Notes under the pieces: generated by a model
Databases searched by the model: none
The model's input: the letters and a program-made list of their open reading frames with translations, nothing else
Told to the model about the DNA's origin: nothing
Translations under genes and position numbers: made by a program
Virus record (IMG/VR): IMGVR_UViG_3300043548_000722
Coordinates: 32,001-96,000 of that record
DNA from: a virus
DNA: 64,000 nucleotides
Strand: one strand, 5' to 3'
Shown: in pieces, positions 1 to 64,000 of the stretch
How positions within the stretch are numbered: the stretch's first letter is position 1
How the letters are laid out: every line of letters starts with the position of its first letter

Positions 1-2031
1 GATTGCTCTTCCTGGGTCAGCCTGTGGCGTTCCGTTAGGTGCCGGATTTTGCTGCGCGTTGAGAGGATCGATCTGCGAGCCGCGGTCATTCATTAGTTGG
101 ATAACCAGCTGATACAACGGAGGATTCTCCATCTGCATTTGCTGAAGAGCTTGATACATGGCTTCTTCGCCCTGTTCTTTTTTTAGCATGCGTAAGAACG
201 ATGCTGCGCGCTGCGCGATGTACCGCAGGTCCACACCCCCTGACCCAGGCTGGATTGGTGACTGGGCAGACGCCATAGCGGCGGGCATTCCATCCTGATT
301 CGGAGTGGCCGCATTCTCATCGTAGGCGGTAGCTCCTTCTGGAAGCCCAGGAGTTTGCTGAGCCTGATCTCCAGCGGGTCCCTGCTGAGCGGCCGGGTCT
401 TGCGGCATTGCGCCCTGCGCTTGCTGCTGTGCGGCAGCCTGCTGCGCTGCCTGCTGCATCTCCATTTGTACCTGGCCCTGTGCGCGCATGGTCAGGGCCT
501 GCGCCTTGGCTTGGTAGCGTGAGGTCCGAAGCTGGGCTTCTCCCTGAATATCTGCCGAAGCGACCTGCATGCGGCGATTGGACTGAAGCTGCTTCTTGAT
601 CTCTTCGCGCATGCGCTCCGACTCGAGATCGAAATCCTCCCCAAGTTCTTCCATGAGGCGATGATCGCTGATCTTCTGAGCCTGGTTGAGTTGGAGGTAG
701 AACATGCTTCTTTGCAAGTCATCAGCCATACGGAACTTGTCGAATCTCGACGAGACCTTGGGCCACTCCATGAAGGAGGCAATCTTACCCATGATGAAGA
801 CGTTGATCAGCTCGTGGCGCTGCTTGTTGTACCCCAGGAACATGTTTTCCAGTGCCCGGAGCGAGGTACTCGATCCAGACCACTGGAGTCCTCCGAAGAT
901 GAACTCCACAGGAATGCCGGCGCCAGCAAGCATCTGCTCAGCCAGAAGACGCATCTCTTGGTACATCAACAGGGCGCGACCTTGTCCACCGATCTGCTGG
1001 AATCCGATGTTGACAGGAAGGACCGGGATGTAGTTGTGATCCCGCTTCCACATGTTGATTTCTTCATCTACCCGACGTTTCCAGTTCGTCAGGTTGTAGG
1101 CCCCGTAGGGCCCCTCGTTGCCTCCAGTGTTCTGGCCCGGGAAGATCATCCGCATGGGAACGATGTTCTCCATGAGGATTGCCTCGTTGGCCTTCTTCAT
1201 GACCTGGAGGTAGAACGCATCCTTCAGAAGCGGGAAGATCAGGGGCGTGCCCCAGCCTTGATCCTTCTGGGCGATCGTCGGTCGCTTCAGATGGTAGAGG
1301 TTGTCCTCCGAAAAGAGGAGTGACTTGTTCGCGCGGGCGGCTTCAAGGAACTCGAGGGGAAGCGACTCAATCTCGTCGCAGTCTCCAAGTTTGATGTCGT
1401 TGATCACGCTCTTGGGTAGGCGGAAGTAGTACTTGGTCTTTCCAGTAATCTCGTTGTGCTTGATGTCGATGTTCTCTGGATTCCACCGAACCAGGCGAAT
1501 CTGGCGGAAGCTCCGAACGTAGACATCGTGCTGCTTCGCGTAGCCCTCGTGGCCACAGTCGCACTTGTGAAGGTAGAAACGAGAGTCACGCCACTTGTAG
1601 CGGAATCTGTTGGTCTTGGCACGGTAGCGTGCGCCGCAGGAAGCACAGATGAGGTACTTCTCGAACGGCAGGAACACCGAGACAAAGGCGTTTCCGTATA
1701 CGAAGTAGTCGAGCCCGACCTCGACCTGAAATGAGCGCAGCTTGAGGTGATCCTCTACCTTCTTATAAAGCTTCATCACCTCCGGGTCGTCTGTCTCAAA
1801 AATAAGAGGGGTGACCGGGTACTCTGCCATTTTGGAGCACGCGGCGTTGATCACCGGATTTGTCAAGAAGTAATACCGGCACCACTTGTGTAGTTCGTGC
1901 TGATTAGATGGAAGGAACTGCTGAGAGATGTCAAAGAACGGCGACGGATAGCGAATGCCGAATCCTCGGCCACCCTCAGTGGTGACTGGCCTCGGATTAA
2001 AACGGTTTACTTCGCTGGTAATGACGTTCAT
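1..2031 (-). CDS. Portal protein (partial, 3' end beyond window), with Cys-rich insertion and Q/A-rich C-terminal region
   Basis: Not in ORF track because it has no stop in the window. Hand translation from the ATG at 2031 (ATGA overlap with upstream stop): MNVITSEVNRFNPRP...RYPSPFFDISQQFLP...WCRYYFLTNPVINAACSKMAEYPVT...GLDYFVYGNAFVS...LYHLKRP...GWGTPLI...LAGAGIPVEFIFGG. These segments fit portal patterns; about 677 codons open. Confidence 0.8.
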   Translation of the reverse strand, partial: MNVITSEVNRFNPRPVTTEGGRGFGIRYPSPFFDISQQFLPSNQHELHKWCRYYFLTNPVINAACSKMAEYPVTPLIFETDDPEVMKLYKKVEDHLKLRSFQVEVGLDYFVYGNAFVSVFLPFEKYLICASCGARYRAKTNRFRYKWRDSRFYLHKCDCGHEGYAKQHDVYVRSFRQIRLVRWNPENIDIKHNEITGKTKYYFRLPKSVINDIKLGDCDEIESLPLEFLEAARANKSLLFSEDNLYHLKRPTIAQKDQGWGTPLIFPLLKDAFYLQVMKKANEAILMENIVPMRMIFPGQNTGGNEGPYGAYNLTNWKRRVDEEINMWKRDHNYIPVLPVNIGFQQIGGQGRALLMYQEMRLLAEQMLAGAGIPVEFIFGGLQWSGSSTSLRALENMFLGYNKQRHELINVFIMGKIASFMEWPKVSSRFDKFRMADDLQRSMFYLQLNQAQKISDHRLMEELGEDFDLESERMREEIKKQLQSNRRMQVASADIQGEAQLRTSRYQAKAQALTMRAQGQVQMEMQQAAQQAAAQQQAQGAMPQDPAAQQGPAGDQAQQTPGLPEGATAYDENAATPNQDGMPAAMASAQSPIQPGSGGVDLRYIAQRAASFLRMLKKEQGEEAMYQALQQMQMENPPLYQLVIQLMNDRGSQIDPLNAQQNPAPNGTPQADPGRAI

Positions 2032-3050
2032 GACTGCTCATCCTTTCCCTGACCGAATGCTCTGTCTAAGACAGAGCCAGCAGATCCTGTAACGTCAGAA
2101 GCCAGTCCTTCAAATGGAACTGCTGCCATCCCTACCGCTGACGGAACGATCAGTTTCTGGCTTAGGAAAGACCTCTTTCCGCCTGTGATCAAGTTAGATT
2201 TACCTAATCCTAAGTTTCTACCGGTAAATAGATGAGCCGTTCCAGCGGTGATACCCGCAGCAGTTAGGCCACGAGCGAGCCTCTCCGCAACACCACGCTC
2301 ATTGCCCTCATCGTCGGTGGAGGGGAGCGCGTTGGCGACACCAGTGACTCCCACCTGGCCGACCTCAATCGCCCGCTCGCCTGGCATATACGTGGAGATG
2401 CCCCCGCGTAATTTTACGTTCTGTGCGCCAGCTTCTTGGCCGATCTGCCGATACGCGTCAAGCAACTCTTCCTCTGGAATCATTTCTCCCGCGCGCTGGC
2501 GATCCATGATGCTTGTAATTTTAGATCTTAAGTTGTCGCTAGCGTTAAACTTCGGATCTTTGTTAAAAAATCCAGTCAGCCCACCAGAGGACCTTTCGCC
2601 TGCGCTTGCCCATCCTCCCTTGCGGGCTGCTCCAGCCGTATCTGATAACGCGTCAAACTGTGTTGCAGTGCCATCAAGCGCGTTTTCAAAGGCCTCATTC
2701 ATAAGCTCCACGCGTTTAGACCTAGCAGCCCCCTGAGTAAACTCGTCGGCATTATTTCCTGCGAAGCTGGCTCCGCTTGACAGCCCGCGCTTAATACTTT
2801 GAACGGGCTTAGTCGCTACTTCCTTAGCTGCCGTAAAGAGCTTACCGGCCCCGCTAGGATTACGAAGTAGGGCCGCACCAGCTACCAAACCTCCGATTGC
2901 GGGGAGAACCACGCCCGGACCCGTGAAGTTTCTTTGTATGATATTTTTTTTCTTTGGCTCCTGTGCCTCTGGCGCAGAGGGGGTAGCCGAAGAAATCCCA
3001 GCTTGTTTTTGCAACTCAAGTGAGAACGAGTAAAGAACGCTTTTATTCAT
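2028..3050 (-). CDS. Hypothetical protein with FxxELxKxA leader and Gly/Ala-rich hydrophobic segments (putative virion cargo)
   Basis: 340 aa; starts MNKSVLYSFSLELQKQAG; hydrophobic stretch VVLPAIGGLVAGAALL; coupled to the portal gene. Confidence 0.75.
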   Translation of the reverse strand: MNKSVLYSFSLELQKQAGISSATPSAPEAQEPKKKNIIQRNFTGPGVVLPAIGGLVAGAALLRNPSGAGKLFTAAKEVATKPVQSIKRGLSSGASFAGNNADEFTQGAARSKRVELMNEAFENALDGTATQFDALSDTAGAARKGGWASAGERSSGGLTGFFNKDPKFNASDNLRSKITSIMDRQRAGEMIPEEELLDAYRQIGQEAGAQNVKLRGGISTYMPGERAIEVGQVGVTGVANALPSTDDEGNERGVAERLARGLTAAGITAGTAHLFTGRNLGLGKSNLITGGKRSFLSQKLIVPSAVGMAAVPFEGLASDVTGSAGSVLDRAFGQGKDEQS

Positions 3051-3053
3051 AGT

Positions 3054-3842
3054 TCACCTCAGCTCGGCAGTGTAGCGGAAGAGGGCATCGACGGCCTCAT
3101 ATAGTTTTACCGCGCATATATCATCAGCAGTTTCTAGAAGGGTCGGGTTCTTTTTACTTAGAAGAGCGACCAGGGTCCTCTGCACGCCCGCAGTTGGAAG
3201 CTTAGTGACAATCTTTACCTTAGACCCATTAAACTTCTTTCGAAGCCCCTCGTCTGGCTCCATCTTCAATAGACTGTCCGTGTTGTATCGGTCTGTGCAG
3301 TAGCTACAGAGGCCATCCTCTTTTGGCTCCTCTTCATTTCCGCACTCTCCGCAGACCTGTGTGGTCTTCGAGATCAGAGGATTTAAAAACTCCAGTGGCT
3401 CCGGTACGTACCAGATTCCCGACTCATGGAGCTGCGCGGCCATATACCGCCGGACCTCCTCCGCAAATAATGGAATGTCTCCGAGGGTCCCTAAGTCCAA
3501 TCGGATTCTGTTAGCCGCATCTACGGCCAACATAAGGTCAGAGACTGACTGGTTATCAATATGTGAAACAGATGGGATCTTACCCACAAGGGCCTGAGAG
3601 ACTGTGTGGAACGTTTCCCAGCTCTTCCAAAACATGTCGTGGTTGGCAACCGAAATGGCCGCCAGTAGCTTCATGAGCACGACACGGGGGATGTTGAGTT
3701 TCAGGCGATCCTCAACAGACCTTTTAACGACAAAAGGTTCCCACTCCAACGCTCTTGGGCCGAAGAGAGAAAGGTAGCCACGAAGCAAGGAGAGAGGATG
3801 ACTCTTCTCGTCCTTGAATACCTGGATATCAGTACCCACCAT
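3054..3842 (-). CDS. Hypothetical protein with C4 zinc-ribbon motif
   Basis: 262 aa ORF in operon; CGEC...CSYC motif. Confidence 0.75.
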   Translation of the reverse strand: MVGTDIQVFKDEKSHPLSLLRGYLSLFGPRALEWEPFVVKRSVEDRLKLNIPRVVLMKLLAAISVANHDMFWKSWETFHTVSQALVGKIPSVSHIDNQSVSDLMLAVDAANRIRLDLGTLGDIPLFAEEVRRYMAAQLHESGIWYVPEPLEFLNPLISKTTQVCGECGNEEEPKEDGLCSYCTDRYNTDSLLKMEPDEGLRKKFNGSKVKIVTKLPTAGVQRTLVALLSKKNPTLLETADDICAVKLYEAVDALFRYTAELR

Positions 3843-4923
3843 TGTTTGTATCTCTGGACTGCGAGGCCATACGGGACAGGAGGATCTGCTGCTCTAGCGG
3901 CATCTTCTTGAATGTGCCAATCGGATCGCTCTTGAACCGCGACACTACGTCCTCCTCAAAAACATCTTGCAGCGCAGTGTGTGCGGCGGTGCTACCGGCA
4001 TATCGCATCAGCATGGAAGCCGTGACGTAGTCGCCTCCGTGAACCCAGGAATACTCAGCCTGCTTTTCCGTGCCAAAAACTGTGAGTACGGGGTCAGGGA
4101 TGTTCTGGCCATAACGATTTAGGAGTCCAGCACGCTCGTCCATCAGGAAGAGCGCCTCGACGACATCGTCTGGATCGAGCGCCGCCGCCATCTTGGCCAG
4201 TCGAAGGTAGTCTTCCTGGTACGCGGGGTTGGCTGTGTACTCTGCGCGACGAGAAGCAACCTTCTCAAAGCGCGGGTTGAGTGTGGTCCCGCTGTAACGG
4301 AAGATGTGATCCGGGATCTGCGCACCGATGTCGCTTGCGACCTTCACAATGTCGACTGCGGCCTCGTGCCGATCGTACGGATCGAGGTCATCCCATGCCT
4401 CAACGAGGGCCGAGATCGCATCAAAGGCAGACGCAGTCTTCTCATGCCTACCCAGCGGCACAGACATGCCCTTTCCAAGAGGACGCATGATCTGCGACGG
4501 CTCGTATGAGGCGGTTTTCGCGTACTGCGTAGCGGCAGACGCCGCCTTGATCAGTACGCGGCGTCCGTCCCCGGGAAGATCGTCTCCCTCATTGGCAAGG
4601 ATGGTCAGTGCCGGGTGAGAGGCGAGTCCGAGTGCGTCGGCCGCATCGAGAAGATTGGCCGCGGCCACCTTGACCGCCCCGCTGGGCAGGCCGTGCTCTG
4701 CGTTGAGCAAGTACCACTGCGAGAGAAAGGTGTTGCCCGCGTCATGGCACGCAAACTTGCGATGCTCCTTGCCTTGGCTGTCCATGATGATGAGCGCGAA
4801 GTCACGGTCATACAGATCGTCACGCTCCTTCCAGGATGCCGTCTTGAGGAACTCGACGCCGCTCTTGGGTCCAGTCGTGCGAAACAGCTCTCCGAGGTCG
4901 TCATGATGGTCGACTACAGCCAT
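3829..4923 (-). CDS. Hypothetical head-associated protein rich in KxA motifs (scaffold/core candidate)
   Basis: 364 aa; AGGAG RBS upstream; first gene of the portal operon; 10 KxA motifs. Confidence 0.8.
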   Translation of the reverse strand: MAVVDHHDDLGELFRTTGPKSGVEFLKTASWKERDDLYDRDFALIIMDSQGKEHRKFACHDAGNTFLSQWYLLNAEHGLPSGAVKVAAANLLDAADALGLASHPALTILANEGDDLPGDGRRVLIKAASAATQYAKTASYEPSQIMRPLGKGMSVPLGRHEKTASAFDAISALVEAWDDLDPYDRHEAAVDIVKVASDIGAQIPDHIFRYSGTTLNPRFEKVASRRAEYTANPAYQEDYLRLAKMAAALDPDDVVEALFLMDERAGLLNRYGQNIPDPVLTVFGTEKQAEYSWVHGGDYVTASMLMRYAGSTAAHTALQDVFEEDVVSRFKSDPIGTFKKMPLEQQILLSRMASQSRDTNNGGY

Positions 4924-5003
4924 GTTTTAGCTCCTGAAGGAGAAAATGTAGATCCCAGTATACGCAGTCATAAGCCTTGTAGCACCCAACCAGAGGTTAG
5001 TGC
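4924..5003. promoter_or_regulatory. Divergent promoter region between head operon and replication operon
   Basis: 80-nt intergenic gap between divergent starts, with an RBS for each gene; contains AGTCATAA at 4966-4973. Confidence 0.55.
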
Positions 5004-5411
5004 ATGGGAACTTTCTCAAGTCGATTCGCAGATGACGAGGATGCCTCATCAGGAAGGCCAGAGTGCTACGGAGATCCCGACTATTACGATATCACGAACG
5101 ACGTGTGTAGGCAGTGTCGGTTCAAAGGCACCTGCCGACTCAAAGTCGGTGCGCTCGATCGAGAACAACGGAGAGTTCATTCACCAGCACCGCACACAGC
5201 GACTGCCGTCCCTACAACCGCAGCGACTGCATATAGGAATCGTCGCCCTGAGCCAGTGTACGCCCCTCCAACCGAGGAGTCCACGTTCTTCTCGGCCCTG
5301 GCCTGGAATGTAAGTCTGGATGCGGCAACTGCCAGCTTCGAGACTATCGCATCTGCTTTTGCGCGGATTCCGCGCGAAGGTTATCCTTCCTTACGGAAAT
5401 CTAGAAAATGA
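5004..5411 (+). CDS. Hypothetical Cys-motif protein
   Basis: 135 aa; GAGG RBS; C-x13-C-x2-C-x5-C motif; ATGA overlap with helicase. Confidence 0.7.
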   Translation: MGTFSSRFADDEDASSGRPECYGDPDYYDITNDVCRQCRFKGTCRLKVGALDREQRRVHSPAPHTATAVPTTAATAYRNRRPEPVYAPPTEESTFFSALAWNVSLDAATASFETIASAFARIPREGYPSLRKSRK

Positions 5412-6781
5412 TCAAGCTGCCGATCTTGAAAGAGGCCACGGCTTACCGAGGTCGGCATCTTTTCTTGCCAAAGAGCCATGTCAAGCGTTCCATGGTTGAA
5501 GGGCTCCTGACCTTCGGGGATGACCCTTCCCGTGGAACGCGCGACCTGGTCGTGGATCATCCTCTTCACGTTCAGGTTCCGCGCTACACGCTGACAGATG
5601 CCCAGATTGAGAAGCTCGGGTGTGAGTTCATAGACTATCGCCCAGAGTTCCCAAAGATTGAGTTGACGCCAAAGCCTTCCTTTCAGCTTCGAGACAACCA
5701 AGAGGAGGCTTGGGAGGCACTCAAGGTGGCAGATCGCGGAGTCCTGAATCTTGCATGTGGCAAAGGAAAGACCGTGCTTGGATGGGCCAAGGCCGCGCAT
5801 GAGGGAGTGCCGACACTCATTGTTAGTCCACAGACGGCGCACCTCGACAACTGGATTGCAGAGCTACACCAGTTCTTCGACTATAAGAAAAAGATTGGAT
5901 GGATCCAAGGTAAGAAGTTCGAGTACGAGGAAGACATCTGCGTCTCGACCGTCCAGACATTGGCCGCGCGCGCAGAGGAAGGATTGCTGCCGCCTGACTT
6001 CTACCGTCGATTCGGGCTCGTCATCTATGACGAGTGCCACATCATGGCCGCAGATTTCTTCTCAAAGGCCAGCAGTGTTGGCTCTGGCACAAGGATCGGA
6101 CTGACCGCAACTCCGACGAGGACGGACCGCTGCGAGGGAGTGTTCTTCTCGCACCTCGGCCCGGTGTTCTACTCGGACATCACTCAAGACCTAACTCCTA
6201 CGATTTTTGTCGTAGATGCCGGAGCCTTCTTCAGTGAAGCCGAGCGGTCTCGGATGCTGGACCGAAATGGGCAGCTAAACATTGGGCGGCTTCACAAGAC
6301 CCTCGCAGAGAATGCCGATCGGAATCGGGTCATCCAGCAAGTTATCGACGAGTGCCTCAAAAGAGGAAGGACCGTGTACGCGCTCTCACACGGGCCAGAG
6401 CACATCGAGACGTTCCAGCAGAGCAATCCCGGAAGCACCGTCATTCACGGAGGGACGAAGTCAACCGAGAGGCTGGATCTGTTGAACGGTAGCAATCTGG
6501 TCTTTGCCTCGATTGGCGTCGGGGCGGCGGCCTACAACCGGAAGGACCTGGACACGTTGATTCTGATGACGCCCTTTGCCGCGCGCTCGCATTCGGCGAT
6601 TACGTTCCAGCAGAGCGTGGGGCGGATCCTCCGAGCCCTTCCGGGTAAGAAGGAACCGTGGGTATTTCTGATCATGGACAAGTCGGTGGACGCGTGTAAG
6701 GGAATGATCCACTCTTTGATCCGTGAAAGTCAACGTAAGAAATACCGTGTCATAACGAAATGGAACTGGACCTCGATATAG
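5408..6781 (+). CDS. Superfamily 2 DExH helicase (UvsW/XPB-like)
   Basis: Q motif LRDNQ, Walker A ACGKGKT, DECH, GLTAT, QQSVGRILR. Confidence 0.93.
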   Translation: MIKLPILKEATAYRGRHLFLPKSHVKRSMVEGLLTFGDDPSRGTRDLVVDHPLHVQVPRYTLTDAQIEKLGCEFIDYRPEFPKIELTPKPSFQLRDNQEEAWEALKVADRGVLNLACGKGKTVLGWAKAAHEGVPTLIVSPQTAHLDNWIAELHQFFDYKKKIGWIQGKKFEYEEDICVSTVQTLAARAEEGLLPPDFYRRFGLVIYDECHIMAADFFSKASSVGSGTRIGLTATPTRTDRCEGVFFSHLGPVFYSDITQDLTPTIFVVDAGAFFSEAERSRMLDRNGQLNIGRLHKTLAENADRNRVIQQVIDECLKRGRTVYALSHGPEHIETFQQSNPGSTVIHGGTKSTERLDLLNGSNLVFASIGVGAAAYNRKDLDTLILMTPFAARSHSAITFQQSVGRILRALPGKKEPWVFLIMDKSVDACKGMIHSLIRESQRKKYRVITKWNWTSI

Positions 6782-6792
6782 GTGAGGTAAGC

Positions 6793-7506
6793 ATGATTGG
6801 ATTGAGCCGGATTCGGGCTCTGCATCACGAGTACAGTCGGTGCTCCCGATGCCCCCGACTGTGTGAGAGCCGGACTCAGCCGGTCTTCGGGGCAGGAAGT
6901 GTGCATGCCGACATTGTCTACGTCGGCGGCGCTCCGGGTGAAGAGGAGGATGCCGAAGGTACGCCCTTTGTAGGGGCGGCTGGTCGGCTGTTACTACAGC
7001 TGTTCGAGAAGGTCTGGCCGTCAGATGACGAGCTGGAGGAGATTCGCGGCATCGATGATAACAATGCCTACTTTGATCGACTGTCAGAGTACATGCTTCG
7101 GCATGTGTTCCTTACAAACTCGGTCCTGTGCCGCCCTGAAGATGATAGGACGCCTTCTGCCACAGAGCTGAAAGAGTGCAAGGAGCGGCTGCACCAGACC
7201 ATCTACGCGATCGATCCCATCTTGATCATCGCGGGCGGTAAGACGGCGGCATCGCAGCTCGTAGGAAAGAACGTCAACATCCTTGAGAGGCGAGGGGACT
7301 TGATGGACATCACCATCGTGTCTCCTTCGACGCAACGTGAAGTTCGCTACACGATGCTCCCGGTTCTGGATTGCGGATTCCTCCTCAAGAAGGGGGACAG
7401 TGCCCTCGTCAAAGAGAAGAAAGGGCACACATTTGACACGCTCGGCGACTTTCGCTTTGCGGTCGATATTGTCAACAACCATAGAAAGCTTGTGAGAGGT
7501 GTCTAA
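6793..7506 (+). CDS. Family 4 uracil-DNA glycosylase-like protein (4Fe-4S cysteines kept, catalytic motifs divergent)
   Basis: CSRCPRLCESRTQPVFGAG, ED..G.PFVGAAGRLL, TNSVLCRP, ELKEC. Start moved to ATG 6793 behind a GAGG RBS (track start 6760). Confidence 0.88.
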   Translation: MIGLSRIRALHHEYSRCSRCPRLCESRTQPVFGAGSVHADIVYVGGAPGEEEDAEGTPFVGAAGRLLLQLFEKVWPSDDELEEIRGIDDNNAYFDRLSEYMLRHVFLTNSVLCRPEDDRTPSATELKECKERLHQTIYAIDPILIIAGGKTAASQLVGKNVNILERRGDLMDITIVSPSTQREVRYTMLPVLDCGFLLKKGDSALVKEKKGHTFDTLGDFRFAVDIVNNHRKLVRGV

Positions 7507-7928
7507 TGCAGAACACCACGCGACTGGTCGAGATCAGCGTTCGGCTCCGTGAACTCAAGGACATCCTGCGTGCCTCGGAGCCGGAGGTCTTTGAGGAGAT
7601 GCAGGAGCTGGAAGGGGAACGTGCGGACTTGGCGGAGAAGGCCAAGACGGAACTTCGTGAGGCCGGTGTCGGCACGCATGATGTCGGTGGGTTCAAGTTC
7701 CGGGTACAGCCTGGGACGAAGAAGCGCGTGTACCAGACGGAGGACATCCTCGAGTTGGCAGAGGAGCTGGGGCACCTCGAGTTGCTTCAGCAGTACAAGG
7801 TTTTGCGCTCCGAAGTCGACCCCGCCCAGATTGAGCGCCTTCCGGGAGACATCAAGGTTCACTACCAGGATCTCTACACGGAGACTGTTCAGAGCGCCAA
7901 GGTCACACTTCCGAAGGAAGTGCAGTGA
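7506..7928 (+). CDS. Hypothetical protein (N-terminal coiled coil)
   Basis: 140 aa; TAATG coupling; GAGAGG RBS. Confidence 0.75.
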   Translation: MQNTTRLVEISVRLRELKDILRASEPEVFEEMQELEGERADLAEKAKTELREAGVGTHDVGGFKFRVQPGTKKRVYQTEDILELAEELGHLELLQQYKVLRSEVDPAQIERLPGDIKVHYQDLYTETVQSAKVTLPKEVQ

Positions 7929-8248
7929 TTGAAGTGTCCATCGCAGCCGGCAAGGAGCGCCGGCTGTACTCCGCCGCAGTCACGCACAAGGAGATGTCGA
8001 TGGAGAAGGATCAGTTCGCCGCCCTGGTAGGGGATGGCAAGGCATCTGTGAGTCTTGCGATGTCCTACGCGGACAAGGATTACGGCAACGGCTATGAGGT
8101 AAGGGTCAGCGTCCACCTGTCCTGCAATCAAGACGCGGCTACGATTGACGAGGCCAGGACTCTCGTACTGGAAGCAGTGCGGGACCACCTCGAAGTCGCT
8201 AAGCGAGAGGCAGAGGAACTCTATGAGGAACTCAGCGGAAGAGGCTAA
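7925..8248 (+). CDS. Hypothetical protein
   Basis: 107 aa; GTGA overlap; phage-like codon usage. Confidence 0.7.
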   Translation: MIEVSIAAGKERRLYSAAVTHKEMSMEKDQFAALVGDGKASVSLAMSYADKDYGNGYEVRVSVHLSCNQDAATIDEARTLVLEAVRDHLEVAKREAEELYEELSGRG

Positions 8249-8504
8249 AGTCTCCCTTCGCATTCTACGGGTGGAGATTACGCCCAATTCCGGAGAAATC
8301 CGGGTCTCCTACGTGGTCGGCCTGGAGAACAAGACGTTCACCGGAGAGATCGGCGGTGGAGAGACCTCCTTCGCCCATGAGGTCCTCGGCCCCCAGCTCT
8401 TTGAGCTTGTCAGCAAAGTCGAGGCCCAGATCTGTCAGGATCTGGGCCTCGGCCCGCCGCAAGAAGAACAAGTACTTGCATATGACGATGAGGATCCCCT
8501 GTAA
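8223..8504 (+). CDS. Hypothetical protein
   Basis: In-frame ATG 8223 behind GAGG (track start 8145); acidic C-terminus; TAATG-coupled to DnaB. Confidence 0.65.
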   Translation: MRNSAEEAKVSLRILRVEITPNSGEIRVSYVVGLENKTFTGEIGGGETSFAHEVLGPQLFELVSKVEAQICQDLGLGPPQEEQVLAYDDEDPL

Positions 8505-9913
8505 TGGCACATCCGGAATTGGAGCTTATTAGCAACATCCTGTCCACAGGAGACTTCAATACACCAAAGAAGAAAGGATTGACTCCAGAGTGGTTCACGC
8601 TGGATGTCGCTCGTGATGCGTACCACTGGCTGTGGAACGAGTACCACGACCCGCAGCAGCGCGGAGAAGTACCGACCGTTGAGAGGTTCCTGCGGAAGTT
8701 TCCGGGCTTCGATTACAGCCCGAGTCGGAACTCGCTAAATGCGCTAATCACAGACGTACGGACCCAGAAGGTACAGTCTGACCTGCAAAGCATTCTCAAT
8801 GAGATGCAGGACGAGATCACGGACGGATCTGATCCGTCTCTGATCTTAGACACCTTCCTCCCGAAGATTCGGAGGATGAATGTGGAGGCCCATGAAGAAG
8901 ATGGCATCCTGCTGTCCGGTTCATTGGCCCTGCTACGTCAACAGTACAACACCCACGCCGAGTCGGGAGGGGTTGTCGGCATTCCGTACCCGTGGGAGGT
9001 TCTGAACCAAAAGACGGGTGGTATGCGAGACGAGGAGTTCATCGTCATTTACGGCCGCCCTGGCAACATGAAAACGTGGGTAGCATGCGCCATCGCGGCG
9101 AAGGCGTATCTGGAGAATCATCGCGTGATGATCTTCTCCAAGGAGATCTCACGAGAGGCGATGCTGACGCGCGTCTGTTCTGTGCTGGGTAACGTGGACT
9201 ATGATCGTCTCCGTCGAGGCATCCTGTCGGAAGAAGATGCCGACGAGTTCTTCGAGCTCATGGATGAGCTTGCGGAGTCTGAGGAAGAAGACAGCACTGG
9301 CTCTCATCACCGAGCCCTGATGTTCATGTCCGACAAGGGCAAGAAGGCAGGCTCAACAGTAGAAGACTTGATTGCCGCCGCAGAGAGGTTCCAGCCGGAC
9401 CTCATTGTGGTGGACGGCTTCTACTTGATGAAGGATGGAAGATCTGGGCAGAGAACGGCAGACTGGAAACAGATCAGCCACATCAGCCAAGACCTAAAAG
9501 CGATGGCTCAATTTGTCGGCTGCCCTGTGATTGGAACAACGCAGGCCAACCGCGCGAACGCAAAGGAACCCTCGGGAGACCTGGACGACCTGTCCTTCGC
9601 AGATGGCATTGGCCAAGACGCAGACATCGCCTTCCGCGTGTTTCGCGGTCCCAATCCATCTGGAAGAGGAGCTTCGCTTCTCTTCATCTTCTCGAAAAGC
9701 AGAGAGACAGTCATCCCTCCGTTCATCATCAATGCAAACCCTGGCTCAGACTTCAGCGTGCAGCAGTCTCATGCGAACGTAAAAGCGTTCCTTGACATGA
9801 AGAAGCAGATGGAGATGAGTGAGGGGGCGGACGACGACGACGGAAGCGGTGGCGCCCCCAAACAAGAGGCAAAGAAGAAACCAAAGAAGAGAGATGACCC
9901 ATTCCGAGCTTAG
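8504..9913 (+). CDS. dnaB: Replicative DnaB-like (SF4) helicase
   Basis: GIPYPWEVLNQKTGG, Walker A GRPGNMKT, FSKE, IVVDGFYLM, TQANR, IGQDAD. Confidence 0.92.
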   Translation: MAHPELELISNILSTGDFNTPKKKGLTPEWFTLDVARDAYHWLWNEYHDPQQRGEVPTVERFLRKFPGFDYSPSRNSLNALITDVRTQKVQSDLQSILNEMQDEITDGSDPSLILDTFLPKIRRMNVEAHEEDGILLSGSLALLRQQYNTHAESGGVVGIPYPWEVLNQKTGGMRDEEFIVIYGRPGNMKTWVACAIAAKAYLENHRVMIFSKEISREAMLTRVCSVLGNVDYDRLRRGILSEEDADEFFELMDELAESEEEDSTGSHHRALMFMSDKGKKAGSTVEDLIAAAERFQPDLIVVDGFYLMKDGRSGQRTADWKQISHISQDLKAMAQFVGCPVIGTTQANRANAKEPSGDLDDLSFADGIGQDADIAFRVFRGPNPSGRGASLLFIFSKSRETVIPPFIINANPGSDFSVQQSHANVKAFLDMKKQMEMSEGADDDDGSGGAPKQEAKKKPKKRDDPFRA

Positions 9914-10856
9914 GTTCCTGCCGGAGTTTGAAAAGTATGTCCCCGGACTCCGCGTGGGGTCCGGGGACAACTACATGGGGTTCTGCCCCATTCACGGAGA
10001 GGTGCCAGGGCAGAGTAAGCCCAGTCTTTCGGTCAATGCTGCGACGGGGCTGTGGCACTGCTTTGCGGGATGTGGCGGTGGCAACATCCGCACGTTTCTC
10101 AGGCTGCTGGGCGAGTCAAGCGCGACGATTGACCGAGTAGCGAAAAAATCATCGACAAAGAAAGCAAGACCGGCTAAGAGGGAAGCACCTCCGGATAGCC
10201 TGCCAGAGAGGCTTTTGGGGGTCTTCGACTGGTGCCCGACGAAGCTGGTGTCGGAGGGCTTCAGTGAAAAAGTGCTCTTTGAAAATGATGTAGGGTACGA
10301 CAAGAAGTTGTCGAGAGTCACGTTTCCCGTGCGAGACAAAGACGGGAAGCTGGTGGGCATCGTTGGAAAGCAGCCCACCAGTGAATTCGGAAAATACAAA
10401 GTCTATACTACCGAGCTTCTGGAGTATGGACTTCAGGTTCCCACATTCTCAAAAGGGGACCATGTTTGGCGGCTCAACAAGGTCGCGACGCAGCTCAAGA
10501 CGGAACGGAAACCCGTTTACATCGTCGAAGGCTTCAAGGCGGCGCTGTGGTTCTGCCAGGCAGGCATCAACAATGTGGTCGCGCTGATGGGCAGCCACAT
10601 GACAGATGCACAGAAGAAGCTCATTGAGAGTCTAACTTCCCAAGTGATTTTGTGTCTGGATAACGACGACGCAGGTCATGCAGGAAGTCTCAAAATCAGT
10701 CAAAAACTTCAAGCGGCACGAATTAGTGTGGTTGTGCTGCCAGAAGGCATCCACCAACCGGATGACCTGACGGCAGCAGAGCTGCGTGAACTGTGCCGCA
10801 CTCCCGTCAGTATCAGTGAGGCAAGAAGACAATGGCTCCTAAGACCATCCCCATGA
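9894..10856 (+). CDS. dnaG: DNA primase (CHC2 zinc finger + TOPRIM)
   Basis: CPIH...PSLSV...WHCFAGC, IVEGFK, VALMG, CLDNDDAG. Start likely ATG 9894 (track 9819). Confidence 0.92.
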   Translation: MTHSELRFLPEFEKYVPGLRVGSGDNYMGFCPIHGEVPGQSKPSLSVNAATGLWHCFAGCGGGNIRTFLRLLGESSATIDRVAKKSSTKKARPAKREAPPDSLPERLLGVFDWCPTKLVSEGFSEKVLFENDVGYDKKLSRVTFPVRDKDGKLVGIVGKQPTSEFGKYKVYTTELLEYGLQVPTFSKGDHVWRLNKVATQLKTERKPVYIVEGFKAALWFCQAGINNVVALMGSHMTDAQKKLIESLTSQVILCLDNDDAGHAGSLKISQKLQAARISVVVLPEGIHQPDDLTAAELRELCRTPVSISEARRQWLLRPSP

Positions 10857-11950
10857 GCGCCGGGCGCACTCGGCGCGACAGCAAAGGCAATCCCCGTGGC
10901 AAGCGTGCCGGCTGGTCGGCCAAGTGGTCCGACGAATTGAAGATCGGGAAGGACGAGTCCGCGTGGATTCAGCTGACTCCCGGTAAGTACAGCAGTGAGG
11001 AGGGCGTGCAGCCCTACTTCTCCGCCCCCATGTTCAAGCTCCAGTTCAACAACAAGTTCGGCACGACTTCCTGGGGCTACTTCCGGGGCAACGGCGGGCC
11101 GGACTGCACGCTTCAGAAGCTTGCGGACTCGAACAACCCGAATGTGCAGGAGCCCAAGTACGGCGAGCCCAACCGCTTCTACGTGGGCATCATTCACTAC
11201 GCCCTCTACCACAAGACCCCGATTGAGAAGAATGGGCAGGTCATTACCTACTCGGAAGGCAAGCTGAAGGGTCAGCCCGTCTACCAGTGGAATGAGGTCA
11301 AGTCGGTGCGTGAGAAGAAGCAGCTTCTCACCGCTGGAGACGTGGACTCCCTGGGGTTCTATCGCAAGAAGTTCCTGGAGCTTCCGGCCACCCAGTTCAA
11401 GGTGGTGCAGGAGATTGCCCGCAAGGCGCGTTCGATCTGCAAGTGCGGCGGCACACTGTTCCCCTCGGTGTTCGTCTGCCCGGCTTGCGAGAACGTCCTG
11501 CTCGACACGAATGAGTCGGACATGACGGACTCGGAGATCATGAACTACGCCGACCAGGACATTCGCTGCCGCCACTGTGGCGCGGTGGAGTTCCCGCGCG
11601 CGGAGTACGACTGTGACTCCTGCGCGGATCCTCGGCCCCACGAGTACCATGAGGTCGTGGCCAAGCTCAAGAAGGTCACCGGACCCACGGGCTACCCGAC
11701 GATTGCGCTGGACTCCGTGGTTCCGGTCACCGAGTTCACCATGGAGAACAAGCAGTGCCCCGTGACGGTCAATGGAGAGGGAGCCCTCACCTACGACGAG
11801 TCCTTGGATAATCTGATGAAGAATCAGTTTGACTTCGAGGAGTACACCAAGCCTCGGACAAACGCAGAGTACGCGGAGATGCTGGGCTTGCGTGAGGGCG
11901 ACATCGGGTTCGCCTCTTCCGCCAAGCGGTACAACAACTTCCGCGGCTAA
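10832..11950 (+). CDS. Probable single-stranded DNA-binding protein with multiple Cys pairs
   Basis: Located between primase and polymerase; strong codon bias; own terminator; CKC, CPAC, CRHC, CDSC motifs. Function inferred from position. Confidence 0.5.
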   Translation: MAPKTIPMSAGRTRRDSKGNPRGKRAGWSAKWSDELKIGKDESAWIQLTPGKYSSEEGVQPYFSAPMFKLQFNNKFGTTSWGYFRGNGGPDCTLQKLADSNNPNVQEPKYGEPNRFYVGIIHYALYHKTPIEKNGQVITYSEGKLKGQPVYQWNEVKSVREKKQLLTAGDVDSLGFYRKKFLELPATQFKVVQEIARKARSICKCGGTLFPSVFVCPACENVLLDTNESDMTDSEIMNYADQDIRCRHCGAVEFPRAEYDCDSCADPRPHEYHEVVAKLKKVTGPTGYPTIALDSVVPVTEFTMENKQCPVTVNGEGALTYDESLDNLMKNQFDFEEYTKPRTNAEYAEMLGLREGDIGFASSAKRYNNFRG

Positions 11951-11956
11951 TCACTG

Positions 11957-11989
11957 CCGAGGGGCCCCTTCTGGGGCCCCTCGGTCTTT
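11957..11989 (+). terminator. Intrinsic terminator hairpin
   Basis: CCGAGGGGCCCC-TTCT-GGGGCCCCTCGG, a 12-bp stem followed by TCTTT. Confidence 0.75.
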
Positions 11990-12000
11990 GCGGAGGAACC

Positions 12001-14406
12001 ATGCGCTATCAGTTCATTGACACGCCGCTGCCGATGTACGTCTTCTCCGAGGAGGAGGCCAAGAAGCTTGCAGCCCATATGATGACGCTTCCCAGGGTCG
12101 GGTTTGACACCGAGACCACGGGGCTCGATAAGCTCGGTGCGCGGATCAAGTTCTTTTCCTTCGGCTACGAAGGAATGCGGTTTTGCGCCCCAGTACGCCT
12201 GCTTCCGGTGTTCCAGCCTGTTCTGGAGAACCCAGAGATCCGGAAGTGCATGACAAACGCAAAGTTCGACATGCACATGGCCGCCAATCACGGCATTCAC
12301 ATCGCGGGGCACATCTACGACACCGTGTCGATGGACTGGCTTCACGATGAGAACCGACAGGGCCGGCACGGTCTAAAGCAGTGCGCGGCGGACTATCTCG
12401 GCCTCAAGATGGCTCCGTTCTCGGAAGTGTTTGGAGGAGTGGGGACCACAGACAGAGAAGTCGAAACTTTGTGCCGAATGCACGATGCCCTTGAGACTGC
12501 CGATACGTCTCTGGCACTGGAGATCCTGGCGCTGATTGGCCAGATTGACATGGATCCTGATGACCTCGAGGACATGCAGACCGTCTCCAAGAAGCTCGGA
12601 TTGGGGCGAAAGGATCACTCCAAACTTCTGCCGGCTACCAAAGTTCTAAAGATCGCCAGAAAACACGGGCTCTGCCCAACCACTCGCGGAAAGTCTGGCT
12701 ACGTCAGCGATTTTTACGAACTTCTTGGGATGGGCCCCGTCGCGGACAAAGAGCGCGATTCGCACAAGGACGCACTCGTTGATCCGGACGCGCTCATTGA
12801 GGCGCACGAGTTCATTCTCGGGCACTTGGCGAAGGCTTCGGAGAATGAGCTGTCTCCGCTCGACATGATCACGCTGCTTGTCGGTGACTACGCGTCTCTC
12901 GACGCCTGGGCGACATTCAAGCTCACAGAAGAGCTTGAGTCGCTACTCTCGAAAGAGAACATCAACCCCGACATGACATTGCTCGATTACTACAACGACG
13001 TCTCTGCGACGTTCATCCGGATTCTGTGGATGATGGAGCGTCGCGGGTTTCAGCTGGACGTCGATGCGATTCAGGCACTCGCCGCTCCGATGGTCATGGA
13101 CATCGACCGCCTTGAGCGCGAGTTTGTCGCACAAGTCGGCTGGGAGATCAATCCAAACAGCCCGACTCAGCTTGTCGATCTCTTCTTCACAACGAAGGGC
13201 GGACAGTGGCTAGATCCGTTTGGCAATCCCGCACGCAAGCTCAGCAGCGGCGGAACAACGGGCGTGAAGAAGCCCTCAGTCAGCAAGGAGGTCATTGAAG
13301 AATGGGCAGAGAAGGGAAACCCGCTAGCACAACTTCTTCAGGAACACAGAGTCTTGAAGAAATTGCACAGCACCTATATCGACGCATTGCCGAGAACCGT
13401 CGATGCGCGAAGGCGGATCCACACGGACCTCAAGAGCGCGGGAACGGTCACTGGCCGTCTGTCATCCGGAGAGCCAAACCTTCAGAACATTCCGGCTCGT
13501 GGTAACTGGGGCCGCAGAATCCGAGAGTTCTTCATCGCCGGGCAGTGGGGATCTTGCGATGACTGGTATCTGCCGGATGTAGCGCACATTCAGTCCCCGA
13601 AGTATCCGCGCGACCAAGAAATGCTACTGATCGTGGCTGACTACGAGCAGCTCGAAATGCGGATCATGGCTCACATGAGCGAAGATCCCCGGATGATCGA
13701 CACGATTCGCAGCGGCAAGGACCTGCACTCCATGACGGGGGCACTTGCGGTTGGCGCGAACTATGACGACATCGCGGCTGCAAAGAAAGCTGAGCATCCG
13801 ACCAAGGAACAGCTCGAGCTTCTTGAGCTTCGGAGTCAGATGAAGGCAGTCGGCTTCGGACTTCTGTACGGGATCGGCCCCAAGAAGCTTGGCCAACAAC
13901 TTGGCCTGAAGATGGTCAAGAAGTACGGACGAAACGGGATAAACTACGAAACCTGTCCCGAAGCAGAGGAGCTTATCGAGAAGTACTTCTCCATCTACCC
14001 GAAGGTACAAGAGTTCATCGACGACACTCATTACCAGTGCGAAAATGATCTCTTTGTACAGACGATCATTGGGAGGTATCGCCGCCTTCCCGATATCTTG
14101 TCAAAGGAACGTGGCCTGGCGATGCAGGCTCAGCGGCAATCGGTTAACTCAAGAATTCAAGGTTCCGCCGCCGATATTGCCATTCAGGCGATGATCAACT
14201 GTGAGAGTAACGAGGCCCTTCGCGAACTCGGGGTTCGGATGCTGTTGCAGATCCACGACGAGCTCGTGTTCGAGGTTCCGAACATTCCAGACGTTGTCGA
14301 CCAGGCAAAGATCCACATCCGCAGCTGCATGGAGAACCCGTATCCCATGCGCGTTCCCATCCTGATTTCGATGGACTCTGCTCGGTCCTGGGGAGAGGCG
14401 AAGTGA
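12001..14406 (+). CDS. polA: Family A DNA polymerase (3'-5' exonuclease + polymerase, no 5'-3' exonuclease)
   Basis: ExoI FDTETTG, ExoII NAKFD, ExoIII YASLD, TGRLSS..PNLQNIP, motif A DYEQLEMR, motif B R...KAVGFGLLYG, motif C QIHDEL. Confidence 0.97.
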   Translation: MRYQFIDTPLPMYVFSEEEAKKLAAHMMTLPRVGFDTETTGLDKLGARIKFFSFGYEGMRFCAPVRLLPVFQPVLENPEIRKCMTNAKFDMHMAANHGIHIAGHIYDTVSMDWLHDENRQGRHGLKQCAADYLGLKMAPFSEVFGGVGTTDREVETLCRMHDALETADTSLALEILALIGQIDMDPDDLEDMQTVSKKLGLGRKDHSKLLPATKVLKIARKHGLCPTTRGKSGYVSDFYELLGMGPVADKERDSHKDALVDPDALIEAHEFILGHLAKASENELSPLDMITLLVGDYASLDAWATFKLTEELESLLSKENINPDMTLLDYYNDVSATFIRILWMMERRGFQLDVDAIQALAAPMVMDIDRLEREFVAQVGWEINPNSPTQLVDLFFTTKGGQWLDPFGNPARKLSSGGTTGVKKPSVSKEVIEEWAEKGNPLAQLLQEHRVLKKLHSTYIDALPRTVDARRRIHTDLKSAGTVTGRLSSGEPNLQNIPARGNWGRRIREFFIAGQWGSCDDWYLPDVAHIQSPKYPRDQEMLLIVADYEQLEMRIMAHMSEDPRMIDTIRSGKDLHSMTGALAVGANYDDIAAAKKAEHPTKEQLELLELRSQMKAVGFGLLYGIGPKKLGQQLGLKMVKKYGRNGINYETCPEAEELIEKYFSIYPKVQEFIDDTHYQCENDLFVQTIIGRYRRLPDILSKERGLAMQAQRQSVNSRIQGSAADIAIQAMINCESNEALRELGVRMLLQIHDELVFEVPNIPDVVDQAKIHIRSCMENPYPMRVPILISMDSARSWGEAK

Positions 14407-14720
14407 CACAGGCCGAGCTGGAGAGGGCGATCTGCAAGAGGACCGGGCTACCAGACTCGGTCGTTGCGCTCGTGCTCACAACTCTCAAAGACCTGATCTC
14501 GGAGAGCCTCGAAAGACAGCAGGATGTTGTCTTTCGAGGGCTCTTTCGCATCTCATCTCGAGTACGGGAGATCAACTCATTTCAGACTGCTGTCGGTTCG
14601 AACGAGCCCAAGAGGGCCACAGCGTATAAACTTGTCCTGGGGATCCACCCCGTTCCTGCTTTCCGAAAGGAGCTAAACAAATGGACAAGTACGCTGTCGT
14701 CCTCGATGACCAACACGTAA
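14403..14720 (+). CDS. HU/IHF-like DNA-binding protein
   Basis: MTQAELERAICKRTGL...V...L..L...I.E.L....V.FRGLF...FRKELN pattern. Confidence 0.75.
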   Translation: MTQAELERAICKRTGLPDSVVALVLTTLKDLISESLERQQDVVFRGLFRISSRVREINSFQTAVGSNEPKRATAYKLVLGIHPVPAFRKELNKWTSTLSSSMTNT

Positions 14721-14860
14721 AGACCGCGATGGAGGGCAAGGGCTCGTGCCCTTCCTGCGGCTCAAGAAAAGTCGACAACCGGGGTCTCACTCCGGTCTGT
14801 CCCAACTGCGGCACCCGCCCGTGGGAGAAGCATGGCTCGCGCCAAGAAGGAAGAAAGTAA
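14681..14860 (+). CDS. Small zinc-ribbon protein (59 aa, not in ORF track)
   Basis: AAGGAG RBS; MDKYAVVLDDQHVKTAMEGKGSCPSCGSRKVDNRGLTPVCPNCGTRPWEKHGSRQEGRK; fills the gap between HU and RecA. Confidence 0.7.
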   Translation: MDKYAVVLDDQHVKTAMEGKGSCPSCGSRKVDNRGLTPVCPNCGTRPWEKHGSRQEGRK

Positions 14861-15974
14861 CGCTCAGGCGGCCATCAACAAAATCAAGAGCAAGTACCCC
14901 GGCAAGGTCTTCACTGCCGGAGAGTACACGATGCCCTGGAAGGTCAAGAGACTACCGACGGGAGTTCTTGACCTCGACATCGCGCTGGGCGGAGGTCTTC
15001 CTGCCGGCGGGATGACCTTCCTCACCGGCAAGCAGGGAGTTGGAAAGAACTGGCTGGTCAACCAAGTCATTCGCCAGCACCAAGAACGACATGGGGACAA
15101 GACAACGGTCGCCGTCGTCTCGACTGAGATGGTCTACGACAAGGAGTACGCGCAGCTTTGCGGAGTTCGCGTTGCGATGTCGGACATGGAGATCTCCCTC
15201 TTGCGGGATCAGTACGAAGCAAACGATGAGGCCTTCCCCGCAGACTATGAGGAGAAACTCCGCAGGCAGGTCGGTGAGTTCATCACGGTTCCTCCTGCGC
15301 TTGCAGAGGAGTCTCTCCAGATTGCGATCGAGCTAATTGAGACCAGAGAGTTTGACATCGTCGTCATTGACTCCTTCGGATCGTTGCTGACGGAGCACGA
15401 CGAGGAGAGCAATCTCAGCGAGCCGAACCGAGTGGGCGGTGCTGCGCTTCTCAACACGCGCTTTGCGCGCAAACTGAACGCGGCACTCGGTCCTGACAAG
15501 GACGGCAATCCGAACCTCACTTGTGTCATCGGGATCAACCAGGTCCGCGACAACACCGACCGCGCCAACAAGTACTCCCCAAAGACAGTTGAGGCGGGAG
15601 GATGGGCACTCAAGCACGCGCGCTGGGTCACGATTGAGATGTCGCCGCAGGCGAAGGTCCGCGATGGTGACCTCACCACTGGAAAGACAGTGCGGTGGGA
15701 GATCACCAAGCAGAAGGCTGGAGGTCACGAAGGAGCCTCTGGCACCTACGACTACCTGTTCAAGCACACGGGCATCAATCGCGCAGCGCACTCGATTGCT
15801 GTTGCGGCCGATTACGAAGTCATGTCGAGAAAGGGGGCCTGGTACTTCTACCAAGGTCAGCAGATTGGGCAGGGACTCGATTCAGCGGTGAAGTTCGTCC
15901 TCGACAATGGGCTTCTCCAGAAGATTGAAGACGACACGATGCGAGCGGCGGGCATCCGCTGCTCGTACGGGTGA
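14832..15974 (+). CDS. recA: RecA-family recombinase
   Basis: PTGVLDLDIALGGGLPAG, Walker A GKQGVGKN, VVIDS, INQVR, GGWALKH, KGAWYFY...IGQG. Confidence 0.93.
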   Translation: MARAKKEESNAQAAINKIKSKYPGKVFTAGEYTMPWKVKRLPTGVLDLDIALGGGLPAGGMTFLTGKQGVGKNWLVNQVIRQHQERHGDKTTVAVVSTEMVYDKEYAQLCGVRVAMSDMEISLLRDQYEANDEAFPADYEEKLRRQVGEFITVPPALAEESLQIAIELIETREFDIVVIDSFGSLLTEHDEESNLSEPNRVGGAALLNTRFARKLNAALGPDKDGNPNLTCVIGINQVRDNTDRANKYSPKTVEAGGWALKHARWVTIEMSPQAKVRDGDLTTGKTVRWEITKQKAGGHEGASGTYDYLFKHTGINRAAHSIAVAADYEVMSRKGAWYFYQGQQIGQGLDSAVKFVLDNGLLQKIEDDTMRAAGIRCSYG

Positions 15975-16441
15975 GCCGGAGGCCAACGTGCCCCGTCTGT
16001 AGCGGAGTCAATCTGGTTCCGTGGTCGTTGGGAAAGGTCCGCTGTCGCACATGCGACCGGGCCTTTCCCCGCCACGAGATCCAGTCCGAGGAGTACGTTC
16101 CTCGGGCTCCGCGAAGCCAAAGCACTCGCGCTCAGGCTGACAAGCAGGAGCGTCGAGTTGCTAAGGACCTCGGGGCACGCCAAACGATTGCATCCGGGCA
16201 GACGCCCGTGGACAAAGGAGACATCAAGTCGGACCTGGTTCGTGTGGAATGTAAATACACCGATAGTAAGTCATACTCTCTAAAGGCAGCGGATTTAGTC
16301 AAGATTGCCGGGCAGGCAACCAAGGACCAAATTCCACTGTTCTATGTTGAGTTCAGGACTGAGGGGGAAGGCTACTACGTCATCCCTGAGCACTGGTTCC
16401 TTCAACTTCTCGAGAAGTACAAAGATGATCAGGACGATTAA
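15971..16441 (+). CDS. PD-(D/E)xK endonuclease, Hjc-like Holliday junction resolvase, with N-terminal zinc ribbon
   Basis: CPVC...CRTC; QERRVAK..G...ASG...KGDI...VECKYT. Confidence 0.75.
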   Translation: MSRRPTCPVCSGVNLVPWSLGKVRCRTCDRAFPRHEIQSEEYVPRAPRSQSTRAQADKQERRVAKDLGARQTIASGQTPVDKGDIKSDLVRVECKYTDSKSYSLKAADLVKIAGQATKDQIPLFYVEFRTEGEGYYVIPEHWFLQLLEKYKDDQDD

Positions 16442-17234
16442 GGACCTTGAGGGTCTCTCTGCCGAAGAGATTGAGGCCGTGCGCAAAAGCATCAACATGC
16501 GCTGCTACTACTACATGGGCGTGAAGAAGTTGGGCCAGCAGGAGGGCATGACGCTCACCGAATACACGGCATGGAAGGCAATTCCGGCGGATGAACCTTG
16601 CCGTGCCTGCCACGGGACCGGAACCTGGAAGAAGCCCGAGCGCAGCGTGGGCACGATTCACGCAAGCTCGGCGGCCTCCTGTGTTCGCCGCCTCTACTAC
16701 GATGTCGATGCAAGCATTCGTCCCAAGTCAGTGATCTCCCCAGAGTTGCAGATCACCTTCGCGATGGGCCACGCGATTCACGATGTTGTGCAGAAGGCGC
16801 TGCATGCCGCGCTGCCTGGTAAGTTCGCGGATGAGATGACGGTCGATCTGGACGAGGCGATGGTACTCGGCAGTCACACGGACGGCGTCGCCGAGATTGA
16901 GCAGGCTCGGGTCCTCGTCGAGATCAAAAGTATTGGCAAAGAATTCGACACGCTCGTGAAGCCGAAGGACGATCACATTACGCAGGCTGTGGCCATCTAC
17001 GCCAAGGCCCTCGAAGTCCCGTTCATCAGCTTCTTGTATGTCAGCAAGTCGTGGCCCCACAACGTCAAAGAATTTGTGATGGTCTACGACGAGAAGTACT
17101 ACCGCAGATGGTGGAAGAACAAGGGCCAGGTCGTAGACCTTGCGCTTGAGAAGGGGGAACCTCCGATCGCCGATGCGTCAAAGGACGATTGCGGGTTCTG
17201 CCCGTATTCCTATCACTGCCCTCAAAAGCTGTGA
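16425..17234 (+). CDS. Cas4-like PD-(D/E)xK exonuclease
   Basis: ASSAASCVRRLYY, G.AIH, HTDG, VEIKS, Q...Y, C-terminal CGFCPY..HC. Start likely ATG 16425 (track 16305). Confidence 0.85.
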   Translation: MIRTIKDLEGLSAEEIEAVRKSINMRCYYYMGVKKLGQQEGMTLTEYTAWKAIPADEPCRACHGTGTWKKPERSVGTIHASSAASCVRRLYYDVDASIRPKSVISPELQITFAMGHAIHDVVQKALHAALPGKFADEMTVDLDEAMVLGSHTDGVAEIEQARVLVEIKSIGKEFDTLVKPKDDHITQAVAIYAKALEVPFISFLYVSKSWPHNVKEFVMVYDEKYYRRWWKNKGQVVDLALEKGEPPIADASKDDCGFCPYSYHCPQKL

Positions 17235-17242
17235 GGTGAAGG

Positions 17243-17788
17243 ATGACGAAGCGCGCAGCCACGGACTTTACCGTAACCCTGGAAGACGGGGAAGAGATGT
17301 ACTCGGGGGCCGCAGATCGGGCTCTCCAAAGAATTGAGAAGCTTGGCCTGGAGATCCCTGCGCGCCCCGTCGATTCCAGCGGACAGCCGTTCGATGGAAG
17401 GCTCCCGTCAAACGTGGCGGACTTCACCACGAGGGAACTGGCGGAAGTCTACACCTTGATGTGTAACTACGCGGATTATCTTGAGAACCTCCACACGGTC
17501 GCACGCGCAGAGGTTCTCAACTCCGACCGCCGTCTCAAACTGACCAAGGCGCTGGTCCGCAAGACCAAGCCGGGCACAGCACAGGAAAAAGACGACCAGT
17601 GCCTCACGGATGTTCGGTACATCGAGGCGGACGTGGCCTACGTGGAGGCTGCGACCTACCAGGAACTCCTGGAAGGGTTGGCCAAGGCGGCGTCGCGGGA
17701 TCGGTCGGTCCTCAGCCGGCTGATTGAGACAAAGAAGATGGAGCTGGACAATAAGCGGAGGGACAACAATGCTCGAGTATACCGATAG
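17243..17788 (+). CDS. Helical hypothetical protein (possible UvsY-like recombination mediator)
   Basis: 181 aa; GAGG/AAGGA upstream; long helical C-terminal half; recombination gene context. Confidence 0.6.
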   Translation: MTKRAATDFTVTLEDGEEMYSGAADRALQRIEKLGLEIPARPVDSSGQPFDGRLPSNVADFTTRELAEVYTLMCNYADYLENLHTVARAEVLNSDRRLKLTKALVRKTKPGTAQEKDDQCLTDVRYIEADVAYVEAATYQELLEGLAKAASRDRSVLSRLIETKKMELDNKRRDNNARVYR

Positions 17789-18251
17789 TCTGAGGTTGTG
17801 GGTCCCCTTCCTCCCTCCGTCCGAAAACCGGATCCGCGTTCATCGGAGACAGGGCGGCCAGGTCTATTCGAAGGAAGCACGCGACTTTCAGACGCTTTTC
17901 GCAGATCATCTGCGGACTTCCTTCTTCACTGACTTGGCCGCGTTCGTCCAAGGTCATACAGAGAAGAGCCTGTATGTGCTCCGGATGGTGTTCCACTTCG
18001 ACACTGTCATCAACAGTGGATGGGCTAAAAACCAAGCAAAAACACTCTATAAGAAGTTTGACGTGGGCAATCGACGTAAGTTGATTGAAGACTGCCTCTC
18101 CACTGCGCTCGACATTGACGACTCAGTGTTCTTCGAGGTGCAGCTTGTGAAGCGCATGAGCCAGACTGGGGAGGGTGTTGAGATCCTTCTTACCCGTGCT
18201 CCTCCGTCTTCCTTCGGAGTCCCAGATGTCAGACGAATTCAACAAAAGTGA
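17769..18251 (+). CDS. rusA: RusA-like Holliday junction resolvase
   Basis: PPSEN, DVGNRRKLIEDCL....DDS (DxxNxxKxxxD...DD motif). Start likely ATG 17769. Confidence 0.8.
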   Translation: MLEYTDSLRLWVPFLPPSENRIRVHRRQGGQVYSKEARDFQTLFADHLRTSFFTDLAAFVQGHTEKSLYVLRMVFHFDTVINSGWAKNQAKTLYKKFDVGNRRKLIEDCLSTALDIDDSVFFEVQLVKRMSQTGEGVEILLTRAPPSSFGVPDVRRIQQK

Positions 18252-18519
18252 GCTGATTGAGCTCTTGCGCGAAGAAGGTCATGGGAATATCAGCAGAGGA
18301 AATGGGATCCCAAGACTGATTGCTGCGCTCGAAGATGAGGAAGATCCGGAGCCCTGCCCGCTGGAGGGAAGACGCTCTACGATGGAGAAGCACATCCGGC
18401 GGAACTGGACCCGAATACGGACCCAGCTTCCGCGCTGCAACGGGAAGTGCACAGTATTCGGCTGTCCAGACGCTATTGTCATTGGCTGCTGGCTGAGATT
18501 CAAGGACGAAATAATATGA
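18226..18519 (+). CDS. Hypothetical Cys-containing protein
   Basis: GGAG RBS before ATG 18226; C-terminal CNGKC..FGC...C. Confidence 0.65.
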   Translation: MSDEFNKSELIELLREEGHGNISRGNGIPRLIAALEDEEDPEPCPLEGRRSTMEKHIRRNWTRIRTQLPRCNGKCTVFGCPDAIVIGCWLRFKDEII

Positions 18520-19424
18520 CTTGGGAACCGTGCGTTACCTGCGCTCGGGTCTCAAAGTGTGGAGACGTTGATCACAACCTCCTCCTCGAAGGGGGAGGTT
18601 GTTCTCTCCACGAGCCTGCACACGAAGGCATCGTACGCGCCCGCCTTCGCATCATGGACGAGTTTGGCGCACTCGCAATACCGACAAAGAAGAACCTAAA
18701 AGACGGAGTCATCACAATGGCTGGTACTGTTTCATCTACGGCCGCATCGAAGCGTAACCTCCGTGCCCTGGGCAAAGTCCTGGGGGTTGTTCCCAAGGGC
18801 GGCGCCAGCTTCAAGCTGTCGGCCGAAGAGATCTGCACGATGATCAAGGAGAGCGGCGACCCGCGCTTCATCAATCTTGAGAAGATGAGCGATGAGGAGG
18901 TCGCGGCCATCACGGAAGAACTCGGTGGTGAAGAGGGTGGTGAGGAGACTGCCGCCGCCGCTCCCGCACCGACGCCCGCTCCCGCTGCCCCGGCCGCGAA
19001 GAAGCCGACGGCACCGGCCCCTGCTGCGCGTGCTTCTGCTCGCTCCAAGCCGGAACCCGAGGCTGAGGCTGAGGAAGAGACCGAAGCTCCGGCGCCGCGT
19101 GCTCCGCAGCGTCCTGCTCCGGCTCCCGTTGCGCCGCTCCGTCCCGATGCGAAGCGTCCGGCGGCCCCTGTCCGGCCGGCGGCCCCTGCTGCCTCGGCAC
19201 CCACCAGCGGCCTGTCGGCCGACCTCAGCAAGCTTGAGGAGATGGTGATGGTCATCGGGAAGGCGGGCGATGCTCGTGATCTCGCGCTCAAGAACATCAT
19301 CACCACGCTCAACCAGCTGGCCGAGAAGGTGGAGGCGATCGACGCTCATCTCGCCTACCAGTACAACGCGAGCGTCGAGCCGGGAAACGAGATCAAGTCT
19401 CTGACCGAGGTAAGCTGGATCTGA
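18516..19424 (+). CDS. Hypothetical protein with Ala/Pro-rich disordered linker and C-terminal coiled coil
   Basis: ATGA-coupled start 18516; second in-frame ATG 18717 with GGAG RBS. Confidence 0.7.
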   Translation: MTWEPCVTCARVSKCGDVDHNLLLEGGGCSLHEPAHEGIVRARLRIMDEFGALAIPTKKNLKDGVITMAGTVSSTAASKRNLRALGKVLGVVPKGGASFKLSAEEICTMIKESGDPRFINLEKMSDEEVAAITEELGGEEGGEETAAAAPAPTPAPAAPAAKKPTAPAPAARASARSKPEPEAEAEEETEAPAPRAPQRPAPAPVAPLRPDAKRPAAPVRPAAPAASAPTSGLSADLSKLEEMVMVIGKAGDARDLALKNIITTLNQLAEKVEAIDAHLAYQYNASVEPGNEIKSLTEVSWI

Positions 19425-19453
19425 TTGAGATCCTGTCTGACCGGCTGGAGACG

Positions 19454-19564
19454 ATGGGTCTCGACGAGATCTTCGAGATCATCACCGCCGCAGGGTACGG
19501 AGTGCGGCGAAAAGGGCTGACCCACGAGCAAGTCAAACGGCTCTTGATCAGTCTGACCGCATAG
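19454..19564 (+). CDS. Possible small protein (36 aa or more)
   Basis: MGLDEIFEIITAAGYGVRRKGLTHEQVKRLLISLTA fills the gap before the terminator; start uncertain. Confidence 0.35.
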   Translation: MGLDEIFEIITAAGYGVRRKGLTHEQVKRLLISLTA

Positions 19565-19568
19565 GTCA

Positions 19569-19601
19569 AGGGGGACTCCTCACGGAGTCCCCCTCTTTTT
19601 T
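19569..19601 (+). terminator. Intrinsic terminator at convergence of replication and tail operons
   Basis: AGGGGGACTCC-TCAC-GGAGTCCCCCT followed by CTTTTTT. Confidence 0.85.
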
Positions 19602-22600
19602 AGCCCCAACCCTTGTCGCCTGCTCGATCCGTGAGCCAGCCGATACGCGCCCCACGAAACTTTACATTCGGCGGGTACATTGTAGAGATTGCTCGATGCG
19701 CCCAGTTTGTGTCTCCGTCAACGAAGGGACCTGGGTCAGATGTCCCAACTGCAATCGCCTTTCCAAACTTCCCGAACGAGAACGCGACTGCCTCCGCCAG
19801 GGTGCTGACCGTTGTGGTGGTAGGCTGATACTGCGGCTGCACTATTACCGGAAAGTCAAACGACGAATCCGGAGACACTGAAGTAAGGCCAACGGCATCC
19901 GACAAGTTGAAAGGAAGCACCTCTCCTGTGCCGAGCGCGTTTGGCGTTCTCCTGGGGCCGCCAATGAACCGGATGACAAGTGCGTATGCAAAATGCCTGC
20001 GGTCTACACGAAGCGCCGCGGCTGAGATCGCCTCGTCAGGTAGGTGCAGTCTCTTCTTAACGAAGTATTCCTTTCGCGCGAACACACTAAGAGGAGAGGA
20101 CCCGATGAAGGGGGCGGAGTATTCCCACGCTTCTTCGACCTCGTTGGTCGCGTCTGCATTGTCGCCAACTGCGGGCAAATCCACTTCGCCAGACCAGATA
20201 ATCTCCCCAAACCCGAACTCGGGCTCGTGTTCGTTCCATCTCGCAAAATCATCCTGATCGAACGCCGTATCCAGGGTATTGAACCTCCAGAGCTCTACGA
20301 GCACTCCGGCATTAGGCTCCCACTGTGAGACATCAGACACCTCCTCGAAGGTAGCGCCACTACCAATCTTCCAGAAGATCTCAGGAGCTCTCTTGTAGAT
20401 TCCCCAACAAGTACTTGAGCTCGGGCGCATGCTTAGAGAAATTGAAACCTCTGAGAGTACGGAGCCGTGAGGGGCATCGACCGGCATCGTAAAGCCGACA
20501 AACCCAGGGGGAATGAACGAGTCCCTAGGAATATCTACATCATTAACGCTCCAGGACGAGTTCACTGTCAGGTGTCCGTGGAGCGCGTACCAAAGAGGAT
20601 CAAACGCTGCCGTATACAACGTGATTGTGGCAGAGTTGACCCCGATATCGAACAGCCTGTACATGTCTACTGATGGCCTGATCCATCGATCCTCGGGGAT
20701 AGAGTTGATCAGGCTTTCAATGAGATCCCCCTGTCCAGCTGACAGGGTCTCCCGTATAGAGGCACATTCACCTCGGAGGGCATACGCCGCGTTGACTAGA
20801 GCAACATAGAATTCTTCATTTCTACTTACGACCCTGGGCTCAGTGTCTTCGTACTGCCTAATAGCTGCCGAAGCCAGTTTTTCGCAGGTAGCAAGAAACT
20901 CCATAAAGGCCTCCGATACCGCGGTATCCAACGGATCTGCGGTATGGGCGCTGTCCAAAACAACCCAGGCGGCGTCTGCGTCCTCGTATGCCGTACCCCA
21001 GGAAAACTTCAGGATTTCCGAGGAAGCATCTGGCATCGGCTCTAACATCAATGTACGTAGATTATTTCCATATGTCCATGCATTTGCCGGGCTCGGTTGT
21101 CCGGAGGTATCAGACAAAATCTGTTGCGTTGTCTTAACTCCTAAGATTGTTTGAGAGTTCACAGTACGTAGCAGACCAGGACCTCCCCGCAGCTCTTGCA
21201 TACCCATCGAGTACGTTGAAGTTGGAGGGGTGAACGATGTGGAAGTGCTCAAGTCGTAGTCACGCTGCCAGCCCATGTTCACGCCGTAATCCTGCCCACC
21301 AAGCAACTTGGTATCGGCAGGACCAAGCGTCTGGTAGCCCTTTACGGCATTGGCAAACCGGAACCCATGCGCGGCAACGTGGCCCGAAGTAAGTACCGGA
21401 CCGCTAACCTTCAGTGGGTCCGTGTCGTGCTGGACGGAGATCTCCTGGAACGCCATGTACGTCGAGGTAGTCGGATCAGCCGGGACCGTAATCTGGAGAA
21501 ATAACTCCTCGTCAAGCCTGCTCTCCTGAAGCGCGCTTGAGGCACGATCCACAACCCCATTGACCGCGAGCGTGGCTTCGTAGGATCGAATCTCCACCGC
21601 GCCAGAAGACACAAAGCTCACTACGGATACCGAGTCCGAGGCGACTGTCGTTCCTGACGCGGTCACCATGGCGAGTCCGACAGTCACAGGAGCCGCAGTG
21701 CCTCCCGATGCCGCACGCAGACGAATCTTGAGACGAAGGTGGTCCTTCCAGATGTATCGACGCCCGCGCTGGCGAAGGACTGTTGCCGTAGCTGCTCTAG
21801 TCACGATTAGTGTGCCGCCGTGTGTGGGCTGGTAGCTGAGGGCTCCGCCCAGACCCACCTTGCGGATGTCGGTCAACGCAAAGTCGGAGGCCGTGGTATC
21901 CACAGTCTCGTCGGCATAAAATGGAGGGCGAGGCTCATTTGAGTACGTCGCCCACGGAGTCGTGTGGTGAGGCGACTCGGCGCTTCCGGACCATGCGGAC
22001 GACTCAAAAAGAAGCGGTGCTGAGATAGGGTCGTAGTCTTCGGCAGCCCCAATCCCTGCACCATCTGTGGTCAGCGCCCATTGTACGAATGAGAGCGTCT
22101 TTGAGTTTCCGGAGCGGTCAACCGTGCTGTCCGCGCGTTCATCCAGAGAGTTTGAGTCAGAGGACAGCAGTGGAAGCTGGTCAAGAGTCTTGAGCGCCTG
22201 ATAGGTGCCGACCTGCATCCAGTCCGCAATGTCTATGTAGGAGCGGTGCCATCGCAGGCCGTGCAGCCGGAAGTCAGCTCCGGCCGCAGGCGTGATCGCA
22301 ACATCTCCGCCCAGTGCAAAGAAGATATCGGTTCCGTCGCTCTCCACTGCCAAAATCGCATATCTTTCGCCAGTGGAAATAACCTCAACGATGCAGCCAA
22401 CCCACGAGGACGCCGGCCCCGGCAGGGCTCCGACTCCGAGAGACGAGACCGCGAGCACTCCTGCATGGGCAAGATTGAAGCGAGTGTAGTCGGAGGCAGT
22501 GAAGTCTCCTATCGGGTCGCTGTCCGTCTCATTGGCAGGGCGGATAATCCCCGGCCTTCCCAAAGTAGTCGGAGCTGCCCAGTAGGAAGAGCTCGAGGGG

Positions 22601-25600
22601 TCCCAGTGATACCCGATGTGCAGATCCGAGTTTGACCCCCACATTGGGTAGATCATTCGGCCCGCAGCAATGACATCCTCTGAATACACCCCTCCCAGAG
22701 CGTGCCCAAAGTCACTGTCGGGAGGATTGCCGTGTACCCAAATCGAACCGACGGTTTCGATGGCTGAGCCCAAGCCCGTGATTGCGGGCTCCGTCCCATC
22801 CGACTTGCGAATGAAGACGGCCGCAGCCGAGGGCGTGTGTGACCCGCCCGCAGTGTCTTCACCTTTTGCGACCACCAACGCAGGGTCTGTGCCGCGCTGA
22901 ATGACTCCAGCAGCAAACGACCTACGAACCCCGGTCGTGTAGTCGGCCCCATCAGTGTCCGGAAGTCTGAAGGCCGAGCTGTTGCCGAACCCCGATGCCT
23001 CTACAAAGAGGCCAACGGCGGTAGAGTCGACTGTCTCGGAAGAAGCGACGGCGACATGGATGCCGTCCGCAGGTGAGAACGCGTTTACGTCCACGGCGTA
23101 GCCACGGCTGACATCGTCGGCCCCGCCGTCCAAGGCAGAAAACTCCGAGTCATTGGCCGTGACAAGGATGCCTGCGCCGGTGCCTGCCCACCCCACGCGA
23201 ATGCCGATGACGGTGTCGTTTGCGCTTGCAGCCGCCGGATCCTGCTCCTGGAACACGCTCAGGGCTGCGCGGCCTGCCGCCGCGCCTCCGAACATGGGCA
23301 CTCCGACGCCCATGCGCAGATTCAGAAGCATGAACTGATGTGAGCCGGTGAAGGTCGGAGACGTACCGTCGAGATTGCGAATCGTAAGCTGGTTCGGACG
23401 GGTTTCGTAGGCTTCGTAAAGACCCGCGTACAGACCCGTGAGCACACGCACGTAGGTCTTTGCGCCGTGCGAGTTGGCCGACCGGGCTGACGTGGAGTGG
23501 TGCGTGATTGGGTACAGAGTTCGCAGATTGTCTGGATTTACGGAGACTGATGCCGAGTTCACGACTGACGTGATCACGCCACCTGACGCAAACGACCCGG
23601 TCAGGATGTCAAGATTCGAAACCGTGGTCCCATCAAGGAGCGCGGATTTCGTCACATGCTCGAAATGAGCAAAGGCCAGGTCGCTACCGACGCTGCTGCC
23701 ATTGACCTTCGTATGATGGAAACCTCCTGCCCTTACGCTCTCGGTGACGCTGCTAATTGCTGCGCGATAGTCCGTGACCAGGTCGTCAAAGATCTCCCAT
23801 GACGACACGTTGTCCGCACCGCCGCCAAGCGGCAGCACGGTGCCAATCTGATGCAGCGGAGGGACAATCTGCACAGTCCGCCCATCAATCCAGCGCGTGA
23901 TGCGCCAATCGGCGTAGTTCGTGCCGCTGATGACGAAGTTGATCGCGCGACCAACGTCCTCAAGGGTGAATGCGTCGTAGGTGCCGGAGGCATCGTATCC
24001 AGAGGCACGGAGGAGGTTCCCCTCCAGAACTTCCGCTGCGTCCACGGATGTGCGATTGGAGGCGGCCGTCGTTGCGGCGGGCGTTGCGAAAAGAGTGACT
24101 GGGCGATCAGTAACTTCTGCAAAGAAGCCGCCACCCTTGTCCTGGCCCTGTCCCTGGTAGACACCGCCGAAGTTGAGATTGCGGTGCAGGTTTCGTAGGA
24201 CCCAGCCATCGACCTCTTCTGACGAGTTGATGGCCGGGACCAGCAAGAAGTCTCGAGGCACGCGACCAAATGCGTTCTGCATGCCGAGGATGATGCGGAT
24301 ACCGCCTGCGGGAACACGCGGGATGTGCGGCTCGAACCACAGGTACAGCGAGGTTTCGAACAGTCCATTCGAGTGGACAGTGAGCGTCTCTCCCGACTGG
24401 GCGTTGAGAAGATGCAGAGACTCATCTGTTTCGTGCCGAACGACGATCTCTGTCTCCGAAACGACAGTGTCTACAACGTATCTCCCCGCGTTCGAGATTG
24501 GGGTTACAACGACCGGACCCGTTAGCTCAACGATGTCCCCTTCACGCACTCCGTTCGTGACAAACGTCGCGCCGGAGCAAATGATCGTAGCGCCATCGAT
24601 AATCTCTGTGACGCCCACAGAGCTTTGCTTCAGAGACTCTCCGCCCAAAGCATTACGGTAGAACGGGTAGTCATCTGTGCTGAGCGGTAGGTTGGCCGAC
24701 CCGTCTTCGTTGAAGGTACTCGCGCCTCCAACAATCCCGCCAGAGGGCAGGTAAGCAACGGTGCCGATGCCCACTACCTTGTCAAGAGATAGCAACTCGT
24801 TCCACTCGGAGTCGAGGACCGCAAAGTACTGAGAGATCTGCTGAAGCGAGGCGTCGGCAGGAAGATCAACGAAAATTGCGGTCTCGAGCACTGCATCGAG
24901 ATCATCGAGGTATCCGGTGGCCAGGTCGATTGAGGTCACCGCCCCCGTGAGCGCGTCATACTTCAGACGAGGGCTGTCCTCTGGGATCTCCAGCACGACA
25001 GGTACGGCCACTTCGCGGACAAGCTGGACCTGGTGGCTGTCGAGGTTCTTGGCTAGGCTGTGCAGAGCGCGATTGACGCTCTCGCTCGTCCGGTCCTCTC
25101 CACGCGCGACGAAGCTAGACCGCGGACGGTTGCCCTGCGTCAGAGCTCGCGGACTGGAAGATGCAAGGTCCCCCGCAGTCACCCGTGCAGACGGATGCGG
25201 GTTTACGTGTAGGCCAACCAGCGGAGCAAGGTCTGTGAAGCCCGCGGCAGTCGGAAGAACCTCGATAAAGGCATTGGTCCCTTCCGCAGCAACGTAGCCG
25301 GTGTTCTTGGCAACAACCTTGAGCACACCTTCGTAGGCATAGGCAGTCAGCGGGGCCGGAATGGATACCGCAGCGGCTGCGGTGTTGATCCCATCTACGA
25401 TCTGCGCCAGGGTTAGCGCAGAGACAGAGGAGAACGAAACGACCAGGCTCGCCAAGGATTCTGTCGCAAAAGTGATCGCAAAGCTGCCCGGGCTACTCGC
25501 TGCCAAGATGGCATCGATGTCGTCGAAGCCTCCGGTGGCATTGATGGGCTTGGCGCCAAAGATAACGGGCTGCGCGAGGACAGCTTTGTCCGTCTTGCTT

Positions 25601-25629
25601 GCAAGAAAGGGACGGCGTACAAAACTCAT
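19600..25629 (-). CDS. Large tail fibre/receptor-binding-like structural protein (2009 aa)
   Basis: Last gene of the tail operon; beta-rich Ser/Thr/Gly/Ala composition; follows a tail-collar-like gene. Confidence 0.65.
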   Translation of the reverse strand: MSFVRRPFLASKTDKAVLAQPVIFGAKPINATGGFDDIDAILAASSPGSFAITFATESLASLVVSFSSVSALTLAQIVDGINTAAAAVSIPAPLTAYAYEGVLKVVAKNTGYVAAEGTNAFIEVLPTAAGFTDLAPLVGLHVNPHPSARVTAGDLASSSPRALTQGNRPRSSFVARGEDRTSESVNRALHSLAKNLDSHQVQLVREVAVPVVLEIPEDSPRLKYDALTGAVTSIDLATGYLDDLDAVLETAIFVDLPADASLQQISQYFAVLDSEWNELLSLDKVVGIGTVAYLPSGGIVGGASTFNEDGSANLPLSTDDYPFYRNALGGESLKQSSVGVTEIIDGATIICSGATFVTNGVREGDIVELTGPVVVTPISNAGRYVVDTVVSETEIVVRHETDESLHLLNAQSGETLTVHSNGLFETSLYLWFEPHIPRVPAGGIRIILGMQNAFGRVPRDFLLVPAINSSEEVDGWVLRNLHRNLNFGGVYQGQGQDKGGGFFAEVTDRPVTLFATPAATTAASNRTSVDAAEVLEGNLLRASGYDASGTYDAFTLEDVGRAINFVISGTNYADWRITRWIDGRTVQIVPPLHQIGTVLPLGGGADNVSSWEIFDDLVTDYRAAISSVTESVRAGGFHHTKVNGSSVGSDLAFAHFEHVTKSALLDGTTVSNLDILTGSFASGGVITSVVNSASVSVNPDNLRTLYPITHHSTSARSANSHGAKTYVRVLTGLYAGLYEAYETRPNQLTIRNLDGTSPTFTGSHQFMLLNLRMGVGVPMFGGAAAGRAALSVFQEQDPAAASANDTVIGIRVGWAGTGAGILVTANDSEFSALDGGADDVSRGYAVDVNAFSPADGIHVAVASSETVDSTAVGLFVEASGFGNSSAFRLPDTDGADYTTGVRRSFAAGVIQRGTDPALVVAKGEDTAGGSHTPSAAAVFIRKSDGTEPAITGLGSAIETVGSIWVHGNPPDSDFGHALGGVYSEDVIAAGRMIYPMWGSNSDLHIGYHWDPSSSSYWAAPTTLGRPGIIRPANETDSDPIGDFTASDYTRFNLAHAGVLAVSSLGVGALPGPASSWVGCIVEVISTGERYAILAVESDGTDIFFALGGDVAITPAAGADFRLHGLRWHRSYIDIADWMQVGTYQALKTLDQLPLLSSDSNSLDERADSTVDRSGNSKTLSFVQWALTTDGAGIGAAEDYDPISAPLLFESSAWSGSAESPHHTTPWATYSNEPRPPFYADETVDTTASDFALTDIRKVGLGGALSYQPTHGGTLIVTRAATATVLRQRGRRYIWKDHLRLKIRLRAASGGTAAPVTVGLAMVTASGTTVASDSVSVVSFVSSGAVEIRSYEATLAVNGVVDRASSALQESRLDEELFLQITVPADPTTSTYMAFQEISVQHDTDPLKVSGPVLTSGHVAAHGFRFANAVKGYQTLGPADTKLLGGQDYGVNMGWQRDYDLSTSTSFTPPTSTYSMGMQELRGGPGLLRTVNSQTILGVKTTQQILSDTSGQPSPANAWTYGNNLRTLMLEPMPDASSEILKFSWGTAYEDADAAWVVLDSAHTADPLDTAVSEAFMEFLATCEKLASAAIRQYEDTEPRVVSRNEEFYVALVNAAYALRGECASIRETLSAGQGDLIESLINSIPEDRWIRPSVDMYRLFDIGVNSATITLYTAAFDPLWYALHGHLTVNSSWSVNDVDIPRDSFIPPGFVGFTMPVDAPHGSVLSEVSISLSMRPSSSTCWGIYKRAPEIFWKIGSGATFEEVSDVSQWEPNAGVLVELWRFNTLDTAFDQDDFARWNEHEPEFGFGEIIWSGEVDLPAVGDNADATNEVEEAWEYSAPFIGSSPLSVFARKEYFVKKRLHLPDEAISAAALRVDRRHFAYALVIRFIGGPRRTPNALGTGEVLPFNLSDAVGLTSVSPDSSFDFPVIVQPQYQPTTTTVSTLAEAVAFSFGKFGKAIAVGTSDPGPFVDGDTNWAHRAISTMYPPNVKFRGARIGWLTDRAGDKGWG

Positions 25630-26243
25630 AGGAAGCGGACCTCCCAGATCACGCGCAGAGTAAACGAAGTGGTCTTGGTTACGGGCTCAAATGTCTTGTA
25701 GGCCATTGGTGCCCGATCCGCGACGGCCATACCAGTCGGAGTCGCAGTGCGACTCCAGTTGTTGTCCGGATCTCCGTCCGTGAACAGCCCGGCCTCCGTG
25801 AGAATCACGTTGTCCGGCAGGCTGATCTCTGTCTGCCCATATTCCCGGATGAACCGCACCGCCGTCCTGGAGGACGTGGAGGACAACACGGGGAAGGTAG
25901 CAGGGACTCTGACTCTCGCCAGGAACTCTCCTGGAACGTACGGGACGCCGCTGACAAGCTGCGAGATGTTTGCGACCTCGGGCTGGGATCCTACGCCGAG
26001 GCCGATGAACGCAATGCGGTCATTCCGAAAAAATTCGTCGCCTGAAAAGTTCTTAAGAGAGATTAGTTCGGCCAAGTACTCACGGCCCGTGAGCGTCCAG
26101 ATGTTCGAGCCTTCGACATGCTGACGGCACTTGCCGTTTTCGAAGCTGTCGATCGTGACGAACCCTTCGATGGCCGGAGCTGAGGCATGGTCCTTGACCA
26201 CTTTACGGCCAAAGAACGGCAGTAGGCGCGCGATGTTCAGCAT
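25626..26243 (-). CDS. Tail fibre attachment/collar protein (P2 gpH N-terminal-like)
   Basis: TLTGREYLAELI...IAFIGLGVG...LTEAGLF...YKTFEPVTKT...WEVRF pattern. Confidence 0.65.
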   Translation of the reverse strand: MLNIARLLPFFGRKVVKDHASAPAIEGFVTIDSFENGKCRQHVEGSNIWTLTGREYLAELISLKNFSGDEFFRNDRIAFIGLGVGSQPEVANISQLVSGVPYVPGEFLARVRVPATFPVLSSTSSRTAVRFIREYGQTEISLPDNVILTEAGLFTDGDPDNNWSRTATPTGMAVADRAPMAYKTFEPVTKTTSFTLRVIWEVRFL

Positions 26244-26425
26244 ACTTCGAGTCTCCGGATGATCTCTTTGGCCTCGTCCACAGTAACACCGAAGTTGAAC
26301 GCAATCACTTCGGGGTTGAGAGGTTTGCCGTCCGCAGACTGAATACCTCCTCTACGCGCTCCCTTGGCGCCGCCCTCAATCTTAAGGGAGTCAACGACTC
26401 TTGGCTGTTCTTTGTTCCTGATCAT
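26237..26425 (-). CDS. Hypothetical protein
   Basis: 62 aa, overlapping both neighbours in the operon. Confidence 0.6.
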   Translation of the reverse strand: MIRNKEQPRVVDSLKIEGGAKGARRGGIQSADGKPLNPEVIAFNFGVTVDEAKEIIRRLEVC

Positions 26426-29400
26426 CGCTTACCCTGCGAAGGCGTTTCTTTACGGAAGATACGACCGATGACAGACGCGGGTTCTGGAGTCATTTCTGCG
26501 ATCGTGAACTGGGTAGCAGAGTTTACTTCGATGATTGGGAACAGAAAGTGATCTGTCCCGTAATCAAACTCAAAAAAGTCTCCTGGACGAACCCCAAGCT
26601 CTTCAATATCGTGGCTTGCATCCGAGATAGTAACGACCGCGGTCCCGTCAATGTCAAAGCCTACTGCGGGAGTATACGTCGAAACAATCGCGGCTTCGTC
26701 TGCGGGGAAGATACCGTCGATTGTGATGGTCCCTCCGTCGACCTCCGCAATGGTGTAGACGCCGTGCGAAAGGCTGCCAGCACTAGGAGCGACCACAAGC
26801 AGGTCTCCTGCTGAGGCGGCAAAGGACCCCGTGAGGGTGCTTCCTGAAAGAGTGACCGGACCGGCAGCGTCGACCACCGTCAGGGGACGATAGATATCGA
26901 TCTCTATGTCGTCATAGCCCATGAGCCGCTCAAGACGTGGATCTGTGTCTCCGTCGAATTCTTCGTATACCTGTTTGCGAATTTCTACATTTTCTATGAG
27001 ACGCTCGACAGGTCGGCTCAAGAAAACCTGATCTCCGTAGATCGCTACAATTTTATAGGCAGCCCCGGTGTCCGTATCATAGAGAGTGTCTTCGCGCTCG
27101 ACATTCTTTAGATCGATATCGGCAATCTCAATTACAGAGACTCCGAGTGTCGCGGTACTCGCGCTTCCGGAGTAAACCGGGTTCTTCGTCAGTGACCACC
27201 GTTCAATACGGTACTCGGCGCTCTCATCGGGGTCCGGAAGAGGAGTCGCGAGAGTAAGTGCCGTTTCCTGATCTGCAAAGAGATCTGGGGTTCCCGTGTT
27301 GGAGGTCGCGTAGAGAGCCCAGTCAAATACTCCGAGATCTTGGATTACATAGACGCCGCGGTTTGGCCCACTCAGAATGATGACGCGGTCATCCGCGGTC
27401 ACACCCGAGGACCGGAACGCAGCATTGTCGTCTCGCAGGACGTGGTGCTCAAAGAACTCCGCGTCATCTCCAAAGGTACTGTCTACCGCAAATGAAGTCC
27501 CTTCATAGATGATGTGAGAGTCATCGCGAAGAACTTGGAACTGGGCAGCAGAATCCGCCGCAAGAGAGGAGATCGGTTTGGTGTACGGAGTGCTGTCTGC
27601 GTCCTCATCAATGCGGAGTTCCGTGTCGCTAACGACCTCCGCAACAATGTACATTCCACGATTGGGGCCGGAGATGATGACCAGCCGATCTCCAGCTTGA
27701 ATGAGATTGCGCCCGAATACCGTGACTTCGCCCGGAAAGGCGGAGTTGATCCTGGGGAGCGAGGTAACATCCCCGCTGAACCCGCCTCTTGCGGAGGTCA
27801 CGGTATCCGAGCCTGCTTCGAACTCGAGGTCGTCTCCCTGAAACAGTGTGCGCGTACTGCGGCTTCCGAAATCGAAACGACGAAGGGCTTGTCCACTGCC
27901 GTTGAGGTCATCAAAGGCCCGTGTGGACTCCGTGCTAAACGCAGGGTCATCCATCAGGTGGAGATCCATCCCAAGGGTGGGGCGTGCGTCTACCGTCACG
28001 GAGTCAAGCAGCGACAAGACTGCAACGATCTGGGGCTTCGTGTAGATCGGCCGGATTCGGTTCAGGAACTCTGTGGCCAATGGAATGTCGCGCGAGTCTA
28101 CTGCGCGCACATCAATCTCAGCCTGCCAAGTATGATACTTGCGCAGCTCGACTTCTCCGGGAACGGCAGAGTACTCTCGCCACCAAGTCGGGGACACGAC
28201 GTTGTCTGTCAAGATCACTGCGTTGGTGAGCGGAGTGAAGGGCGGAAGGAAGTCACCGACCGCAAAAACGCTACCCGTAAGGGGATTGATCCCTAGACCC
28301 TTAAACTTTTCTATGCTGTAGAGATCTGAGCGAGGATAGCGGAAAACGCTGAAAATTCCCGTACCTAGCCCCTCAGCATCAAGCTCCTCAGTGATTACAC
28401 GACCGTAGAGGTCCGTGTATTCTGGATCAATCTGAACAATCTCACTTGGCTTCTCTGTGACGGGCAGATCCAACAGGATGTGCGCGCCAATTTCGGCTGA
28501 GCGAAGTGTTGGACCAGAGGCCCACGCGTACATCAGTCCGGCAACTGCCGCACGATACGAAATCTGAGTCGTTCCATATGCGTCAAGATCTGCTTTAGTA
28601 ATGTTGACGAGAACGCCAAAGTTATCTTCGATGTATTTGAAATTATCAATCAGCGTGAGTGGGGCCCAAAGGGTTTCTGGTGCAGGGCTACTGGGTGTGA
28701 ACCGGGACGAAAATTCGATGAACCGTCCCTGCCCACGGCGACGAATCACATACTCGATGGACTGTTGATCGGCGACTGGGAAGAGCCCGTCCGCAACACG
28801 CGGGCTGACTCTTAACTCACGTTCTGAAGTCACGGAGGTGATTGCGTAGGTCCCCTGGCTAAGCCCCGTCAAGATTTCCAGTTCGTCCCCGGGACGAATT
28901 CCATGAAACACCAGAGAGTAGTCAGCGATACCGACGACGGGCGACCGCGCTCGCGTCGTCAACGCAGTGCCCCGATGCTCCGTGCCCGTGATGCTAAAGT
29001 CATTGTTTTCGGACAACTTGATCGGAAGCCGTGACAGCGAGCTAGTAGTGTCATCCTCGTGGATAAGGATGGTGCTCGATCCCTGAGATTCCACGCGCTC
29101 TGGTGAGATGTACTCAAACAATGCTGGAATCGAGTAAACCGGCTCTTCTGCCTCACCACTCGGATCAAGCGGAATCCTCGTATTTCGAATAACTCGTGTT
29201 GGACTAATCTGGATGTCAAAGAAACCCGTCAAGGAAATATTAGTGGTCGGGTCCAGTGGGAGGTTCTGGTACGAATTGCGAAACTCCCTGCTGTGAAAAA
29301 TCTCGTAGATGTCCAGCGCGGACTCAGTGTAGAGCGCCTCCCCACTTTCCGACAGCGTCACGGTCGGAATTGCCAGCTCTCGCGACATCCTCTCCAGATC

Positions 29401-31194
29401 AGTCGCGTCAATCTGTCCCTTGTGGTAGTTGCCATTTCCATCGGCGCCGAATGATATTGCCGAAGTCCCCAGCTCGAAGGCAATTTTATTTCCGGCGACA
29501 CCGAGTACCTGAGCCTTAAAGACCGAGCCGATCTCAAGGTCTGTCCGGAAGACGGTGAACTGGAGTACGTCTCCGGCAGACACGCCCAGCTTCTCGAAGT
29601 CGTCGATGGTGTCTGAGCGCAGAGTGGGACACACTCTCCAGCGAATCCCCTCTCTGCCTGATGGCGCGGTCGCGGACTTAAGAGTGACTGCCCAGAGATT
29701 ACCGCGCCCACCCTCCTCAACTGGGGAGAACCCCTCGAGAAGCTCGTAGGTGGCGACTTCGTGACCTACGCCGTCCAGGACGATTATCCTGTCCTCGAAT
29801 CCTGCTTTTAGATCAATCGAGTAAAGGACCTCTTCTGGAAAGATGGTCCCCTCGATCTTTGCAGAAGTGACAACCCCCGTCAGGCTCTGGTTCAGAGATG
29901 CGATCTCTATAGCAGCTCCTGCCCGAGATCCCGACAAGATGCGTAGACGTGCCCCTTCGACTGAGTCGAGGACATGCCGGCTCTCTAGACGCACTTGAAA
30001 ATTGTCGATCACGTATCCCGTGCCGACCAGTGAAACCGTGTCTAAGGCTGGAAGACTTGCTTCGCCCTGCGGAATGTAGACGGTATTTGTGAACGCAGTT
30101 TGAGGGCTCTTAAAGCTGGCCCGGACAGACTTGAGAAGCCGGTACTTAATGTTTGAGGCGCGTACCGGCATCGGCGTGATCAGGCGAAGTCTCGTCGTCG
30201 ACAAGACCTCACCCACTGCGTAGTAGCCAGCATTCGCACCGATAAGAACCTGAAGGTAGTCTCCGGCCTTTGCTGCTGCGAAGGGCGCGGCGCTGTCGTA
30301 CACCTCGAAGTAAGATGAGGCGTCTACGACGAGTGTTGTGCCAGAAGCGATCTCCTCCCGCCCAGCAAACGGAACCTCATCTGAAACAATGTAGCCAGAC
30401 GCATCTGCATTGATGCGGTTGATCAAGTACTGCCCACGGCTTGTGCCGGAGAACAGTGTCATCGTCGTCCCAATGGCACGGACGGTGGTGGGTCCGGAGA
30501 CCAGCACCTCCTTTGCTGAGATAACGACTGCGCTTGCGACGAATGTCACAGAACCCGTGAAGGCTCCGGATCCACTCTGGGACCCTCCATACACAATGTC
30601 GAGAGTATCTGGATCAAGTTTAAGAGCTGGTGAATAATTCAGCCATTTCTTCTGGAATAGCGGCTGAATTGTAGCAATTGATTTTGCGCGATCGATCTGA
30701 ATCGCGCGCAAAAAGTCAGAAGCGACAGCCTGTGTCATTCCGGACCATACGATCGGAAAAATCTCTCGATCGTTAACCAGACTCCAGAAGTCGGAAAGCA
30801 CGTCAAACATGAACGTGCCGTCCACATCTACTCGCTTTACCGCAGGAACAACGGCAGGAGAGAAGAACACGGACGCTGTGACCGTGTCGCTCCTGACTCC
30901 GTCTGCCTCTACATAAAGAGAGACGGTATATGTTCCAGTGAGGTCTCCCTCAAGATCTACCGCCTTTTCCGAGTTCTCTGACAGGTCCAGGGCGGCTGCG
31001 CTATCGACCGGCCGTGCAGAAAGTGACCAAAATAGCGTAAGGTTGTCGTAGGAACCCTGGACAGTCGAGCCCGCACCGCTGAACTGCACACGAGACCCGA
31101 CAATCCCTGTCGCCTCACTGGGAGTGATTTGAGCAACCGGCTTTGCTCTGAAGGGCTCTACAGCAAAGCGATGAGTCTCGGTTGCTCTACTCAT
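26422..31194 (-). CDS. Baseplate wedge-associated structural protein (N-terminal PKD/Ig-like domain, repeated beta modules)
   Basis: 1590 aa; PVAQI...G..VQFSG.GS...W...GTYTVSL PKD pattern; FLNRIRPIYT segment reminiscent of gpI-like wedge proteins. Confidence 0.6.
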   Translation of the reverse strand: MSRATETHRFAVEPFRAKPVAQITPSEATGIVGSRVQFSGAGSTVQGSYDNLTLFWSLSARPVDSAAALDLSENSEKAVDLEGDLTGTYTVSLYVEADGVRSDTVTASVFFSPAVVPAVKRVDVDGTFMFDVLSDFWSLVNDREIFPIVWSGMTQAVASDFLRAIQIDRAKSIATIQPLFQKKWLNYSPALKLDPDTLDIVYGGSQSGSGAFTGSVTFVASAVVISAKEVLVSGPTTVRAIGTTMTLFSGTSRGQYLINRINADASGYIVSDEVPFAGREEIASGTTLVVDASSYFEVYDSAAPFAAAKAGDYLQVLIGANAGYYAVGEVLSTTRLRLITPMPVRASNIKYRLLKSVRASFKSPQTAFTNTVYIPQGEASLPALDTVSLVGTGYVIDNFQVRLESRHVLDSVEGARLRILSGSRAGAAIEIASLNQSLTGVVTSAKIEGTIFPEEVLYSIDLKAGFEDRIIVLDGVGHEVATYELLEGFSPVEEGGRGNLWAVTLKSATAPSGREGIRWRVCPTLRSDTIDDFEKLGVSAGDVLQFTVFRTDLEIGSVFKAQVLGVAGNKIAFELGTSAISFGADGNGNYHKGQIDATDLERMSRELAIPTVTLSESGEALYTESALDIYEIFHSREFRNSYQNLPLDPTTNISLTGFFDIQISPTRVIRNTRIPLDPSGEAEEPVYSIPALFEYISPERVESQGSSTILIHEDDTTSSLSRLPIKLSENNDFSITGTEHRGTALTTRARSPVVGIADYSLVFHGIRPGDELEILTGLSQGTYAITSVTSERELRVSPRVADGLFPVADQQSIEYVIRRRGQGRFIEFSSRFTPSSPAPETLWAPLTLIDNFKYIEDNFGVLVNITKADLDAYGTTQISYRAAVAGLMYAWASGPTLRSAEIGAHILLDLPVTEKPSEIVQIDPEYTDLYGRVITEELDAEGLGTGIFSVFRYPRSDLYSIEKFKGLGINPLTGSVFAVGDFLPPFTPLTNAVILTDNVVSPTWWREYSAVPGEVELRKYHTWQAEIDVRAVDSRDIPLATEFLNRIRPIYTKPQIVAVLSLLDSVTVDARPTLGMDLHLMDDPAFSTESTRAFDDLNGSGQALRRFDFGSRSTRTLFQGDDLEFEAGSDTVTSARGGFSGDVTSLPRINSAFPGEVTVFGRNLIQAGDRLVIISGPNRGMYIVAEVVSDTELRIDEDADSTPYTKPISSLAADSAAQFQVLRDDSHIIYEGTSFAVDSTFGDDAEFFEHHVLRDDNAAFRSSGVTADDRVIILSGPNRGVYVIQDLGVFDWALYATSNTGTPDLFADQETALTLATPLPDPDESAEYRIERWSLTKNPVYSGSASTATLGVSVIEIADIDLKNVEREDTLYDTDTGAAYKIVAIYGDQVFLSRPVERLIENVEIRKQVYEEFDGDTDPRLERLMGYDDIEIDIYRPLTVVDAAGPVTLSGSTLTGSFAASAGDLLVVAPSAGSLSHGVYTIAEVDGGTITIDGIFPADEAAIVSTYTPAVGFDIDGTAVVTISDASHDIEELGVRPGDFFEFDYGTDHFLFPIIEVNSATQFTIAEMTPEPASVIGRIFRKETPSQGKR

Positions 31195-33476
31195 TAGGCG
31201 GTGTCCGTGAGGTCGATGAACACGTTGGCTTTCGCGCCGTAGATTTTACTCTCTAGTACCGATCGTGGCGACTGGAGAGTGACGGCGTAATCGTATCCAG
31301 ATCCGAGGCCAACCGCCGCCGAACGAAGGTTGACTGACATACGATTGTACACTGAACCGAACTTTAGGGTGGGAATCGAGCCAATCGATACGGTCTTGCC
31401 GTCCAGAATGTTGTCCACCGTGGCGCGCTTCGCGGACCCGCTGTCTGCCCATGGGATGTCAATGCTGGGCTCCTCTTCAAAGTCAATGAAGAGTCTGACG
31501 CTCTTGCCAGGCAAAATCACAAGAAGGTATGTGTGCTCTACGGAGAGGTCAATCGGTGCTGAGATCAGTCTTCCGACTTCGGACTCTGGGTTGAGTACCT
31601 CCAGAACATCTTGTGTGTCCTGGCTCACGAATACGAAAGTCTCGGATCGATCTTCTGCCGTTACAAACTGGAGCTGAACGAAGGTGTCTGCCGCGCTGGC
31701 GCGCACTGCCATCAGCGCGGCACTCGCCATGCGAACTGGATCCACCTGCTCAAGCTGGTCTACGATCTCCACGATCTTGGCCTGGGCGAATACCGCGATG
31801 CCAGTGACATACTCTGTATATTCGTCCGCAGTAAAGGAGATGTGGTAAAACCCGACGAGATCACTTGCGTCCGGCTCGATTACAGCCACGTCGTCTACAA
31901 TTGAGACTGGCGCGGAGCCTTCGTAGGTCCAAGCAGAAAAGTCTCCTGCGTAGGCGACTTCCTTTACGGGCATGAAAATAAAGTTCTCAATCGCAAAGAT
32001 GCCGTCGAAGTAGACTGACCCCAGGTCCTCTTGATCGAGGAATCCGATGTCAAAACGCGCGAGACCCTGTGCGTCGCTGAGGCCACTAAGGTCCGTGCTG
32101 GTAAAAGAACCGCCGATGACGAGCTCGGCCGCTGTCGGGGCGATGGAGCAGAGAACTTGCGTCCCATCAAACACAGTCAAAATAAACGGCGCCGTCTCAC
32201 TCCAGTCAACCTCTGCCGTCTCGTAGTTCTCTGTGATCAGGCGGTTGTTGGAGCCGAGCGCATTCGTGTACATGCCGAAGGACGTGGTTCCGTCGTTCAA
32301 GAAGCGAAACTTGAGCGCATCCACTCCATTACTGATGTCAAAGCCCATGCCTATATTGTAGGAGCCGCCATGTTCTTCTTGTTGCGGGCGTCCACGAAAG
32401 AACACCAGCCACTTTGAGGTCTGAAGCTGCGGCTCTTCAGATCTCAACCTGGAGTTGGTGGTCTCATTAGCGGTCAGCAGTAGTAAGTCTGTGTCCGGGA
32501 TCCAGGAGGCTGACTCTCTCCTCATCCGGGAGACATCCGCCTGACTCGCTGCAATCAGACAGCCGGATGCCTCTGCTGTCCCTTCCTGAAACGCCTCCAC
32601 TCCTCCCGCAGAGACCAGGGTCTCACCGTGCTCTTCCAGGAGCATGGAGTAGAGGTACGCCTCCCCTACGCGCTCTTGATCCAATCCAAAAAAGACGCTG
32701 GACCCCGCGCTGGGGTTTTGAGACTCAACCAGGCCAATACGCGCGGTAGGAATGAACTTTCCAAGCGCACTGATTGGCTCGTCAAACAGCCGAGTCTCCT
32801 CTTTTGTGGTCTCGTCGGTGACTGTCACAATCGCCCGAGCCAGGTATCCCGACGCCTCGAAGAAGATGCGGAACGAGTGCGTGGCCGCTGACCAGTCGAA
32901 GTTCACGGTCTGATTGACGGCCCGCACCCCCGAGGAGTCCGCGGGACCCGTGATTCGGACGTACTTTGTCCCAGCGGAATCACCGCAGAAAACAAAGATC
33001 CCGGTGCTGCGGTCCCAGTGGATGTAGCCAAACAACACGCCGTTGTAGTCCGTGTCGCTCAGGTAGGCAGCTGGTCCGGCTGAGGGGATGACAGGTACTG
33101 CGAAACGAAGTTCGCACCCGACAGGCGCGTCCTTTGTCACATCTCCGTGGAGAAAGAGCACGTTTGATGACTTGACTGCCGAGGCGCTTGCGATGCTTAG
33201 CACCGCATCGCCCGAAACATTTTCAAACGTGAGATCTGCACGGTTGTTGTTTCTTTCAATCGGGAGAGAATCGCTGAAGACGTCAAAGACATACGGCTCG
33301 CTGAGCGGAAGCTCTGTCTCGTTCGGCGGATCAAAGACAGCCTTCGCAAACGTAACGAAGCCGTAGACCTCCCCGGGGTCCACCTGGTAATCGTCGTCCC
33401 GCACGCCAAAGTAGATCGGCAGTGTGGGGGAGAACTCCTCACCTTCGGCGGGAGTGCGGTTGACGACGTTAGGCAT
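31194..33476 (-). CDS. Structural protein (beta-sandwich rich)
   Basis: Likely start ATG 33476 (MPNVVNRTP), overlapping the baseplate J stop with a GGAG RBS; track start 33644 is probably an over-extension. Confidence 0.65.
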   Translation of the reverse strand: MPNVVNRTPAEGEEFSPTLPIYFGVRDDDYQVDPGEVYGFVTFAKAVFDPPNETELPLSEPYVFDVFSDSLPIERNNNRADLTFENVSGDAVLSIASASAVKSSNVLFLHGDVTKDAPVGCELRFAVPVIPSAGPAAYLSDTDYNGVLFGYIHWDRSTGIFVFCGDSAGTKYVRITGPADSSGVRAVNQTVNFDWSAATHSFRIFFEASGYLARAIVTVTDETTKEETRLFDEPISALGKFIPTARIGLVESQNPSAGSSVFFGLDQERVGEAYLYSMLLEEHGETLVSAGGVEAFQEGTAEASGCLIAASQADVSRMRRESASWIPDTDLLLLTANETTNSRLRSEEPQLQTSKWLVFFRGRPQQEEHGGSYNIGMGFDISNGVDALKFRFLNDGTTSFGMYTNALGSNNRLITENYETAEVDWSETAPFILTVFDGTQVLCSIAPTAAELVIGGSFTSTDLSGLSDAQGLARFDIGFLDQEDLGSVYFDGIFAIENFIFMPVKEVAYAGDFSAWTYEGSAPVSIVDDVAVIEPDASDLVGFYHISFTADEYTEYVTGIAVFAQAKIVEIVDQLEQVDPVRMASAALMAVRASAADTFVQLQFVTAEDRSETFVFVSQDTQDVLEVLNPESEVGRLISAPIDLSVEHTYLLVILPGKSVRLFIDFEEEPSIDIPWADSGSAKRATVDNILDGKTVSIGSIPTLKFGSVYNRMSVNLRSAAVGLGSGYDYAVTLQSPRSVLESKIYGAKANVFIDLTDTA

Positions 33477-36400
33477 TCCCGCTCCGCGCACGGACAAGGA
33501 TGCGCTCCTGGCCAGTGCCTGGGTCTGTCGAGGTAGGCGTACCCGGAATGTAGAACGTCGTCCTGTGCGACCCGTGGAACGTACCTTCGGAGAGACCGAT
33601 CGAGTCGTCCGACCTCGAAAGGATGCGACGACGGTCCAGGTCATGCGTCACGATCTGGAGGATGATCGGGTGCTTGTACGAGGTGACGTTATTGGAATGT
33701 AAGAATTTCTCGATCTTGGATACGTCCAGGATCTCGTTCGGGTCAAGGCCGTTAATGTAGTTGGCAATCTCGGCCGCCATCTTCGTTCGGTTTCCGCCCG
33801 TGGCCTCGATGTCTACGTAGACGAAGGAGGGCAGGAAGTGCCGAGCCAGCGGATCCGCGCAAAGAGTGCGGTTGAGGTTCGAGGACAGGAGAGCCTGCAC
33901 TCGCCCGACTTCCGCAGAGAACTCGTGCTGAACAACGAAACTTGCGCCGTTGAGGTTGACCCTGTTCTCTGCGAGATCATCGAGGTCGTTGGGCAAGAAC
34001 GAGGCCGACATGTAGATCTTGCACTGCTCAGCCGCGCTGTAGGAGTAAAGCGGGTCTACGACCTCCATTCGGTAGCCATCGGAGTCGTAGGTTCCGAAGA
34101 TTGGCGTCATATGCGTGTCTTTCGGAATGTTGTAGACCGGGCGACCTCCCAGAGAGAACGCACGTACGTCCATGAAAAAGAGTCCGCTCTCGGTGCCCTG
34201 ACCGCGCATCTCGGTTGAGGAGAGGTGGACACAGTGGGGACGGACGATCTCGTAAGGCTGCTTCACACCGCGCACGGGACCCAGTCCCTCCAGGTCTCGC
34301 TGACGCGCATAGCCTACGTCAATCGAGCCGCCCTGGTAGATCGCCCGAACTCGCGAGGTCAGCCTATCGGACGAGGGATGCACCGTCGCAACACGCCACA
34401 CGGACGGCGTCCCGCTGTAGATGCGGATGGGGCGTAGCCCAACCATTTCGGCGCCCCCGTCGATTGCAGATTCCTCAAGCTCATCCACTGGGGCACTCAC
34501 GATAGCCCAATGAACTCCTGTCTCTTCGAACCCGAAGTTGTTTCTATCAAGCGTTGCAGTTTGCCCACTGGTAGACACTGCGGTGATCTGGTAACTACCG
34601 TCAACACCCGAGTAATTTGAGAGATAGATCGTTAGGTACCTTCCAACGTCGGATGCAGTAAACGGATTATTAGAGTCCTGGATCGTCGCTGTCCCGGCCG
34701 TAATCCCTCCCTCGTTTCCACTTTTGAGGATCGGTGTGGTTCCTACCGGAAGTGGCCGGTCCAGTGCCAGGTACTCGTCGCCTACTTCGACGACTGTGTA
34801 TCCGCCTTCCCCATCCCCCTCCTCAATAAATACAAAGTCTCCTACATGAACCACGTCCTGGTCATCTCCTGAGCTCGGTGACAGGAATGTAAAGTCAGGA
34901 ATACCGAGCTGAAGTCGAGGCAGTCGTATAATGTTCGAATTGGTCTGAGTTATGACCGCAACTACGCGATCCATCTTCGGAGTTGGCAGAGCACCAACAA
35001 CTTCGAGGAGTGTGCGCTGCTCGTAGATCCGAACGAAGTCGGAGCCCGGCTGCACTCCCGAAGTCAGGAAGGCGGACAGGAGCGCATCAGATGGCTCAAG
35101 CTCAAATGAGTCGGATGCTGTTGTATGCGCTGTCAGCGTCACGTCTCGAGGAAGGTCTACGGGCGTAAGCGGACCTGTCCTTGATGCGCCAGGAAATACC
35201 TGACGGGAGGGCTCGGTTCCTGCCGCGACGAATAGAAGTTCCTCGGCTCCGGTAGGGACTGAGAACAGGGTCGGCGCGTGGGGATGGAAGAACCGGCGGG
35301 TTTCCTCACCATTCTCCGTCCACACATAGTCGGTGCAGGAACTGGGCCCGTACACAGTTACCGACGTGGGTTCTGTGAAGTAGAGCCGCACAATCTGTTC
35401 TGCAGTCGGCCGCGCGACCACGTAGGAGTCAAAGAACCCAGCCACCATCTTCTTCAAGACAGAGCCCGGGTTGACGACGAACTCAGACGGCACGTCGTAG
35501 CCTGCCGAGGAGAGCGTCTGGAACAGCCAGCTAAAGGACTCCTGCACAAGCTGCCACGGATTGACTGGATCTCCGACACGCGGGCCAGAGGCAATTGAGG
35601 CGGTGACGTTGAAGGAAGGAGGAGACAGGCTGAGGGCCGGAGCGGTACGCGGCACAAACTCGGACAGGCCCACGAATGGGTTGACCGGAAACTCGTTCTT
35701 GATCTTTACAATCGAAAACGTGTAGGCCACTCGCTCGTCAAGATAGTCGTCAGACGTGCTCGAGCCACTCGTCGAGACGATGCACCCGCCGTGATACACC
35801 TTGTAGGTGTAGACCTTGTCGATCACGTACGAGCCTGCATTGGCGCCGTGATCGATGGTTAGGATGTCCCCCGGCTTGGCGCGAGAAAGTGCAGCGGGCG
35901 TATTCCGCAGCTCACCGTTGTTGTACTGGTCCATCGCGTCTGCGAAAGACACCTCATTGGTGAACAGCGCCTTCCAGTCAAACTCCGGGGTTGCGAGGAA
36001 GATGTTGTTGCAGCCGTCAAAGAGCGCCTTCGGGACAAGGATCTCGTACTGTGCCAGGATCGTCTGGGTCGCAAAGTCGTCGATGTCGCGCATCGTAAAG
36101 GGGGAGAACAGGTCGAAGAACGCTCGGAAATCGTCCCCAAGAGAGAACTGATCCGTAAGGTCTACGAGCCACTCCCGAATGGCAAACAGGAAGTCCTTTG
36201 CTGCATCAGGAAGCGCGAGGCTGAGATGCGTCTGGACTGAATGCCCAGTCGTCGAACCGGGGTCAGAGAACAGCGTCAATACACCGACGTAGTCCTCGTC
36301 CGAAGGCAGGCACTCATCGCTGTAGCAGGTCCCGGGCCTTTCCGAGTACTGGGTGATGGTAACGAGGTCCGCTGGCTTGATTGTCCCGTCTGGAGACCTC

Positions 36401-38826
36401 TGACCAGTCCCGCTCTTGGCTCCCGTAGAGTCTACGTCGTAGGCAACGAGACGCACATGTTCTGTCGGGGCCCACTCTGGTCCGGCATCGGGGAACACAA
36501 ACCCATTGAGACCCCTGAAGACCTCTTTTGCACCAGAAAATCCATCCACAGCGCGGGCGCCCACAGGAAGTGCAGGAGGGACGGCGTATCCAGAGGACTG
36601 TCCTCCGGCTGCCTGCACAACCATGCCGTTTGGCGCGATGCGGATCAATGGTCGGCTAAGGCCTGTGCCGGCCGCGTACACTCGATACGAGACGTTCGAG
36701 TCTGTTGCCGTCATTGGCACTTCTAAAATAGGACCTCTACCGCCCAGAGTAGGATCAAACCCGACAATACGATATTCTCCAGTGTTATTACCGTCCAGAA
36801 TCTCAAGTACACTGCCTGGGCCCACGTTGTAGGAGACCAGGTCTGTGTCCACACGCACAGTCGACGAACCGATGACTGTACGAAGATCCGCAGCAGTAGC
36901 ACCAGCAAAAGGAAAGAGAGGAGCCTTTGGAGTAAAGGCGTCAACGACCACCTCCGACACAATACGGAAGCGATAGTCGCCACCGAGGACAGTCATGGCG
37001 GTGTCCAGAGTGAGTTCTGGGCCCCGCACATCCATGATTTTGTATGTCCCGGTATCGGGTCCGTTAACTACTGTAAGTGTCATTCCCCGCGAGACGCCGA
37101 TCTCCTCCCAGAGCGTCTGCTCAACGGCCACAAGTGTTGCCGTTGCAGACGATGTGAACCCAATGACGTACGCTGGGGCAGTCCACTCGTTATCTGAGGT
37201 AAGGCCGACCAGGTCGATGTAGTGGTTTCCTGCGACCGTTGAGACCGTGTACGCGAGACCGGCGGTGTCTTCCTCGATCGTAGTGCCGTCCGAAGAGAAA
37301 TGAATCACTTCTCCCGTCAGGAAGGACCCACTGACGGCCGCGAGTCGCAGCCGTAAACGCGCGTTTACTTTGTTGGCAGCAGCCCGGTAGTCTGTCAGCT
37401 CAGACGGCAGTTCGTCCGCCGACACGGTAAACAGGTCGTCGCTTTCGTAGACGCTGACTTCGCTGGATGCGGAAGACAGTGTGGAGACCGCTGTGGATGA
37501 GCGTGTCGGGCGCACATACACATCGTAGTGACCGCCGATGTGTACCTGGTCGTCGCGAATGACGATCTCATCCCCTTCATCGGGATTGGTGATGCCACCG
37601 GGAATGCCGGAGATCCGCAGTTCTGCGCGATCATAGGCGGCAGCGAACACCCCGGGCAGCAGCCCCGGGATGGCAGAGCCTGGGGGCGAGTCTACCTCTG
37701 GCGCTCGATTAAGGCGCAGAAGATAGATTGTCGGGATGCCCTCAAGGTCCTCAGAGCTTTCGTAGAGGACCTCCTCCACGACGAACCTCTGGTTCTCTAC
37801 GCCAGCCCCATAGAGGAACTTCCAGAAATTGAGATCGATCTGTCCGCCGTCACGGATCCTACGCCGACCGTCTCTGCCCTTGTTCTCGAACATGGAGAGG
37901 AGGATCATGTACCGGCCGAGGATGAGACTCATCCCCGAACAGATCACATCGCCGCCGCCGGAACCCGTGATCTTGTCTCTCTGCATTTCTGGATCGCCAA
38001 ATCCAACGACCTCCAGATTTCGCACAGACGGAAACTCGGAGAAGATCCTGGCTCGGATACCGCGACGCGTGTTGAGGCTGCGCTCCGTCAGAGCAGTCTG
38101 CGTCCTTGCGAGCAGTTGCTCAGAGGATTCTGCGGTCTCCCCATTGGTAAACGAGAACAGGTTGGTCACACGGACCGCTGCGGGAACTCCCGTAATTGTA
38201 CTTAAGGAGTTGGCAGAAATGTTGTAGGCATCTCCTGGCAGCTCTGCAATCACGCCTACATCAACGTAGAAAAACTGACCAGATCTCTGCGCCGCCACTA
38301 CTTCAGGTCGAAAGAACTGAGGAACGCGGGGAAAGAAACTAAGACCGCTCGCACTTCGAATCTGTGTCGTAGAAAGGATGCTAACAAATGTAGGCTGTGA
38401 AAAGAAGATCCGCGCTGTCCCGGAGGCCCTCGATCCGGGTTTCCGGGAGACAAAGAAGTTCGCGGCTAGGTCTTCCGCGTCCTCAATCCGAAGAGTTGAT
38501 GCGTTCCTAGCGGACTGTGAGCTTCGAATGATCTGAAGTTCCCTCTTCAGCGCCTCCATGAGGAGCTGTAGCGGACGAATGACGATGTCAACAATAGCAG
38601 TGCCGTCCTCAACGGACAGCGTGGGATACTCCTGCCGTAGTCGCGTCTTGAGAAACTCCTCAATATCCATGTCAAACGGGTCAGTCGAAAGTGCCCGAAA
38701 TATTGGATCAATTACCTGGAGATAAAGGCTTCCATTCTCAGAGGAATCTAGCGACGGGTCAAATGCCTCAAGACGCTCAACCAAGAGGTCTCGAATCTGC
38801 TGAGCCTGAGATGATGTGTTGGCCAT
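33469..38826 (-). CDS. Baseplate J-like wedge protein, greatly extended (1785 aa)
   Basis: FFVSRKPGSRASGTARIFF...G..F...V.AELPG.AYNI.....I......VTN..F.NG...ES.EQL..R, the baseplate J/gp47 pattern. Confidence 0.8.
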   Translation of the reverse strand: MANTSSQAQQIRDLLVERLEAFDPSLDSSENGSLYLQVIDPIFRALSTDPFDMDIEEFLKTRLRQEYPTLSVEDGTAIVDIVIRPLQLLMEALKRELQIIRSSQSARNASTLRIEDAEDLAANFFVSRKPGSRASGTARIFFSQPTFVSILSTTQIRSASGLSFFPRVPQFFRPEVVAAQRSGQFFYVDVGVIAELPGDAYNISANSLSTITGVPAAVRVTNLFSFTNGETAESSEQLLARTQTALTERSLNTRRGIRARIFSEFPSVRNLEVVGFGDPEMQRDKITGSGGGDVICSGMSLILGRYMILLSMFENKGRDGRRRIRDGGQIDLNFWKFLYGAGVENQRFVVEEVLYESSEDLEGIPTIYLLRLNRAPEVDSPPGSAIPGLLPGVFAAAYDRAELRISGIPGGITNPDEGDEIVIRDDQVHIGGHYDVYVRPTRSSTAVSTLSSASSEVSVYESDDLFTVSADELPSELTDYRAAANKVNARLRLRLAAVSGSFLTGEVIHFSSDGTTIEEDTAGLAYTVSTVAGNHYIDLVGLTSDNEWTAPAYVIGFTSSATATLVAVEQTLWEEIGVSRGMTLTVVNGPDTGTYKIMDVRGPELTLDTAMTVLGGDYRFRIVSEVVVDAFTPKAPLFPFAGATAADLRTVIGSSTVRVDTDLVSYNVGPGSVLEILDGNNTGEYRIVGFDPTLGGRGPILEVPMTATDSNVSYRVYAAGTGLSRPLIRIAPNGMVVQAAGGQSSGYAVPPALPVGARAVDGFSGAKEVFRGLNGFVFPDAGPEWAPTEHVRLVAYDVDSTGAKSGTGQRSPDGTIKPADLVTITQYSERPGTCYSDECLPSDEDYVGVLTLFSDPGSTTGHSVQTHLSLALPDAAKDFLFAIREWLVDLTDQFSLGDDFRAFFDLFSPFTMRDIDDFATQTILAQYEILVPKALFDGCNNIFLATPEFDWKALFTNEVSFADAMDQYNNGELRNTPAALSRAKPGDILTIDHGANAGSYVIDKVYTYKVYHGGCIVSTSGSSTSDDYLDERVAYTFSIVKIKNEFPVNPFVGLSEFVPRTAPALSLSPPSFNVTASIASGPRVGDPVNPWQLVQESFSWLFQTLSSAGYDVPSEFVVNPGSVLKKMVAGFFDSYVVARPTAEQIVRLYFTEPTSVTVYGPSSCTDYVWTENGEETRRFFHPHAPTLFSVPTGAEELLFVAAGTEPSRQVFPGASRTGPLTPVDLPRDVTLTAHTTASDSFELEPSDALLSAFLTSGVQPGSDFVRIYEQRTLLEVVGALPTPKMDRVVAVITQTNSNIIRLPRLQLGIPDFTFLSPSSGDDQDVVHVGDFVFIEEGDGEGGYTVVEVGDEYLALDRPLPVGTTPILKSGNEGGITAGTATIQDSNNPFTASDVGRYLTIYLSNYSGVDGSYQITAVSTSGQTATLDRNNFGFEETGVHWAIVSAPVDELEESAIDGGAEMVGLRPIRIYSGTPSVWRVATVHPSSDRLTSRVRAIYQGGSIDVGYARQRDLEGLGPVRGVKQPYEIVRPHCVHLSSTEMRGQGTESGLFFMDVRAFSLGGRPVYNIPKDTHMTPIFGTYDSDGYRMEVVDPLYSYSAAEQCKIYMSASFLPNDLDDLAENRVNLNGASFVVQHEFSAEVGRVQALLSSNLNRTLCADPLARHFLPSFVYVDIEATGGNRTKMAAEIANYINGLDPNEILDVSKIEKFLHSNNVTSYKHPIILQIVTHDLDRRRILSRSDDSIGLSEGTFHGSHRTTFYIPGTPTSTDPGTGQERILVRARSGNA

Positions 38827-38837
38827 GAGCGATCCTA

Positions 38838-39476
38838 CTATACTGAAAGACCCGCGACAATCGCATTTCCGTCTTCTGCGACAATACGGAGCCTGATGTC
38901 CAGGGACAACGAAGTGCTGTCGAACGAAGAGCCGAGAAGCTCTATGTTTCTAACTCTCCGCGATGATGGGAGGTCCGCTCTGCGAGACTGAGCCCTCCGC
39001 AGCGCAGAGAGTGCGGCACGAACCTTATCCTCTATAAGTCCGACCTGTGAACTTCGCTGTGGATCAGTCCCTAGAATAGATAACAGACCTCCACCGGCGT
39101 TGGGCGTAAAGATGTCAGATCCAGGACTCGTAAACAGGTACTTCAAAACAAACTGCACGATTTCATTAGAAGGATTTGACTGTGACGACGGAGTTAGGGA
39201 CTCGAAACTAATTATGGACGCATCATAGTCAGCCTGAGAGATCTTAAGGACGTTGAGCGTACGGATCGGGGAGCCAAGCTCCGACTCTGGGATGTCTGCA
39301 ATAACATGTGAGTCGTTAAGAACGACATATACTGGGCTTCGAACGCCGTTGATGAGAACAGCGGAGATTCCCTGAAACCCGGTGCCCTTGATGTCTAGGG
39401 AAAACCCCCCATTGAAGAAGTCAAGGCCGACAACTCTTGCGACTTCTTGATACTGAAGGAGCGGAAAATCCATCAC
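38838..39476 (-). CDS. gp25/GPW-like baseplate protein with N-terminal IPT/TIG-like domain
   Basis: IKGTGF....V.ING N-terminus; LFTSPGSDIFTPNAGGGL..IL motif; directly upstream of baseplate J. Confidence 0.7.
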   Translation of the reverse strand: MMDFPLLQYQEVARVVGLDFFNGGFSLDIKGTGFQGISAVLINGVRSPVYVVLNDSHVIADIPESELGSPIRTLNVLKISQADYDASIISFESLTPSSQSNPSNEIVQFVLKYLFTSPGSDIFTPNAGGGLLSILGTDPQRSSQVGLIEDKVRAALSALRRAQSRRADLPSSRRVRNIELLGSSFDSTSLSLDIRLRIVAEDGNAIVAGLSV

Positions 39477-39817
39477 AGAGCCTCTGCAAGCAGCGCAGAC
39501 CGTAGAGCCTGTAATGCTCCAGTCTGAGAACCGTCGAAGGTGCCGAAAAGACTGGACCGCAGGGCACGAATCTTTTGAATCTGCCCGAGTGTTGCTCGTG
39601 CCGGTATGGCCGCAGATCCAAAACCTACGGCTTCGGCGCTGTCCACTATCTCCTCAGCTTCAGAGTCGATATCTAAGATTCTATTGTCAATTTCGGTTAG
39701 AAACGTAGAAGTCTCTGAGGTATTAGGCCCAGAAAGCCCGGTTTCGACAACTGAGGCTATAATTAGCTGGGAAACGTGGTAGCTCAGCCGCACTACGTCA
39801 AGCGAAGGTGTGGTCAT
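39473..39817 (-). CDS. Hypothetical protein
   Basis: 114 aa, coupled in operon. Confidence 0.65.
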   Translation of the reverse strand: MTTPSLDVVRLSYHVSQLIIASVVETGLSGPNTSETSTFLTEIDNRILDIDSEAEEIVDSAEAVGFGSAAIPARATLGQIQKIRALRSSLFGTFDGSQTGALQALRSALLAEAL

Positions 39818-41166
39818 TCTGCACCTCTGGCGTACTGTAGTAACTCGGAAGTCTGCGCATCTAAATCAAACGCACGAACTGCGGACGTAAACACGGTCTC
39901 AGCAAATATCGCAAATCTTCCCCTGCGGAGTAACTCGGCTGCCTTATCAAACCCCTCTCGGTCAAGGTCGAGAACAAGTCGACGTGACACCTCTGCCAGA
40001 GACGGGGCAACCTCAGTAGGAATGCTCAAAATAGTCTGTAGTAGGGTAGTCTCAGTAGGAACGGGGACCCCAAAGGCATTCAGGCATCTGGCCGTGTTCG
40101 TCGTTACCGTAGAAACCTGCGCTGCCGCTGCGGCAAGTCTCTGCATGAGACGAGCAGCATCGCCTCGGGACGAGATAGACGCTGCCTCTTCTGGCGTTGG
40201 GATGTCTGCTCGCAGAAGTGCTTTTAGCGGGTATACCTCTTTAACAGCCTCTATCATTAGATTTTTGGCAGCTGATGTTATTGTTACCGGACCTTCAGGG
40301 GCCGCGTCCGACACAGTCACTCCGACTGAGCTAACGCCGGTAATCTCGGTCAAGAAATTTCCTACACGAAGAATATCGCCCACCTCCACTCGACAGAGCA
40401 GAGGATTGATTGTGAGCAGTACGGTCTGTCCTTGGCGAGAAGATTGAAATTTACTAGGGAAAGCGGACGCCTCGCTTAATCTATGCGAGCTAGACGATGG
40501 AAATGAAAGAGCTCTTATGACTCCTCCAGATGCAACGATACCAGCCAGCGCGGCAGAGGGCTGAGTTTGCTGAGCCGCTCTTTTTAGGGAGAGCAGAGGG
40601 GCCACCGCCGCAACCGGCAGCAGCGTACTGTGCAGCTGACTGTCTCCAGAGGTAATGTCCGAGACGATTATGGCTACGTCCGCTAACCTCCGTCGTACAT
40701 CGTGAAGAATCCGAGTCAGTCTGTTCCCCGCGTCATCGATCGATACCACTTTATTGCGGACCAAGGAACGGGTCATTTGGTTTGCGAGTTCTCCAGACTG
40801 GCGAAGAACTGCACGCAGCCCGTCCTCGGTAGGATTTCTGAGCGTCTGATCTATCTGTCGTACAACTTCTGCTGAAGATGGGACTTGCACCTCTACGGGA
40901 GTCGTCTGCGAATCATAGGCTGCCTCCACTGCCCGACAGAGCAGCGCATGGAGATCACTTAGGGCTATACCAAGCGCGCGAGCTCTCTTTAGACGAAAGT
41001 ACTGTAGGATCTCTGGCTGATGAATCAAGGTCTGAGCCACTCGGCTCCTGGCTTGGTCCCATCTCAGTTGCCGTTCCGTCTCCCCGGGCACAAGATCTCT
41101 TGGTGTCGCCCGAATCCTTAGCGCAGATCGAATCTGCGCTTGAGAAACGTTGAGTTTGTGTGCCAT
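39814..41166 (-). CDS. Hypothetical (structural) protein
   Basis: Likely start ATG 41166 (MAHKLNVSQ) in TGATG overlap with the upstream stop; track start 41259. Confidence 0.65.
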   Translation of the reverse strand: MAHKLNVSQAQIRSALRIRATPRDLVPGETERQLRWDQARSRVAQTLIHQPEILQYFRLKRARALGIALSDLHALLCRAVEAAYDSQTTPVEVQVPSSAEVVRQIDQTLRNPTEDGLRAVLRQSGELANQMTRSLVRNKVVSIDDAGNRLTRILHDVRRRLADVAIIVSDITSGDSQLHSTLLPVAAVAPLLSLKRAAQQTQPSAALAGIVASGGVIRALSFPSSSSHRLSEASAFPSKFQSSRQGQTVLLTINPLLCRVEVGDILRVGNFLTEITGVSSVGVTVSDAAPEGPVTITSAAKNLMIEAVKEVYPLKALLRADIPTPEEAASISSRGDAARLMQRLAAAAAQVSTVTTNTARCLNAFGVPVPTETTLLQTILSIPTEVAPSLAEVSRRLVLDLDREGFDKAAELLRRGRFAIFAETVFTSAVRAFDLDAQTSELLQYARGAE

Positions 41167-42062
41167 CAGGTCACCGTCAGTGAGATGACGTTGAGCGATG
41201 TCGGTAGAGCGGGGAACCTGCGGGCGGGGGCGATGCTGGGTGCGAACTGAATTTCGCACTCGCCTGGAGAGACGCCGACGACCGTGAGCACGTTGTCTTT
41301 CTGAGTAACGGTAGCCACGGTCGGGTCCGAACTCTTGGCGCTCACAAGGCAGACTGTGAGACGGTCTGAGTCGGGGTTCTTTGGGTATGGCCCAACAAGT
41401 CCACTTGAGAGCACGCTGTTGATCGTGATCTCAACGTCGTCTCCGGCCGCCAACGTCACGGCAGAAGATGGAACGTCTACATACGCGACGTACGGCCAGA
41501 CGAGCTCAGTGAACCCAGTCGCCGGCAGGTCCGGGACCATGACATGAAAGACCTGCTCTCCGTAGGACTCGACCACAACATCGTAGCGAGCACCGCGCAG
41601 CAAGTCGAACTCGACGTAGCCCTGGCCATCCGACGAGATGAGAACCTTGGCGTTGCCGGTCGCCATACCTCCGCTGATCCGCACGTAGTCCGTCAGCATG
41701 AGGTCAATCGTGACGTCAGGAAGTCGCTGCCCGGCCGCGCCGATCAGAAACCCGCTGACTCTGCACAGATTTGCCTGAGTCGCAGGAGGGCGGGCATCTA
41801 AGTCCTGGCCCGCAACATCGAAGATGGAGTCCTCCTCGATGACGACGCTCAGCTTCTTTGCAAAGCTAAAGCCGGCCTTGAAGAAGCGCACCCAGTAGGT
41901 TTCTACCGGAAGCTCAAACACGACTTCGCCCGACGAGTCCGTATTCCCGCTGTCAATGAAGGTCGTTCCGTCCTCTGTGAAGACAAAGACCGTCACGCCA
42001 GGAACCTGAGTCTCTCGTGTCTCGTCAGAGGAGTCGTATGTGTAAAAGGTGACCGATGCCAT
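41166..42062 (-). CDS. Virion protein with carboxypeptidase-regulatory-like/Ig-like domains
   Basis: GVTV.VF...G.TDSSG...F.L...Y; C-terminal SSDPTVATV...VVGVSPG (Big_2-like). Confidence 0.65.
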   Translation of the reverse strand: MASVTFYTYDSSDETRETQVPGVTVFVFTEDGTTFIDSGNTDSSGEVVFELPVETYWVRFFKAGFSFAKKLSVVIEEDSIFDVAGQDLDARPPATQANLCRVSGFLIGAAGQRLPDVTIDLMLTDYVRISGGMATGNAKVLISSDGQGYVEFDLLRGARYDVVVESYGEQVFHVMVPDLPATGFTELVWPYVAYVDVPSSAVTLAAGDDVEITINSVLSSGLVGPYPKNPDSDRLTVCLVSAKSSDPTVATVTQKDNVLTVVGVSPGECEIQFAPSIAPARRFPALPTSLNVISLTVT

Positions 42063-42730
42063 CAGGACCTCCGGGGGAGAGGAATCAGCTCGAGTTCCTG
42101 AACTTCGAGAAGGTCGCTTCCTGTCGCGGCAAGGTCAAAGAGGTCAATGTTCGCCTGATTGGGAACTGTTACGTTTCGCACAAGTGCGGTGCCTGAGATG
42201 GTCAGCAGCCCCTGGATGCCCCGAACGACATTGAACGAGACTTGCCCTGACGCATTTGAGACGGCAGTCACATCGGCAGCGACAAACCCGATGCCCATCT
42301 TTCTTGCCGACTCGATGCTTGGGCTGAAGCGGACGTAGACACCTTGAAGGTAGTCCCCTGCCGCGTCGATGAAGGTGCCCGTGATGAGGCACGTATTGGA
42401 TGACCCTACATCCGGCGCATCGGGGACGTCTACGTTTGAGGCGTGGTCAAACGCGAAAACAACGTCAGTGGCTGTGTACTCGACGGAGTTGACCGTGAAG
42501 GTCCACACCAAGTCGTACTGGCCCGAGGTCGCCGGAGTCCACGGCGCGGTGTAAACGCCCAGCTCGGTGTTCGTCGGATTTGTGATGGTCGCGACAGTTA
42601 CTCCGGCCTTCTGAATGACCAGAGTCGGAGCACTGTCAGCGTTTACTCTGAAAGTAGATCCAGAACTAGAGGTGAACTGGATGGTCAGGATGGACGATGT
42701 GGCGACCCCGACTGCCTTAAAGCTGCTCAT
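42062..42730 (-). CDS. Virion protein with Ig-like domains
   Basis: GVYTAPWTP...GQY...W; C-terminal half resembles the middle of the downstream gene (C.I/VT/SG.FI...G). Confidence 0.65.
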   Translation of the reverse strand: MSSFKAVGVATSSILTIQFTSSSGSTFRVNADSAPTLVIQKAGVTVATITNPTNTELGVYTAPWTPATSGQYDLVWTFTVNSVEYTATDVVFAFDHASNVDVPDAPDVGSSNTCLITGTFIDAAGDYLQGVYVRFSPSIESARKMGIGFVAADVTAVSNASGQVSFNVVRGIQGLLTISGTALVRNVTVPNQANIDLFDLAATGSDLLEVQELELIPLPRRS

Positions 42731-42731
42731 C

Positions 42732-43130
42732 CTAGCTCCTGACGGAGAAGGTCAGTACGCCGGTGAGGTCGCCAATCACTGCCGGAGCGATCAGTTCCAC
42801 CCCGTCCTCAATGGGCTGCGACGTAACAGACGGGTTTGAAAGCTCAGTGGATACCTCAAGGACTGCCTCGAGACGGGTGATGTCCGTCTTCACAAGAGTG
42901 CCCTCGGCACTCAGCGCGAGGTAGTGAATCACAAACCACCCCGGAGCGGTCGGGGTGAAGGTGTTGATGTAGACGCGCGTTTCTGTGGTGCTGAGCGAGG
43001 CAGACTCGGTAAGTGTGAGGTCCCAGCTCGTACCCGTGTCCATGCTGAACACTTTGGCCGTGACCGTAAGGCCTGTATACGGAGAGTAGAAGGCAATCCG
43101 GTAAGGAACGCCGACAGTCGCGGTACTCAT
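42732..43130 (-). CDS. Small beta-rich virion protein
   Basis: Likely start ATG 43130 (MSTATVGVPY) in ATGA overlap; track start 43184. Confidence 0.6.
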   Translation of the reverse strand: MSTATVGVPYRIAFYSPYTGLTVTAKVFSMDTGTSWDLTLTESASLSTTETRVYINTFTPTAPGWFVIHYLALSAEGTLVKTDITRLEAVLEVSTELSNPSVTSQPIEDGVELIAPAVIGDLTGVLTFSVRS

Positions 43131-43636
43131 GAATCCGTCCGGAAGAGGTCCGAGAGATAGCCGCCATAGGTTCCGTGGATGCACTTGATTTGAGAGAACT
43201 TGTCTCCGTCAAAGCCACCACAGAACGTCATCTTGATCGAGGGACTGACAAAGACTGCCATTAGATACCAGTCGAAGTCTCCCTTTTCGATGATCTCCTC
43301 CGGCACTCCCAGAGGCTGCTTTTTGGCCTGCCCCTGCCCCTCTCCCTGCCAAACTGCACGGGGCACTGGAAGCCCCGGAGTCATCGCAAGGTATGCATAC
43401 GGCTCCGTATGCTTGCCGAGGATGACTTCGGCCGAAGTCTCATCTTCCGGTAGGAAGAGCATGGGCAAGGTCGGCAAAGATGGAACGCCGTTGTCCATCT
43501 CGAACACGTAGAGTGCCGCGAGGACTGGGCGCGTCTTGCTTTCCCGGTCCTCGACCATGCTGTCAATCAGGAACCGCGCCCACTGAAGGGCAACCTCATC
43601 CGGATTGCTCGCCGTCGACAGGTCCACCGTTGCCAT
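43127..43636 (-). CDS. Hypothetical protein
   Basis: 169 aa, coupled in operon. Confidence 0.65.
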   Translation of the reverse strand: MATVDLSTASNPDEVALQWARFLIDSMVEDRESKTRPVLAALYVFEMDNGVPSLPTLPMLFLPEDETSAEVILGKHTEPYAYLAMTPGLPVPRAVWQGEGQGQAKKQPLGVPEEIIEKGDFDWYLMAVFVSPSIKMTFCGGFDGDKFSQIKCIHGTYGGYLSDLFRTDS

Positions 43637-43973
43637 GCTTCTTCCGAAGAGTCACGTACATCTCTGCGGCAGTGTTTACCGCATCGCGCGCAAGCGCAGG
43701 ACTCAGTTTCGAGATCATAGCCGCTACAAGCTTCCTTGGGAAGGACAGCGTGGGCATGGCGGACAGGAGAGAGCAGAGACCCAAAATCTCCGTCACGATC
43801 TTGTACTCAGAGGGGGTCAGTAGCGTAGTTGGCTCTCCAGACAGCGAGAAAATCTCTCCCGTCTCGGTGTCGAAGATGGCCTTCTCCCCTTCGTAGCCAT
43901 CCATGATGGCCTTCACGGCTGCATCCAATGTTTTGCGCGGCTTCTTCTTGCTACCGACAAAGGCAAACATCAT
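43596..43973 (-). CDS. Hypothetical protein
   Basis: GGAGG RBS precedes ATG 43973/43970. Confidence 0.65.
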   Translation of the reverse strand: MMFAFVGSKKKPRKTLDAAVKAIMDGYEGEKAIFDTETGEIFSLSGEPTTLLTPSEYKIVTEILGLCSLLSAMPTLSFPRKLVAAMISKLSPALARDAVNTAAEMYVTLRKKHGNGGPVDGEQSG

Positions 43974-43989
43974 GACCTCCAAAATGAAC

Positions 43990-44018
43990 GAGGCCCTGGC
44001 GGAGTACGCCAGGGCCTC
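43990..44018 (-). terminator. Hairpin/terminator downstream of the 601-aa gene
   Basis: GAGGCCCTGGCG-5nt-CGCCAGGGCCTC, followed on the minus strand by GTTCATTTT. Confidence 0.65.
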
Positions 44019-44037
44019 TACCCTCTAACCCGAAGGA

Positions 44038-45843
44038 TCAGAAGGCGCCGCCGCCGCCGGACGACTGGATCGGGGACCGAACCGTCATGAAGCGAGTGGT
44101 GGTGAAGGTCTGTGTCGTAGCGATGGGATCGCTGTCGAAGCACATGAACTGCACCTCAACCGTGCGGTTGTAGTACGCGCCGATCTCGGCCCACGCCTCG
44201 AACTGGCCGGTGCCCGTGCGAGACATCTTGTACCAGTTGGTCAGGCCGATTGCATCGGTGGTTCCGAGGGCGGAACCTGCCGAGGCGGCGTTGTACAGCG
44301 TGGGGTTGGATGCGCCCTGGCCGAGACCCTGCGCGATGATGAGGGCCTGACCCTGGGCTGCACCGTTGGTGCCGACCACATCCGGGTCCTCAAGCGCGCC
44401 GGTCGTGCCGTCCTGGATGGTCAGACCGAAGCGGATGCGGAACGCGGAAGCGCCCGAGTAGACCTCGGAGGGAACCGAGGGGACCAGGCGGGCGTTGGTT
44501 GTCACCTGGAGGGTGTCAACCACGGCCTTGATGGCGGCGATGTCGGCCGAGACGTTGGCGCCGGTCGGAGTACCGATCTTCGACTGGATGTCCTGGGTGT
44601 CGGTCTCGATGTCGTTGACCTTGGACTTGATCGCAGCCAGGCCTGTCGTGGCGTCGGTCAGCTCCTCGTGCGCCTCGCGGAGCAGGAAGCCGGCCGTGCC
44701 AGCCGTGGTGTAGGTCGCCAGGCTCTCAGCCCACACGTCGGTGCCGGCCAGGTTGTCGTAGATCTTCTTCAGACCTTCGGCAACGCTGACGGGGTTACCG
44801 GCGATGGCGCCACCCGCGAACACCGCGCTGACATCGCCGATTTCGGTCGCGAGACCGTCCACGACGCCGTCAATGGTGTCCAGCTTGGTCTCGTTGGCGT
44901 CGATCTCGGCCTTCAGGGCTGCGAGGCCCGTGGTGCCGTCGGCAAGCGCCGAAGCGATGCCATCGACCACCGTGTCCACGGTGTCAACCTTGGACTCGAT
45001 GTTGCCGAGGTCGGTGTCGACGCTGTCGAGGCGAACCTCGAGAGCCGAGAGACCGTAGGTCGCGTCCTCAACAGCGGCCTTGATCGCGTCAACGTTGCTG
45101 TCGACGGTCGCGAGGTCACCGCTCAGGGCAGCGATCTTGCCGAACACCGTGGCCGAAGCCGAAGTGTCAGCAGCCAGACCGATCAGGTCCTCAGCGGCCT
45201 CGGAGGCAGCCACAGTACGGTCGAGCAGCAGGTCAAGACGACCGCCGTTCGCCCAGTCACCCTGGAGCTCGTTGGTGTCGGCGAGGATCGCCGTCACGTC
45301 GGTCTGAAGAGCGCCGACCTCGGAATCAACCGTGTCGATCAGAGCCTTCAGGGCGCCGAGGCCGTCAGTGGCGTTGTCCAGGTCATCCTGAACGCCATCC
45401 ACCTTGTTGAAGATCGTGGCCAGGGCAGCCGCGACAGTCGCCGGAGCGGAGATGTCGTTGAAGGTCTGCGCGCTGACGTCGCCGATCTCAGAGGCGATGC
45501 CGTCCACGACCGTGTCCACGGTCGCCACGTCCGAGAGGACCTGGGCGATGTGGTTGGCCGGAGCGTAGGCCCACAGGGGGATACGCACGGACTCGCTGTT
45601 CTTGGTCACAACCGCGTAGTACATCTTGTCCGCGGTCATGGCCGTGGAGAGGACCTTGAGGGCGTAGAGACCGCCGCCCATGTCGTCCACGGAAACACCG
45701 GAAGCGAGGGTCGAATCGACGCCAGCGGCGTCATCGGCCTCGTAGACGACGGCGGTCGGGTTGAGCGACGCAGCCGACATCTGGAACGGGAAATAGGCGT
45801 TCTTCCCAGAGGGGACGACACGCTCAAAAGCCATGGTAGCCAT
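44038..45843 (-). CDS. Fibrous coiled-coil virion protein (fibritin/whisker-like) with internal repeats
   Basis: 601 aa; heptad-like Asp/Ala/Val/Thr repeats; GAGAGG RBS; very strong C/G-ending codon bias. Confidence 0.65.
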   Translation of the reverse strand: MATMAFERVVPSGKNAYFPFQMSAASLNPTAVVYEADDAAGVDSTLASGVSVDDMGGGLYALKVLSTAMTADKMYYAVVTKNSESVRIPLWAYAPANHIAQVLSDVATVDTVVDGIASEIGDVSAQTFNDISAPATVAAALATIFNKVDGVQDDLDNATDGLGALKALIDTVDSEVGALQTDVTAILADTNELQGDWANGGRLDLLLDRTVAASEAAEDLIGLAADTSASATVFGKIAALSGDLATVDSNVDAIKAAVEDATYGLSALEVRLDSVDTDLGNIESKVDTVDTVVDGIASALADGTTGLAALKAEIDANETKLDTIDGVVDGLATEIGDVSAVFAGGAIAGNPVSVAEGLKKIYDNLAGTDVWAESLATYTTAGTAGFLLREAHEELTDATTGLAAIKSKVNDIETDTQDIQSKIGTPTGANVSADIAAIKAVVDTLQVTTNARLVPSVPSEVYSGASAFRIRFGLTIQDGTTGALEDPDVVGTNGAAQGQALIIAQGLGQGASNPTLYNAASAGSALGTTDAIGLTNWYKMSRTGTGQFEAWAEIGAYYNRTVEVQFMCFDSDPIATTQTFTTTRFMTVRSPIQSSGGGGAF

Positions 45844-45902
45844 GGAGGACCTCTCACGTTCTTGGGTTGACGAGAGGCTGCCGCTTTAGACGCCGGCGCT
45901 CA

Positions 45903-46115
45903 TTACTGTTTACGAATTTGGTTCTTCAACGTCTGGTACGTGTTGAAGAACTTGCACTCTTCGGTAGACGGCCAAGTAGACTCGGCCTTGTCGAGTTCCT
46001 CTTCTGTAATCTTGAAGACCCAGAACACGCGCCTGCCTTCTCGCTTTACCGACACGATCGGGAAGCCGCGGGAGACAAGGAAAGAGGCAAATGCCATGTC
46101 CTGAGTTTCGAACAT
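45903..46115 (-). CDS. Small protein resembling DUF5659 family
   Basis: FETQDMAFASFL...G........RVFWVF...FFNTYQTLKNQI pattern, recognised from memory. Confidence 0.6.
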   Translation of the reverse strand: MFETQDMAFASFLVSRGFPIVSVKREGRRVFWVFKITEEELDKAESTWPSTEECKFFNTYQTLKNQIRKQ

Positions 46116-46348
46116 CAGGTGAGGGCCGAAGAAAGAGAGGGAAAAAACTCGGAGATAAACGACTCCGAGTGAAGACGAGATAACTCTACCGCACGACGCC
46201 TGATTTGTCTACTTCCGGTCCTCGCTTCCTTCACTATTAGCAGGGTTTCTTTGTATAGTAGAAGTTCGTACTCACGCGCACGGAGAGCTTCGCGAAGCTC
46301 CGCCTCTATTTGTGAGATTAGGGCCGACGATTCTTGGGAGGCATCCAT
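46115..46348 (-). CDS. Hypothetical protein
   Basis: 77 aa; TGATG coupling. Confidence 0.55.
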   Translation of the reverse strand: MDASQESSALISQIEAELREALRAREYELLLYKETLLIVKEARTGSRQIRRRAVELSRLHSESFISEFFPSLSSALT

Positions 46349-46350
46349 GA

Positions 46351-47181
46351 CTAAAATGATGCCTCATACGTGCGATATTTCTCTGAAATCTTACCCTTGA
46401 CCTGAGATACCTTCGAGGCGCTCCAGTTGAGTTCGGCGGCGATTTCGTTGGTCGACGCTGTCTTACGCTTCCCGTTTTTTCCGAACAAGAAGTTAAAAAC
46501 CGACTGCTCCTCTAGAGTAAGATCGTAGGGTAGCATCTCAATAATCTCGCGATGTCGAGGAGACACCTCTTCGAACGGATTGCTCTCAAACCCGTCTTCT
46601 CCGCCTGTCGGGATCACAAAAATATCAGGGCGCATCTCTCGCGCTAAACGCTCTACTTTCTTGAGGCTGATCTTCATGTAATCAGCAATTTCTTGTTGGG
46701 TCGGGTCTCTGCTCAAGTCTTCCCTTAGAGAGTCTATTGCCCGTTGATAATCGCCGATTCTATTGGCCTGTGCTTCGACGATACGAGTGAAGTTTTGATG
46801 TTTTTTAACGTACCTATTCAAACTGCGCAGGTTGGTTGTGACATGAGTTGCGATCTGCGTCCCGCGGGAAGGGTCATAAGTACGTAGGGCTTTGACCGCC
46901 AGAGATCTTGCCTCTGCCTCGATTGCGGGTCTGTAGATGCGCGGTGCGCGGTGCTTATTGACCTGCGCGGTAATTACTGGATTTAGACTACTGAGTAGCG
47001 GCTGTAGCTTGTCCGGATCTTCGTTCGAGACCTTCCACTGGCGCCAAAGATCCACCTCATTGGCCGCTTTTCCCGTAAATGGGACGGTCTGCCCCGTAGG
47101 ATCCTTCTGCCCCCAAGTTGGGGGGAACTGGTGAGGATCCTTAGCCGCGGTCTTAATCATCCAGTCCCTAAGCGATGCCAC
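46351..47181 (-). CDS. Sigma-70 family RNA polymerase sigma factor (group 3-like)
   Basis: Region 2 YDPSRGTQIATHV, region 3 LSRDPTQQEIADYM.IS..KV, region 4 LTLEEQSV...EIAAELNWSASKVSQ. Confidence 0.85.
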   Translation of the reverse strand: MASLRDWMIKTAAKDPHQFPPTWGQKDPTGQTVPFTGKAANEVDLWRQWKVSNEDPDKLQPLLSSLNPVITAQVNKHRAPRIYRPAIEAEARSLAVKALRTYDPSRGTQIATHVTTNLRSLNRYVKKHQNFTRIVEAQANRIGDYQRAIDSLREDLSRDPTQQEIADYMKISLKKVERLAREMRPDIFVIPTGGEDGFESNPFEEVSPRHREIIEMLPYDLTLEEQSVFNFLFGKNGKRKTASTNEIAAELNWSASKVSQVKGKISEKYRTYEASF

Positions 47182-47417
47182 TATTCCCCCCGAATCTTCT
47201 TGCCGGCCTCGTCGGCAGACATCCCCAATCTAACATTTCTACCGTAGTGAATTTTATTAGCGAAGTTTTTATCCAGCTGCTCGAAGGCACGCTTAGCAAG
47301 GAGCTGCCGATTATAGAACAGCAAATCCAACATCGCGTTGGTGACCTGCACGTTGGACTTCTCGGCTGCCTCGGACAACATACCTGAAGGGGGTCTCTGA
47401 AAGATGGTATCCATCAC
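47181..47417 (-). CDS. Hypothetical protein
   Basis: 78 aa, coupled in operon. Confidence 0.6.
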   Translation of the reverse strand: MMDTIFQRPPSGMLSEAAEKSNVQVTNAMLDLLFYNRQLLAKRAFEQLDKNFANKIHYGRNVRLGMSADEAGKKIRGE

Positions 47418-47641
47418 ATCATCTCCGGAGTTTGCGGCATCAACGCTGCGCGCTGTGCCAGTTCCCGCTGCTTACGGATCACCTTACCCTCACGCGCATC
47501 CTGAAGGAAGTCCTTTCCGTATGCACCCGCAAGCGTGCCTACGCCCAGTGCCGTTCCCAGCCCGGCCACCTGTCCCCCGGACAGGGCAATCTTTTCAAGC
47601 TCATCAACAAAGAACTGAAACTGCGCTGTAGAGTACCTCAT
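47414..47641 (-). CDS. Small protein with FxxELxKxA leader and glycine-zipper segment
   Basis: MRYSTAQFQFFVDELEKIALSGGQVAGLGTALGVGTLAGAYG. Confidence 0.7.
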   Translation of the reverse strand: MRYSTAQFQFFVDELEKIALSGGQVAGLGTALGVGTLAGAYGKDFLQDAREGKVIRKQRELAQRAALMPQTPEMM

Positions 47642-47644
47642 CTT

Positions 47645-50600
47645 TTAACCCCTCTTTCCGATTCCCGAGACGTGGTTTCTTCCGGTAGCAGAACTGCCGC
47701 CAATAGTATCACGATAGTCTAGCACACGCTTGGCGCGCTCATAGCGCGGGTCTAGCCGATCTCCCTCGGTGCCCTCTAACGTGAAGGGATTGGCGGTTGA
47801 TGTCATCCGATGGCGAAGTCCGACACCCTTGATGTCTAAGAATTCGAGCTGACTTCCATACTTTTCGCTTCCAAAGTTAACCGCATTTGAATGAAATCCT
47901 CCCTGGTATTTTGCTTCAGGGCCCAATGTAGCGCCAGAGTTCTGCACCCTGCGAACCACTCTGCCTTGCGAGTCCAGCTGAACTTGTTTATCGCCCAAGA
48001 CTTGCGGTAGATTCGCAATCGGGCGGCGAGTGACTCCGTCGATGTACAACAGGGGGTCTGCTCCCGCCTCAGATCGAGTATCGGTGGCTTCCGAGTACTG
48101 CTTTGCTATCCAGTCTACAGCTTGTTCTATAGATCTAACTGCGTATCCATCAAGACTCTCGGACTCTGGCACAAGGTCGGTAATCGACATTGACTCAAAA
48201 AACGGCTTGTAGATCTTAGATGTAAGGCGAGAAACACCAGACTCATCAAGAGCAGCGGAGTAGTCCTTAGAGATCCACTGTGGGCGGATTGCCTCTTCTA
48301 CGGGAAGCTTGCCCTCTAATGATTCCTCATTCACGACCTCTGCTACGAGCGTGTCTTTAGGAATTGGTATGAGAACTTCGAAGTAGTTGCCAGACGCATC
48401 GGCATATGCCGTCTGGGGATACCCCGCGTCAAACAAAAGGCCCAAGAGTTCTCCTACGATTACCGAAGCAGATTCGGTAGGGATTATGCCCACCTCCTGA
48501 ACTGCATCTCCGGTTTTAAGGAAGTAAACAACTACAGCAGTCCCGTAGTCTCCAGTCCACAGTCCGCTATTGATTACTCCTCCAAGAACCGGAACGGGGG
48601 AAATTGAGATTCGGGGCTCTGATATGTCCTCGAACGTATCAAACGTGTCTGACGGAGACACGATCGTCGCATCAGTGGCTACCGGCAGTGAACTTAGAAA
48701 CTCTCCAATATCGTAGATACCGGCAGTTCCTTCAAACAGCTTCCAAAATGCTAGATCAGCGCCCTTTAGCTCCGCGGACATGGCCCGGACAATGCTGCTC
48801 TTGAGACTCCAAGTCTGAGTTGTTGAGACCTTTCTGCCTCCGGTCTGAATCGTCATAGTTGCATCGTTCTGGATTAACTCAAAAAACTGATCTTCAGCTT
48901 GAGATCCGGTCCTATGCGTTCGTACGTGGGTGAGCACAACACTCGTGATCGCTCCTCCTTGAGTTATTGAGTGCGTGACTGAATTGACCATCCCAAGGGT
49001 AAACGCCCTATTACTAAGATCTGTAGAGCCAGTCTCGTCAACTGTGATGGATGCATCTACGATTACCGCGGGAAACCCCGCTACAATAAAAGGACTGAAC
49101 GCAAGGCTAGCCGACCCAGTCTTCGCTTCGTATCTCTCAGACAAGAGCCGAAAGTGTGCCACTTTTCGAGCATAGGTCTCGTACGAAGGCATCAATACAT
49201 CTTCTGGAGATGACCCGTCTTGATACAAATTCTTATAGAATAGTACGTTATCCATAGCATGAAACTTAGGAATAATTCCACTATATTTCTCATGATCGTA
49301 GACCAGAATGGAATTTGGAGAGCCACCTTCCGATGACGATTGAATCGAGTCTTGAAGATTGTCGCCGGATACAAATTGCGGAGCATAAAACACTGACTTA
49401 ACTGCCGCAGATAAAGTCTGCTCAAGGCCAAGGTCTAACTGAAGCCGCGTCGTTTCTCTGAGCATGTCTCTTTGAGTAAGGAAGCTTTGTAATTGATCTG
49501 GGTAGATCACATTACACGCAGGAGGGGGAACGAACCACACATCCGGCCTAAAGATGAATGTTTTAAGACTTTCTCGTGGGGAAGATGACACCGGAGTAGA
49601 GGGTGTCGCTGGGGCCACTGAATCGCCCTCGGGGGTGACACTGCCAAGGGAGACCGCACCAGACTGTCTCCAGTTGCGAAGCTCGAAGTGGACCGGGTCA
49701 GCTCCTATGTTCCCCAAGATAAAAAGAGGATCCTGCCGCGAAGTTTCTGACGTAACTGCTAAAGAGCGAATCTCTGGGGTCCTTGCCGCAATGATCTGAA
49801 CGATCCGTCCCCAAACTACAAAGTCTTTAAATGTAAGAATGTCCTCTTTAAAGTCCTCTTGACTGCGATAGATTGATTCAAAATCAGAGGCATCTGGTCC
49901 TCGCGCCTCCAGGTCCGCCACCGTAGAAAGGCGGATTCCGCTCTCTGCCAGGGATGCAATAATTCTTCTAAGACGCAGATACCATGTCTCCCCCGATGCC
50001 ACGTCTTTAATTGGTTCTCCGGGCCCATTCGTGCGGTACGGCATCGCCACGCCAATTCGCGCACTACGGCCGGTCTCATAGATCATTTGAATATCGAGGG
50101 CTACCCGATTTACGTGGGCACTGCGCAGCTCATACGAAGTAATTTGCGCCTCTGTCGGATCTGCTCCCTCCCTGGAGCGCAGAATAGCAACTACTTCGGC
50201 TCGCTCCCGTAGTGCGTCAGTAACAACCACCTTGGCGCTGGTGTTGCCCGAGGGAAGAGTGGCCTTGGCCACCGCAGCGCGTACCTCTTCAAGAAACTTA
50301 ACTGCGATGTCCCGAAAGTCTGCCCGAAGCTCGTCTATCTGAGTGTCTCCGGTTGTTCCGACCGTGTCGATAGAATCGTCTGTCTCAACCTCGTATTTTG
50401 GAATGTCTCGATTTGGGGCATCCGGAACAACCTCTGATTTTCCGGCTACGTACGTTGGTGTTAAGTTGGTTACTACGTCGTAAAAGACATAATCAAGGAT
50501 CACTCGGAGAGTTTCTCGAAACGACATCACATCTCCGGCTGGGGCAATTCGATCCCTAAGCCAGTCTGAAAACTGAGATGTGTTGTATACGGACTTCGCA

Positions 50601-51286
50601 GTTTCTCCGGTGTCGGTAATGATTGACTCCAGGACTCTAGTCCGACGCTCTTGGATGGTAGTCCAGGGGCTCGTTCCGTAAAACTTTCCTTGTGCCCCAC
50701 TCAGAGTCTCAAGAATGTTGAGCAGTCCGCCAAGAGAGGAGTTCCTTGCTGACTGGAGAGCAGGAGACTCTGGGTTGCCTCGCGACAAATTACCAATAAT
50801 ATCGGAGGGCGAGTTTATAATGGAGTCGAAAGCAATTTGACTGGTTGTTAAAAACACAGAGTTGTTGTTTAGAATTGCGCTATTTCCGCCAATCTGTGCG
50901 TTGGCATCTGCGTTGTAGTTTAGGCTGTACGAGAAACTCGTATCCCACACCACAGAGAAGTCTCGACACATCAAGGAGCCGGATCTGCTCCCCATTCCAG
51001 AGTTCGAGAATGTGATGCTATGCACTTCTCCACAGAAGAGGAGCTTGTAGTGCTCATCGGCGGGCTCATTTAGTCCAGACTCCAGAAACTCCATAGAATC
51101 AAGAAAAAAGAGATGTACCGTTGTTCGAGGCAGCAGGAGCTTAAGCTTGTCCGTGGGCACGACCTCTATGTTCGCAGAGGCAGGCTGCCCCACGGTAGAC
51201 GTAACTGATGCCGAAATGACGGGGATTTCAATACCCTCCAAGAACAGCTTGAGATCAAGATAGAATCCAGGCGTTTTGCTTGTCAT
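47645..51286 (-). CDS. Baseplate hub-like protein with inserted M15-type peptidoglycan peptidase domain
   Basis: N-terminal LFLEGIEIPV...A.I...V.LF...LFCGEV.......L.CRD hub pattern; late G.VNSVTHSI......T.V.L; internal SAH....ALD and DPVHFEL motifs. Confidence 0.7.
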   Translation of the reverse strand: MTSKTPGFYLDLKLFLEGIEIPVISASVTSTVGQPASANIEVVPTDKLKLLLPRTTVHLFFLDSMEFLESGLNEPADEHYKLLFCGEVHSITFSNSGMGSRSGSLMCRDFSVVWDTSFSYSLNYNADANAQIGGNSAILNNNSVFLTTSQIAFDSIINSPSDIIGNLSRGNPESPALQSARNSSLGGLLNILETLSGAQGKFYGTSPWTTIQERRTRVLESIITDTGETAKSVYNTSQFSDWLRDRIAPAGDVMSFRETLRVILDYVFYDVVTNLTPTYVAGKSEVVPDAPNRDIPKYEVETDDSIDTVGTTGDTQIDELRADFRDIAVKFLEEVRAAVAKATLPSGNTSAKVVVTDALRERAEVVAILRSREGADPTEAQITSYELRSAHVNRVALDIQMIYETGRSARIGVAMPYRTNGPGEPIKDVASGETWYLRLRRIIASLAESGIRLSTVADLEARGPDASDFESIYRSQEDFKEDILTFKDFVVWGRIVQIIAARTPEIRSLAVTSETSRQDPLFILGNIGADPVHFELRNWRQSGAVSLGSVTPEGDSVAPATPSTPVSSSPRESLKTFIFRPDVWFVPPPACNVIYPDQLQSFLTQRDMLRETTRLQLDLGLEQTLSAAVKSVFYAPQFVSGDNLQDSIQSSSEGGSPNSILVYDHEKYSGIIPKFHAMDNVLFYKNLYQDGSSPEDVLMPSYETYARKVAHFRLLSERYEAKTGSASLAFSPFIVAGFPAVIVDASITVDETGSTDLSNRAFTLGMVNSVTHSITQGGAITSVVLTHVRTHRTGSQAEDQFFELIQNDATMTIQTGGRKVSTTQTWSLKSSIVRAMSAELKGADLAFWKLFEGTAGIYDIGEFLSSLPVATDATIVSPSDTFDTFEDISEPRISISPVPVLGGVINSGLWTGDYGTAVVVYFLKTGDAVQEVGIIPTESASVIVGELLGLLFDAGYPQTAYADASGNYFEVLIPIPKDTLVAEVVNEESLEGKLPVEEAIRPQWISKDYSAALDESGVSRLTSKIYKPFFESMSITDLVPESESLDGYAVRSIEQAVDWIAKQYSEATDTRSEAGADPLLYIDGVTRRPIANLPQVLGDKQVQLDSQGRVVRRVQNSGATLGPEAKYQGGFHSNAVNFGSEKYGSQLEFLDIKGVGLRHRMTSTANPFTLEGTEGDRLDPRYERAKRVLDYRDTIGGSSATGRNHVSGIGKRG

Positions 51287-52920
51287 AGGATCACCGACAG
51301 GATCGACCCAAAACTTCCAGGGGATATTGTCCCAGTATCTCCCCGCAGCCTCGCGGCTCTTCGTGATGCCTCTAGCCTTCGTTGTTCTGTAGAGAGTGTC
51401 TCACGGGAGATGTCGGCCTGTAGCGAAAGCTGAGTTTGACGTTCAAGATTTCCCGTATTTGGATTCGTAATATTATTTTGCAGCTCTCGCCTACGATTAA
51501 CGATGCTATTGCCGATAGCAAAGATGACCGCTCCAAAAGCTGCCCTTGATAAAATACGAAGTACGTTTGCAATTTTCTCGTTCCTGGCCTGAGCCGCGAT
51601 GGCTGTCCGGCCTGCGCTCTCAAGCTCAGCACGAGAGCTCAGGCCCGGCACCGCAGACAAGGCTGGGATGTCGATGCCGAACGCAGCAAACGCCGCAACG
51701 CTCTGAGACTGGTAGAAGACAGCCTCCCCCTTGACTTTTGCGTTACGCGCTTTCTCACTTTCCTGTAGGTACTGGATTTGAGTCTCCGCCCCTTCTCCGG
51801 GGTAGCTTAGGTACTCATCTGTGTTCTGGTAGTAGAGGGGAGGAGTTTTAACGCGCTTTCTGTAGTTCTCCTCGAGAGACAGATCCCCGGCTACGTTTGT
51901 GCGTAAGTCCACCGTCCGCACTGGGGATGACCCCGGATTATTACTAAAGATCAGTGTGGGAACGCCAAATAGGTTAGATACCGCCAAGTTGTTTAGGTCT
52001 TCCTGGGCGGATCCAGCGGCAAAAATCGATCCTCGTAGTCTCGGGGATGTGTAGCTAACTGGAACGACCAGGTTTCGGCCGTACAATAGGTTCCGAGCCG
52101 ACCTAACGAAGTTGTCCAGCGCCGCGTCAATCGAATTCAGTGCGCCAAAGAATTTTCCAACCGCAGTGGGCTCAGCAAAGGGAGACAGCTTAATATTTGC
52201 ACGACGAACCGCGGCGGTGGTGCTTTCGTAAGGGGAGTTTCCTGCCAAGTTGGTCACATCGACTGGAGATGGACCTGTGTTCAGTAAGGCAGGGGATGTT
52301 GCATCGACGTGTGGTCTGACCACATCCTCGACGAACATAGAGAAACTTATTTGGGTCATATACGGATCTTGTGCGGACACAGATGACGTACAGTTAAGAA
52401 GATACCCGTAGATGACAAGCGTGCTCCGTCCGTCGGCCACACGCAGCTTGGCCCTTGTGTTGGAGCTCGCCAGCGTAGTTCCACGAAGACGTTCCTCGTA
52501 ATTAAGCCACCATTCTCTGTGCCATTCAAAATCCGCAGTGTTAGGAACCACTGCGGTTACGGACACTTGACGCGGCTGCTCGCCAAAGAAGAATGCGTAA
52601 GTAGCGCCGAAAGTAGAGATGAATTGATGCTTTTCTGACCTGGACTCTGTAAATGACTGAATAATAAAGTTGGTCGTGTATGTTACAGGAAGTCCGACAA
52701 CTGCACTTGAGTTTCGTAATCTAAGATTTGTGGGGGCATCCCCTCCGGGCGTCACGATTTCAATTGATGCGTGCGAGTCTTTTGGGATCACAATTCCGCG
52801 CATCGGCCTTCGGACGAACGTAGTGGGGCTGTTCTCATTCTCGAGACTGGATGCCGCGGCGGGGAGTCGGAACCCACGTACCCGCTCTGTTTCGATGAAT
52901 TGAAGGATAGCAGAGCTCAT
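51283..52920 (-). CDS. Tail/baseplate protein (tube initiator-like)
   Basis: 545 aa; FIIQSFTESRSEK.Q...TFG..Y..FFGE.PR pattern; lies between tape measure and hub. Confidence 0.55.
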   Translation of the reverse strand: MSSAILQFIETERVRGFRLPAAASSLENENSPTTFVRRPMRGIVIPKDSHASIEIVTPGGDAPTNLRLRNSSAVVGLPVTYTTNFIIQSFTESRSEKHQFISTFGATYAFFFGEQPRQVSVTAVVPNTADFEWHREWWLNYEERLRGTTLASSNTRAKLRVADGRSTLVIYGYLLNCTSSVSAQDPYMTQISFSMFVEDVVRPHVDATSPALLNTGPSPVDVTNLAGNSPYESTTAAVRRANIKLSPFAEPTAVGKFFGALNSIDAALDNFVRSARNLLYGRNLVVPVSYTSPRLRGSIFAAGSAQEDLNNLAVSNLFGVPTLIFSNNPGSSPVRTVDLRTNVAGDLSLEENYRKRVKTPPLYYQNTDEYLSYPGEGAETQIQYLQESEKARNAKVKGEAVFYQSQSVAAFAAFGIDIPALSAVPGLSSRAELESAGRTAIAAQARNEKIANVLRILSRAAFGAVIFAIGNSIVNRRRELQNNITNPNTGNLERQTQLSLQADISRETLSTEQRRLEASRRAARLRGDTGTISPGSFGSILSVIL

Positions 52921-53165
52921 TTACGCACCACAGGCACTCGAGTGGTCACTATAGAAGTCACGATGTCGCGCGACAAAACTGATCCGTGCTTGGACCCTGT
53001 CCTCAACTCATCGATGACCTGTAAGTATCCCTGCCTTACAAGATCTTCGATGATAGGAAACTCAACAATTTCTACTCGTCGTCTGACATCAGATTCCGAG
53101 GTAGTGACGATAGAGGTGACCTTTCGTCGATCCGAGATAGTGTCAAGAATCTGAGTAGGCATCAA
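52917..53165 (-). CDS. Hypothetical protein
   Basis: 82 aa; GGAGG RBS; VTSIVTT occurs twice. Confidence 0.6.
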   Translation of the reverse strand: MMPTQILDTISDRRKVTSIVTTSESDVRRRVEIVEFPIIEDLVRQGYLQVIDELRTGSKHGSVLSRDIVTSIVTTRVPVVRK

Positions 53166-56100
53166 TCCTCCGGATCAAAAAGTGCAGTCAGGATACGGTT
53201 GTTGGATACAGCCCTCTCAACCTTATCTACCATTTCTGCTGTTTTAGTAACGGTTTCGGCCATTGTAATCACAGACTCTGAAAAAATATCCTCCGTAGTC
53301 TTACCTCTGCGGAGTACCGCACGCGCTCCCTCTGCCGTTCCATACGCCGACGACTCCGCGGCACTGAGAGTTCGTACTATCTCTTCGGCAACATCCCCTC
53401 TAAAGGCTCCGCCCTGTAGTCCGCGCGTGCGCACAAGTTCGTCGATAGAGGCGCCGTCTAGTCCCGCTTTCCTTAATTCATCTGGGGTCAGACCTCCGGC
53501 AGATAGTGCGCGCAAGTTCTGATATACGCCGACTCCACGTTCGATAAGTTGCTGCTCTGTAGTCGTGTCTGCCTGAAAGTTTCCCGCAGATGCGGCAGCG
53601 ATGACTGCCCCCAAGTTCTCCAGCTTATTTCCCTGGGTGCCCTGTTTAAATATTTGCTGAGCTTGCTCGCCCTCAAAGCTGTCCACGGATACCGAGCGGA
53701 TAAGCCGATCTACTGTATTTTCCAGCTCGCTGCCGGCCATGGCACGCTGACTTGTAACGGCTCCAGCGGCAATTTTTGAGATCTTTCCTTTCTCATCCTT
53801 AGTGAGGCCCCTGGCTCTTTCACTAGCACTCTTGTTTCCGAGTTGTTTCGATAAGACGGAATTAAAAGTTCCGAGTTGCTCGGACGTAATATTGATCCCA
53901 TACCGACGCCTAATCCGCTCTGCCGCCTTCTCGTAACCCTTCTCAGTAGAGGGAGATGTTTGGATACTGTCCGAAATAATAGAATCAATGTCTACCTGGT
54001 TTTTATCGTAAATAGCTGCCAGGTCCATGAGCGGGCCACCAGACTTAAACTCGTCAAGGAATACTCCTAGATCAGTCTTAGTAGCAGCGTTCAACGTCAT
54101 TGCGCCTATTCCGCTGACTGCTCCTGCTCCAAGCTTGAGTAGGGGGTTTGCTACGGGAAACGCAAGTGCACTCGCAGCAGCCGCCTGGATAGGATTCACG
54201 TCCGTTCCGGCAAAGCCTGAAAATGCTTGAGTTGCTGACTCTTGCGCGCGCTCGATCTCCGCAAACCTAAGATTCGTCCCCACAAGTCCGTCTTCTGCCA
54301 CAACCTCCGCCAAAAGACGCAGATTATCCGGAGACCCGTGCCCAATGTACGCGTCAACTTCCCTGTCGGAGTGTGGCTTGTTCGCGTACATAAGACGTCT
54401 ACGAACCCTCTCTCGCAAATCCTGCACCGCTTTTCGGCGCTTATCAGGATCCGCAATCTCTCGAATTGAAAGAATTTCTTTGTTAAGTGCTTCCCTCTCT
54501 CGTGCGTCGATAACACCTCCTGCCCCAAGAAGGCTTCCTCCATAGTTTGGTGCGAGAGCTGCTCCAAATTGAGCCGTGTTCTCTGTGTTTAGCGTCATTT
54601 GGGCAAGACTAGATAGGCCCACTGTGTCCTGGACAACTTGCGAGAAGTAGTCTCCTCCCCGCAGCGTCTCCATTGCGGCTGTACGCGCCTGCTGAGACAA
54701 CCCTCCCGTAGTAACGCCAAAAGAAGGCCCTCCTCCAAAGACTAGCCTTTCTATGCCTTCTGCCTCTGCGGTAAACCTGCGAGAGAACCTACTAAATGGC
54801 TGCGCAAGATCGGTCTGCACATCTTCTAAAGTACCTGTCGCCGACTGGTACAATCCTCCTAGCGTCATTTCCCTATTAGCCGCTGCATTTTCGTTAGTAA
54901 TCCGCTCCTGCTCAATACGCTGAGTTCTTGCGTCATTTACCATCTTTCTACTGTCGCGCATCTTTTGAAGAGCGCGAAGTGTACGACGGTCCATTTCAAA
55001 TTGGGTCTGAGCGATAAGTGCAATCTGGTCCTCACTGGTCTTTCCAGATTCCTTGGCAATCTCATCTATGAGTGCCAATACTGCATCAGATCCCTCGCCG
55101 GTTTCTAGCAGTGCTTGTTTAATGTCCTGCTGGCGTGTGACAAAAGACTCTTTACCAGACATGGTGGACGTCTTTTGCTGTCCCAGAGTTTTTAGGTCTT
55201 GGAGACTAAGGTCACCAGTTTGTAGTCTCTTTAGTAGATTGAGGTCGATGCCTCCCTTGAATCTGCCTTCTTGATTGGTTGTGCCGAGCGCACTGAGTAA
55301 TAGAGTGCCGGCTCCGCCGGACAGACCCTGTAGCGTAGACCCCAGTACTTGCTGCGACATCGCTGCAATCGCGTCTGCCGGCGTCTGAGCCCCTGTGATG
55401 TCCATCATCTCCGTTCCGGACAATCCGATGCCCGAGGTCATCCCCAGCGACAAGAGCTCAGCGACAGAACGAACCGACGTTCCGCCGGCTTTTCCGCTCA
55501 TACCCTGACCTCTCGTCATACCGGCTCCTCCCATAAGCAGCTGGGAGAATGCCTGCGAACTCATCCCCATCCCCCGCATAAAGGTCATACTCGCGGTATT
55601 TCCCATTACATCCGCGGACGTATAAAACCCAGCCCCCCGCATCTGTTCGAAAAACCTACTACTCTCCTCCATGCTCGTGCCTAAAGCACGCGCCATCTTG
55701 TGCAGAGTCTTACCGAGTTCCGTAACTCTTTTTGCTAGTTTTTCGGCATCCTGCACTCCCTGGTGCATGCCCATTTCCGTAAACCGCTCGGTCGCGCGAA
55801 GCGCATCTGTCATTGACACAAAGGGATTATTTTCTCCGATTGCAGTAATTCCACGCTGAATAGTATTGAGCTGGGATTGACTAAATCCTCTACCTGTCTG
55901 AGGGTTGCCTCCGAAGGGATTGTAGAACTGCATATTTCCGAACATTTGATTTACGGCGCCAGCCTGCTGAAGTCCTACGCCGGCAAAATGTGCTCCTGCA
56001 CCGGCGGCCATCAAGCCCACTCCAACTGGCCCTCCGAGCATCCCCATCATAAGCCCAGAACCGGAGCCAAATGCTGCACCACCTACGCCCGCAATAGACA

Positions 56101-56314
56101 AGGGAATAGAAGCCATTCCCAGCAGGGACGTGGCTTGAGAACTAATATTTAGCCCCGATTGCAGCATTTGCGGAGCGTATACGCGCGCGCCAGTCTGCTG
56201 GGAGGGTCCCATCGCATAGCTAAACGACGGAGGAAAGTGAGCACCTCCCACGTTCGGAACCATTGTAGGAGACGCTACTCCTGACATTCCAGGGGCTGTG
56301 CCGTAGGGGATCAC
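53162..56314 (-). CDS. Tape measure-like protein (1050 aa)
   Basis: Long helical Ala/Gly/Met-rich protein with Gly-rich hydrophobic segments, upstream of hub/baseplate genes; GTG start with GGAG RBS. Confidence 0.7.
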   Translation of the reverse strand: MIPYGTAPGMSGVASPTMVPNVGGAHFPPSFSYAMGPSQQTGARVYAPQMLQSGLNISSQATSLLGMASIPLSIAGVGGAAFGSGSGLMMGMLGGPVGVGLMAAGAGAHFAGVGLQQAGAVNQMFGNMQFYNPFGGNPQTGRGFSQSQLNTIQRGITAIGENNPFVSMTDALRATERFTEMGMHQGVQDAEKLAKRVTELGKTLHKMARALGTSMEESSRFFEQMRGAGFYTSADVMGNTASMTFMRGMGMSSQAFSQLLMGGAGMTRGQGMSGKAGGTSVRSVAELLSLGMTSGIGLSGTEMMDITGAQTPADAIAAMSQQVLGSTLQGLSGGAGTLLLSALGTTNQEGRFKGGIDLNLLKRLQTGDLSLQDLKTLGQQKTSTMSGKESFVTRQQDIKQALLETGEGSDAVLALIDEIAKESGKTSEDQIALIAQTQFEMDRRTLRALQKMRDSRKMVNDARTQRIEQERITNENAAANREMTLGGLYQSATGTLEDVQTDLAQPFSRFSRRFTAEAEGIERLVFGGGPSFGVTTGGLSQQARTAAMETLRGGDYFSQVVQDTVGLSSLAQMTLNTENTAQFGAALAPNYGGSLLGAGGVIDAREREALNKEILSIREIADPDKRRKAVQDLRERVRRRLMYANKPHSDREVDAYIGHGSPDNLRLLAEVVAEDGLVGTNLRFAEIERAQESATQAFSGFAGTDVNPIQAAAASALAFPVANPLLKLGAGAVSGIGAMTLNAATKTDLGVFLDEFKSGGPLMDLAAIYDKNQVDIDSIISDSIQTSPSTEKGYEKAAERIRRRYGINITSEQLGTFNSVLSKQLGNKSASERARGLTKDEKGKISKIAAGAVTSQRAMAGSELENTVDRLIRSVSVDSFEGEQAQQIFKQGTQGNKLENLGAVIAAASAGNFQADTTTEQQLIERGVGVYQNLRALSAGGLTPDELRKAGLDGASIDELVRTRGLQGGAFRGDVAEEIVRTLSAAESSAYGTAEGARAVLRRGKTTEDIFSESVITMAETVTKTAEMVDKVERAVSNNRILTALFDPED

Positions 56315-56360
56315 GTTAAACTCCGAAGTTTTGAGTCATAATATAGTTAGGAGGTGAGTA
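56315..56360. promoter_or_regulatory. AT-rich divergent promoter region
   Basis: Short AT-rich gap between divergent genes; AGTCATAATAT at 56334-56344; AGGAGG RBS for the plus-strand gene. Confidence 0.5.
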
Positions 56361-56672
56361 ATGGTATGGATATGGGTTGCGACAATGGTCGTGGCCGTCT
56401 TGAGTAAAATCAAGGCGGTGCTTGATCAAGAGGCGGCGATGGAGGCCGCCATCAGTGAGGAGTTCTTGGAGAGACTCCGCTGGAACTCCCGGATCCGGGC
56501 GGCGATGCGCGCCGAGGTCGAGGAGACCGAGGTCCAGTGGGTGACTTTGAGCGTCCCGTCTGTGGGCACGTTCAAGATTACCGCCGATGAGGCGGTGGTC
56601 CTCCAGAGGGAGGGGCTGGATACGGACAAGGCCCACCGAATCCTCCGGACGGCGCTTGAGCGTGGAGTATAG
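56361..56672 (+). CDS. Hypothetical protein with N-terminal hydrophobic anchor
   Basis: AGGAGG RBS; MVWIWVATMVVAVL; followed by a hairpin. Confidence 0.7.
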   Translation: MVWIWVATMVVAVLSKIKAVLDQEAAMEAAISEEFLERLRWNSRIRAAMRAEVEETEVQWVTLSVPSVGTFKITADEAVVLQREGLDTDKAHRILRTALERGV

Positions 56673-56674
56673 AC

Positions 56675-56700
56675 AGGCGGGGCCCTCCGGGGCCCCGCCT
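56675..56700. terminator. GC-rich hairpin between convergent genes
   Basis: AGGCGGGGCCC-TCCG-GGGCCCCGCCT. Confidence 0.65.
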
Positions 56701-56712
56701 TGTCATCGATCT

Positions 56713-56904
56713 TCATGTTAGCTGGCACGGTCCCTTCTCAGGCTCGTCGACCACGAACTTGCCGGTTTCGCGCGCAACGAGGAAGGACTTGATGATAGAT
56801 TTTTCGAAACGAGCAAGAGGCTCCGCTCCCTGGCTGCGGAACCAATGATCAAACGCTTCGATTTCTCGATCGAGGCGGGATAAAAGTTCTTTCTTTTCTG
56901 CCAT
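56713..56904 (-). CDS. Hypothetical protein (63 aa)
   Basis: Likely start ATG 56904 (MAEKKELLSRL) behind GGAG; track start 57039 overlaps the ligase. Confidence 0.6.
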   Translation of the reverse strand: MAEKKELLSRLDREIEAFDHWFRSQGAEPLARFEKSIIKSFLVARETGKFVVDEPEKGPCQLT

Positions 56905-56922
56905 AAGATCTCCGGAGGTCGT

Positions 56923-58191
56923 ATGGAGTATATCACCCTGTACAATCGGGCGCGTTCCGGCGCCATTCGTATCTGGCAGGTTGCCCTGGAACAGGGCAAG
57001 GTCACCACGCAATTCGGGCAGAAGGACGGAGTCCTGCAAACCGTGGTCGATTACGGCTATGAGAAGAATGTTGGCAAGGCCAACTTCATCTCAGCAGAGC
57101 GAGATGCGGAGAACCTCGTGGATCGACTGATCCGCGAGAAGAAGCGCGAAGGCTACCGCGAAGAGTTGGAAGAGGTCACCTTTGATCCCTTTGACCCTCC
57201 GGAGATGCTGAGCTTCTACAAGCCGCAGAACGCGCTCAACTCCACGATGGAGGCGATGATCGAGCGGAACGAGGCGTGGGCGGTGCGGAAATATGATGGC
57301 GAGATGATGGTGTTGATTCACCGCCCGGATGGCGAGGTCCGTATCCTGTCCCGCAAGATGCACCCGACACACCATCACGAGAACATCCCTTGGTCGGAGA
57401 GGTTTTCGCACATCGCGAACTCTCTGAAGAGGGACACGCCTCGCGGTACGGTTCTCCTGGGCGAGATGGTTGGCCCCGGGTGGAGCGATGATCGTTGGTT
57501 GGTGGCCCAGGTACTCAAGTCTCGAACGGCCCGCGCGATCGAGCTCCAGCGGGCGCACGGGCCGATGCGTTTCCGGGCCTGGGATGTGGCCTGGTGGGGA
57601 ATGGAACAGCTTATCGGGAAGATTGAGTACCGACACAGGTACGACAACATCGACGAGCTTACAGATGGCGACTACCTGCTGCCCGCAGAGGTGCTGGTGG
57701 AGGATGACTACACTGGCGTGGATGACCTGCGGCGCATCGCCGCAGAGAACCGATGGGAGGGGTTCGTGATTGTGAATCCCTGCGATACCTACGGCGATCG
57801 CGGCTTCAACCTGCGGGGCAAGCCGGATCGTCCCTCGGGATGCTGCAAGCTCAAGCCATTCTTTGAAGATGATTTTGTTGCGATCTGGGACCCTGCGAAG
57901 AAGCAGGGCAAGTACGGTCGGGGCAAGTACACGGGCCAGTTCGGCGCGTGCTCCCTGTACCAGATCGACTCGAAAGGGAAGATGCGGTACATCTGCGAGT
58001 GTGGCAACGGCTTCACCGCCGAGTTCATCCGTGAAAACTCGGCGGCTCCGTGGCAGAAGGTCATTCAGGTCCGGTACGAGTCACGGACCTATGAGTCGGA
58101 AGATGACGAAACGAACGCGCTACAGTTTCCCCGCTTCATGATGGAGCGGACGGACAAGAGCGCGGATGAGTGTGTGAATCCCCGGCTCTGA
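56923..58191 (+). CDS. ATP-dependent DNA ligase with N-terminal WGR-like domain
   Basis: Motif I RKYDG, motif III LLGEM, AWDV, motif IV WEGFVI, KLKP, C-terminal LQFPRF...RTDK. Confidence 0.92.
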   Translation: MEYITLYNRARSGAIRIWQVALEQGKVTTQFGQKDGVLQTVVDYGYEKNVGKANFISAERDAENLVDRLIREKKREGYREELEEVTFDPFDPPEMLSFYKPQNALNSTMEAMIERNEAWAVRKYDGEMMVLIHRPDGEVRILSRKMHPTHHHENIPWSERFSHIANSLKRDTPRGTVLLGEMVGPGWSDDRWLVAQVLKSRTARAIELQRAHGPMRFRAWDVAWWGMEQLIGKIEYRHRYDNIDELTDGDYLLPAEVLVEDDYTGVDDLRRIAAENRWEGFVIVNPCDTYGDRGFNLRGKPDRPSGCCKLKPFFEDDFVAIWDPAKKQGKYGRGKYTGQFGACSLYQIDSKGKMRYICECGNGFTAEFIRENSAAPWQKVIQVRYESRTYESEDDETNALQFPRFMMERTDKSADECVNPRL

Positions 58192-58229
58192 AAAGTAGGC
58201 CCCGCAGACATCTGCGGGGCCTCTTTTTT
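58191..58229. terminator. Bidirectional intrinsic terminator
   Basis: AAAAGT-AGGCCCCGCAG-ACAT-CTGCGGGGCCT-CTTTTTT between convergent genes. Confidence 0.85.
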
Positions 58230-58578
58230 AGCCACCGAATACGAAGGCTTCTTTCGGATGGCCTGCGGATTCTTTGGCAGCCTCCTCGGCTCTCCTGGAG
58301 ATGGCCTGAAGCTCGCGCTGCTTTGCTGCCTCTGCCGCAGCACGCGCGCGCATCTCGATGACTTCCTTGAGCCGAGACTCGATCTGCTGCTCAGAGTAGA
58401 TCGGTCCCTGCGCCAACAGGGAGCGGAGGGTGAGTAGGAGGTTGTCGTGCGCTTCCAGCGCCTCTCCCAATACGGAGTCGTTCTCCGACAGCCGCTGGAT
58501 CTCTGATAGGATCGTGCTGTAGGCAGAGGACGAGAGTCTCTCGAGGACGGCGACGCGCTCTTCAAGGCTGGCGTTCAT
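58228..58578 (-). CDS. Hypothetical coiled-coil protein
   Basis: 116 aa; GAGGAG RBS; TAATG coupling. Confidence 0.7.
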   Translation of the reverse strand: MNASLEERVAVLERLSSSAYSTILSEIQRLSENDSVLGEALEAHDNLLLTLRSLLAQGPIYSEQQIESRLKEVIEMRARAAAEAAKQRELQAISRRAEEAAKESAGHPKEAFVFGG

Positions 58579-58841
58579 TAGATCTCCTCACTAAGAATAC
58601 CCCTAATCTCTTTCTCCATTTCCGCAACACCCTCTTCCAGTTCCTCGACGACCTCCTCGATGACGTCGGTAGATACTGGAGCGCCCTCGCAGGAGATCTG
58701 CGCGAGTGGGGTGGCCACCCCATCAGAGGGTAGGAAGCGGGTGCGTAGGATCTGAACCAGGGTGTGCTGAATGGCGCTGCGCTGCTTGAGCTCCTTTACT
58801 TTTGCGAGAACGGAGCCTACGGTCTTGGCTGCGGGCGGCAT
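58578..58841 (-). CDS. Hypothetical protein
   Basis: 87 aa; GGAGGA RBS. Confidence 0.7.
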   Translation of the reverse strand: MPPAAKTVGSVLAKVKELKQRSAIQHTLVQILRTRFLPSDGVATPLAQISCEGAPVSTDVIEEVVEELEEGVAEMEKEIRGILSEEI

Positions 58842-58984
58842 GAAAAAAATCCTCCAAAAACTGGTATAACATACCTGTGAAGAAACTGAGAAGTCTCCGG
58901 AGAAATCGACGAAGTACTCACCGCACCCAGGGCGTACCGGACTGTTCGGGAAAGCTGGGTGCGAACTCTAATAGGAGATCTCAC

Positions 58985-59206
58985 ATGGACGAAATTCTTA
59001 AGAAGTCGGCTGCTATGCGTATGTTTTTCAACATCAACACCTTTCGATGGGAGTCCATGGATCCAGAGATCTCACGGGCCATCCAACAGGTGTACGCAGA
59101 TAACCCTATTCTTACTCTGGGATCTGTTCCTTTCGCGGTTTTTGCGGAGTTAATCCGCGTAGTGCTCTGCTGCGATCCGCCCTCCGAACGCCCTCCAGAA
59201 GAGTAA
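58985..59206 (+). CDS. Hypothetical protein (73 aa)
   Basis: AGGAG RBS before ATG 58985 (MDEILKKS); TGGTATAA extended -10-like element near 58862. Confidence 0.5.
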   Translation: MDEILKKSAAMRMFFNINTFRWESMDPEISRAIQQVYADNPILTLGSVPFAVFAELIRVVLCCDPPSERPPEE

Positions 59207-60122
59207 AGTCGCTTGGAGCAACGTTTTGTATTCCGTACAGTGTACGGAACATCTCCGATTGGGTGATTGGAGTAGTCAGTATCGCTTTGCGACGAAACGC
59301 GGAATCTTCCATAAGCCTTTGCATAAAGCCACTTTGACGCTGCATTAGGGTTTCTATGTCCGGGGCTGTACTCCCGACCGGCAATCCTACCCACCTCTGC
59401 ACAAAGCGCGACCTCGGGCTGCTAGCAGCTAGCGTCTGTGCAGCGCGGTCGGGGGAAGATGGAATGAAGTCAATAATTTTGGGACCAGAGGCCGTCATAA
59501 TCGTATTACCAGGATTGCCTACTACATCTCCAAGGGTCTTTTTTGCTCCCATCCGGAAATTACTTGCCGGAAGATGCGCCACGGCCCGAGTAAAGTCAGT
59601 GCTCCCGGGGGCATTGAGCTGCTCTGGGGTCACATAGCTGGCGAAGTCCTTTTCGGGTCCCGAGACGAACTCTGTGTGGTAATACGGAGTGCCGCTGTCC
59701 GCCCGCCGAAGCTTCGGACTGTAGAGTGTGGCGAACGTAGGGTCTTTGGTCGCACGCGCTCTTCTGAGCATATTAAATTTTTCGGCGAGTACTCGTTGGT
59801 CGTAAAGTGGGCCCTTGGTATCAAAGGTCTTCATAACCGACAAGGGCACAGGGGAATCTGTGGAACCTACAACAAGGGCTGCGGGCCCTTCGGCCCCGCT
59901 TCCGAGTACCTTTATAATAGAGCCCATTCGGGTTTTTTTCAGGGAACCCTCGGCGTCTAATTTTTCTGCAAGCCGCGTTGCTCCGGAGATATCTCCTGCC
60001 TCCACAAGTGCCCGCAGGTCTTTTAGATATCGGCGCGCTGCAATTTTTGTCTGGCCTGCAGACTCTTCAGCCCACAAGGGATGAGTAAGTAGAATAGCCT
60101 CGTATGCGGCAACTTTATTCAT
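59112..60122 (-). CDS. Protein kinase-like domain protein with KxA leader
   Basis: Gly loop LGSGAEG, beta3 VMK, hinge TEFVSG, catalytic GDVVGNPGN, KIIDF; leader MNKVAA...QTKIAA. Confidence 0.7.
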   Translation of the reverse strand: MNKVAAYEAILLTHPLWAEESAGQTKIAARRYLKDLRALVEAGDISGATRLAEKLDAEGSLKKTRMGSIIKVLGSGAEGPAALVVGSTDSPVPLSVMKTFDTKGPLYDQRVLAEKFNMLRRARATKDPTFATLYSPKLRRADSGTPYYHTEFVSGPEKDFASYVTPEQLNAPGSTDFTRAVAHLPASNFRMGAKKTLGDVVGNPGNTIMTASGPKIIDFIPSSPDRAAQTLAASSPRSRFVQRWVGLPVGSTAPDIETLMQRQSGFMQRLMEDSAFRRKAILTTPITQSEMFRTLYGIQNVAPSDFTLLEGVRRADRSRALRGLTPQKPRKEQIPE

Positions 60123-62634
60123 CTTGATCTCCAGTTTGAGGGATTGATGTTACACCGTCGTTAGTGTCTTGGCTAGGAAGCTCTACAGTCTTATTTTTAT
60201 TGGCAGCTCGGCGCCTCAAAATCTCTGCGGCGAGAGGGACCCCTGCCGAAGGTATTGCACCCGCGGCATACGTACCATAGGCAGGTAGCAGAGTTTTGAG
60301 GCGCCTCCCACGGACTGCTGGAGCGGCAGCCATCATAGCCCGCGCGGTTGCGCGTGCCTCCTCAAGCAGCACAGGTGCCCACATTGACGTTGCCCCAGCG
60401 ATGCCCAAGTTTCTTGCTTGAGCCCATCGTTTTTCAGGATCTTGCTCATTGGCCATAGTCGCTTTTGCTCCATAGCCAAACGCCCCTAAAGTAAGGCCCG
60501 TGCCAACCAGGCGGGCAGGTAGTATGGAACTCTGAAGTATCTTTTTCCCAACTCCACCTGCTGCATGTCCAAGTTCGTGGGCAAGGACATCAGGATCTTT
60601 TATCCCCTCCATGAAGACTTTGTTGATAGTTGGGTTGTAGTGCGGCCCACGTCCCTGCAACTGCGCGGCAATTAGATCTGCTATTTGTGCTCTTTCTGTG
60701 GGGGGACGACCCTCTACAATTTTACGAAGAAGATAATTATCAGTCATCAGTTTCTCAGCATCGGCTTTAGTTGGAGCCCCTTGAGATGCAGGTACAGGAG
60801 AGTTTTTAAACATTGTATCGAACTCATTTGGATCTCTGGGGCTATTTCTTAACTTGTCCACAACAGAACGACCTGCCGCATTCTGAAGTGTCTTACCGGC
60901 TACGGTCGCTGCTCCAAGGACTCCAAGGGATGTACCAAGAGCCCTTTTTTTGGACACGCCCTGTTTGTCTTCCGCGGACTCAGATGATGCTCGCTTCTCC
61001 CTATTTTTAGCTGACCCGTCTGCCGGCTCATTCTTCGGCCACAGCTCACGACGCGCCCAGTAGTTTGCACTGAGCTTGTCGTTGGCAGTCAGACTCCCGT
61101 CTTTGCCGCGGATTCCGGCCGAACGCGTGAGGTAGTTCTTCTTTGCCGCGTCGGAGTAGTTGTGCTTGTAGCCCTTCTGCCCAAAGTGGATCAGCTTGAC
61201 CTGGTCCCCTTTCTTGGCAAGAACCATCTTTTTCTTCTCGGGACGGTCGGAGTCAATCGGCTGGTTGTACCCAGGAAAGGTACGGCCGCGATACTCGATC
61301 TCAGCCTGCTTGATCACCTCCTCATCTTCCAGAGGCGCGTCGGCATTCCGCTGAAGAGCTATGGCTCGACGACGAAGTAGCTCAGCAGACAGTGGTAGTC
61401 CGGCTGAAGGTAGCGCAGAAATAGCATATGTTCCGAACGCTGGTGTAAGGGCGGCCAGTCTGCGTAAACGAGCTCCCTTGGGAGCCGCCAGGACTGCCCG
61501 TCCGCTAGCCCGGCCTTCCTCAAGAAGCGTTGGTACGTGCTGTAGTGCGGCCCCTACCGTTCCAAAATTTCTTGAGTGTTCAAACCTGCGCTCCTGTTCC
61601 TCTGGGGTTCGTCCCGCAGCACTGACCATTAGTGCGGCAGACCCAAACCGCATACCCGTGCCCACTGAAGGCACGAGACCTTTACTAAGTGCGTGCAATA
61701 TTCTTTTCCCCCACGTACCCTCAGAGTGTCCCATTTCATGGGCCAAGAAGTCTGGGTTAACCGCACCCCCCGTAAGAATCATCTTAGGAGACTCGAGGTA
61801 CTTGGGTGTGGTATCTTTGAAGTAGTCAGACAGTACCTGTGCGAGCTCAGGCAACTCCTCGACCCCGATGTCGAAATTGTCGAGCACGGTCGGGTCTCTT
61901 TTTAGAATCTCTAGAATCTCATCTGCGGACGGGTTCGCCATTAAGACGGGCACGCCTTTGGACTCAATGCTGGCACGTAACGAGTTAAATTCTCTGACCC
62001 TAGTTCTGTCGCGAAGCTGCCCCTCTATAATTGGAGTCAGCAGTCCCTTGTCAACGCCGAATGCGGTGGCTCCTAGTCCGGCTGTGGCCCCAACACCTGT
62101 CCCGAGAATTGTGCTCGCGGATACGTTATCCCCTGGATAATGTGACACGGCCGAGGCTGCTTTAGTTGCAGCTGCGTTTGCAATCCGAGCCTTCATGCCC
62201 GCGGACATACCGGGGTGGTCTCTCTTAAGAGCTTTATAGATCTCCTTGACCTTTGCTGGCCGATCCTGCTCCAGAAAGGGCGGCATATCAGACGCCGATT
62301 TGGTTTGAGACTTTTGGTAATCTCTGAGGTCTTTATACTTTGACTTTACTTTGTTACCAGTTTCTTTGGCGGAGCTAGCTAAACTGCGAGCCGCGTCAAC
62401 TCCCGCTCGAACAGCCAATCCTCCCGAAGCCAAGCCTCCGGCATAAAGAGCCCCTCGAAGGACCGGATTTTTCTTAGCAAAATCACTTCCCATTGGTAGA
62501 TATTTTGTCATCAGTGCGCCAGAACCCGCGGCTCCCGCGATTCCAGTAAGGCTTTTAGTGTAATCTTCCTGTTTGTAGGAGGGGCCGACATCAACTTCCG
62601 CAGACTTGTAAAAAAGAGAAATCTCTCGGATCAT
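60115..62634 (-). CDS. KxA-punctuated polyprotein: two HExxH zinc metallopeptidase modules plus small basic modules
   Basis: HEMGH (61726-61740) and HELGH (60565-60579), each followed by EExRA and TYA; KSAE, KSAS, KAAS, KQAE, KRAS at module junctions. Confidence 0.8.
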   Translation of the reverse strand: MIREISLFYKSAEVDVGPSYKQEDYTKSLTGIAGAAGSGALMTKYLPMGSDFAKKNPVLRGALYAGGLASGGLAVRAGVDAARSLASSAKETGNKVKSKYKDLRDYQKSQTKSASDMPPFLEQDRPAKVKEIYKALKRDHPGMSAGMKARIANAAATKAASAVSHYPGDNVSASTILGTGVGATAGLGATAFGVDKGLLTPIIEGQLRDRTRVREFNSLRASIESKGVPVLMANPSADEILEILKRDPTVLDNFDIGVEELPELAQVLSDYFKDTTPKYLESPKMILTGGAVNPDFLAHEMGHSEGTWGKRILHALSKGLVPSVGTGMRFGSAALMVSAAGRTPEEQERRFEHSRNFGTVGAALQHVPTLLEEGRASGRAVLAAPKGARLRRLAALTPAFGTYAISALPSAGLPLSAELLRRRAIALQRNADAPLEDEEVIKQAEIEYRGRTFPGYNQPIDSDRPEKKKMVLAKKGDQVKLIHFGQKGYKHNYSDAAKKNYLTRSAGIRGKDGSLTANDKLSANYWARRELWPKNEPADGSAKNREKRASSESAEDKQGVSKKRALGTSLGVLGAATVAGKTLQNAAGRSVVDKLRNSPRDPNEFDTMFKNSPVPASQGAPTKADAEKLMTDNYLLRKIVEGRPPTERAQIADLIAAQLQGRGPHYNPTINKVFMEGIKDPDVLAHELGHAAGGVGKKILQSSILPARLVGTGLTLGAFGYGAKATMANEQDPEKRWAQARNLGIAGATSMWAPVLLEEARATARAMMAAAPAVRGRRLKTLLPAYGTYAAGAIPSAGVPLAAEILRRRAANKNKTVELPSQDTNDGVTSIPQTGDQDE

Positions 62635-62637
62635 GGC

Positions 62638-63879
62638 TCATTTCCCCTTACTAAGGCTTGTGTTTGCAGCAAGGCCGTGCGAGCTGTATTGCTCGCCTTG
62701 ACGGGTGGCTTCGCGCTTCTGGCGCGCAGCCTTGGCGAGACGGTCCTTGCCCTCTTCAGTCTGGCGTAGTCTATCCGCTTTTTGCTTTGGAAGATATACC
62801 CCTCTTCCGCCTTCGCCTGGCTTGTCGCCACCTGTCCAGTTCCAGTCCTGCTTGGTCCACTTCTTCAAGGAGTTGTTAGACGCAGAGGGCTTGGCGCCGG
62901 AGTAACCCCCGCCTTTGTCCTTGTAGATTTTGGTCGCGAGTTGCATGGCGCGCGCAGAGTGCTTGCCGCCCATCTTGGCGCGCGCCTCGGCTTTGGCTTG
63001 CTCCCATTTCTGCGGGTCAGTCTTGGTAGCGGTAGCTGAGGCTGTCTTACCTGTAAATGGAGAGTCTATCGGGCTTGGGAACCTCTTATTTGCTATATCC
63101 CTGGCGCAGTCACGGGTAAAATCGCATACTCGACCGTCTACCATTGACGAGCCAGGAGCAAGTGGTGGGTGTCCCATTTTTTTAAGTGAATCATTTACGA
63201 GTGGCTCTAGTTCTCCTTTTCTCCACATCCAACGGTCATCGAAGAGGAAGAGTGTCGGGGCTGCATGGCGAATTTCACTCTCCCTGCCACCTGTGGCCTC
63301 CCTGATGGCCTGTTGTACTTCTTCTGGAGACAGGTCGTGCTCTATGGCTTTAAGACCCATTTCGTAGCGTGTGTAGTCATCCATGTGTTTTTGAAGTCGT
63401 TGTTGTACAAACTGCGCCTTAACCTCTTGGGGGATAGCACTCGCAGACTGGATTGTACTAGGATTTAAATTGGGCATCTGATTTGGCATCTGATTCGGCA
63501 GGCCACGCTTAAGTGTCCGCAGGCCGAGTGCTCCAAGTCCGAGTGCTCCAAGTGCTCCAGCAGACCCCAGGAGAATGTTTCGTCTCCTGCGCTCGGCCGC
63601 GTCCCGTTCAGACTGCTCATTCTTTTGGGGATCTACCTTGGTGGCAGTTGCGGAAGCCTGCTTTTTAAGGAGCGAAACTTCGGCTTTGGACTCTCCATAG
63701 CTTCCAGGATACGCCGTGCCGAGCGCCTTCCCGATCCCATCATATGCAGAGTAGACCTTGTACTCGGCCCAGGAAGGGATCTCCAGACCAAGATCGATCT
63801 TCTCCTTGAGATGTTTCGCCTGCGCGGCGATTCTCTCAAGGGTCTTGCTCAGCATGTGTGAGTCGTCGTACTCGCTCAT
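62638..63879 (-). CDS. KxA-punctuated polyprotein with C-terminal DUF5872-like basic domain
   Basis: C-terminal KWEQAK...HSARAMQLA...YK.KGGGY.G.K...SLKKWTKQDW...YLPK; junctions KQAS and KTAS. Confidence 0.75.
   Translation of the reverse strand: MSEYDDSHMLSKTLERIAAQAKHLKEKIDLGLEIPSWAEYKVYSAYDGIGKALGTAYPGSYGESKAEVSLLKKQASATATKVDPQKNEQSERDAAERRRRNILLGSAGALGALGLGALGLRTLKRGLPNQMPNQMPNLNPSTIQSASAIPQEVKAQFVQQRLQKHMDDYTRYEMGLKAIEHDLSPEEVQQAIREATGGRESEIRHAAPTLFLFDDRWMWRKGELEPLVNDSLKKMGHPPLAPGSSMVDGRVCDFTRDCARDIANKRFPSPIDSPFTGKTASATATKTDPQKWEQAKAEARAKMGGKHSARAMQLATKIYKDKGGGYSGAKPSASNNSLKKWTKQDWNWTGGDKPGEGGRGVYLPKQKADRLRQTEEGKDRLAKAARQKREATRQGEQYSSHGLAANTSLSKGK
63473..63559. repeat. Two short in-frame tandem repeats (12 nt and 15 nt units)
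   Basis: GGCATCTGATTY x2 (63473-63496, encodes PNQM x2) and CCGAGTGCTCCAAGT x2 (63524-63553, encodes GALGL repeats). Confidence 0.8.
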
Positions 63880-64000
63880 TTGCGACCTTCCCAGTCGAGG
63901 GAGACCTCATCCTTGGTGATGGGGCCGCCGGAAGCCCAAGTATAGCAAGATCGCGCCGAATGGCACTTGAAGTCGTGCATGTGGCAGTAGCCGAGATGGC
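63876..64000 (-). CDS. Partial CDS (3' end) with Cys/His-rich domain
   Basis: Hand translation ...HLGYCHMHDFKCHSARSCYTWASGGPITKDEVSLDWEGRK*; ATGA overlap with the next gene. Confidence 0.7.
   Translation of the reverse strand, partial: HLGYCHMHDFKCHSARSCYTWASGGPITKDEVSLDWEGRK

What the first reader, a model, noticed from the sequence alone, without database searches (positions are those of the whole stretch)
3829..4923. Portal-operon protein in which 10 of 17 lysines are in K-x-A
Counted by hand: KTAS, KFAC, KVAA, KAAS, KTAS, KTAS, KVAS, KVAS, KMAA, KQAE, out of 17 Lys. It is the first gene of the operon ending in the portal. Multiple protease sites are typical of scaffold/core proteins that are cut up during head maturation (established for T4 core proteins). 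Inference: this is a scaffold/inner-core protein and the best internal evidence that KxA is a maturation cleavage site.
Basis: partly seen in the sequence, partly recalled or inferred. Interest (0 to 1): 0.72.

Follow-up and report, generated by a model that had tools for sequence, protein, structure and literature searches.

The report
Phage head protein studded with cut-sites
The first gene of this uncultured large phage's portal operon encodes a protein of a very large unnamed family in which most lysines sit in a strict Lys-x-Ala(-Ser) signal, most likely the cutting site of the phage's own head-maturation protease, although no cutting has been measured.

Summary
The count is exact. The minus-strand ORF at 3829-4923 (364 aa) has 17 Lys, 10 of them in K-x-A and 6 in K-x-A-S (binomial p 1.3e-5; 0 of 200,000 shuffles reach 10). 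It is the most enriched of 110 ORFs in the 107-kb record.

The signal marks the whole family. There are 2,306 clusters at 50% identity. In 139 further representatives 37% of Lys are in K-x-A, 3.1 times expectation, while R-x-A, K-A and A-x-K are not enriched. Five sites are conserved, Arg never replaces the motif Lys, and the unalignable linker holds 20 times the expected K-x-A-S.

The protein has two homologous helical modules, a disordered linker and a motif-free C-terminal 75 residues. The same extended motif fills other head-region proteins, both here and around the protease-like gene of the cultured phage Arash. The co-operonic neighbours and the virion RNA polymerase seem to avoid it.

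Best reading (0.6): a multi-site substrate of an assemblin/T4 gp21-type prohead protease that cuts K-x-A|S. Its long acidic N-terminal part would be diced, as in the giant-phage propeptides of SPN3US. It is probably not the main scaffold.

No cleavage data exist. This scan has noted the same motif, and an ortholog of this protein, on other DNA.

The parts
3829..4923 (-). CDS of the 364-aa K-x-A-rich protein (P0001). The ten K-x-A(+1) sites are at nt 4834-4845, 4747-4758, 4660-4671, 4537-4548, 4507-4518, 4429-4440, 4333-4344, 4252-4263, 4183-4194 and 4054-4065.
   Evidence: ORF and counts; 99 homologs, then 2,306 clusters; no Pfam or PHROG family
4549..4923 (-). N-terminal helical module, residues 1-125. 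It holds the conserved N-terminus M-x-V-x-D-H-H-D-D-L and the motifs at K27, K56 and K85.
   Evidence: pLDDT mostly above 85; conservation; homologous to the start of the C-terminal part: hhalign probability 82%, E 1e-5
4432..4548 (-). Linker, residues 126-164. The model has pLDDT below 50 over residues 131-163. The linker is hypervariable and holds KAAS (126), KTAS (136) and KTAS (162).
   Evidence: 131-163 pLDDT below 50; 12-289 aa long in 93 homologs; K-x-A-S 101 observed against 5.1 expected; 91 of 93 have at least one K-x-A
4057..4431 (-). Second helical module, residues 165-289, with motifs at K194, K221, K244 and K287.
3829..4056 (-). Motif-free C-terminal domain, residues 290-364 plus the stop codon. 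It is a beta-hairpin followed by five short helices and a conserved disordered tail ending in N-x-G-G-Y.
   Evidence: 93 homologs: 395 Lys, 9 in K-x-A, 27.5 expected; 139 further representatives: 704 Lys, 38 in K-x-A, 60.4 expected
4924..5003 (.). Divergent intergenic region between this gene and the 135-aa/helicase genes on the + strand. It holds the GGAG ribosome-binding site of this gene.
   Evidence: this arrangement is conserved in 23 related loci
3054..3842 (-). Second gene of the block (262 aa). It has 18 Lys and no K-x-A.
   Evidence: (homologs: 9 K-x-A observed against 21.2 expected)
2028..3050 (-). Third gene (340 aa). Its only K-x-A is KQA at residues 15-17, at the end of a conserved short N-terminal leader.
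   Evidence: leader F-S-E-E-L-Q-K-x-[AS] conserved in relatives; 10 observed against 22.1 expected
1..2031 (-). Portal protein gene, cut by the window edge (full length 678 aa).
   Evidence: 31% identity to Arash gp204, annotated portal protein, E 2e-82; phage G portal gp14 E 2e-11

Best explanation
The gene encodes a precursor head-assembly protein of a very large, unnamed phage family. It is built from two homologous acidic helical modules joined by a disordered, fast-evolving linker, followed by a small C-terminal domain. About every 29 residues over the first 289 residues it carries the lineage's K-x-A(-S) signal. I infer that this signal is the recognition site of the phage's own prohead protease, an assemblin/T4 gp21-type enzyme encoded about 25 kb away. 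By analogy with herpesvirus assemblin (V/L/I-x-A|S) and the giant-phage proteases (A-x-E|S), the likely register is P3 = Lys, P1 = Ala, with the cut before Ser. On this reading the protein enters the prohead with the portal-operon products. The linker sites are cut first, and the N-terminal 289 residues are diced into pieces of 10-43 aa that leave or stay as peptides. The motif-free last 75 residues are spared. Shown: the motif statistics, its conservation, its Lys specificity, the domain layout, the synteny, and sharing of the motif with proteins around the protease-like gene. Inferred: that the motif is cut, where it is cut, and that the protein is in the prohead.
For: 1) Enrichment in this protein: 10 of 17 Lys, p 1.3e-5, the top of 110 ORFs. 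2) A family-wide and specific signal. Of 139 cluster representatives no more than 50% identical to each other, 132 are individually enriched at p below 0.01. In them 1,675 of 4,532 Lys are in K-x-A against 534 expected, and K-x-A-S is 383 against 32. The controls are flat: R-x-A 1.09x, K-A 0.66x, K-x-x-A 1.2x, A-x-K 1.0x. 3) Behaviour of a short linear motif. In the unalignable linker (12-289 aa) K-x-A-S is 101 against 5.1 expected, and sites turn over between lineages. 4) Strict Lys. At the motif columns Arg occurs 0-1 times in 93 sequences, while other basic columns swap K and R freely. 5) The same extended context appears in the other head-region ORFs of this genome but not in its replication or tail ORFs: L/F at -2, E/V at -1, T/V as x, Ser at +1 (4.6-5.2x) and Ala at +2. 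Genome-wide, K-x-A-S is 35 against 3.1 expected in the head set and 10 against 6.7 elsewhere. 6) A protease candidate exists. The 631-aa protein matches phrog_18299, head maturation protease, at E 1.5e-4. The top fold hits of its model are T4 gp21 (5jbl) and varicella-zoster and cytomegalovirus proteases. Its catalytic region is itself flanked by KTAS. 7) Avoidance where survival would be needed: the C-terminal 75 aa (ratios 0.33 and 0.63 of expectation), the 262- and 340-aa neighbours (0.42 and 0.45), and K-x-A-S in the virion RNA polymerase (2 against 11.3). 8) The capsid protein has KTA at residues 23-25, and the Arash capsid protein has KEA at the matching place. 9) In the cultured relative Arash the genes around the protease homolog are also K-x-A rich: gp220 10 of 21 Lys, gp223 8 of 16, gp225 7 of 13. 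10) There is precedent: SPN3US gp245 cuts after A-x-E with Ser preferred at P1', and long N-terminal propeptides carry several motifs and are cut into pieces (PMC10052503). 11) The protein is acidic (net -16), as expelled core and scaffold parts usually are.
Against: There are no proteomic, N-terminal sequencing or biochemical data for this protein or for the motif. The published Arash table gives no peptide-level data, and Arash has no detectable homolog of this protein. Seven of the ten sites lie inside confidently folded helices or strands, where a protease could reach them only after unfolding. The conserved in-domain sites could therefore be structural. Part of the repetition comes from an internal duplication, since the K27 site aligns with the K162 site. 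The protease assignment is weak: model pLDDT 65, Foldseek E 0.09, VIA Z 4.4. The depletion statistics rest on related sequences and a few conserved Lys columns, so their real significance is lower than the Poisson values. The register (K|x or A|S) is unknown.
Confidence: 0.6

Rival explanations
1. K-x-A(-S) is a docking or targeting signal that is bound but not cut. A scaffold, the portal or the protease's substrate groove would use it to recruit proteins into the prohead, and this protein would be a multivalent adaptor.
For: The motif behaves as a selected short linear motif. Multivalency (about 10 copies) suits an adaptor. The gene is tied to the portal gene in all 23 related loci.
Against: A harmless binding motif gives no reason for under-representation in the C-terminal domain, the two neighbours and the RNA polymerase. 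The motif sits at module boundaries and after short N-terminal leaders, as cleaved targeting sequences do. It flanks the protease domain itself.
Confidence: 0.14
2. The pattern is structural and historical. It would be a helix-end or packing motif multiplied by internal duplication of a helical module, with no dedicated reader.
For: The two modules are homologous, and two of the sites align with each other. Five sites are conserved inside predicted helices or strands.
Against: The sites occupy helix starts, helix ends, a strand, loops and disordered sequence. The motif is most over-represented as K-x-A-S in a linker with no structure or alignment. Unrelated head-region proteins share the same extended context. 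K is never exchanged for R.
Confidence: 0.1
3. The protein is the phage's principal scaffolding protein.
For: It is acidic, largely helical, multi-site, and encoded with the portal.
Against: It is predicted as two compact modules with high confidence rather than an extended coiled coil. It lies 25-30 kb from the protease and capsid genes. A 166-aa coiled-coil protein with three K-x-A-S lies two genes upstream of the capsid gene, and a 326-aa repeat protein with 11 of 24 Lys in K-x-A follows the protease gene. Arash and the Vibrio phages have the portal and protease but no detectable homolog of this protein.
Confidence: 0.1
4. The motif marks lysines for covalent chemistry, such as cross-linking or acyl or other modification, rather than for proteolysis.
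For: The absolute preference for Lys over Arg points to a need for the epsilon-amino group or a very specific pocket.
Against: No modifying enzyme was seen next to these genes. The +1 Ser/+2 Ala preference and the P3-x-P1 layout match the known protease codes of this enzyme clan. The motif marks domain boundaries and leaders.
Confidence: 0.05

Closest known systems
Giant Salmonella phage SPN3US prohead protease gp245 and its substrates with long N-terminal propeptides (gp53, gp54, portal gp81); the same system occurs in phiKZ (gp175) and 201phi2-1
   Same: A three-residue code read as P3-x-P1 with Ser preferred at P1'. Propeptides of 111-254 residues carry several copies of the motif and are cut into smaller pieces, while a C-terminal mature part stays in the head. 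Many head proteins lack the motif (PMC10052503). The layout here is parallel: about 289 residues with ten motifs, then a motif-free 75-residue end.
   Different: The code there is A-x-E, cutting after Glu. Here it is K-x-A, with strict Lys and probably a cut after Ala. There is no sequence or fold similarity between this protein and any SPN3US substrate. Cleavage is measured there and only inferred here.
Phage T4 prohead protease gp21 with core proteins gp22, gp67, gp68 and the internal proteins (established knowledge; PDB 5jbl)
   Same: Core proteins are cut at many (L/I)-x-E sites and mostly leave the head as small peptides. Short N-terminal targeting leaders are clipped. gp21 is the top Foldseek hit of the candidate protease here.
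   Different: The motif differs. T4 core genes sit beside the protease and capsid genes, whereas this gene heads the portal operon far from them. gp22 is an extended coiled coil, whereas this protein is predicted compact.
Herpesvirus assemblin (maturational protease; release and maturation sites (V/L/I)-x-A|S; established knowledge)
   Same: P1 Ala and P1' Ser are the same as the most frequent form of the motif here (K-x-A-S). Herpesvirus proteases are among the best fold hits of the candidate protease: varicella-zoster 1vzv at Z 4.4 with 115 residues aligned, plus cytomegalovirus and pseudorabies proteases.
   Different: P3 is hydrophobic there and strictly Lys here. Assemblin cuts only two or three sites, in its own precursor and the scaffold, not about ten in one substrate.
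Pfam DUF6582 (function unknown)
   Same: There are two weak leads that the repeated module resembles it. One family member scores 17.8 bits at the start of its second module. One Atlas neighbour cluster carries it in 19% of members, at score 0.85.
   Different: The score is below the Pfam cut-off of 27.3 bits. This protein itself gives no hit. The family has no known function, so it explains nothing.

Membership tests
Multi-site substrates of assemblin/gp21-type prohead proteases (T4, phiKZ, SPN3US type) | The same genome encodes a prohead protease of the assemblin/gp21 fold | tested here: inconclusive
   The 631-aa protein (record 9744-11639, minus strand) matches phrog_18299 at E 1.5e-4. Its model has pLDDT 65. 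The top hits are T4 gp21 at Foldseek E 0.09 and varicella-zoster protease at Z 4.4. These are concordant but individually weak. There is no Pfam or PDB sequence hit.
Multi-site substrates of assemblin/gp21-type prohead proteases (T4, phiKZ, SPN3US type) | A short motif over-represented in head-module proteins and not in other proteins of the phage | tested here: met
   K-x-A-S is 35 against 3.1 expected in the head set and 10 against 6.7 elsewhere. The extended context is shared only among head-region ORFs. The same holds around the protease homolog of Arash.
Multi-site substrates of assemblin/gp21-type prohead proteases (T4, phiKZ, SPN3US type) | Motif copies conserved or replaced in homologs, concentrated in linkers and pro-regions, and absent from the retained part | tested here: met
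Multi-site substrates of assemblin/gp21-type prohead proteases (T4, phiKZ, SPN3US type) | Cleavage at the motif shown by N-termini or semi-specific peptides, comparing prohead with mature head | not testable with these tools
   No peptide-level data are held. The Arash supplement is an annotation table only, and Arash lacks a detectable homolog.
Multi-site substrates of assemblin/gp21-type prohead proteases (T4, phiKZ, SPN3US type) | The protein is present in proheads | not testable with these tools
   There is only genomic association: the gene is the first of a conserved block with the portal and the virion RNA polymerase in 23 loci.
Phage scaffolding proteins (P22 gp8, T4 gp22 type) | Extended, mostly coiled-coil or low-complexity helical architecture | tested here: not met
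   AlphaFold gives two compact modules with beta-hairpins, a mean pLDDT of 85.7 and 232 residues at 90 or above.
Phage scaffolding proteins (P22 gp8, T4 gp22 type) | Gene placed between or next to the protease and major capsid genes | tested here: not met
   This gene is at record 35829-36923. The protease is at 9744-11639 and the capsid gene at 4393-5523. Other K-x-A-rich coiled-coil or repeat genes fill that slot.
Phage scaffolding proteins (P22 gp8, T4 gp22 type) | Acidic net charge | tested here: met
   Net charge is -16.
Pfam DUF6582 | Score at or above the Pfam gathering threshold (27.3 bits) | tested here: not met
   There is no hit for this protein or 35 aligned homologs at E up to 1. 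One long relative scores 17.8 bits.

The most novel reading that the evidence does not exclude
The protein is not waste scaffold but a polyprotein-like precursor. Regular cutting (the first three predicted pieces are each exactly 29 residues) would yield a set of about ten small acidic peptides plus a 75-residue C-terminal domain. These would stay in the DNA-filled head and be delivered to the host with the genome and the virion RNA polymerase, as a peptide cargo with its own early function. In longer relatives the same frame would release glycine-zipper membrane-active segments from the linker.
Probability: 0.12. Interest if true: 0.78.

Novelty: new variant of a known kind. Interest (0 to 1): 0.55.

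Why it matters
If K-x-A|S is the cut rule of this protease lineage, it is a specificity I could not find described, combining the P1/P1' of herpesvirus assemblin with a strict Lys at P3. The processed head proteome of a very large group of uncultured 100-200-kb phages, and of the cultured Salmonella phage Arash, could then be predicted from sequence alone. That would cover which proteins are loaded, where they are trimmed, and which must survive. This protein family has at least 2,306 clusters at 50% identity and has no Pfam or PHROG entry or name. It would be the densest natural substrate of the protease, and so a ready-made reagent for measuring the protease's specificity.

Tried and rejected
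- **DNA-level motif:** rejected, because the codons vary synonymously.
- **Family assignment:** Pfam and PHROGs give nothing for this protein, 35 aligned homologs, ten distant homologs or ten long forms, apart from sub-threshold noise.
- **Fold:** Foldseek against the PDB gives nothing below E 0.7. VIA-wide gives only generic helical bundles at Z 5.7 or less. BFVD finds only two uncharacterised phage proteins. Small HTH-like hits to residues 298-364 (Aca11 at Z 5.6, AcrIIA15 N-terminal domain at Z 5.3) are too weak to use, and that domain is not basic.
- **Cultured relatives:** tblastn of this protein and two distant members against 50,697 phage records found no match.
- **Syntenic genes:** the genes next to the helicase in Arash (gp199) and Vibrio phage D181 are unrelated to this protein, and the family profile finds nothing in either genome.
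- **Arash proteome:** the supplement holds only the annotation. The 'coverage' column cannot be sequence coverage, since it shows 100% with 2 peptides, so nothing can be said about cleavage.
- **Source names for eight family members:** all are 'hypothetical protein' or unnamed.
- **Literature:** a search for KTAS with phage found nothing relevant.
- **Self-association:** the two-copy complex prediction gave no verdict. This is neither support nor evidence against.
- Context was taken from IMG/VR loci instead. The first attempt with the wide alignment failed for lack of a conserved stretch.
- **Terminators:** a simple terminator scan shows no convincing minus-strand terminator between this gene and the portal.
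Full report
**Observation.** The finding's coordinates hold a minus-strand ORF of 364 aa with a GGAG ribosome-binding site.
- The hand count is exact. There are 17 Lys and ten K-x-A, at residues 27, 56, 85, 126, 136, 162, 194, 221, 244 and 287. Six of them are K-x-A-S.
- With 13.2% Ala the binomial p is 1.3e-5, and no shuffle out of 200,000 reaches ten.
- The window is bases 32001-96000 of a 107,650-bp IMG/VR record that CheckV rates 58% complete.
- Among 110 ORFs of that record this one is the most enriched.
- The motif codons vary synonymously, so the signal is in the protein.

**Surroundings.** The gene is the first after an 80-bp divergent region. Next come a 262-aa gene, a 340-aa gene and a 678-aa gene.
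- The 678-aa gene is the portal: 31% identity to the annotated portal of Salmonella phage Arash at E 2e-82, and it also matches the phage G portal.
- The string does not stop there. After two small ORFs comes a 2116-aa fused beta/beta' RNA polymerase, 30% identical to Arash gp206. Arash gp206 is the most abundant protein in Arash particle preparations (PMC10585845).
- The block helicase | this gene - 262 - 340 - portal - polymerase recurs in 23 IMG/VR loci, down to 28% identity. In every one the homolog of this gene has 8-18 K-x-A, while the two following genes have 0-2.

**The family.**
- A word-indexed search gave 99 unnamed metagenomic relatives on contigs up to 199 kb.
- A profile search of 1.84 billion representatives gave 2,306 clusters at E of 0.001 or better, and 793 at 1e-30 or better.
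- No Pfam or PHROG family matches, and no source gives a name.
- AlphaFold (pLDDT 85.7) predicts an N-terminal module (1-125), a disordered linker (131-163) and a C-terminal part (165-357). No solved structure matches beyond generic helical bundles.
- A profile comparison shows that the N-terminal module and the first half of the C-terminal part are homologous (probability 82%, E 1e-5). The K27 site aligns with the K162 site. The protein is therefore an internal duplication followed by a distinct small C-terminal domain.

**Is the motif selected?** Yes, by several independent measures.
- Every full-length relative is enriched.
- In 139 further representatives no more than 50% identical to each other, 1,675 of 4,532 Lys are in K-x-A against 534 expected, and K-x-A-S is 383 against 32.
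- The controls R-x-A, K-A, K-x-x-A, A-x-K and E-x-A are at 0.66-1.2 times expectation.
- The sites at 27, 56, 85, 244 and 287 are kept in 27-30 of 35 diverse sequences, with a variable middle residue. Non-motif lysines are poorly kept.
- At motif columns Arg occurs 0-1 times in 93 sequences, whereas other basic columns exchange K and R freely.
- The linker cannot be aligned and ranges from 12 to 289 residues. In it K-x-A-S occurs 101 times against 5.1 expected, and 91 of 93 sequences have at least one K-x-A.
- Lineage-specific sites appear at other columns.

**Is it the same signal as elsewhere in the phage?**
- The extended context is L/F at -2, E or V at -1, T or V in the middle, Ser at +1 (4.6-5.2 times background) and Ala at +2. 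It is shared by this family and by the other head-region ORFs of the record. It is absent from K-x-A occurrences in replication and tail ORFs.
- K-x-A-S is 35 against 3.1 expected in the head set and 10 against 6.7 elsewhere.
- The head set surrounds a 631-aa protein whose N-terminal 300 residues are highly conserved. This protein matches a PHROG of head maturation proteases at E 1.5e-4. Its catalytic region is flanked by KTAS.
- Its model is mediocre (pLDDT 65). The best hits of two independent structure searches are T4 gp21 and herpesvirus proteases, which is weak but concordant.
- The capsid gene (record 4393-5523, minus strand) was found through the Arash capsid protein. It has KTA at residues 23-25, where Arash has KEA.
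- In Arash the genes around the protease homolog gp222 are again K-x-A rich: gp220 10 of 21, gp223 8 of 16, gp225 7 of 13.

**Polarity and avoidance.**
- In 93 homologs the regions aligned to residues 1-111, 112-164 and 165-289 have 60%, 40% and 67% of their Lys in K-x-A. The last 75 residues have 2% (9 of 395, with 27.5 expected).
- The 139 further representatives repeat this, at 54%, 24%, 59% and 5%.
- The 262- and 340-like neighbours have 0.42 and 0.45 of the expected K-x-A.
- The RNA polymerase homologs have 2 K-x-A-S against 11.3 expected.
- Helicase, DnaB and two other non-head proteins are near 1.
- The 340-aa protein's single site ends a conserved 15-17-residue N-terminal leader.
- Under-representation fits a destructive reader better than a harmless binding site. 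These counts come from related sequences, though, so they are suggestive only.

**Mechanism.**
- The closest documented case is SPN3US. Its protease cuts after A-x-E with Ser preferred at P1'. N-terminal propeptides of 111-254 residues hold several motifs and are cut into pieces. Many head proteins lack the motif (PMC10052503).
- T4 gp21 with gp22, gp67 and gp68, and herpesvirus assemblin with its x-A|S sites, are the other comparators. These two rest on established knowledge.
- I therefore read this protein as a precursor with an acidic first 289 residues; the whole protein has net charge -16. That part would be cut at about ten K-x-A|S sites into pieces of 29, 29, 29, 41, 10, 26, 32, 27, 23 and 43 residues. 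The 75-residue end would be spared.
- It is probably not the main scaffold. It is predicted compact, it lies far from the capsid gene, and coiled-coil or repeat proteins rich in the motif occupy the usual scaffold position.

**Weak points.**
- No cut has been measured.
- Seven of the ten sites lie in confidently folded elements.
- The duplication explains part of the repetition.
- The protease assignment is weak.
- The register is unknown.
- Arash and the Vibrio phages lack a detectable homolog of this protein, so the one cultured system cannot test this protein directly.
- The published Arash table cannot inform on cleavage.
- A two-copy complex prediction gave no verdict.

**Relation to earlier notes of this scan.** After forming my reading I saw that the same motif, and an ortholog of this protein in another genome, had been noted before with the same interpretation.
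- The Arash lead came from such a note, and I re-tested it.

Noticed in passing
record G000:C1:9744-11639 (minus), outside the window; homologs P0165, P0182, P0195, P0197, P0200, P0201, P0214, P0215: Several homologs of the protease-like protein are about 1,010-1,050 aa long and carry intein/Hint/LAGLIDADG domains (PF14528, PF13403, PF14890) inside the conserved N-terminal domain. That is typical of essential enzymes.
   Followed up: no
window 2028-3050 (minus), 340-aa protein; relatives in L012, L014, L016, L017, L019: There is a conserved N-terminal leader of 15-17 residues (F-S-E-E-L-Q-K-x-[AS]-G) ending in the protein's only K-x-A. It is followed by low-complexity Gly/Ala-rich sequence and looks like a clipped head-targeting leader.
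   Followed up: partly
window 3054-3842 and 2028-3050 (minus); record 24866-31216 (minus): The two genes after the finding, and the virion RNA polymerase, are poorer in K-x-A or K-x-A-S than shuffling predicts (ratios 0.42, 0.45, and 2 against 11.3). This could be avoidance of the protease site by proteins that must stay whole.
   Followed up: partly
record G000:C1:24866-31216 (minus), just left of the window: A 2116-aa single-chain RNA polymerase carries both beta (GNKG) and beta' (NADFDGD) motifs and is 30% identical to Arash gp206. It lies in the same gene string as the portal. gp206 is the most abundant protein in Arash particle preparations.
   Followed up: partly
record G000:C1:4393-5523 (minus) and 6155-6655 (minus): The major capsid gene, found through Arash gp226, has KTA at residues 23-25, and Arash has KEA at the matching place. 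Two genes upstream of it, a 166-aa coiled-coil protein with three K-x-A-S is the likelier scaffold.
   Followed up: partly
P0039, P0067, P0080, P0226, P0307, P0360 (long family members): The linker, or an N-terminal extension, is expanded to 200-300 residues of Ala/Gln/Pro-rich sequence with glycine-zipper hydrophobic segments, often bordered by K-x-A.
   Followed up: partly
PMC10585845, Table 2: The column headed 'coverage' cannot be sequence coverage, since it shows 100% with two unique peptides. The particle preparation also contains ribonucleotide reductase, ligase and primase. 'Structural protein' labels in the Arash record should therefore be read with care.
   Followed up: no
window 62638-63879 (minus), 413-aa protein: There are two near-identical stretches after K-x-A-S sites (K-Q-A-S-A-T-A-T-K-V-D-P-Q-K and K-T-A-S-A-T-A-T-K-T-D-P-Q-K), which suggests a repeated module that starts right at the motif.
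   Followed up: no

What the first reader, a model, noticed from the sequence alone, without database searches (positions are those of the whole stretch)
59112..64000. Candidate new system: K-x-A punctuated polyproteins, a Lys-x-Ala targeting/processing code for virion cargo
Seen in sequence: the genes of this cluster are strings of unrelated modules, and the module boundaries carry K-x-A-[S/A/E]. The 839-aa gene reads FYKSAE | Gly-rich segment | QTKSAS (K at 62299-62301) | DMPPFLEQDRP..KALKRDH module | ATKAAS (62161) | metallopeptidase 1 | VIKQAE (61309) | IEYRGRTFPGYNQP..SANYWARRELW module | REKRAS (60994) | metallopeptidase 2. The 413-aa gene has LKKQAS and TGKTAS; the kinase gene has MNKVAA and QTKIAA. 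The motif also ends leaders in distant genes (ELQKQAG at 2028-3050, ELEKIAL at 47414-47641, WMIKTAA in the sigma factor) and saturates the portal-operon protein 3829-4923. It is not obviously placed at domain boundaries in the replication enzymes. Established: T4 internal proteins carry a roughly 10-aa capsid-targeting leader removed by gp21, and T4/phiKZ prohead proteases cut after Glu. Inference: this phage's prohead protease cuts after K-x-A, so polyproteins are packaged and split into separate effectors that are injected with the DNA, and the motif acts as a docking point for new modules.
Basis: partly seen in the sequence, partly recalled or inferred. Interest (0 to 1): 0.92.

Follow-up and report, generated by a model that had tools for sequence, protein, structure and literature searches.

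The report
K-x-A-S cut-site code in phage cargo
A group of large phages, including the culturable Salmonella phage Arash, carries a short Lys-x-Ala-Ser motif around its head protease, in scaffold-like proteins, after shared leaders and between modules of multi-module cargo proteins, so it is most likely that protease's cut site, but no cleavage has been measured.

Summary
In the focal genes their number is not above chance (839-aa protein: KxA 7 vs 8.6 expected; KxA[S/A/E] 5 vs 2.3, p=0.08).

What is non-random is the genome-wide pattern and the placement:
- K-x-A-S is the most over-represented a.bc tetrapeptide pattern in this 107.6-kb phage (47 vs 11, z=10.9). It ranks 1, 1, 2 and 5 in four relatives and is absent in a control phage.
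- It concentrates in the head block (38 vs 4.4).
- It flanks the putative prohead protease domain (28/29 and 23/29 homologues).
- It ends the major capsid protein (MCP) leader and a leader shared by eight unrelated proteins.
- It sits at homology breakpoints of the cargo modules.

For one widespread module, 70 of 133 representatives have K-x-A directly upstream, and stand-alone forms start at that exact residue. KxA junctions co-occur with the protease family (11/11 vs 0/12 contigs).

Best reading (about 0.6): a prohead protease that cuts after Ala, as herpesvirus assemblin does, trims leaders, scaffold and multi-module ("polyvalent") cargo proteins. This is a new variant of T4/phiKZ-type head processing. 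The "kinase" label is unsupported. The scan's other first readers noted the same motif elsewhere in this genome.

The parts
60115..62634 (-). 839-aa multi-module cargo protein. Modules by residue: N-terminal Gly-zipper segment 1-114; DMPPFL/DUF7218-like 115-160; metallopeptidase module 1 (HExxH) 161-444; IEYRG module 445-549; metallopeptidase module 2 (HExxH) 550-839.
   Evidence: ORF. Pfam/PHROG module hits. MP1 and MP2 are 35% identical, E=5e-34. Module-wise BLAST to relatives. Atlas structure hits of MP1 to stand-alone viral proteins of 276-295 aa and to PF04298.
62293..62301 (-). K112-S-A114 (then S): junction between the N-terminal segment and the DMPPFL module.
   Evidence: In relative G001 the same module is preceded by K-T-A-A in a different protein.
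62155..62163 (-). K158-A-A160 (then S): junction between the DMPPFL module and metallopeptidase module 1.
   Evidence: In G001 the DMPPFL module ends in K-E-A and is followed directly by the IEYRG module, with no MP1.
61303..61311 (-). K442-Q-A444 (then E): junction between metallopeptidase module 1 and the IEYRG module.
   Evidence: 70 of 133 representatives of the module have K-x-A at exactly -3..-1, and stand-alone forms start M|S-I-E-Y-R-G. The AF2 model is ordered from module residue 1.
60988..61302 (-). IEYRG module (105 aa). It is a widespread virus module, also fused to portal proteins and to XkdF-type prohead proteases.
   Evidence: phrog_220 7.5e-32 and phrog_7595. tblastn to portal and protease genes. 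555 representative proteins. AF2 pLDDT 88. BFVD matches but no PDB match.
60988..60996 (-). K547-R-A549 (then S): junction between the IEYRG module and metallopeptidase module 2.
   Evidence: 40 of 41 fused representatives have KxA within 35 aa after the module's conserved end. This stretch has pLDDT below 50 in the model.
62599..62607 (-). K10-S-A12 (then E): possible end of a short N-terminal leader of the 839-aa protein.
   Evidence: Position only; no comparative support was obtained.
62638..63879 (-). 413-aa multi-module protein. K73-Q-A-S lies at 63655-63663 and K278-T-A-S at 63040-63048. The C-terminal 'ATKTDP' module (residues 281-413) is shared with G001 (87% identity) and G003 (67%) behind different N-terminal parts.
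   Evidence: The junction upstream of the shared module is K-T-A|S here, K-L-S|S in G001 and K-E-A|Q in G003.
59112..60122 (-). 336-aa protein carrying the shared M-[DN]-K-x-A-A-Y...HPLW leader, which ends in K26-I-A28. The body has no known family; the 'kinase' label is not supported.
   Evidence: The leader is shared by 4 proteins of this phage and 4 of G001 with unrelated bodies.
3829..4923 (-). 364-aa K-x-A-rich head-block protein with 9 K-x-A-[S/A/E] sites. It is a candidate scaffold/core protein that is cut into small pieces.
   Evidence: 10 KxA vs 2.3 expected, and 9 vs 0.5 for KxA[SAE]; none of 2000 shuffles reached either. Six of the nine sites are conserved in position in G002 at 36% identity.
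47414..47641 (-). 75-aa protein: a short leader ending in E-K-I-A, followed by a Gly-zipper hydrophobic segment.
2028..3050 (-). 340-aa head-block protein with an N-terminal leader ending in Q-K-Q-A-G.
   Evidence: Only weak comparative data (42% identity to G001).

Best explanation
K-x-A followed by S (less often A, E or G) is most likely the recognition site of this phage clade's prohead maturation protease, with cleavage after the Ala.

**The protease.** It is a 631-aa protein encoded 20-22 kb left of the window (genome 9744-11639). It probably has an assemblin/T4 gp21-type fold.

**Proposed sequence of events inside the procapsid:**
1. The protease frees its own catalytic domain at flanking K-T-A-S sites, as herpes assemblin does at its release site.
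2. It removes a leader of about 25 aa from the major capsid protein.
3. It chops several scaffold/core-like proteins at 7-10 sites each.
4. It trims a shared N-terminal leader of about 20-28 aa from small cargo proteins.
5. It separates the modules of multi-module ('polyvalent') cargo proteins such as the 839-aa and 413-aa proteins of this finding. The released modules would leave the head with the DNA.

**Shown:** motif statistics, placement, conservation, and co-occurrence with the protease family.

**Inferred:** that the motif is cut, by which enzyme, exactly at which bond, and that the products are packaged and ejected.
For: **1. Unbiased motif statistics.**
- K.AS ranks 1 of about 8000 a.bc patterns here: 47 vs 11.0 expected, z=10.9, shuffle maximum 23.
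- It ranks 1 in G001 and G002, 2 in G003, and 5 in the distant G007, whose protease is 36% identical.
- A control phage without the protease family (G011) shows none: 9 vs 10.7.

**2. Location in the genome.**
- Head block: 38 vs 4.4.
- Replication block: 1 vs 1.3.
- Giant/tail-like block: 3 vs 2.5.
- Cargo cluster, KxA[SAE]: 15 vs 7.6.

**3. Purifying selection.** Against G002, motif Lys is conserved 67% vs 26% for other Lys (p=0.0013). Motif Ala is conserved 67% vs 38% (p=0.03).

**4. The protease.**
- 25 of 30 family members hit phrog_18299, 'head maturation protease' (best E 4.7e-7).
- The top Foldseek rows are T4 gp21 and herpes proteases, though not significant.
- K-T-A-[S/G] lies upstream of the catalytic domain in 28/29 homologues and K-x-A-S downstream in 23/29.

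**5. Major capsid protein.** The candidate (phrog_2522; 27% identical to Arash gp226) keeps K-x-A-A at residues 23-26 in all four genomes.

**6. Junctions.**
- 70 of 133 representatives of the IEYRG module have K-x-A at -3..-1 behind unrelated upstream sequence.
- 9 stand-alone forms start at Met immediately before the same residue.
- 40 of 41 fused forms have K-x-A again just after the module.
- The module lacks K-x-A in ICP1, GR11A and CL131.
- The core of the neighbouring 1129-aa helicase protein (residues 285-745) equals the stand-alone Arash gp217 and is flanked by K-E-A at 276 and 759.

**7. Co-occurrence.** All 7 further contigs with a K-x-A junction encode the protease family, against 0 of 12 without one. 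G000-G003 also have both.

**8. Shared leader.** A leader ending in K-x-A sits on 8 proteins with unrelated bodies.

**9. Virion presence in a cultured relative.** Arash virion mass spectrometry found the helicase gp217 (1148 spectra), the protease homologue gp222 (365) and the KxA-rich gp220 and gp223 (PMC10585845).

**10. Precedent for the specificity.** Herpes assemblin cuts after Ala at YLQA-T and VQA-S sites (PMC4498786).
Against: - There is no proteomic or biochemical evidence of cleavage in any member.
- The fold assignment of the protease is weak: Foldseek E 0.098; VIA Z 3.4-3.8, below unrelated rows. There is no Pfam hit.
- The motif count in the focal genes is not above shuffles.
- Genome-wide enrichment in Arash is mild: K.AS 24 vs 14.8, z=2.4.
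- The phages that share the motif and the protease are related, so the co-occurrence counts are not independent events.
- Arash's KxA-rich proteins have 96-100% reported peptide coverage in virions. That is compatible with retained fragments but does not demonstrate cleavage.
- The N-terminal region of the capsid protein is conserved as a whole, so its K-x-A site is not discriminating on its own.
Confidence: 0.6

Rival explanations
1. K-x-A-S is a processing site, but it is cut by another enzyme: one of the HExxH metallopeptidase modules embedded in the cargo proteins (the autoprocessing proposed for polyvalent proteins) or a host protease.
For: - Iyer et al. 2017 predict that embedded zincin-like peptidases process polyvalent proteins (PMC5512222).
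- The 839-aa protein carries two HExxH modules.
Against: - G001 and G002 show no BLASTP match to the metallopeptidase module (E 1e-3), yet K.AS ranks 1 in both.
- The motif is densest in the head block and flanks the serine-protease domain.
- K-x-A junctions track the prohead protease family, 11/11 vs 0/12.
- The metallopeptidase modules look membrane-embedded, resembling PF04298 only by a weak structure match.
Confidence: 0.08
2. K-x-A-S is a conserved short linear motif that is not cleaved. It could be a docking or packaging tag bound by the protease/scaffold or the capsid interior, or a linker/helix-cap signature that tolerates domain insertion.
For: - All evidence is positional and evolutionary; nothing shows a broken bond.
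- Arash KxA-rich proteins are detected in mature virions with high coverage.
- The motif also occurs inside conserved regions, such as the capsid protein N-terminus.
Against: - Stand-alone homologues begin exactly at the residue after K-x-A.
- The motif brackets the protease catalytic domain like the herpes release site.
- 7-10 sites per scaffold-like protein is the pattern of T4/phiKZ core proteins that are degraded.
- P2 is variable while P3 and P1 are fixed, as in protease subsites.
Confidence: 0.2
3. The pattern is an artefact of composition, gene-calling errors or shared ancestry of a few repeated segments.
For: - The first crude gene calls did contain an antisense artefact.
- The focal genes alone are not enriched.
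Against: - The result holds with codon-scored gene calls, per-protein composition-matched expectation and shuffles.
- The flanks of the sites are unrelated.
- The pattern is seen in five genomes whose proteases are as little as 36% identical, and is absent in a control.
Confidence: 0.02

Closest known systems
T4 gp21 prohead protease with capsid-targeting leaders of the internal proteins; phiKZ gp175 and SPN3US gp245 processing of head and ejection proteins
   Same: - A head maturation protease with a 3-4-residue motif.
- That motif ends N-terminal leaders/propeptides on unrelated internal proteins.
- It occurs many times in scaffold/core proteins.
- It flanks the protease itself.
- Cargo includes a virion RNA polymerase.
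   Different: - The motif is K-x-A|S, not (L/I)-x-E| or (S/A/G)-x-E|.
- Sites also lie between modules inside long multi-module proteins, not only after N-terminal propeptides.
- The protease family has no Pfam model and only a weak PHROG match.
Herpesvirus assemblin (protease-scaffold precursor with release and maturational sites)
   Same: - Cleavage after Ala with Ser/Thr at P1', e.g. YLQA-T and VQA-S (PMC4498786).
- An N-terminal catalytic domain followed by a long C-terminal extension carrying further sites.
- Self-release at a site just after the catalytic domain.
   Different: - P3 here is an invariant Lys.
- There is an additional conserved site upstream of the catalytic domain.
- Fold similarity is only suggestive.
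- The hosts are bacteria.
Polyvalent proteins of phages and conjugative elements (Iyer, Burroughs, Anand, de Souza, Aravind 2017, PMC5512222)
   Same: - Strings of unrelated, shuffled effector-type domains.
- The domains include SNF2 helicase, SWIM-like Zn module, HExxH peptidases and domains of unknown function.
- The genes lie near virion genes and the products are predicted to travel with the DNA.
   Different: - That work predicts processing by embedded metallopeptidases and defines no junction motif.
- Here a defined K-x-A-S junction is tied to the prohead protease.
- The HExxH modules here do not match the PolyVal or other Pfam peptidase families.
Salmonella phage Arash (OQ632216; PMC10585845)
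   Same: - A cultured member of the clade with a protease homologue (gp222, 33% identity).
- K-x-A-rich neighbours gp220, gp223 and gp225.
- Capsid protein with K-E-A at residues 27-29.
- Virion-packaged RNA polymerase, sigma factor and helicase.
   Different: - The paper mentions neither a protease nor cleavage.
- Arash lacks the IEYRG module.
- Its genome-wide K.AS excess is mild.

Membership tests
Assemblin / T4 gp21 / HK97-type prohead serine protease | Profile match to a head maturation protease family | tested here: met
   phrog_18299 'head maturation protease' is matched by 25 of 30 family members, best E 4.7e-7 and 3.8e-5 for this phage. There is no Pfam hit.
Assemblin / T4 gp21 / HK97-type prohead serine protease | Assemblin-like fold | tested here: inconclusive
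   The AF2 model has pLDDT 73. The Foldseek top rows are T4 gp21 (E 0.098) and the HCMV/KSHV proteases, none significant. VIA gives VZV protease Z 3.8 and gp21 Z 3.4, among unrelated rows.
Assemblin / T4 gp21 / HK97-type prohead serine protease | Invariant catalytic Ser and His | tested here: inconclusive
   Invariant His (in H-R-F-R-H-H) and Ser (in S-M-G) exist in 30 aligned homologues. Their superposition on the catalytic residues of solved proteases was not established.
Assemblin / T4 gp21 / HK97-type prohead serine protease | Gene lies in the head module next to scaffold and capsid genes | tested here: met
   The gene order is large terminase, a 407-aa KxAS-rich protein, the protease, a 326-aa KxA-rich protein, then the capsid protein. 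The order is the same in Arash, gp220 to gp226.
Assemblin / T4 gp21 / HK97-type prohead serine protease | Proteolytic activity on head proteins | not testable with these tools
   Needs biochemistry or virion N-terminomics.
Polyvalent proteins (Iyer et al. 2017) | Two or more unrelated effector-type domains in one polypeptide, with mosaic shuffling between relatives | tested here: met
   The 839-aa protein has five segments. G001 is syntenic at 80-93% identity in core genes but shares only single modules in this cluster. The IEYRG module occurs at any position in proteins of 93-2325 aa.
Polyvalent proteins (Iyer et al. 2017) | Embedded zincin-like metallopeptidase of the polyvalent-protein type | tested here: inconclusive
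   Two HExxH modules are present. Pfam gives only sub-threshold Reprolysin hits (E 0.03-0.08). The Atlas structure match to PF04298 has TM 0.52/0.62.
Polyvalent proteins (Iyer et al. 2017) | Delivered into the host with the DNA | not testable with these tools
   The only support is indirect. The helicase core of the neighbouring 1129-aa protein is 41% identical to Arash gp217, an abundant virion protein.
T4-type capsid targeting sequence system | Short N-terminal leader shared by otherwise unrelated internal proteins and ending in the protease motif | tested here: met
   The M-[DN]-K-x-A-A-Y...HPLW...K-x-A leader is on 4 proteins here and 4 in G001. One G001 carrier has a body homologous to the middle of the 413-aa protein.
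T4-type capsid targeting sequence system | Cleavage motif (L/I)-x-E | tested here: not met
   The enriched motif is K-x-A-S. This system works like the T4 system but is not a member of it.
Zn_peptidase_2 (PF04298) membrane metallopeptidase, for the two MP modules | Pfam profile match above threshold | tested here: not met
   PF04298 is not among the hits at E<=0.1. Only a structural resemblance of the Atlas model was seen.

The most novel reading that the evidence does not exclude
In this clade the prohead protease doubles as a polyprotein-processing enzyme. On this reading:
- Any module flanked by K-x-A|S, or placed behind the M-D-K-x-A-A-Y...HPLW leader, is loaded into the head, released as a separate protein and ejected.
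- The motif therefore acts as a portable junction. It lets cargo modules be swapped freely between phages.
- The protease has converged on, or retained, the Ala|Ser specificity of herpesvirus assemblin.
- The code would be directly usable to load foreign proteins into Arash-type capsids.
Probability: 0.35. Interest if true: 0.75.

Novelty: new variant of a known kind. Interest (0 to 1): 0.62.

Why it matters
**What it would add.**
- A third class of phage prohead-protease specificity, Lys-x-Ala|Ser, beside the Glu-directed T4/phiKZ type and the Lys-directed HK97 type.
- Its P1/P1' matches the herpesvirus enzyme, which bears on the shared ancestry of these proteases.

**What it would explain.**
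- How multi-module 'polyvalent' cargo proteins are taken apart.
- Why their modules shuffle so freely.

**Practical use.**
- A simple sequence rule to predict mature virion proteins and ejected effectors in a large, mostly uncultured phage clade. The protease family has more than 256 homologues, all annotated as hypothetical.
- The clade has a cultured Salmonella member with published virion mass spectrometry, so the prediction can be tested quickly.

Tried and rejected
- **Crude gene calling.** Longest-ORF calling picked an antisense ORF over the capsid gene (genome 4369-5610 +). Low Atlas recognition and a stop-to-stop listing exposed it. I replaced it with codon-scored calls, and the statistics were unchanged.
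- **KxA counts in the focal genes.** Not significant, so counting alone does not support the finding.
- **'Kinase' label for the 336-aa protein.** No Pfam or PHROG hit.
- **Sequence searches of solved structures.** The 839-aa protein and the protease profile gave nothing meaningful.
- **Fold searches.** The protease model gave no significant match. The IEYRG module matches no solved structure, only viral predicted models.
- **Metallopeptidase modules as the processing enzyme.** Rejected as the main explanation, because G001 and G002 lack them yet keep the motif.
- **K-x-A as an intrinsic part of the IEYRG module.** Rejected. Stand-alone forms start after it, and ICP1, GR11A and CL131 lack it.
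- **Tool limits.** Alignment A2 was too diverse for the search for related loci, so I used A3.
- **Not run.** Complex prediction was skipped because protease-substrate pairs are a poor use of it. Read laying and the look-up of sequencing runs were also not used.
Full report
**Source and layout**

The window is bases 32001-96000 of a 107,650-bp IMG/VR virus record estimated to be 58% complete. I placed the whole record in the script box and fetched relatives:
- G001: 164.6 kb, syntenic, 80-93% identical in core genes.
- G002: 188 kb, complete.
- G003: a 48-kb fragment.
- Later, G007: 174.7 kb, complete, with a protease only 36% identical.
- G011: a 102.7-kb control phage.

**Observation**

The three minus-strand ORFs (336, 839 and 413 aa) and every quoted motif are present at the stated coordinates. 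The counts in these genes are not unusual:
- 839-aa protein: 7 KxA against 8.6 expected from shuffles, and 5 KxA[S/A/E] against 2.3 (p=0.08).
- 413-aa protein: 3 against 4.6.
- 336-aa protein: 2 against 2.0.

**The motif is real at genome scale**

I scanned all patterns of the form a.bc against per-protein composition.
- K.AS came first by a wide margin: 47 observed, 11.0 expected, z=10.9. The highest value in 2000 within-protein shuffles was 23.
- The fuller logo is E/L at P4, K at P3, T/V/I/S/Q/M at P2, A at P1, and S (47 vs 11) much more often than A or E at P1'.
- K.AS also ranks 1 in G001 (40 vs 15.1) and G002 (34 vs 13.8), 2 in G003 (17 vs 5.3) and 5 in G007 (25 vs 10.2).
- In the control phage G011 it is 9 vs 10.7.

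Within this genome the excess sits in the head/virion block:
- Head/virion block: 38 vs 4.4.
- Replication block: 1 vs 1.3.
- Giant/tail-like proteins: 3 vs 2.5.
- Cargo cluster holding the finding, KxA[SAE]: 15 vs 7.6.

Individual proteins are saturated with the motif. The 364-aa protein at window 3829-4923 has 9 sites against 0.5 expected. Outside the window, proteins of 407, 326 and 500 aa have 7-10 sites each.

Motif residues are under selection. Against G002, motif Lys is conserved 67% vs 26% for other Lys (p=0.0013), and motif Ala 67% vs 38% (p=0.03). Six of the nine sites of the 364-aa protein keep their position at 36% overall identity, while P2 and P1' vary.

**The enzyme candidate**

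A 631-aa protein (genome 9744-11639) lies between the large terminase and KxA-rich scaffold-like proteins.
- It and 24 of 29 aligned homologues match PHROG 18299, 'head maturation protease' (best E 4.7e-7).
- It has more than 256 homologues, all unnamed, and some are interrupted by inteins.
- An AF2 model of residues 30-310 (pLDDT 73) gives T4 gp21 and the HCMV/KSHV proteases as top Foldseek rows. None is significant (E 0.098 and above), and VIA-align scores are only Z 3.4-3.8. The fold assignment is therefore suggestive, not established.
- In the alignment, K-T-A-[S/G] precedes the catalytic region in 28 of 29 homologues and K-x-A-S follows it in 23 of 29. Further conserved sites lie in the C-terminal extension of about 330 aa.

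This is the architecture of the herpes protease-scaffold precursor. Its release and maturational sites are cut after Ala, at YLQA-T and VQA-S (PMC4498786).

The major capsid protein had been hidden by an antisense ORF in my first gene calls. It is a 376-aa protein matching phrog_2522 (E 2e-4) and 27% identical to the annotated capsid protein of phage Arash. It keeps K-x-A-A at residues 23-26 in all four genomes.

**Module junctions**

The 839-aa protein divides as follows:

| Residues | Segment |
|---|---|
| 1-114 | N-terminal Gly-zipper segment |
| 115-160 | DMPPFL/DUF7218-like module |
| 161-444 | HExxH module 1 |
| 445-549 | IEYRG module |
| 550-839 | HExxH module 2 |

The evidence for these boundaries:
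- The two HExxH modules are paralogues (35% identity, E=5e-34).
- The Atlas model of the first HExxH module matches stand-alone viral proteins of 276-295 aa and, weakly, PF04298 membrane zinc peptidases.
- In G001 the DMPPFL module is preceded by K-T-A-A in a different protein. It runs straight into the IEYRG module through K-E-A-E, with no HExxH module between.
- G002 and G003 carry the IEYRG module behind D-K-T-A-A and G-K-Y-A-S in yet other proteins.

Four of the five K-x-A-[S/A/E] sites of the 839-aa protein thus lie within 3 residues of independent homology breakpoints. By my own arithmetic, the chance of that for five random positions is about 6e-6.

The IEYRG module gave the strongest test.
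- An exhaustive search found 555 representative proteins of 93-2325 aa with the module at any position.
- Among 133 with a complete N-terminal alignment, 70 have K-x-A at exactly -3..-1 behind unrelated upstream sequence.
- Nine are stand-alone proteins that start M then S/A-[IV]-E-Y-R-G, at the very residue that would become the new N-terminus.
- 40 of 41 fused forms have K-x-A again within 35 residues after the module.
- The AF2 model (pLDDT 88) is ordered from its first residue and disordered over the downstream K-R-A.
- The K-x-A is not part of the module itself. ICP1 gp125 (where the module is the C-terminus of the capsid protease), GR11A and the CL131 portal fusion all lack it.

Two further junction examples:
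- The neighbouring 1129-aa protein, just beyond the window, contains an SNF2 helicase core (residues 285-745). This core is 41% identical to the stand-alone 472-aa Arash gp217 and is bracketed by K-E-A at 276 and 759.
- The C-terminal module of the 413-aa protein is shared with G001 and G003 behind different N-terminal parts. The junctions are K-T-A|S, K-L-S|S and K-E-A|Q.

**Link between motif and protease**

All seven further IMG/VR contigs that carry a K-x-A junction on the IEYRG module encode the protease family (E 1e-138 to 6e-28), even fragments of 15-50 kb. None of twelve contigs without the junction does, and five of those are at least 96% complete. With G000-G003 this makes 11/11 against 0/12. 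The K-x-A phages are related to each other, so these are not independent events.

G001 and G002 show no match to the HExxH module, yet keep the motif. That argues against the embedded metallopeptidases as the processing enzyme.

**Leaders**

Four proteins here, including the 336-aa protein of the finding, and four in G001 share the leader M-[DN]-K-x-A-A-Y..L...HPLW. It is followed by K-x-A at residues 18-28 and then by unrelated bodies. One G001 carrier has a body homologous to the middle of the 413-aa protein. This parallels the T4 capsid-targeting sequence. The 'kinase' label for the 336-aa protein has no support.

**A cultured relative**

Salmonella phage Arash (180.8 kb) has:
- the protease homologue gp222 (33% identity);
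- K-x-A-rich neighbours gp220 (10 sites in 307 aa), gp223 (8 in 255 aa) and gp225 (7 in 200 aa);
- a capsid protein with K-E-A at residues 27-29.

Its published virion proteome contains gp217 helicase (1148 spectra), gp222 (365), gp220 (289) and gp223 (283), plus RNA polymerase subunits and a sigma factor (PMC10585845). The paper mentions neither a protease nor cleavage. Genome-wide K.AS enrichment in Arash is mild (24 vs 14.8).

**Interpretation**

The best-supported mechanism is a prohead protease that cuts K-x-A|S. It would free itself, trim the capsid protein and the leaders, degrade scaffold/core proteins, and separate the modules of packaged polyvalent proteins.

Shown here:
- the statistics;
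- placement at junctions;
- conservation;
- co-occurrence with the protease family;
- virion presence of homologues in Arash.

Inferred: cleavage itself, the scissile bond, the responsible enzyme, and packaging and ejection in this phage.

The main rival is an uncleaved docking or linker motif, which I put at about 0.2.

**Comparison with known systems**

The system works like T4 gp21, phiKZ gp175 and SPN3US gp245 head processing (PMC10052503), and like the processing predicted for polyvalent proteins (PMC5512222). It differs in three ways:
- a different, assemblin-like specificity;
- a defined junction motif;
- use of the head protease rather than embedded peptidases.

I rate it a new variant of a known kind, with moderate to high interest because it can be tested quickly in Arash. 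Other first-stage readers of this scan noted the same motif elsewhere in this genome. I tested those leads here rather than relying on them.

Noticed in passing
L002:4369-5610 (+) versus L002:4393-5523 (-), outside the window: A 413-aa plus-strand ORF that is 'conserved' in all relatives is the antisense shadow of the real 376-aa major capsid gene on the minus strand. Longest-ORF calling in this 56% GC genome is misleading.
   Followed up: yes
L003:4866-11216 (-), genome 24866-31216, just left of the window: A 2116-aa single-chain RNA polymerase-like protein sits in the virion block. Residues 19-1488 are 30% identical to the Arash 'RNA polymerase beta' protein, which is the most abundant protein in Arash virion mass spectrometry. 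The window's sigma factor (46351-47181) matches Arash gp10, also found in virions.
   Followed up: partly
protease homologues such as P0068, P0076, P0083, P0089; G001 terminase and DnaB: Several protease homologues of about 1010-1046 aa carry Hint/LAGLIDADG/intein Pfam domains. In G001 the large terminase (1006 vs 593 aa) and the DnaB-like helicase (881 vs 469 aa) look similarly interrupted. Inteins seem common in this clade's essential genes.
   Followed up: no
window 60988-61302 (-): The IEYRG module has no counterpart among solved structures. It matches predicted structures from iridovirus and marseillevirus proteins, XkdF-type prohead proteases and a ChaB fusion. In ICP1 it forms the C-terminus of the capsid protease, so it may be a capsid-interior or scaffold-binding domain.
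   Followed up: partly
L004:6385-9774 (-), genome 96385-99774, right of the window: A 1129-aa polyvalent protein with, in order: a signal-like N-terminus, a SWIM-like CxC...CxH module followed by K-T-A-A, an SNF2 helicase, a segment matching phrog_1128, and an HNH/endonuclease VII-like C-terminus. The same SWIM-like module followed by K-T-A-S occurs after the IEYRG module in G002.
   Followed up: partly
window 47414-47641 (-), 60115-62634 (-), 62638-63879 (-): Gly-zipper (GxxxG-rich) hydrophobic segments often follow K-x-A sites, for example after E-K-I-A in the 75-aa protein and at the start of both HExxH modules. This suggests membrane-active released pieces.
   Followed up: no
window 56923-58191 (+): An ATP-dependent DNA ligase (PF01068, E 4.9e-10) is encoded on the opposite strand between the virion-type genes and the cargo cluster. 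It is conserved in G001 (59% identity).
   Followed up: no
window 53162-56314 (-): A 1050-aa Gly/Met/Ala-rich protein with no family hit has 4 KxA[SAE] sites against 1.1 expected (p=0.02), clustered in its C-terminal quarter. It is only 36% identical to its G001 counterpart despite synteny.
   Followed up: no
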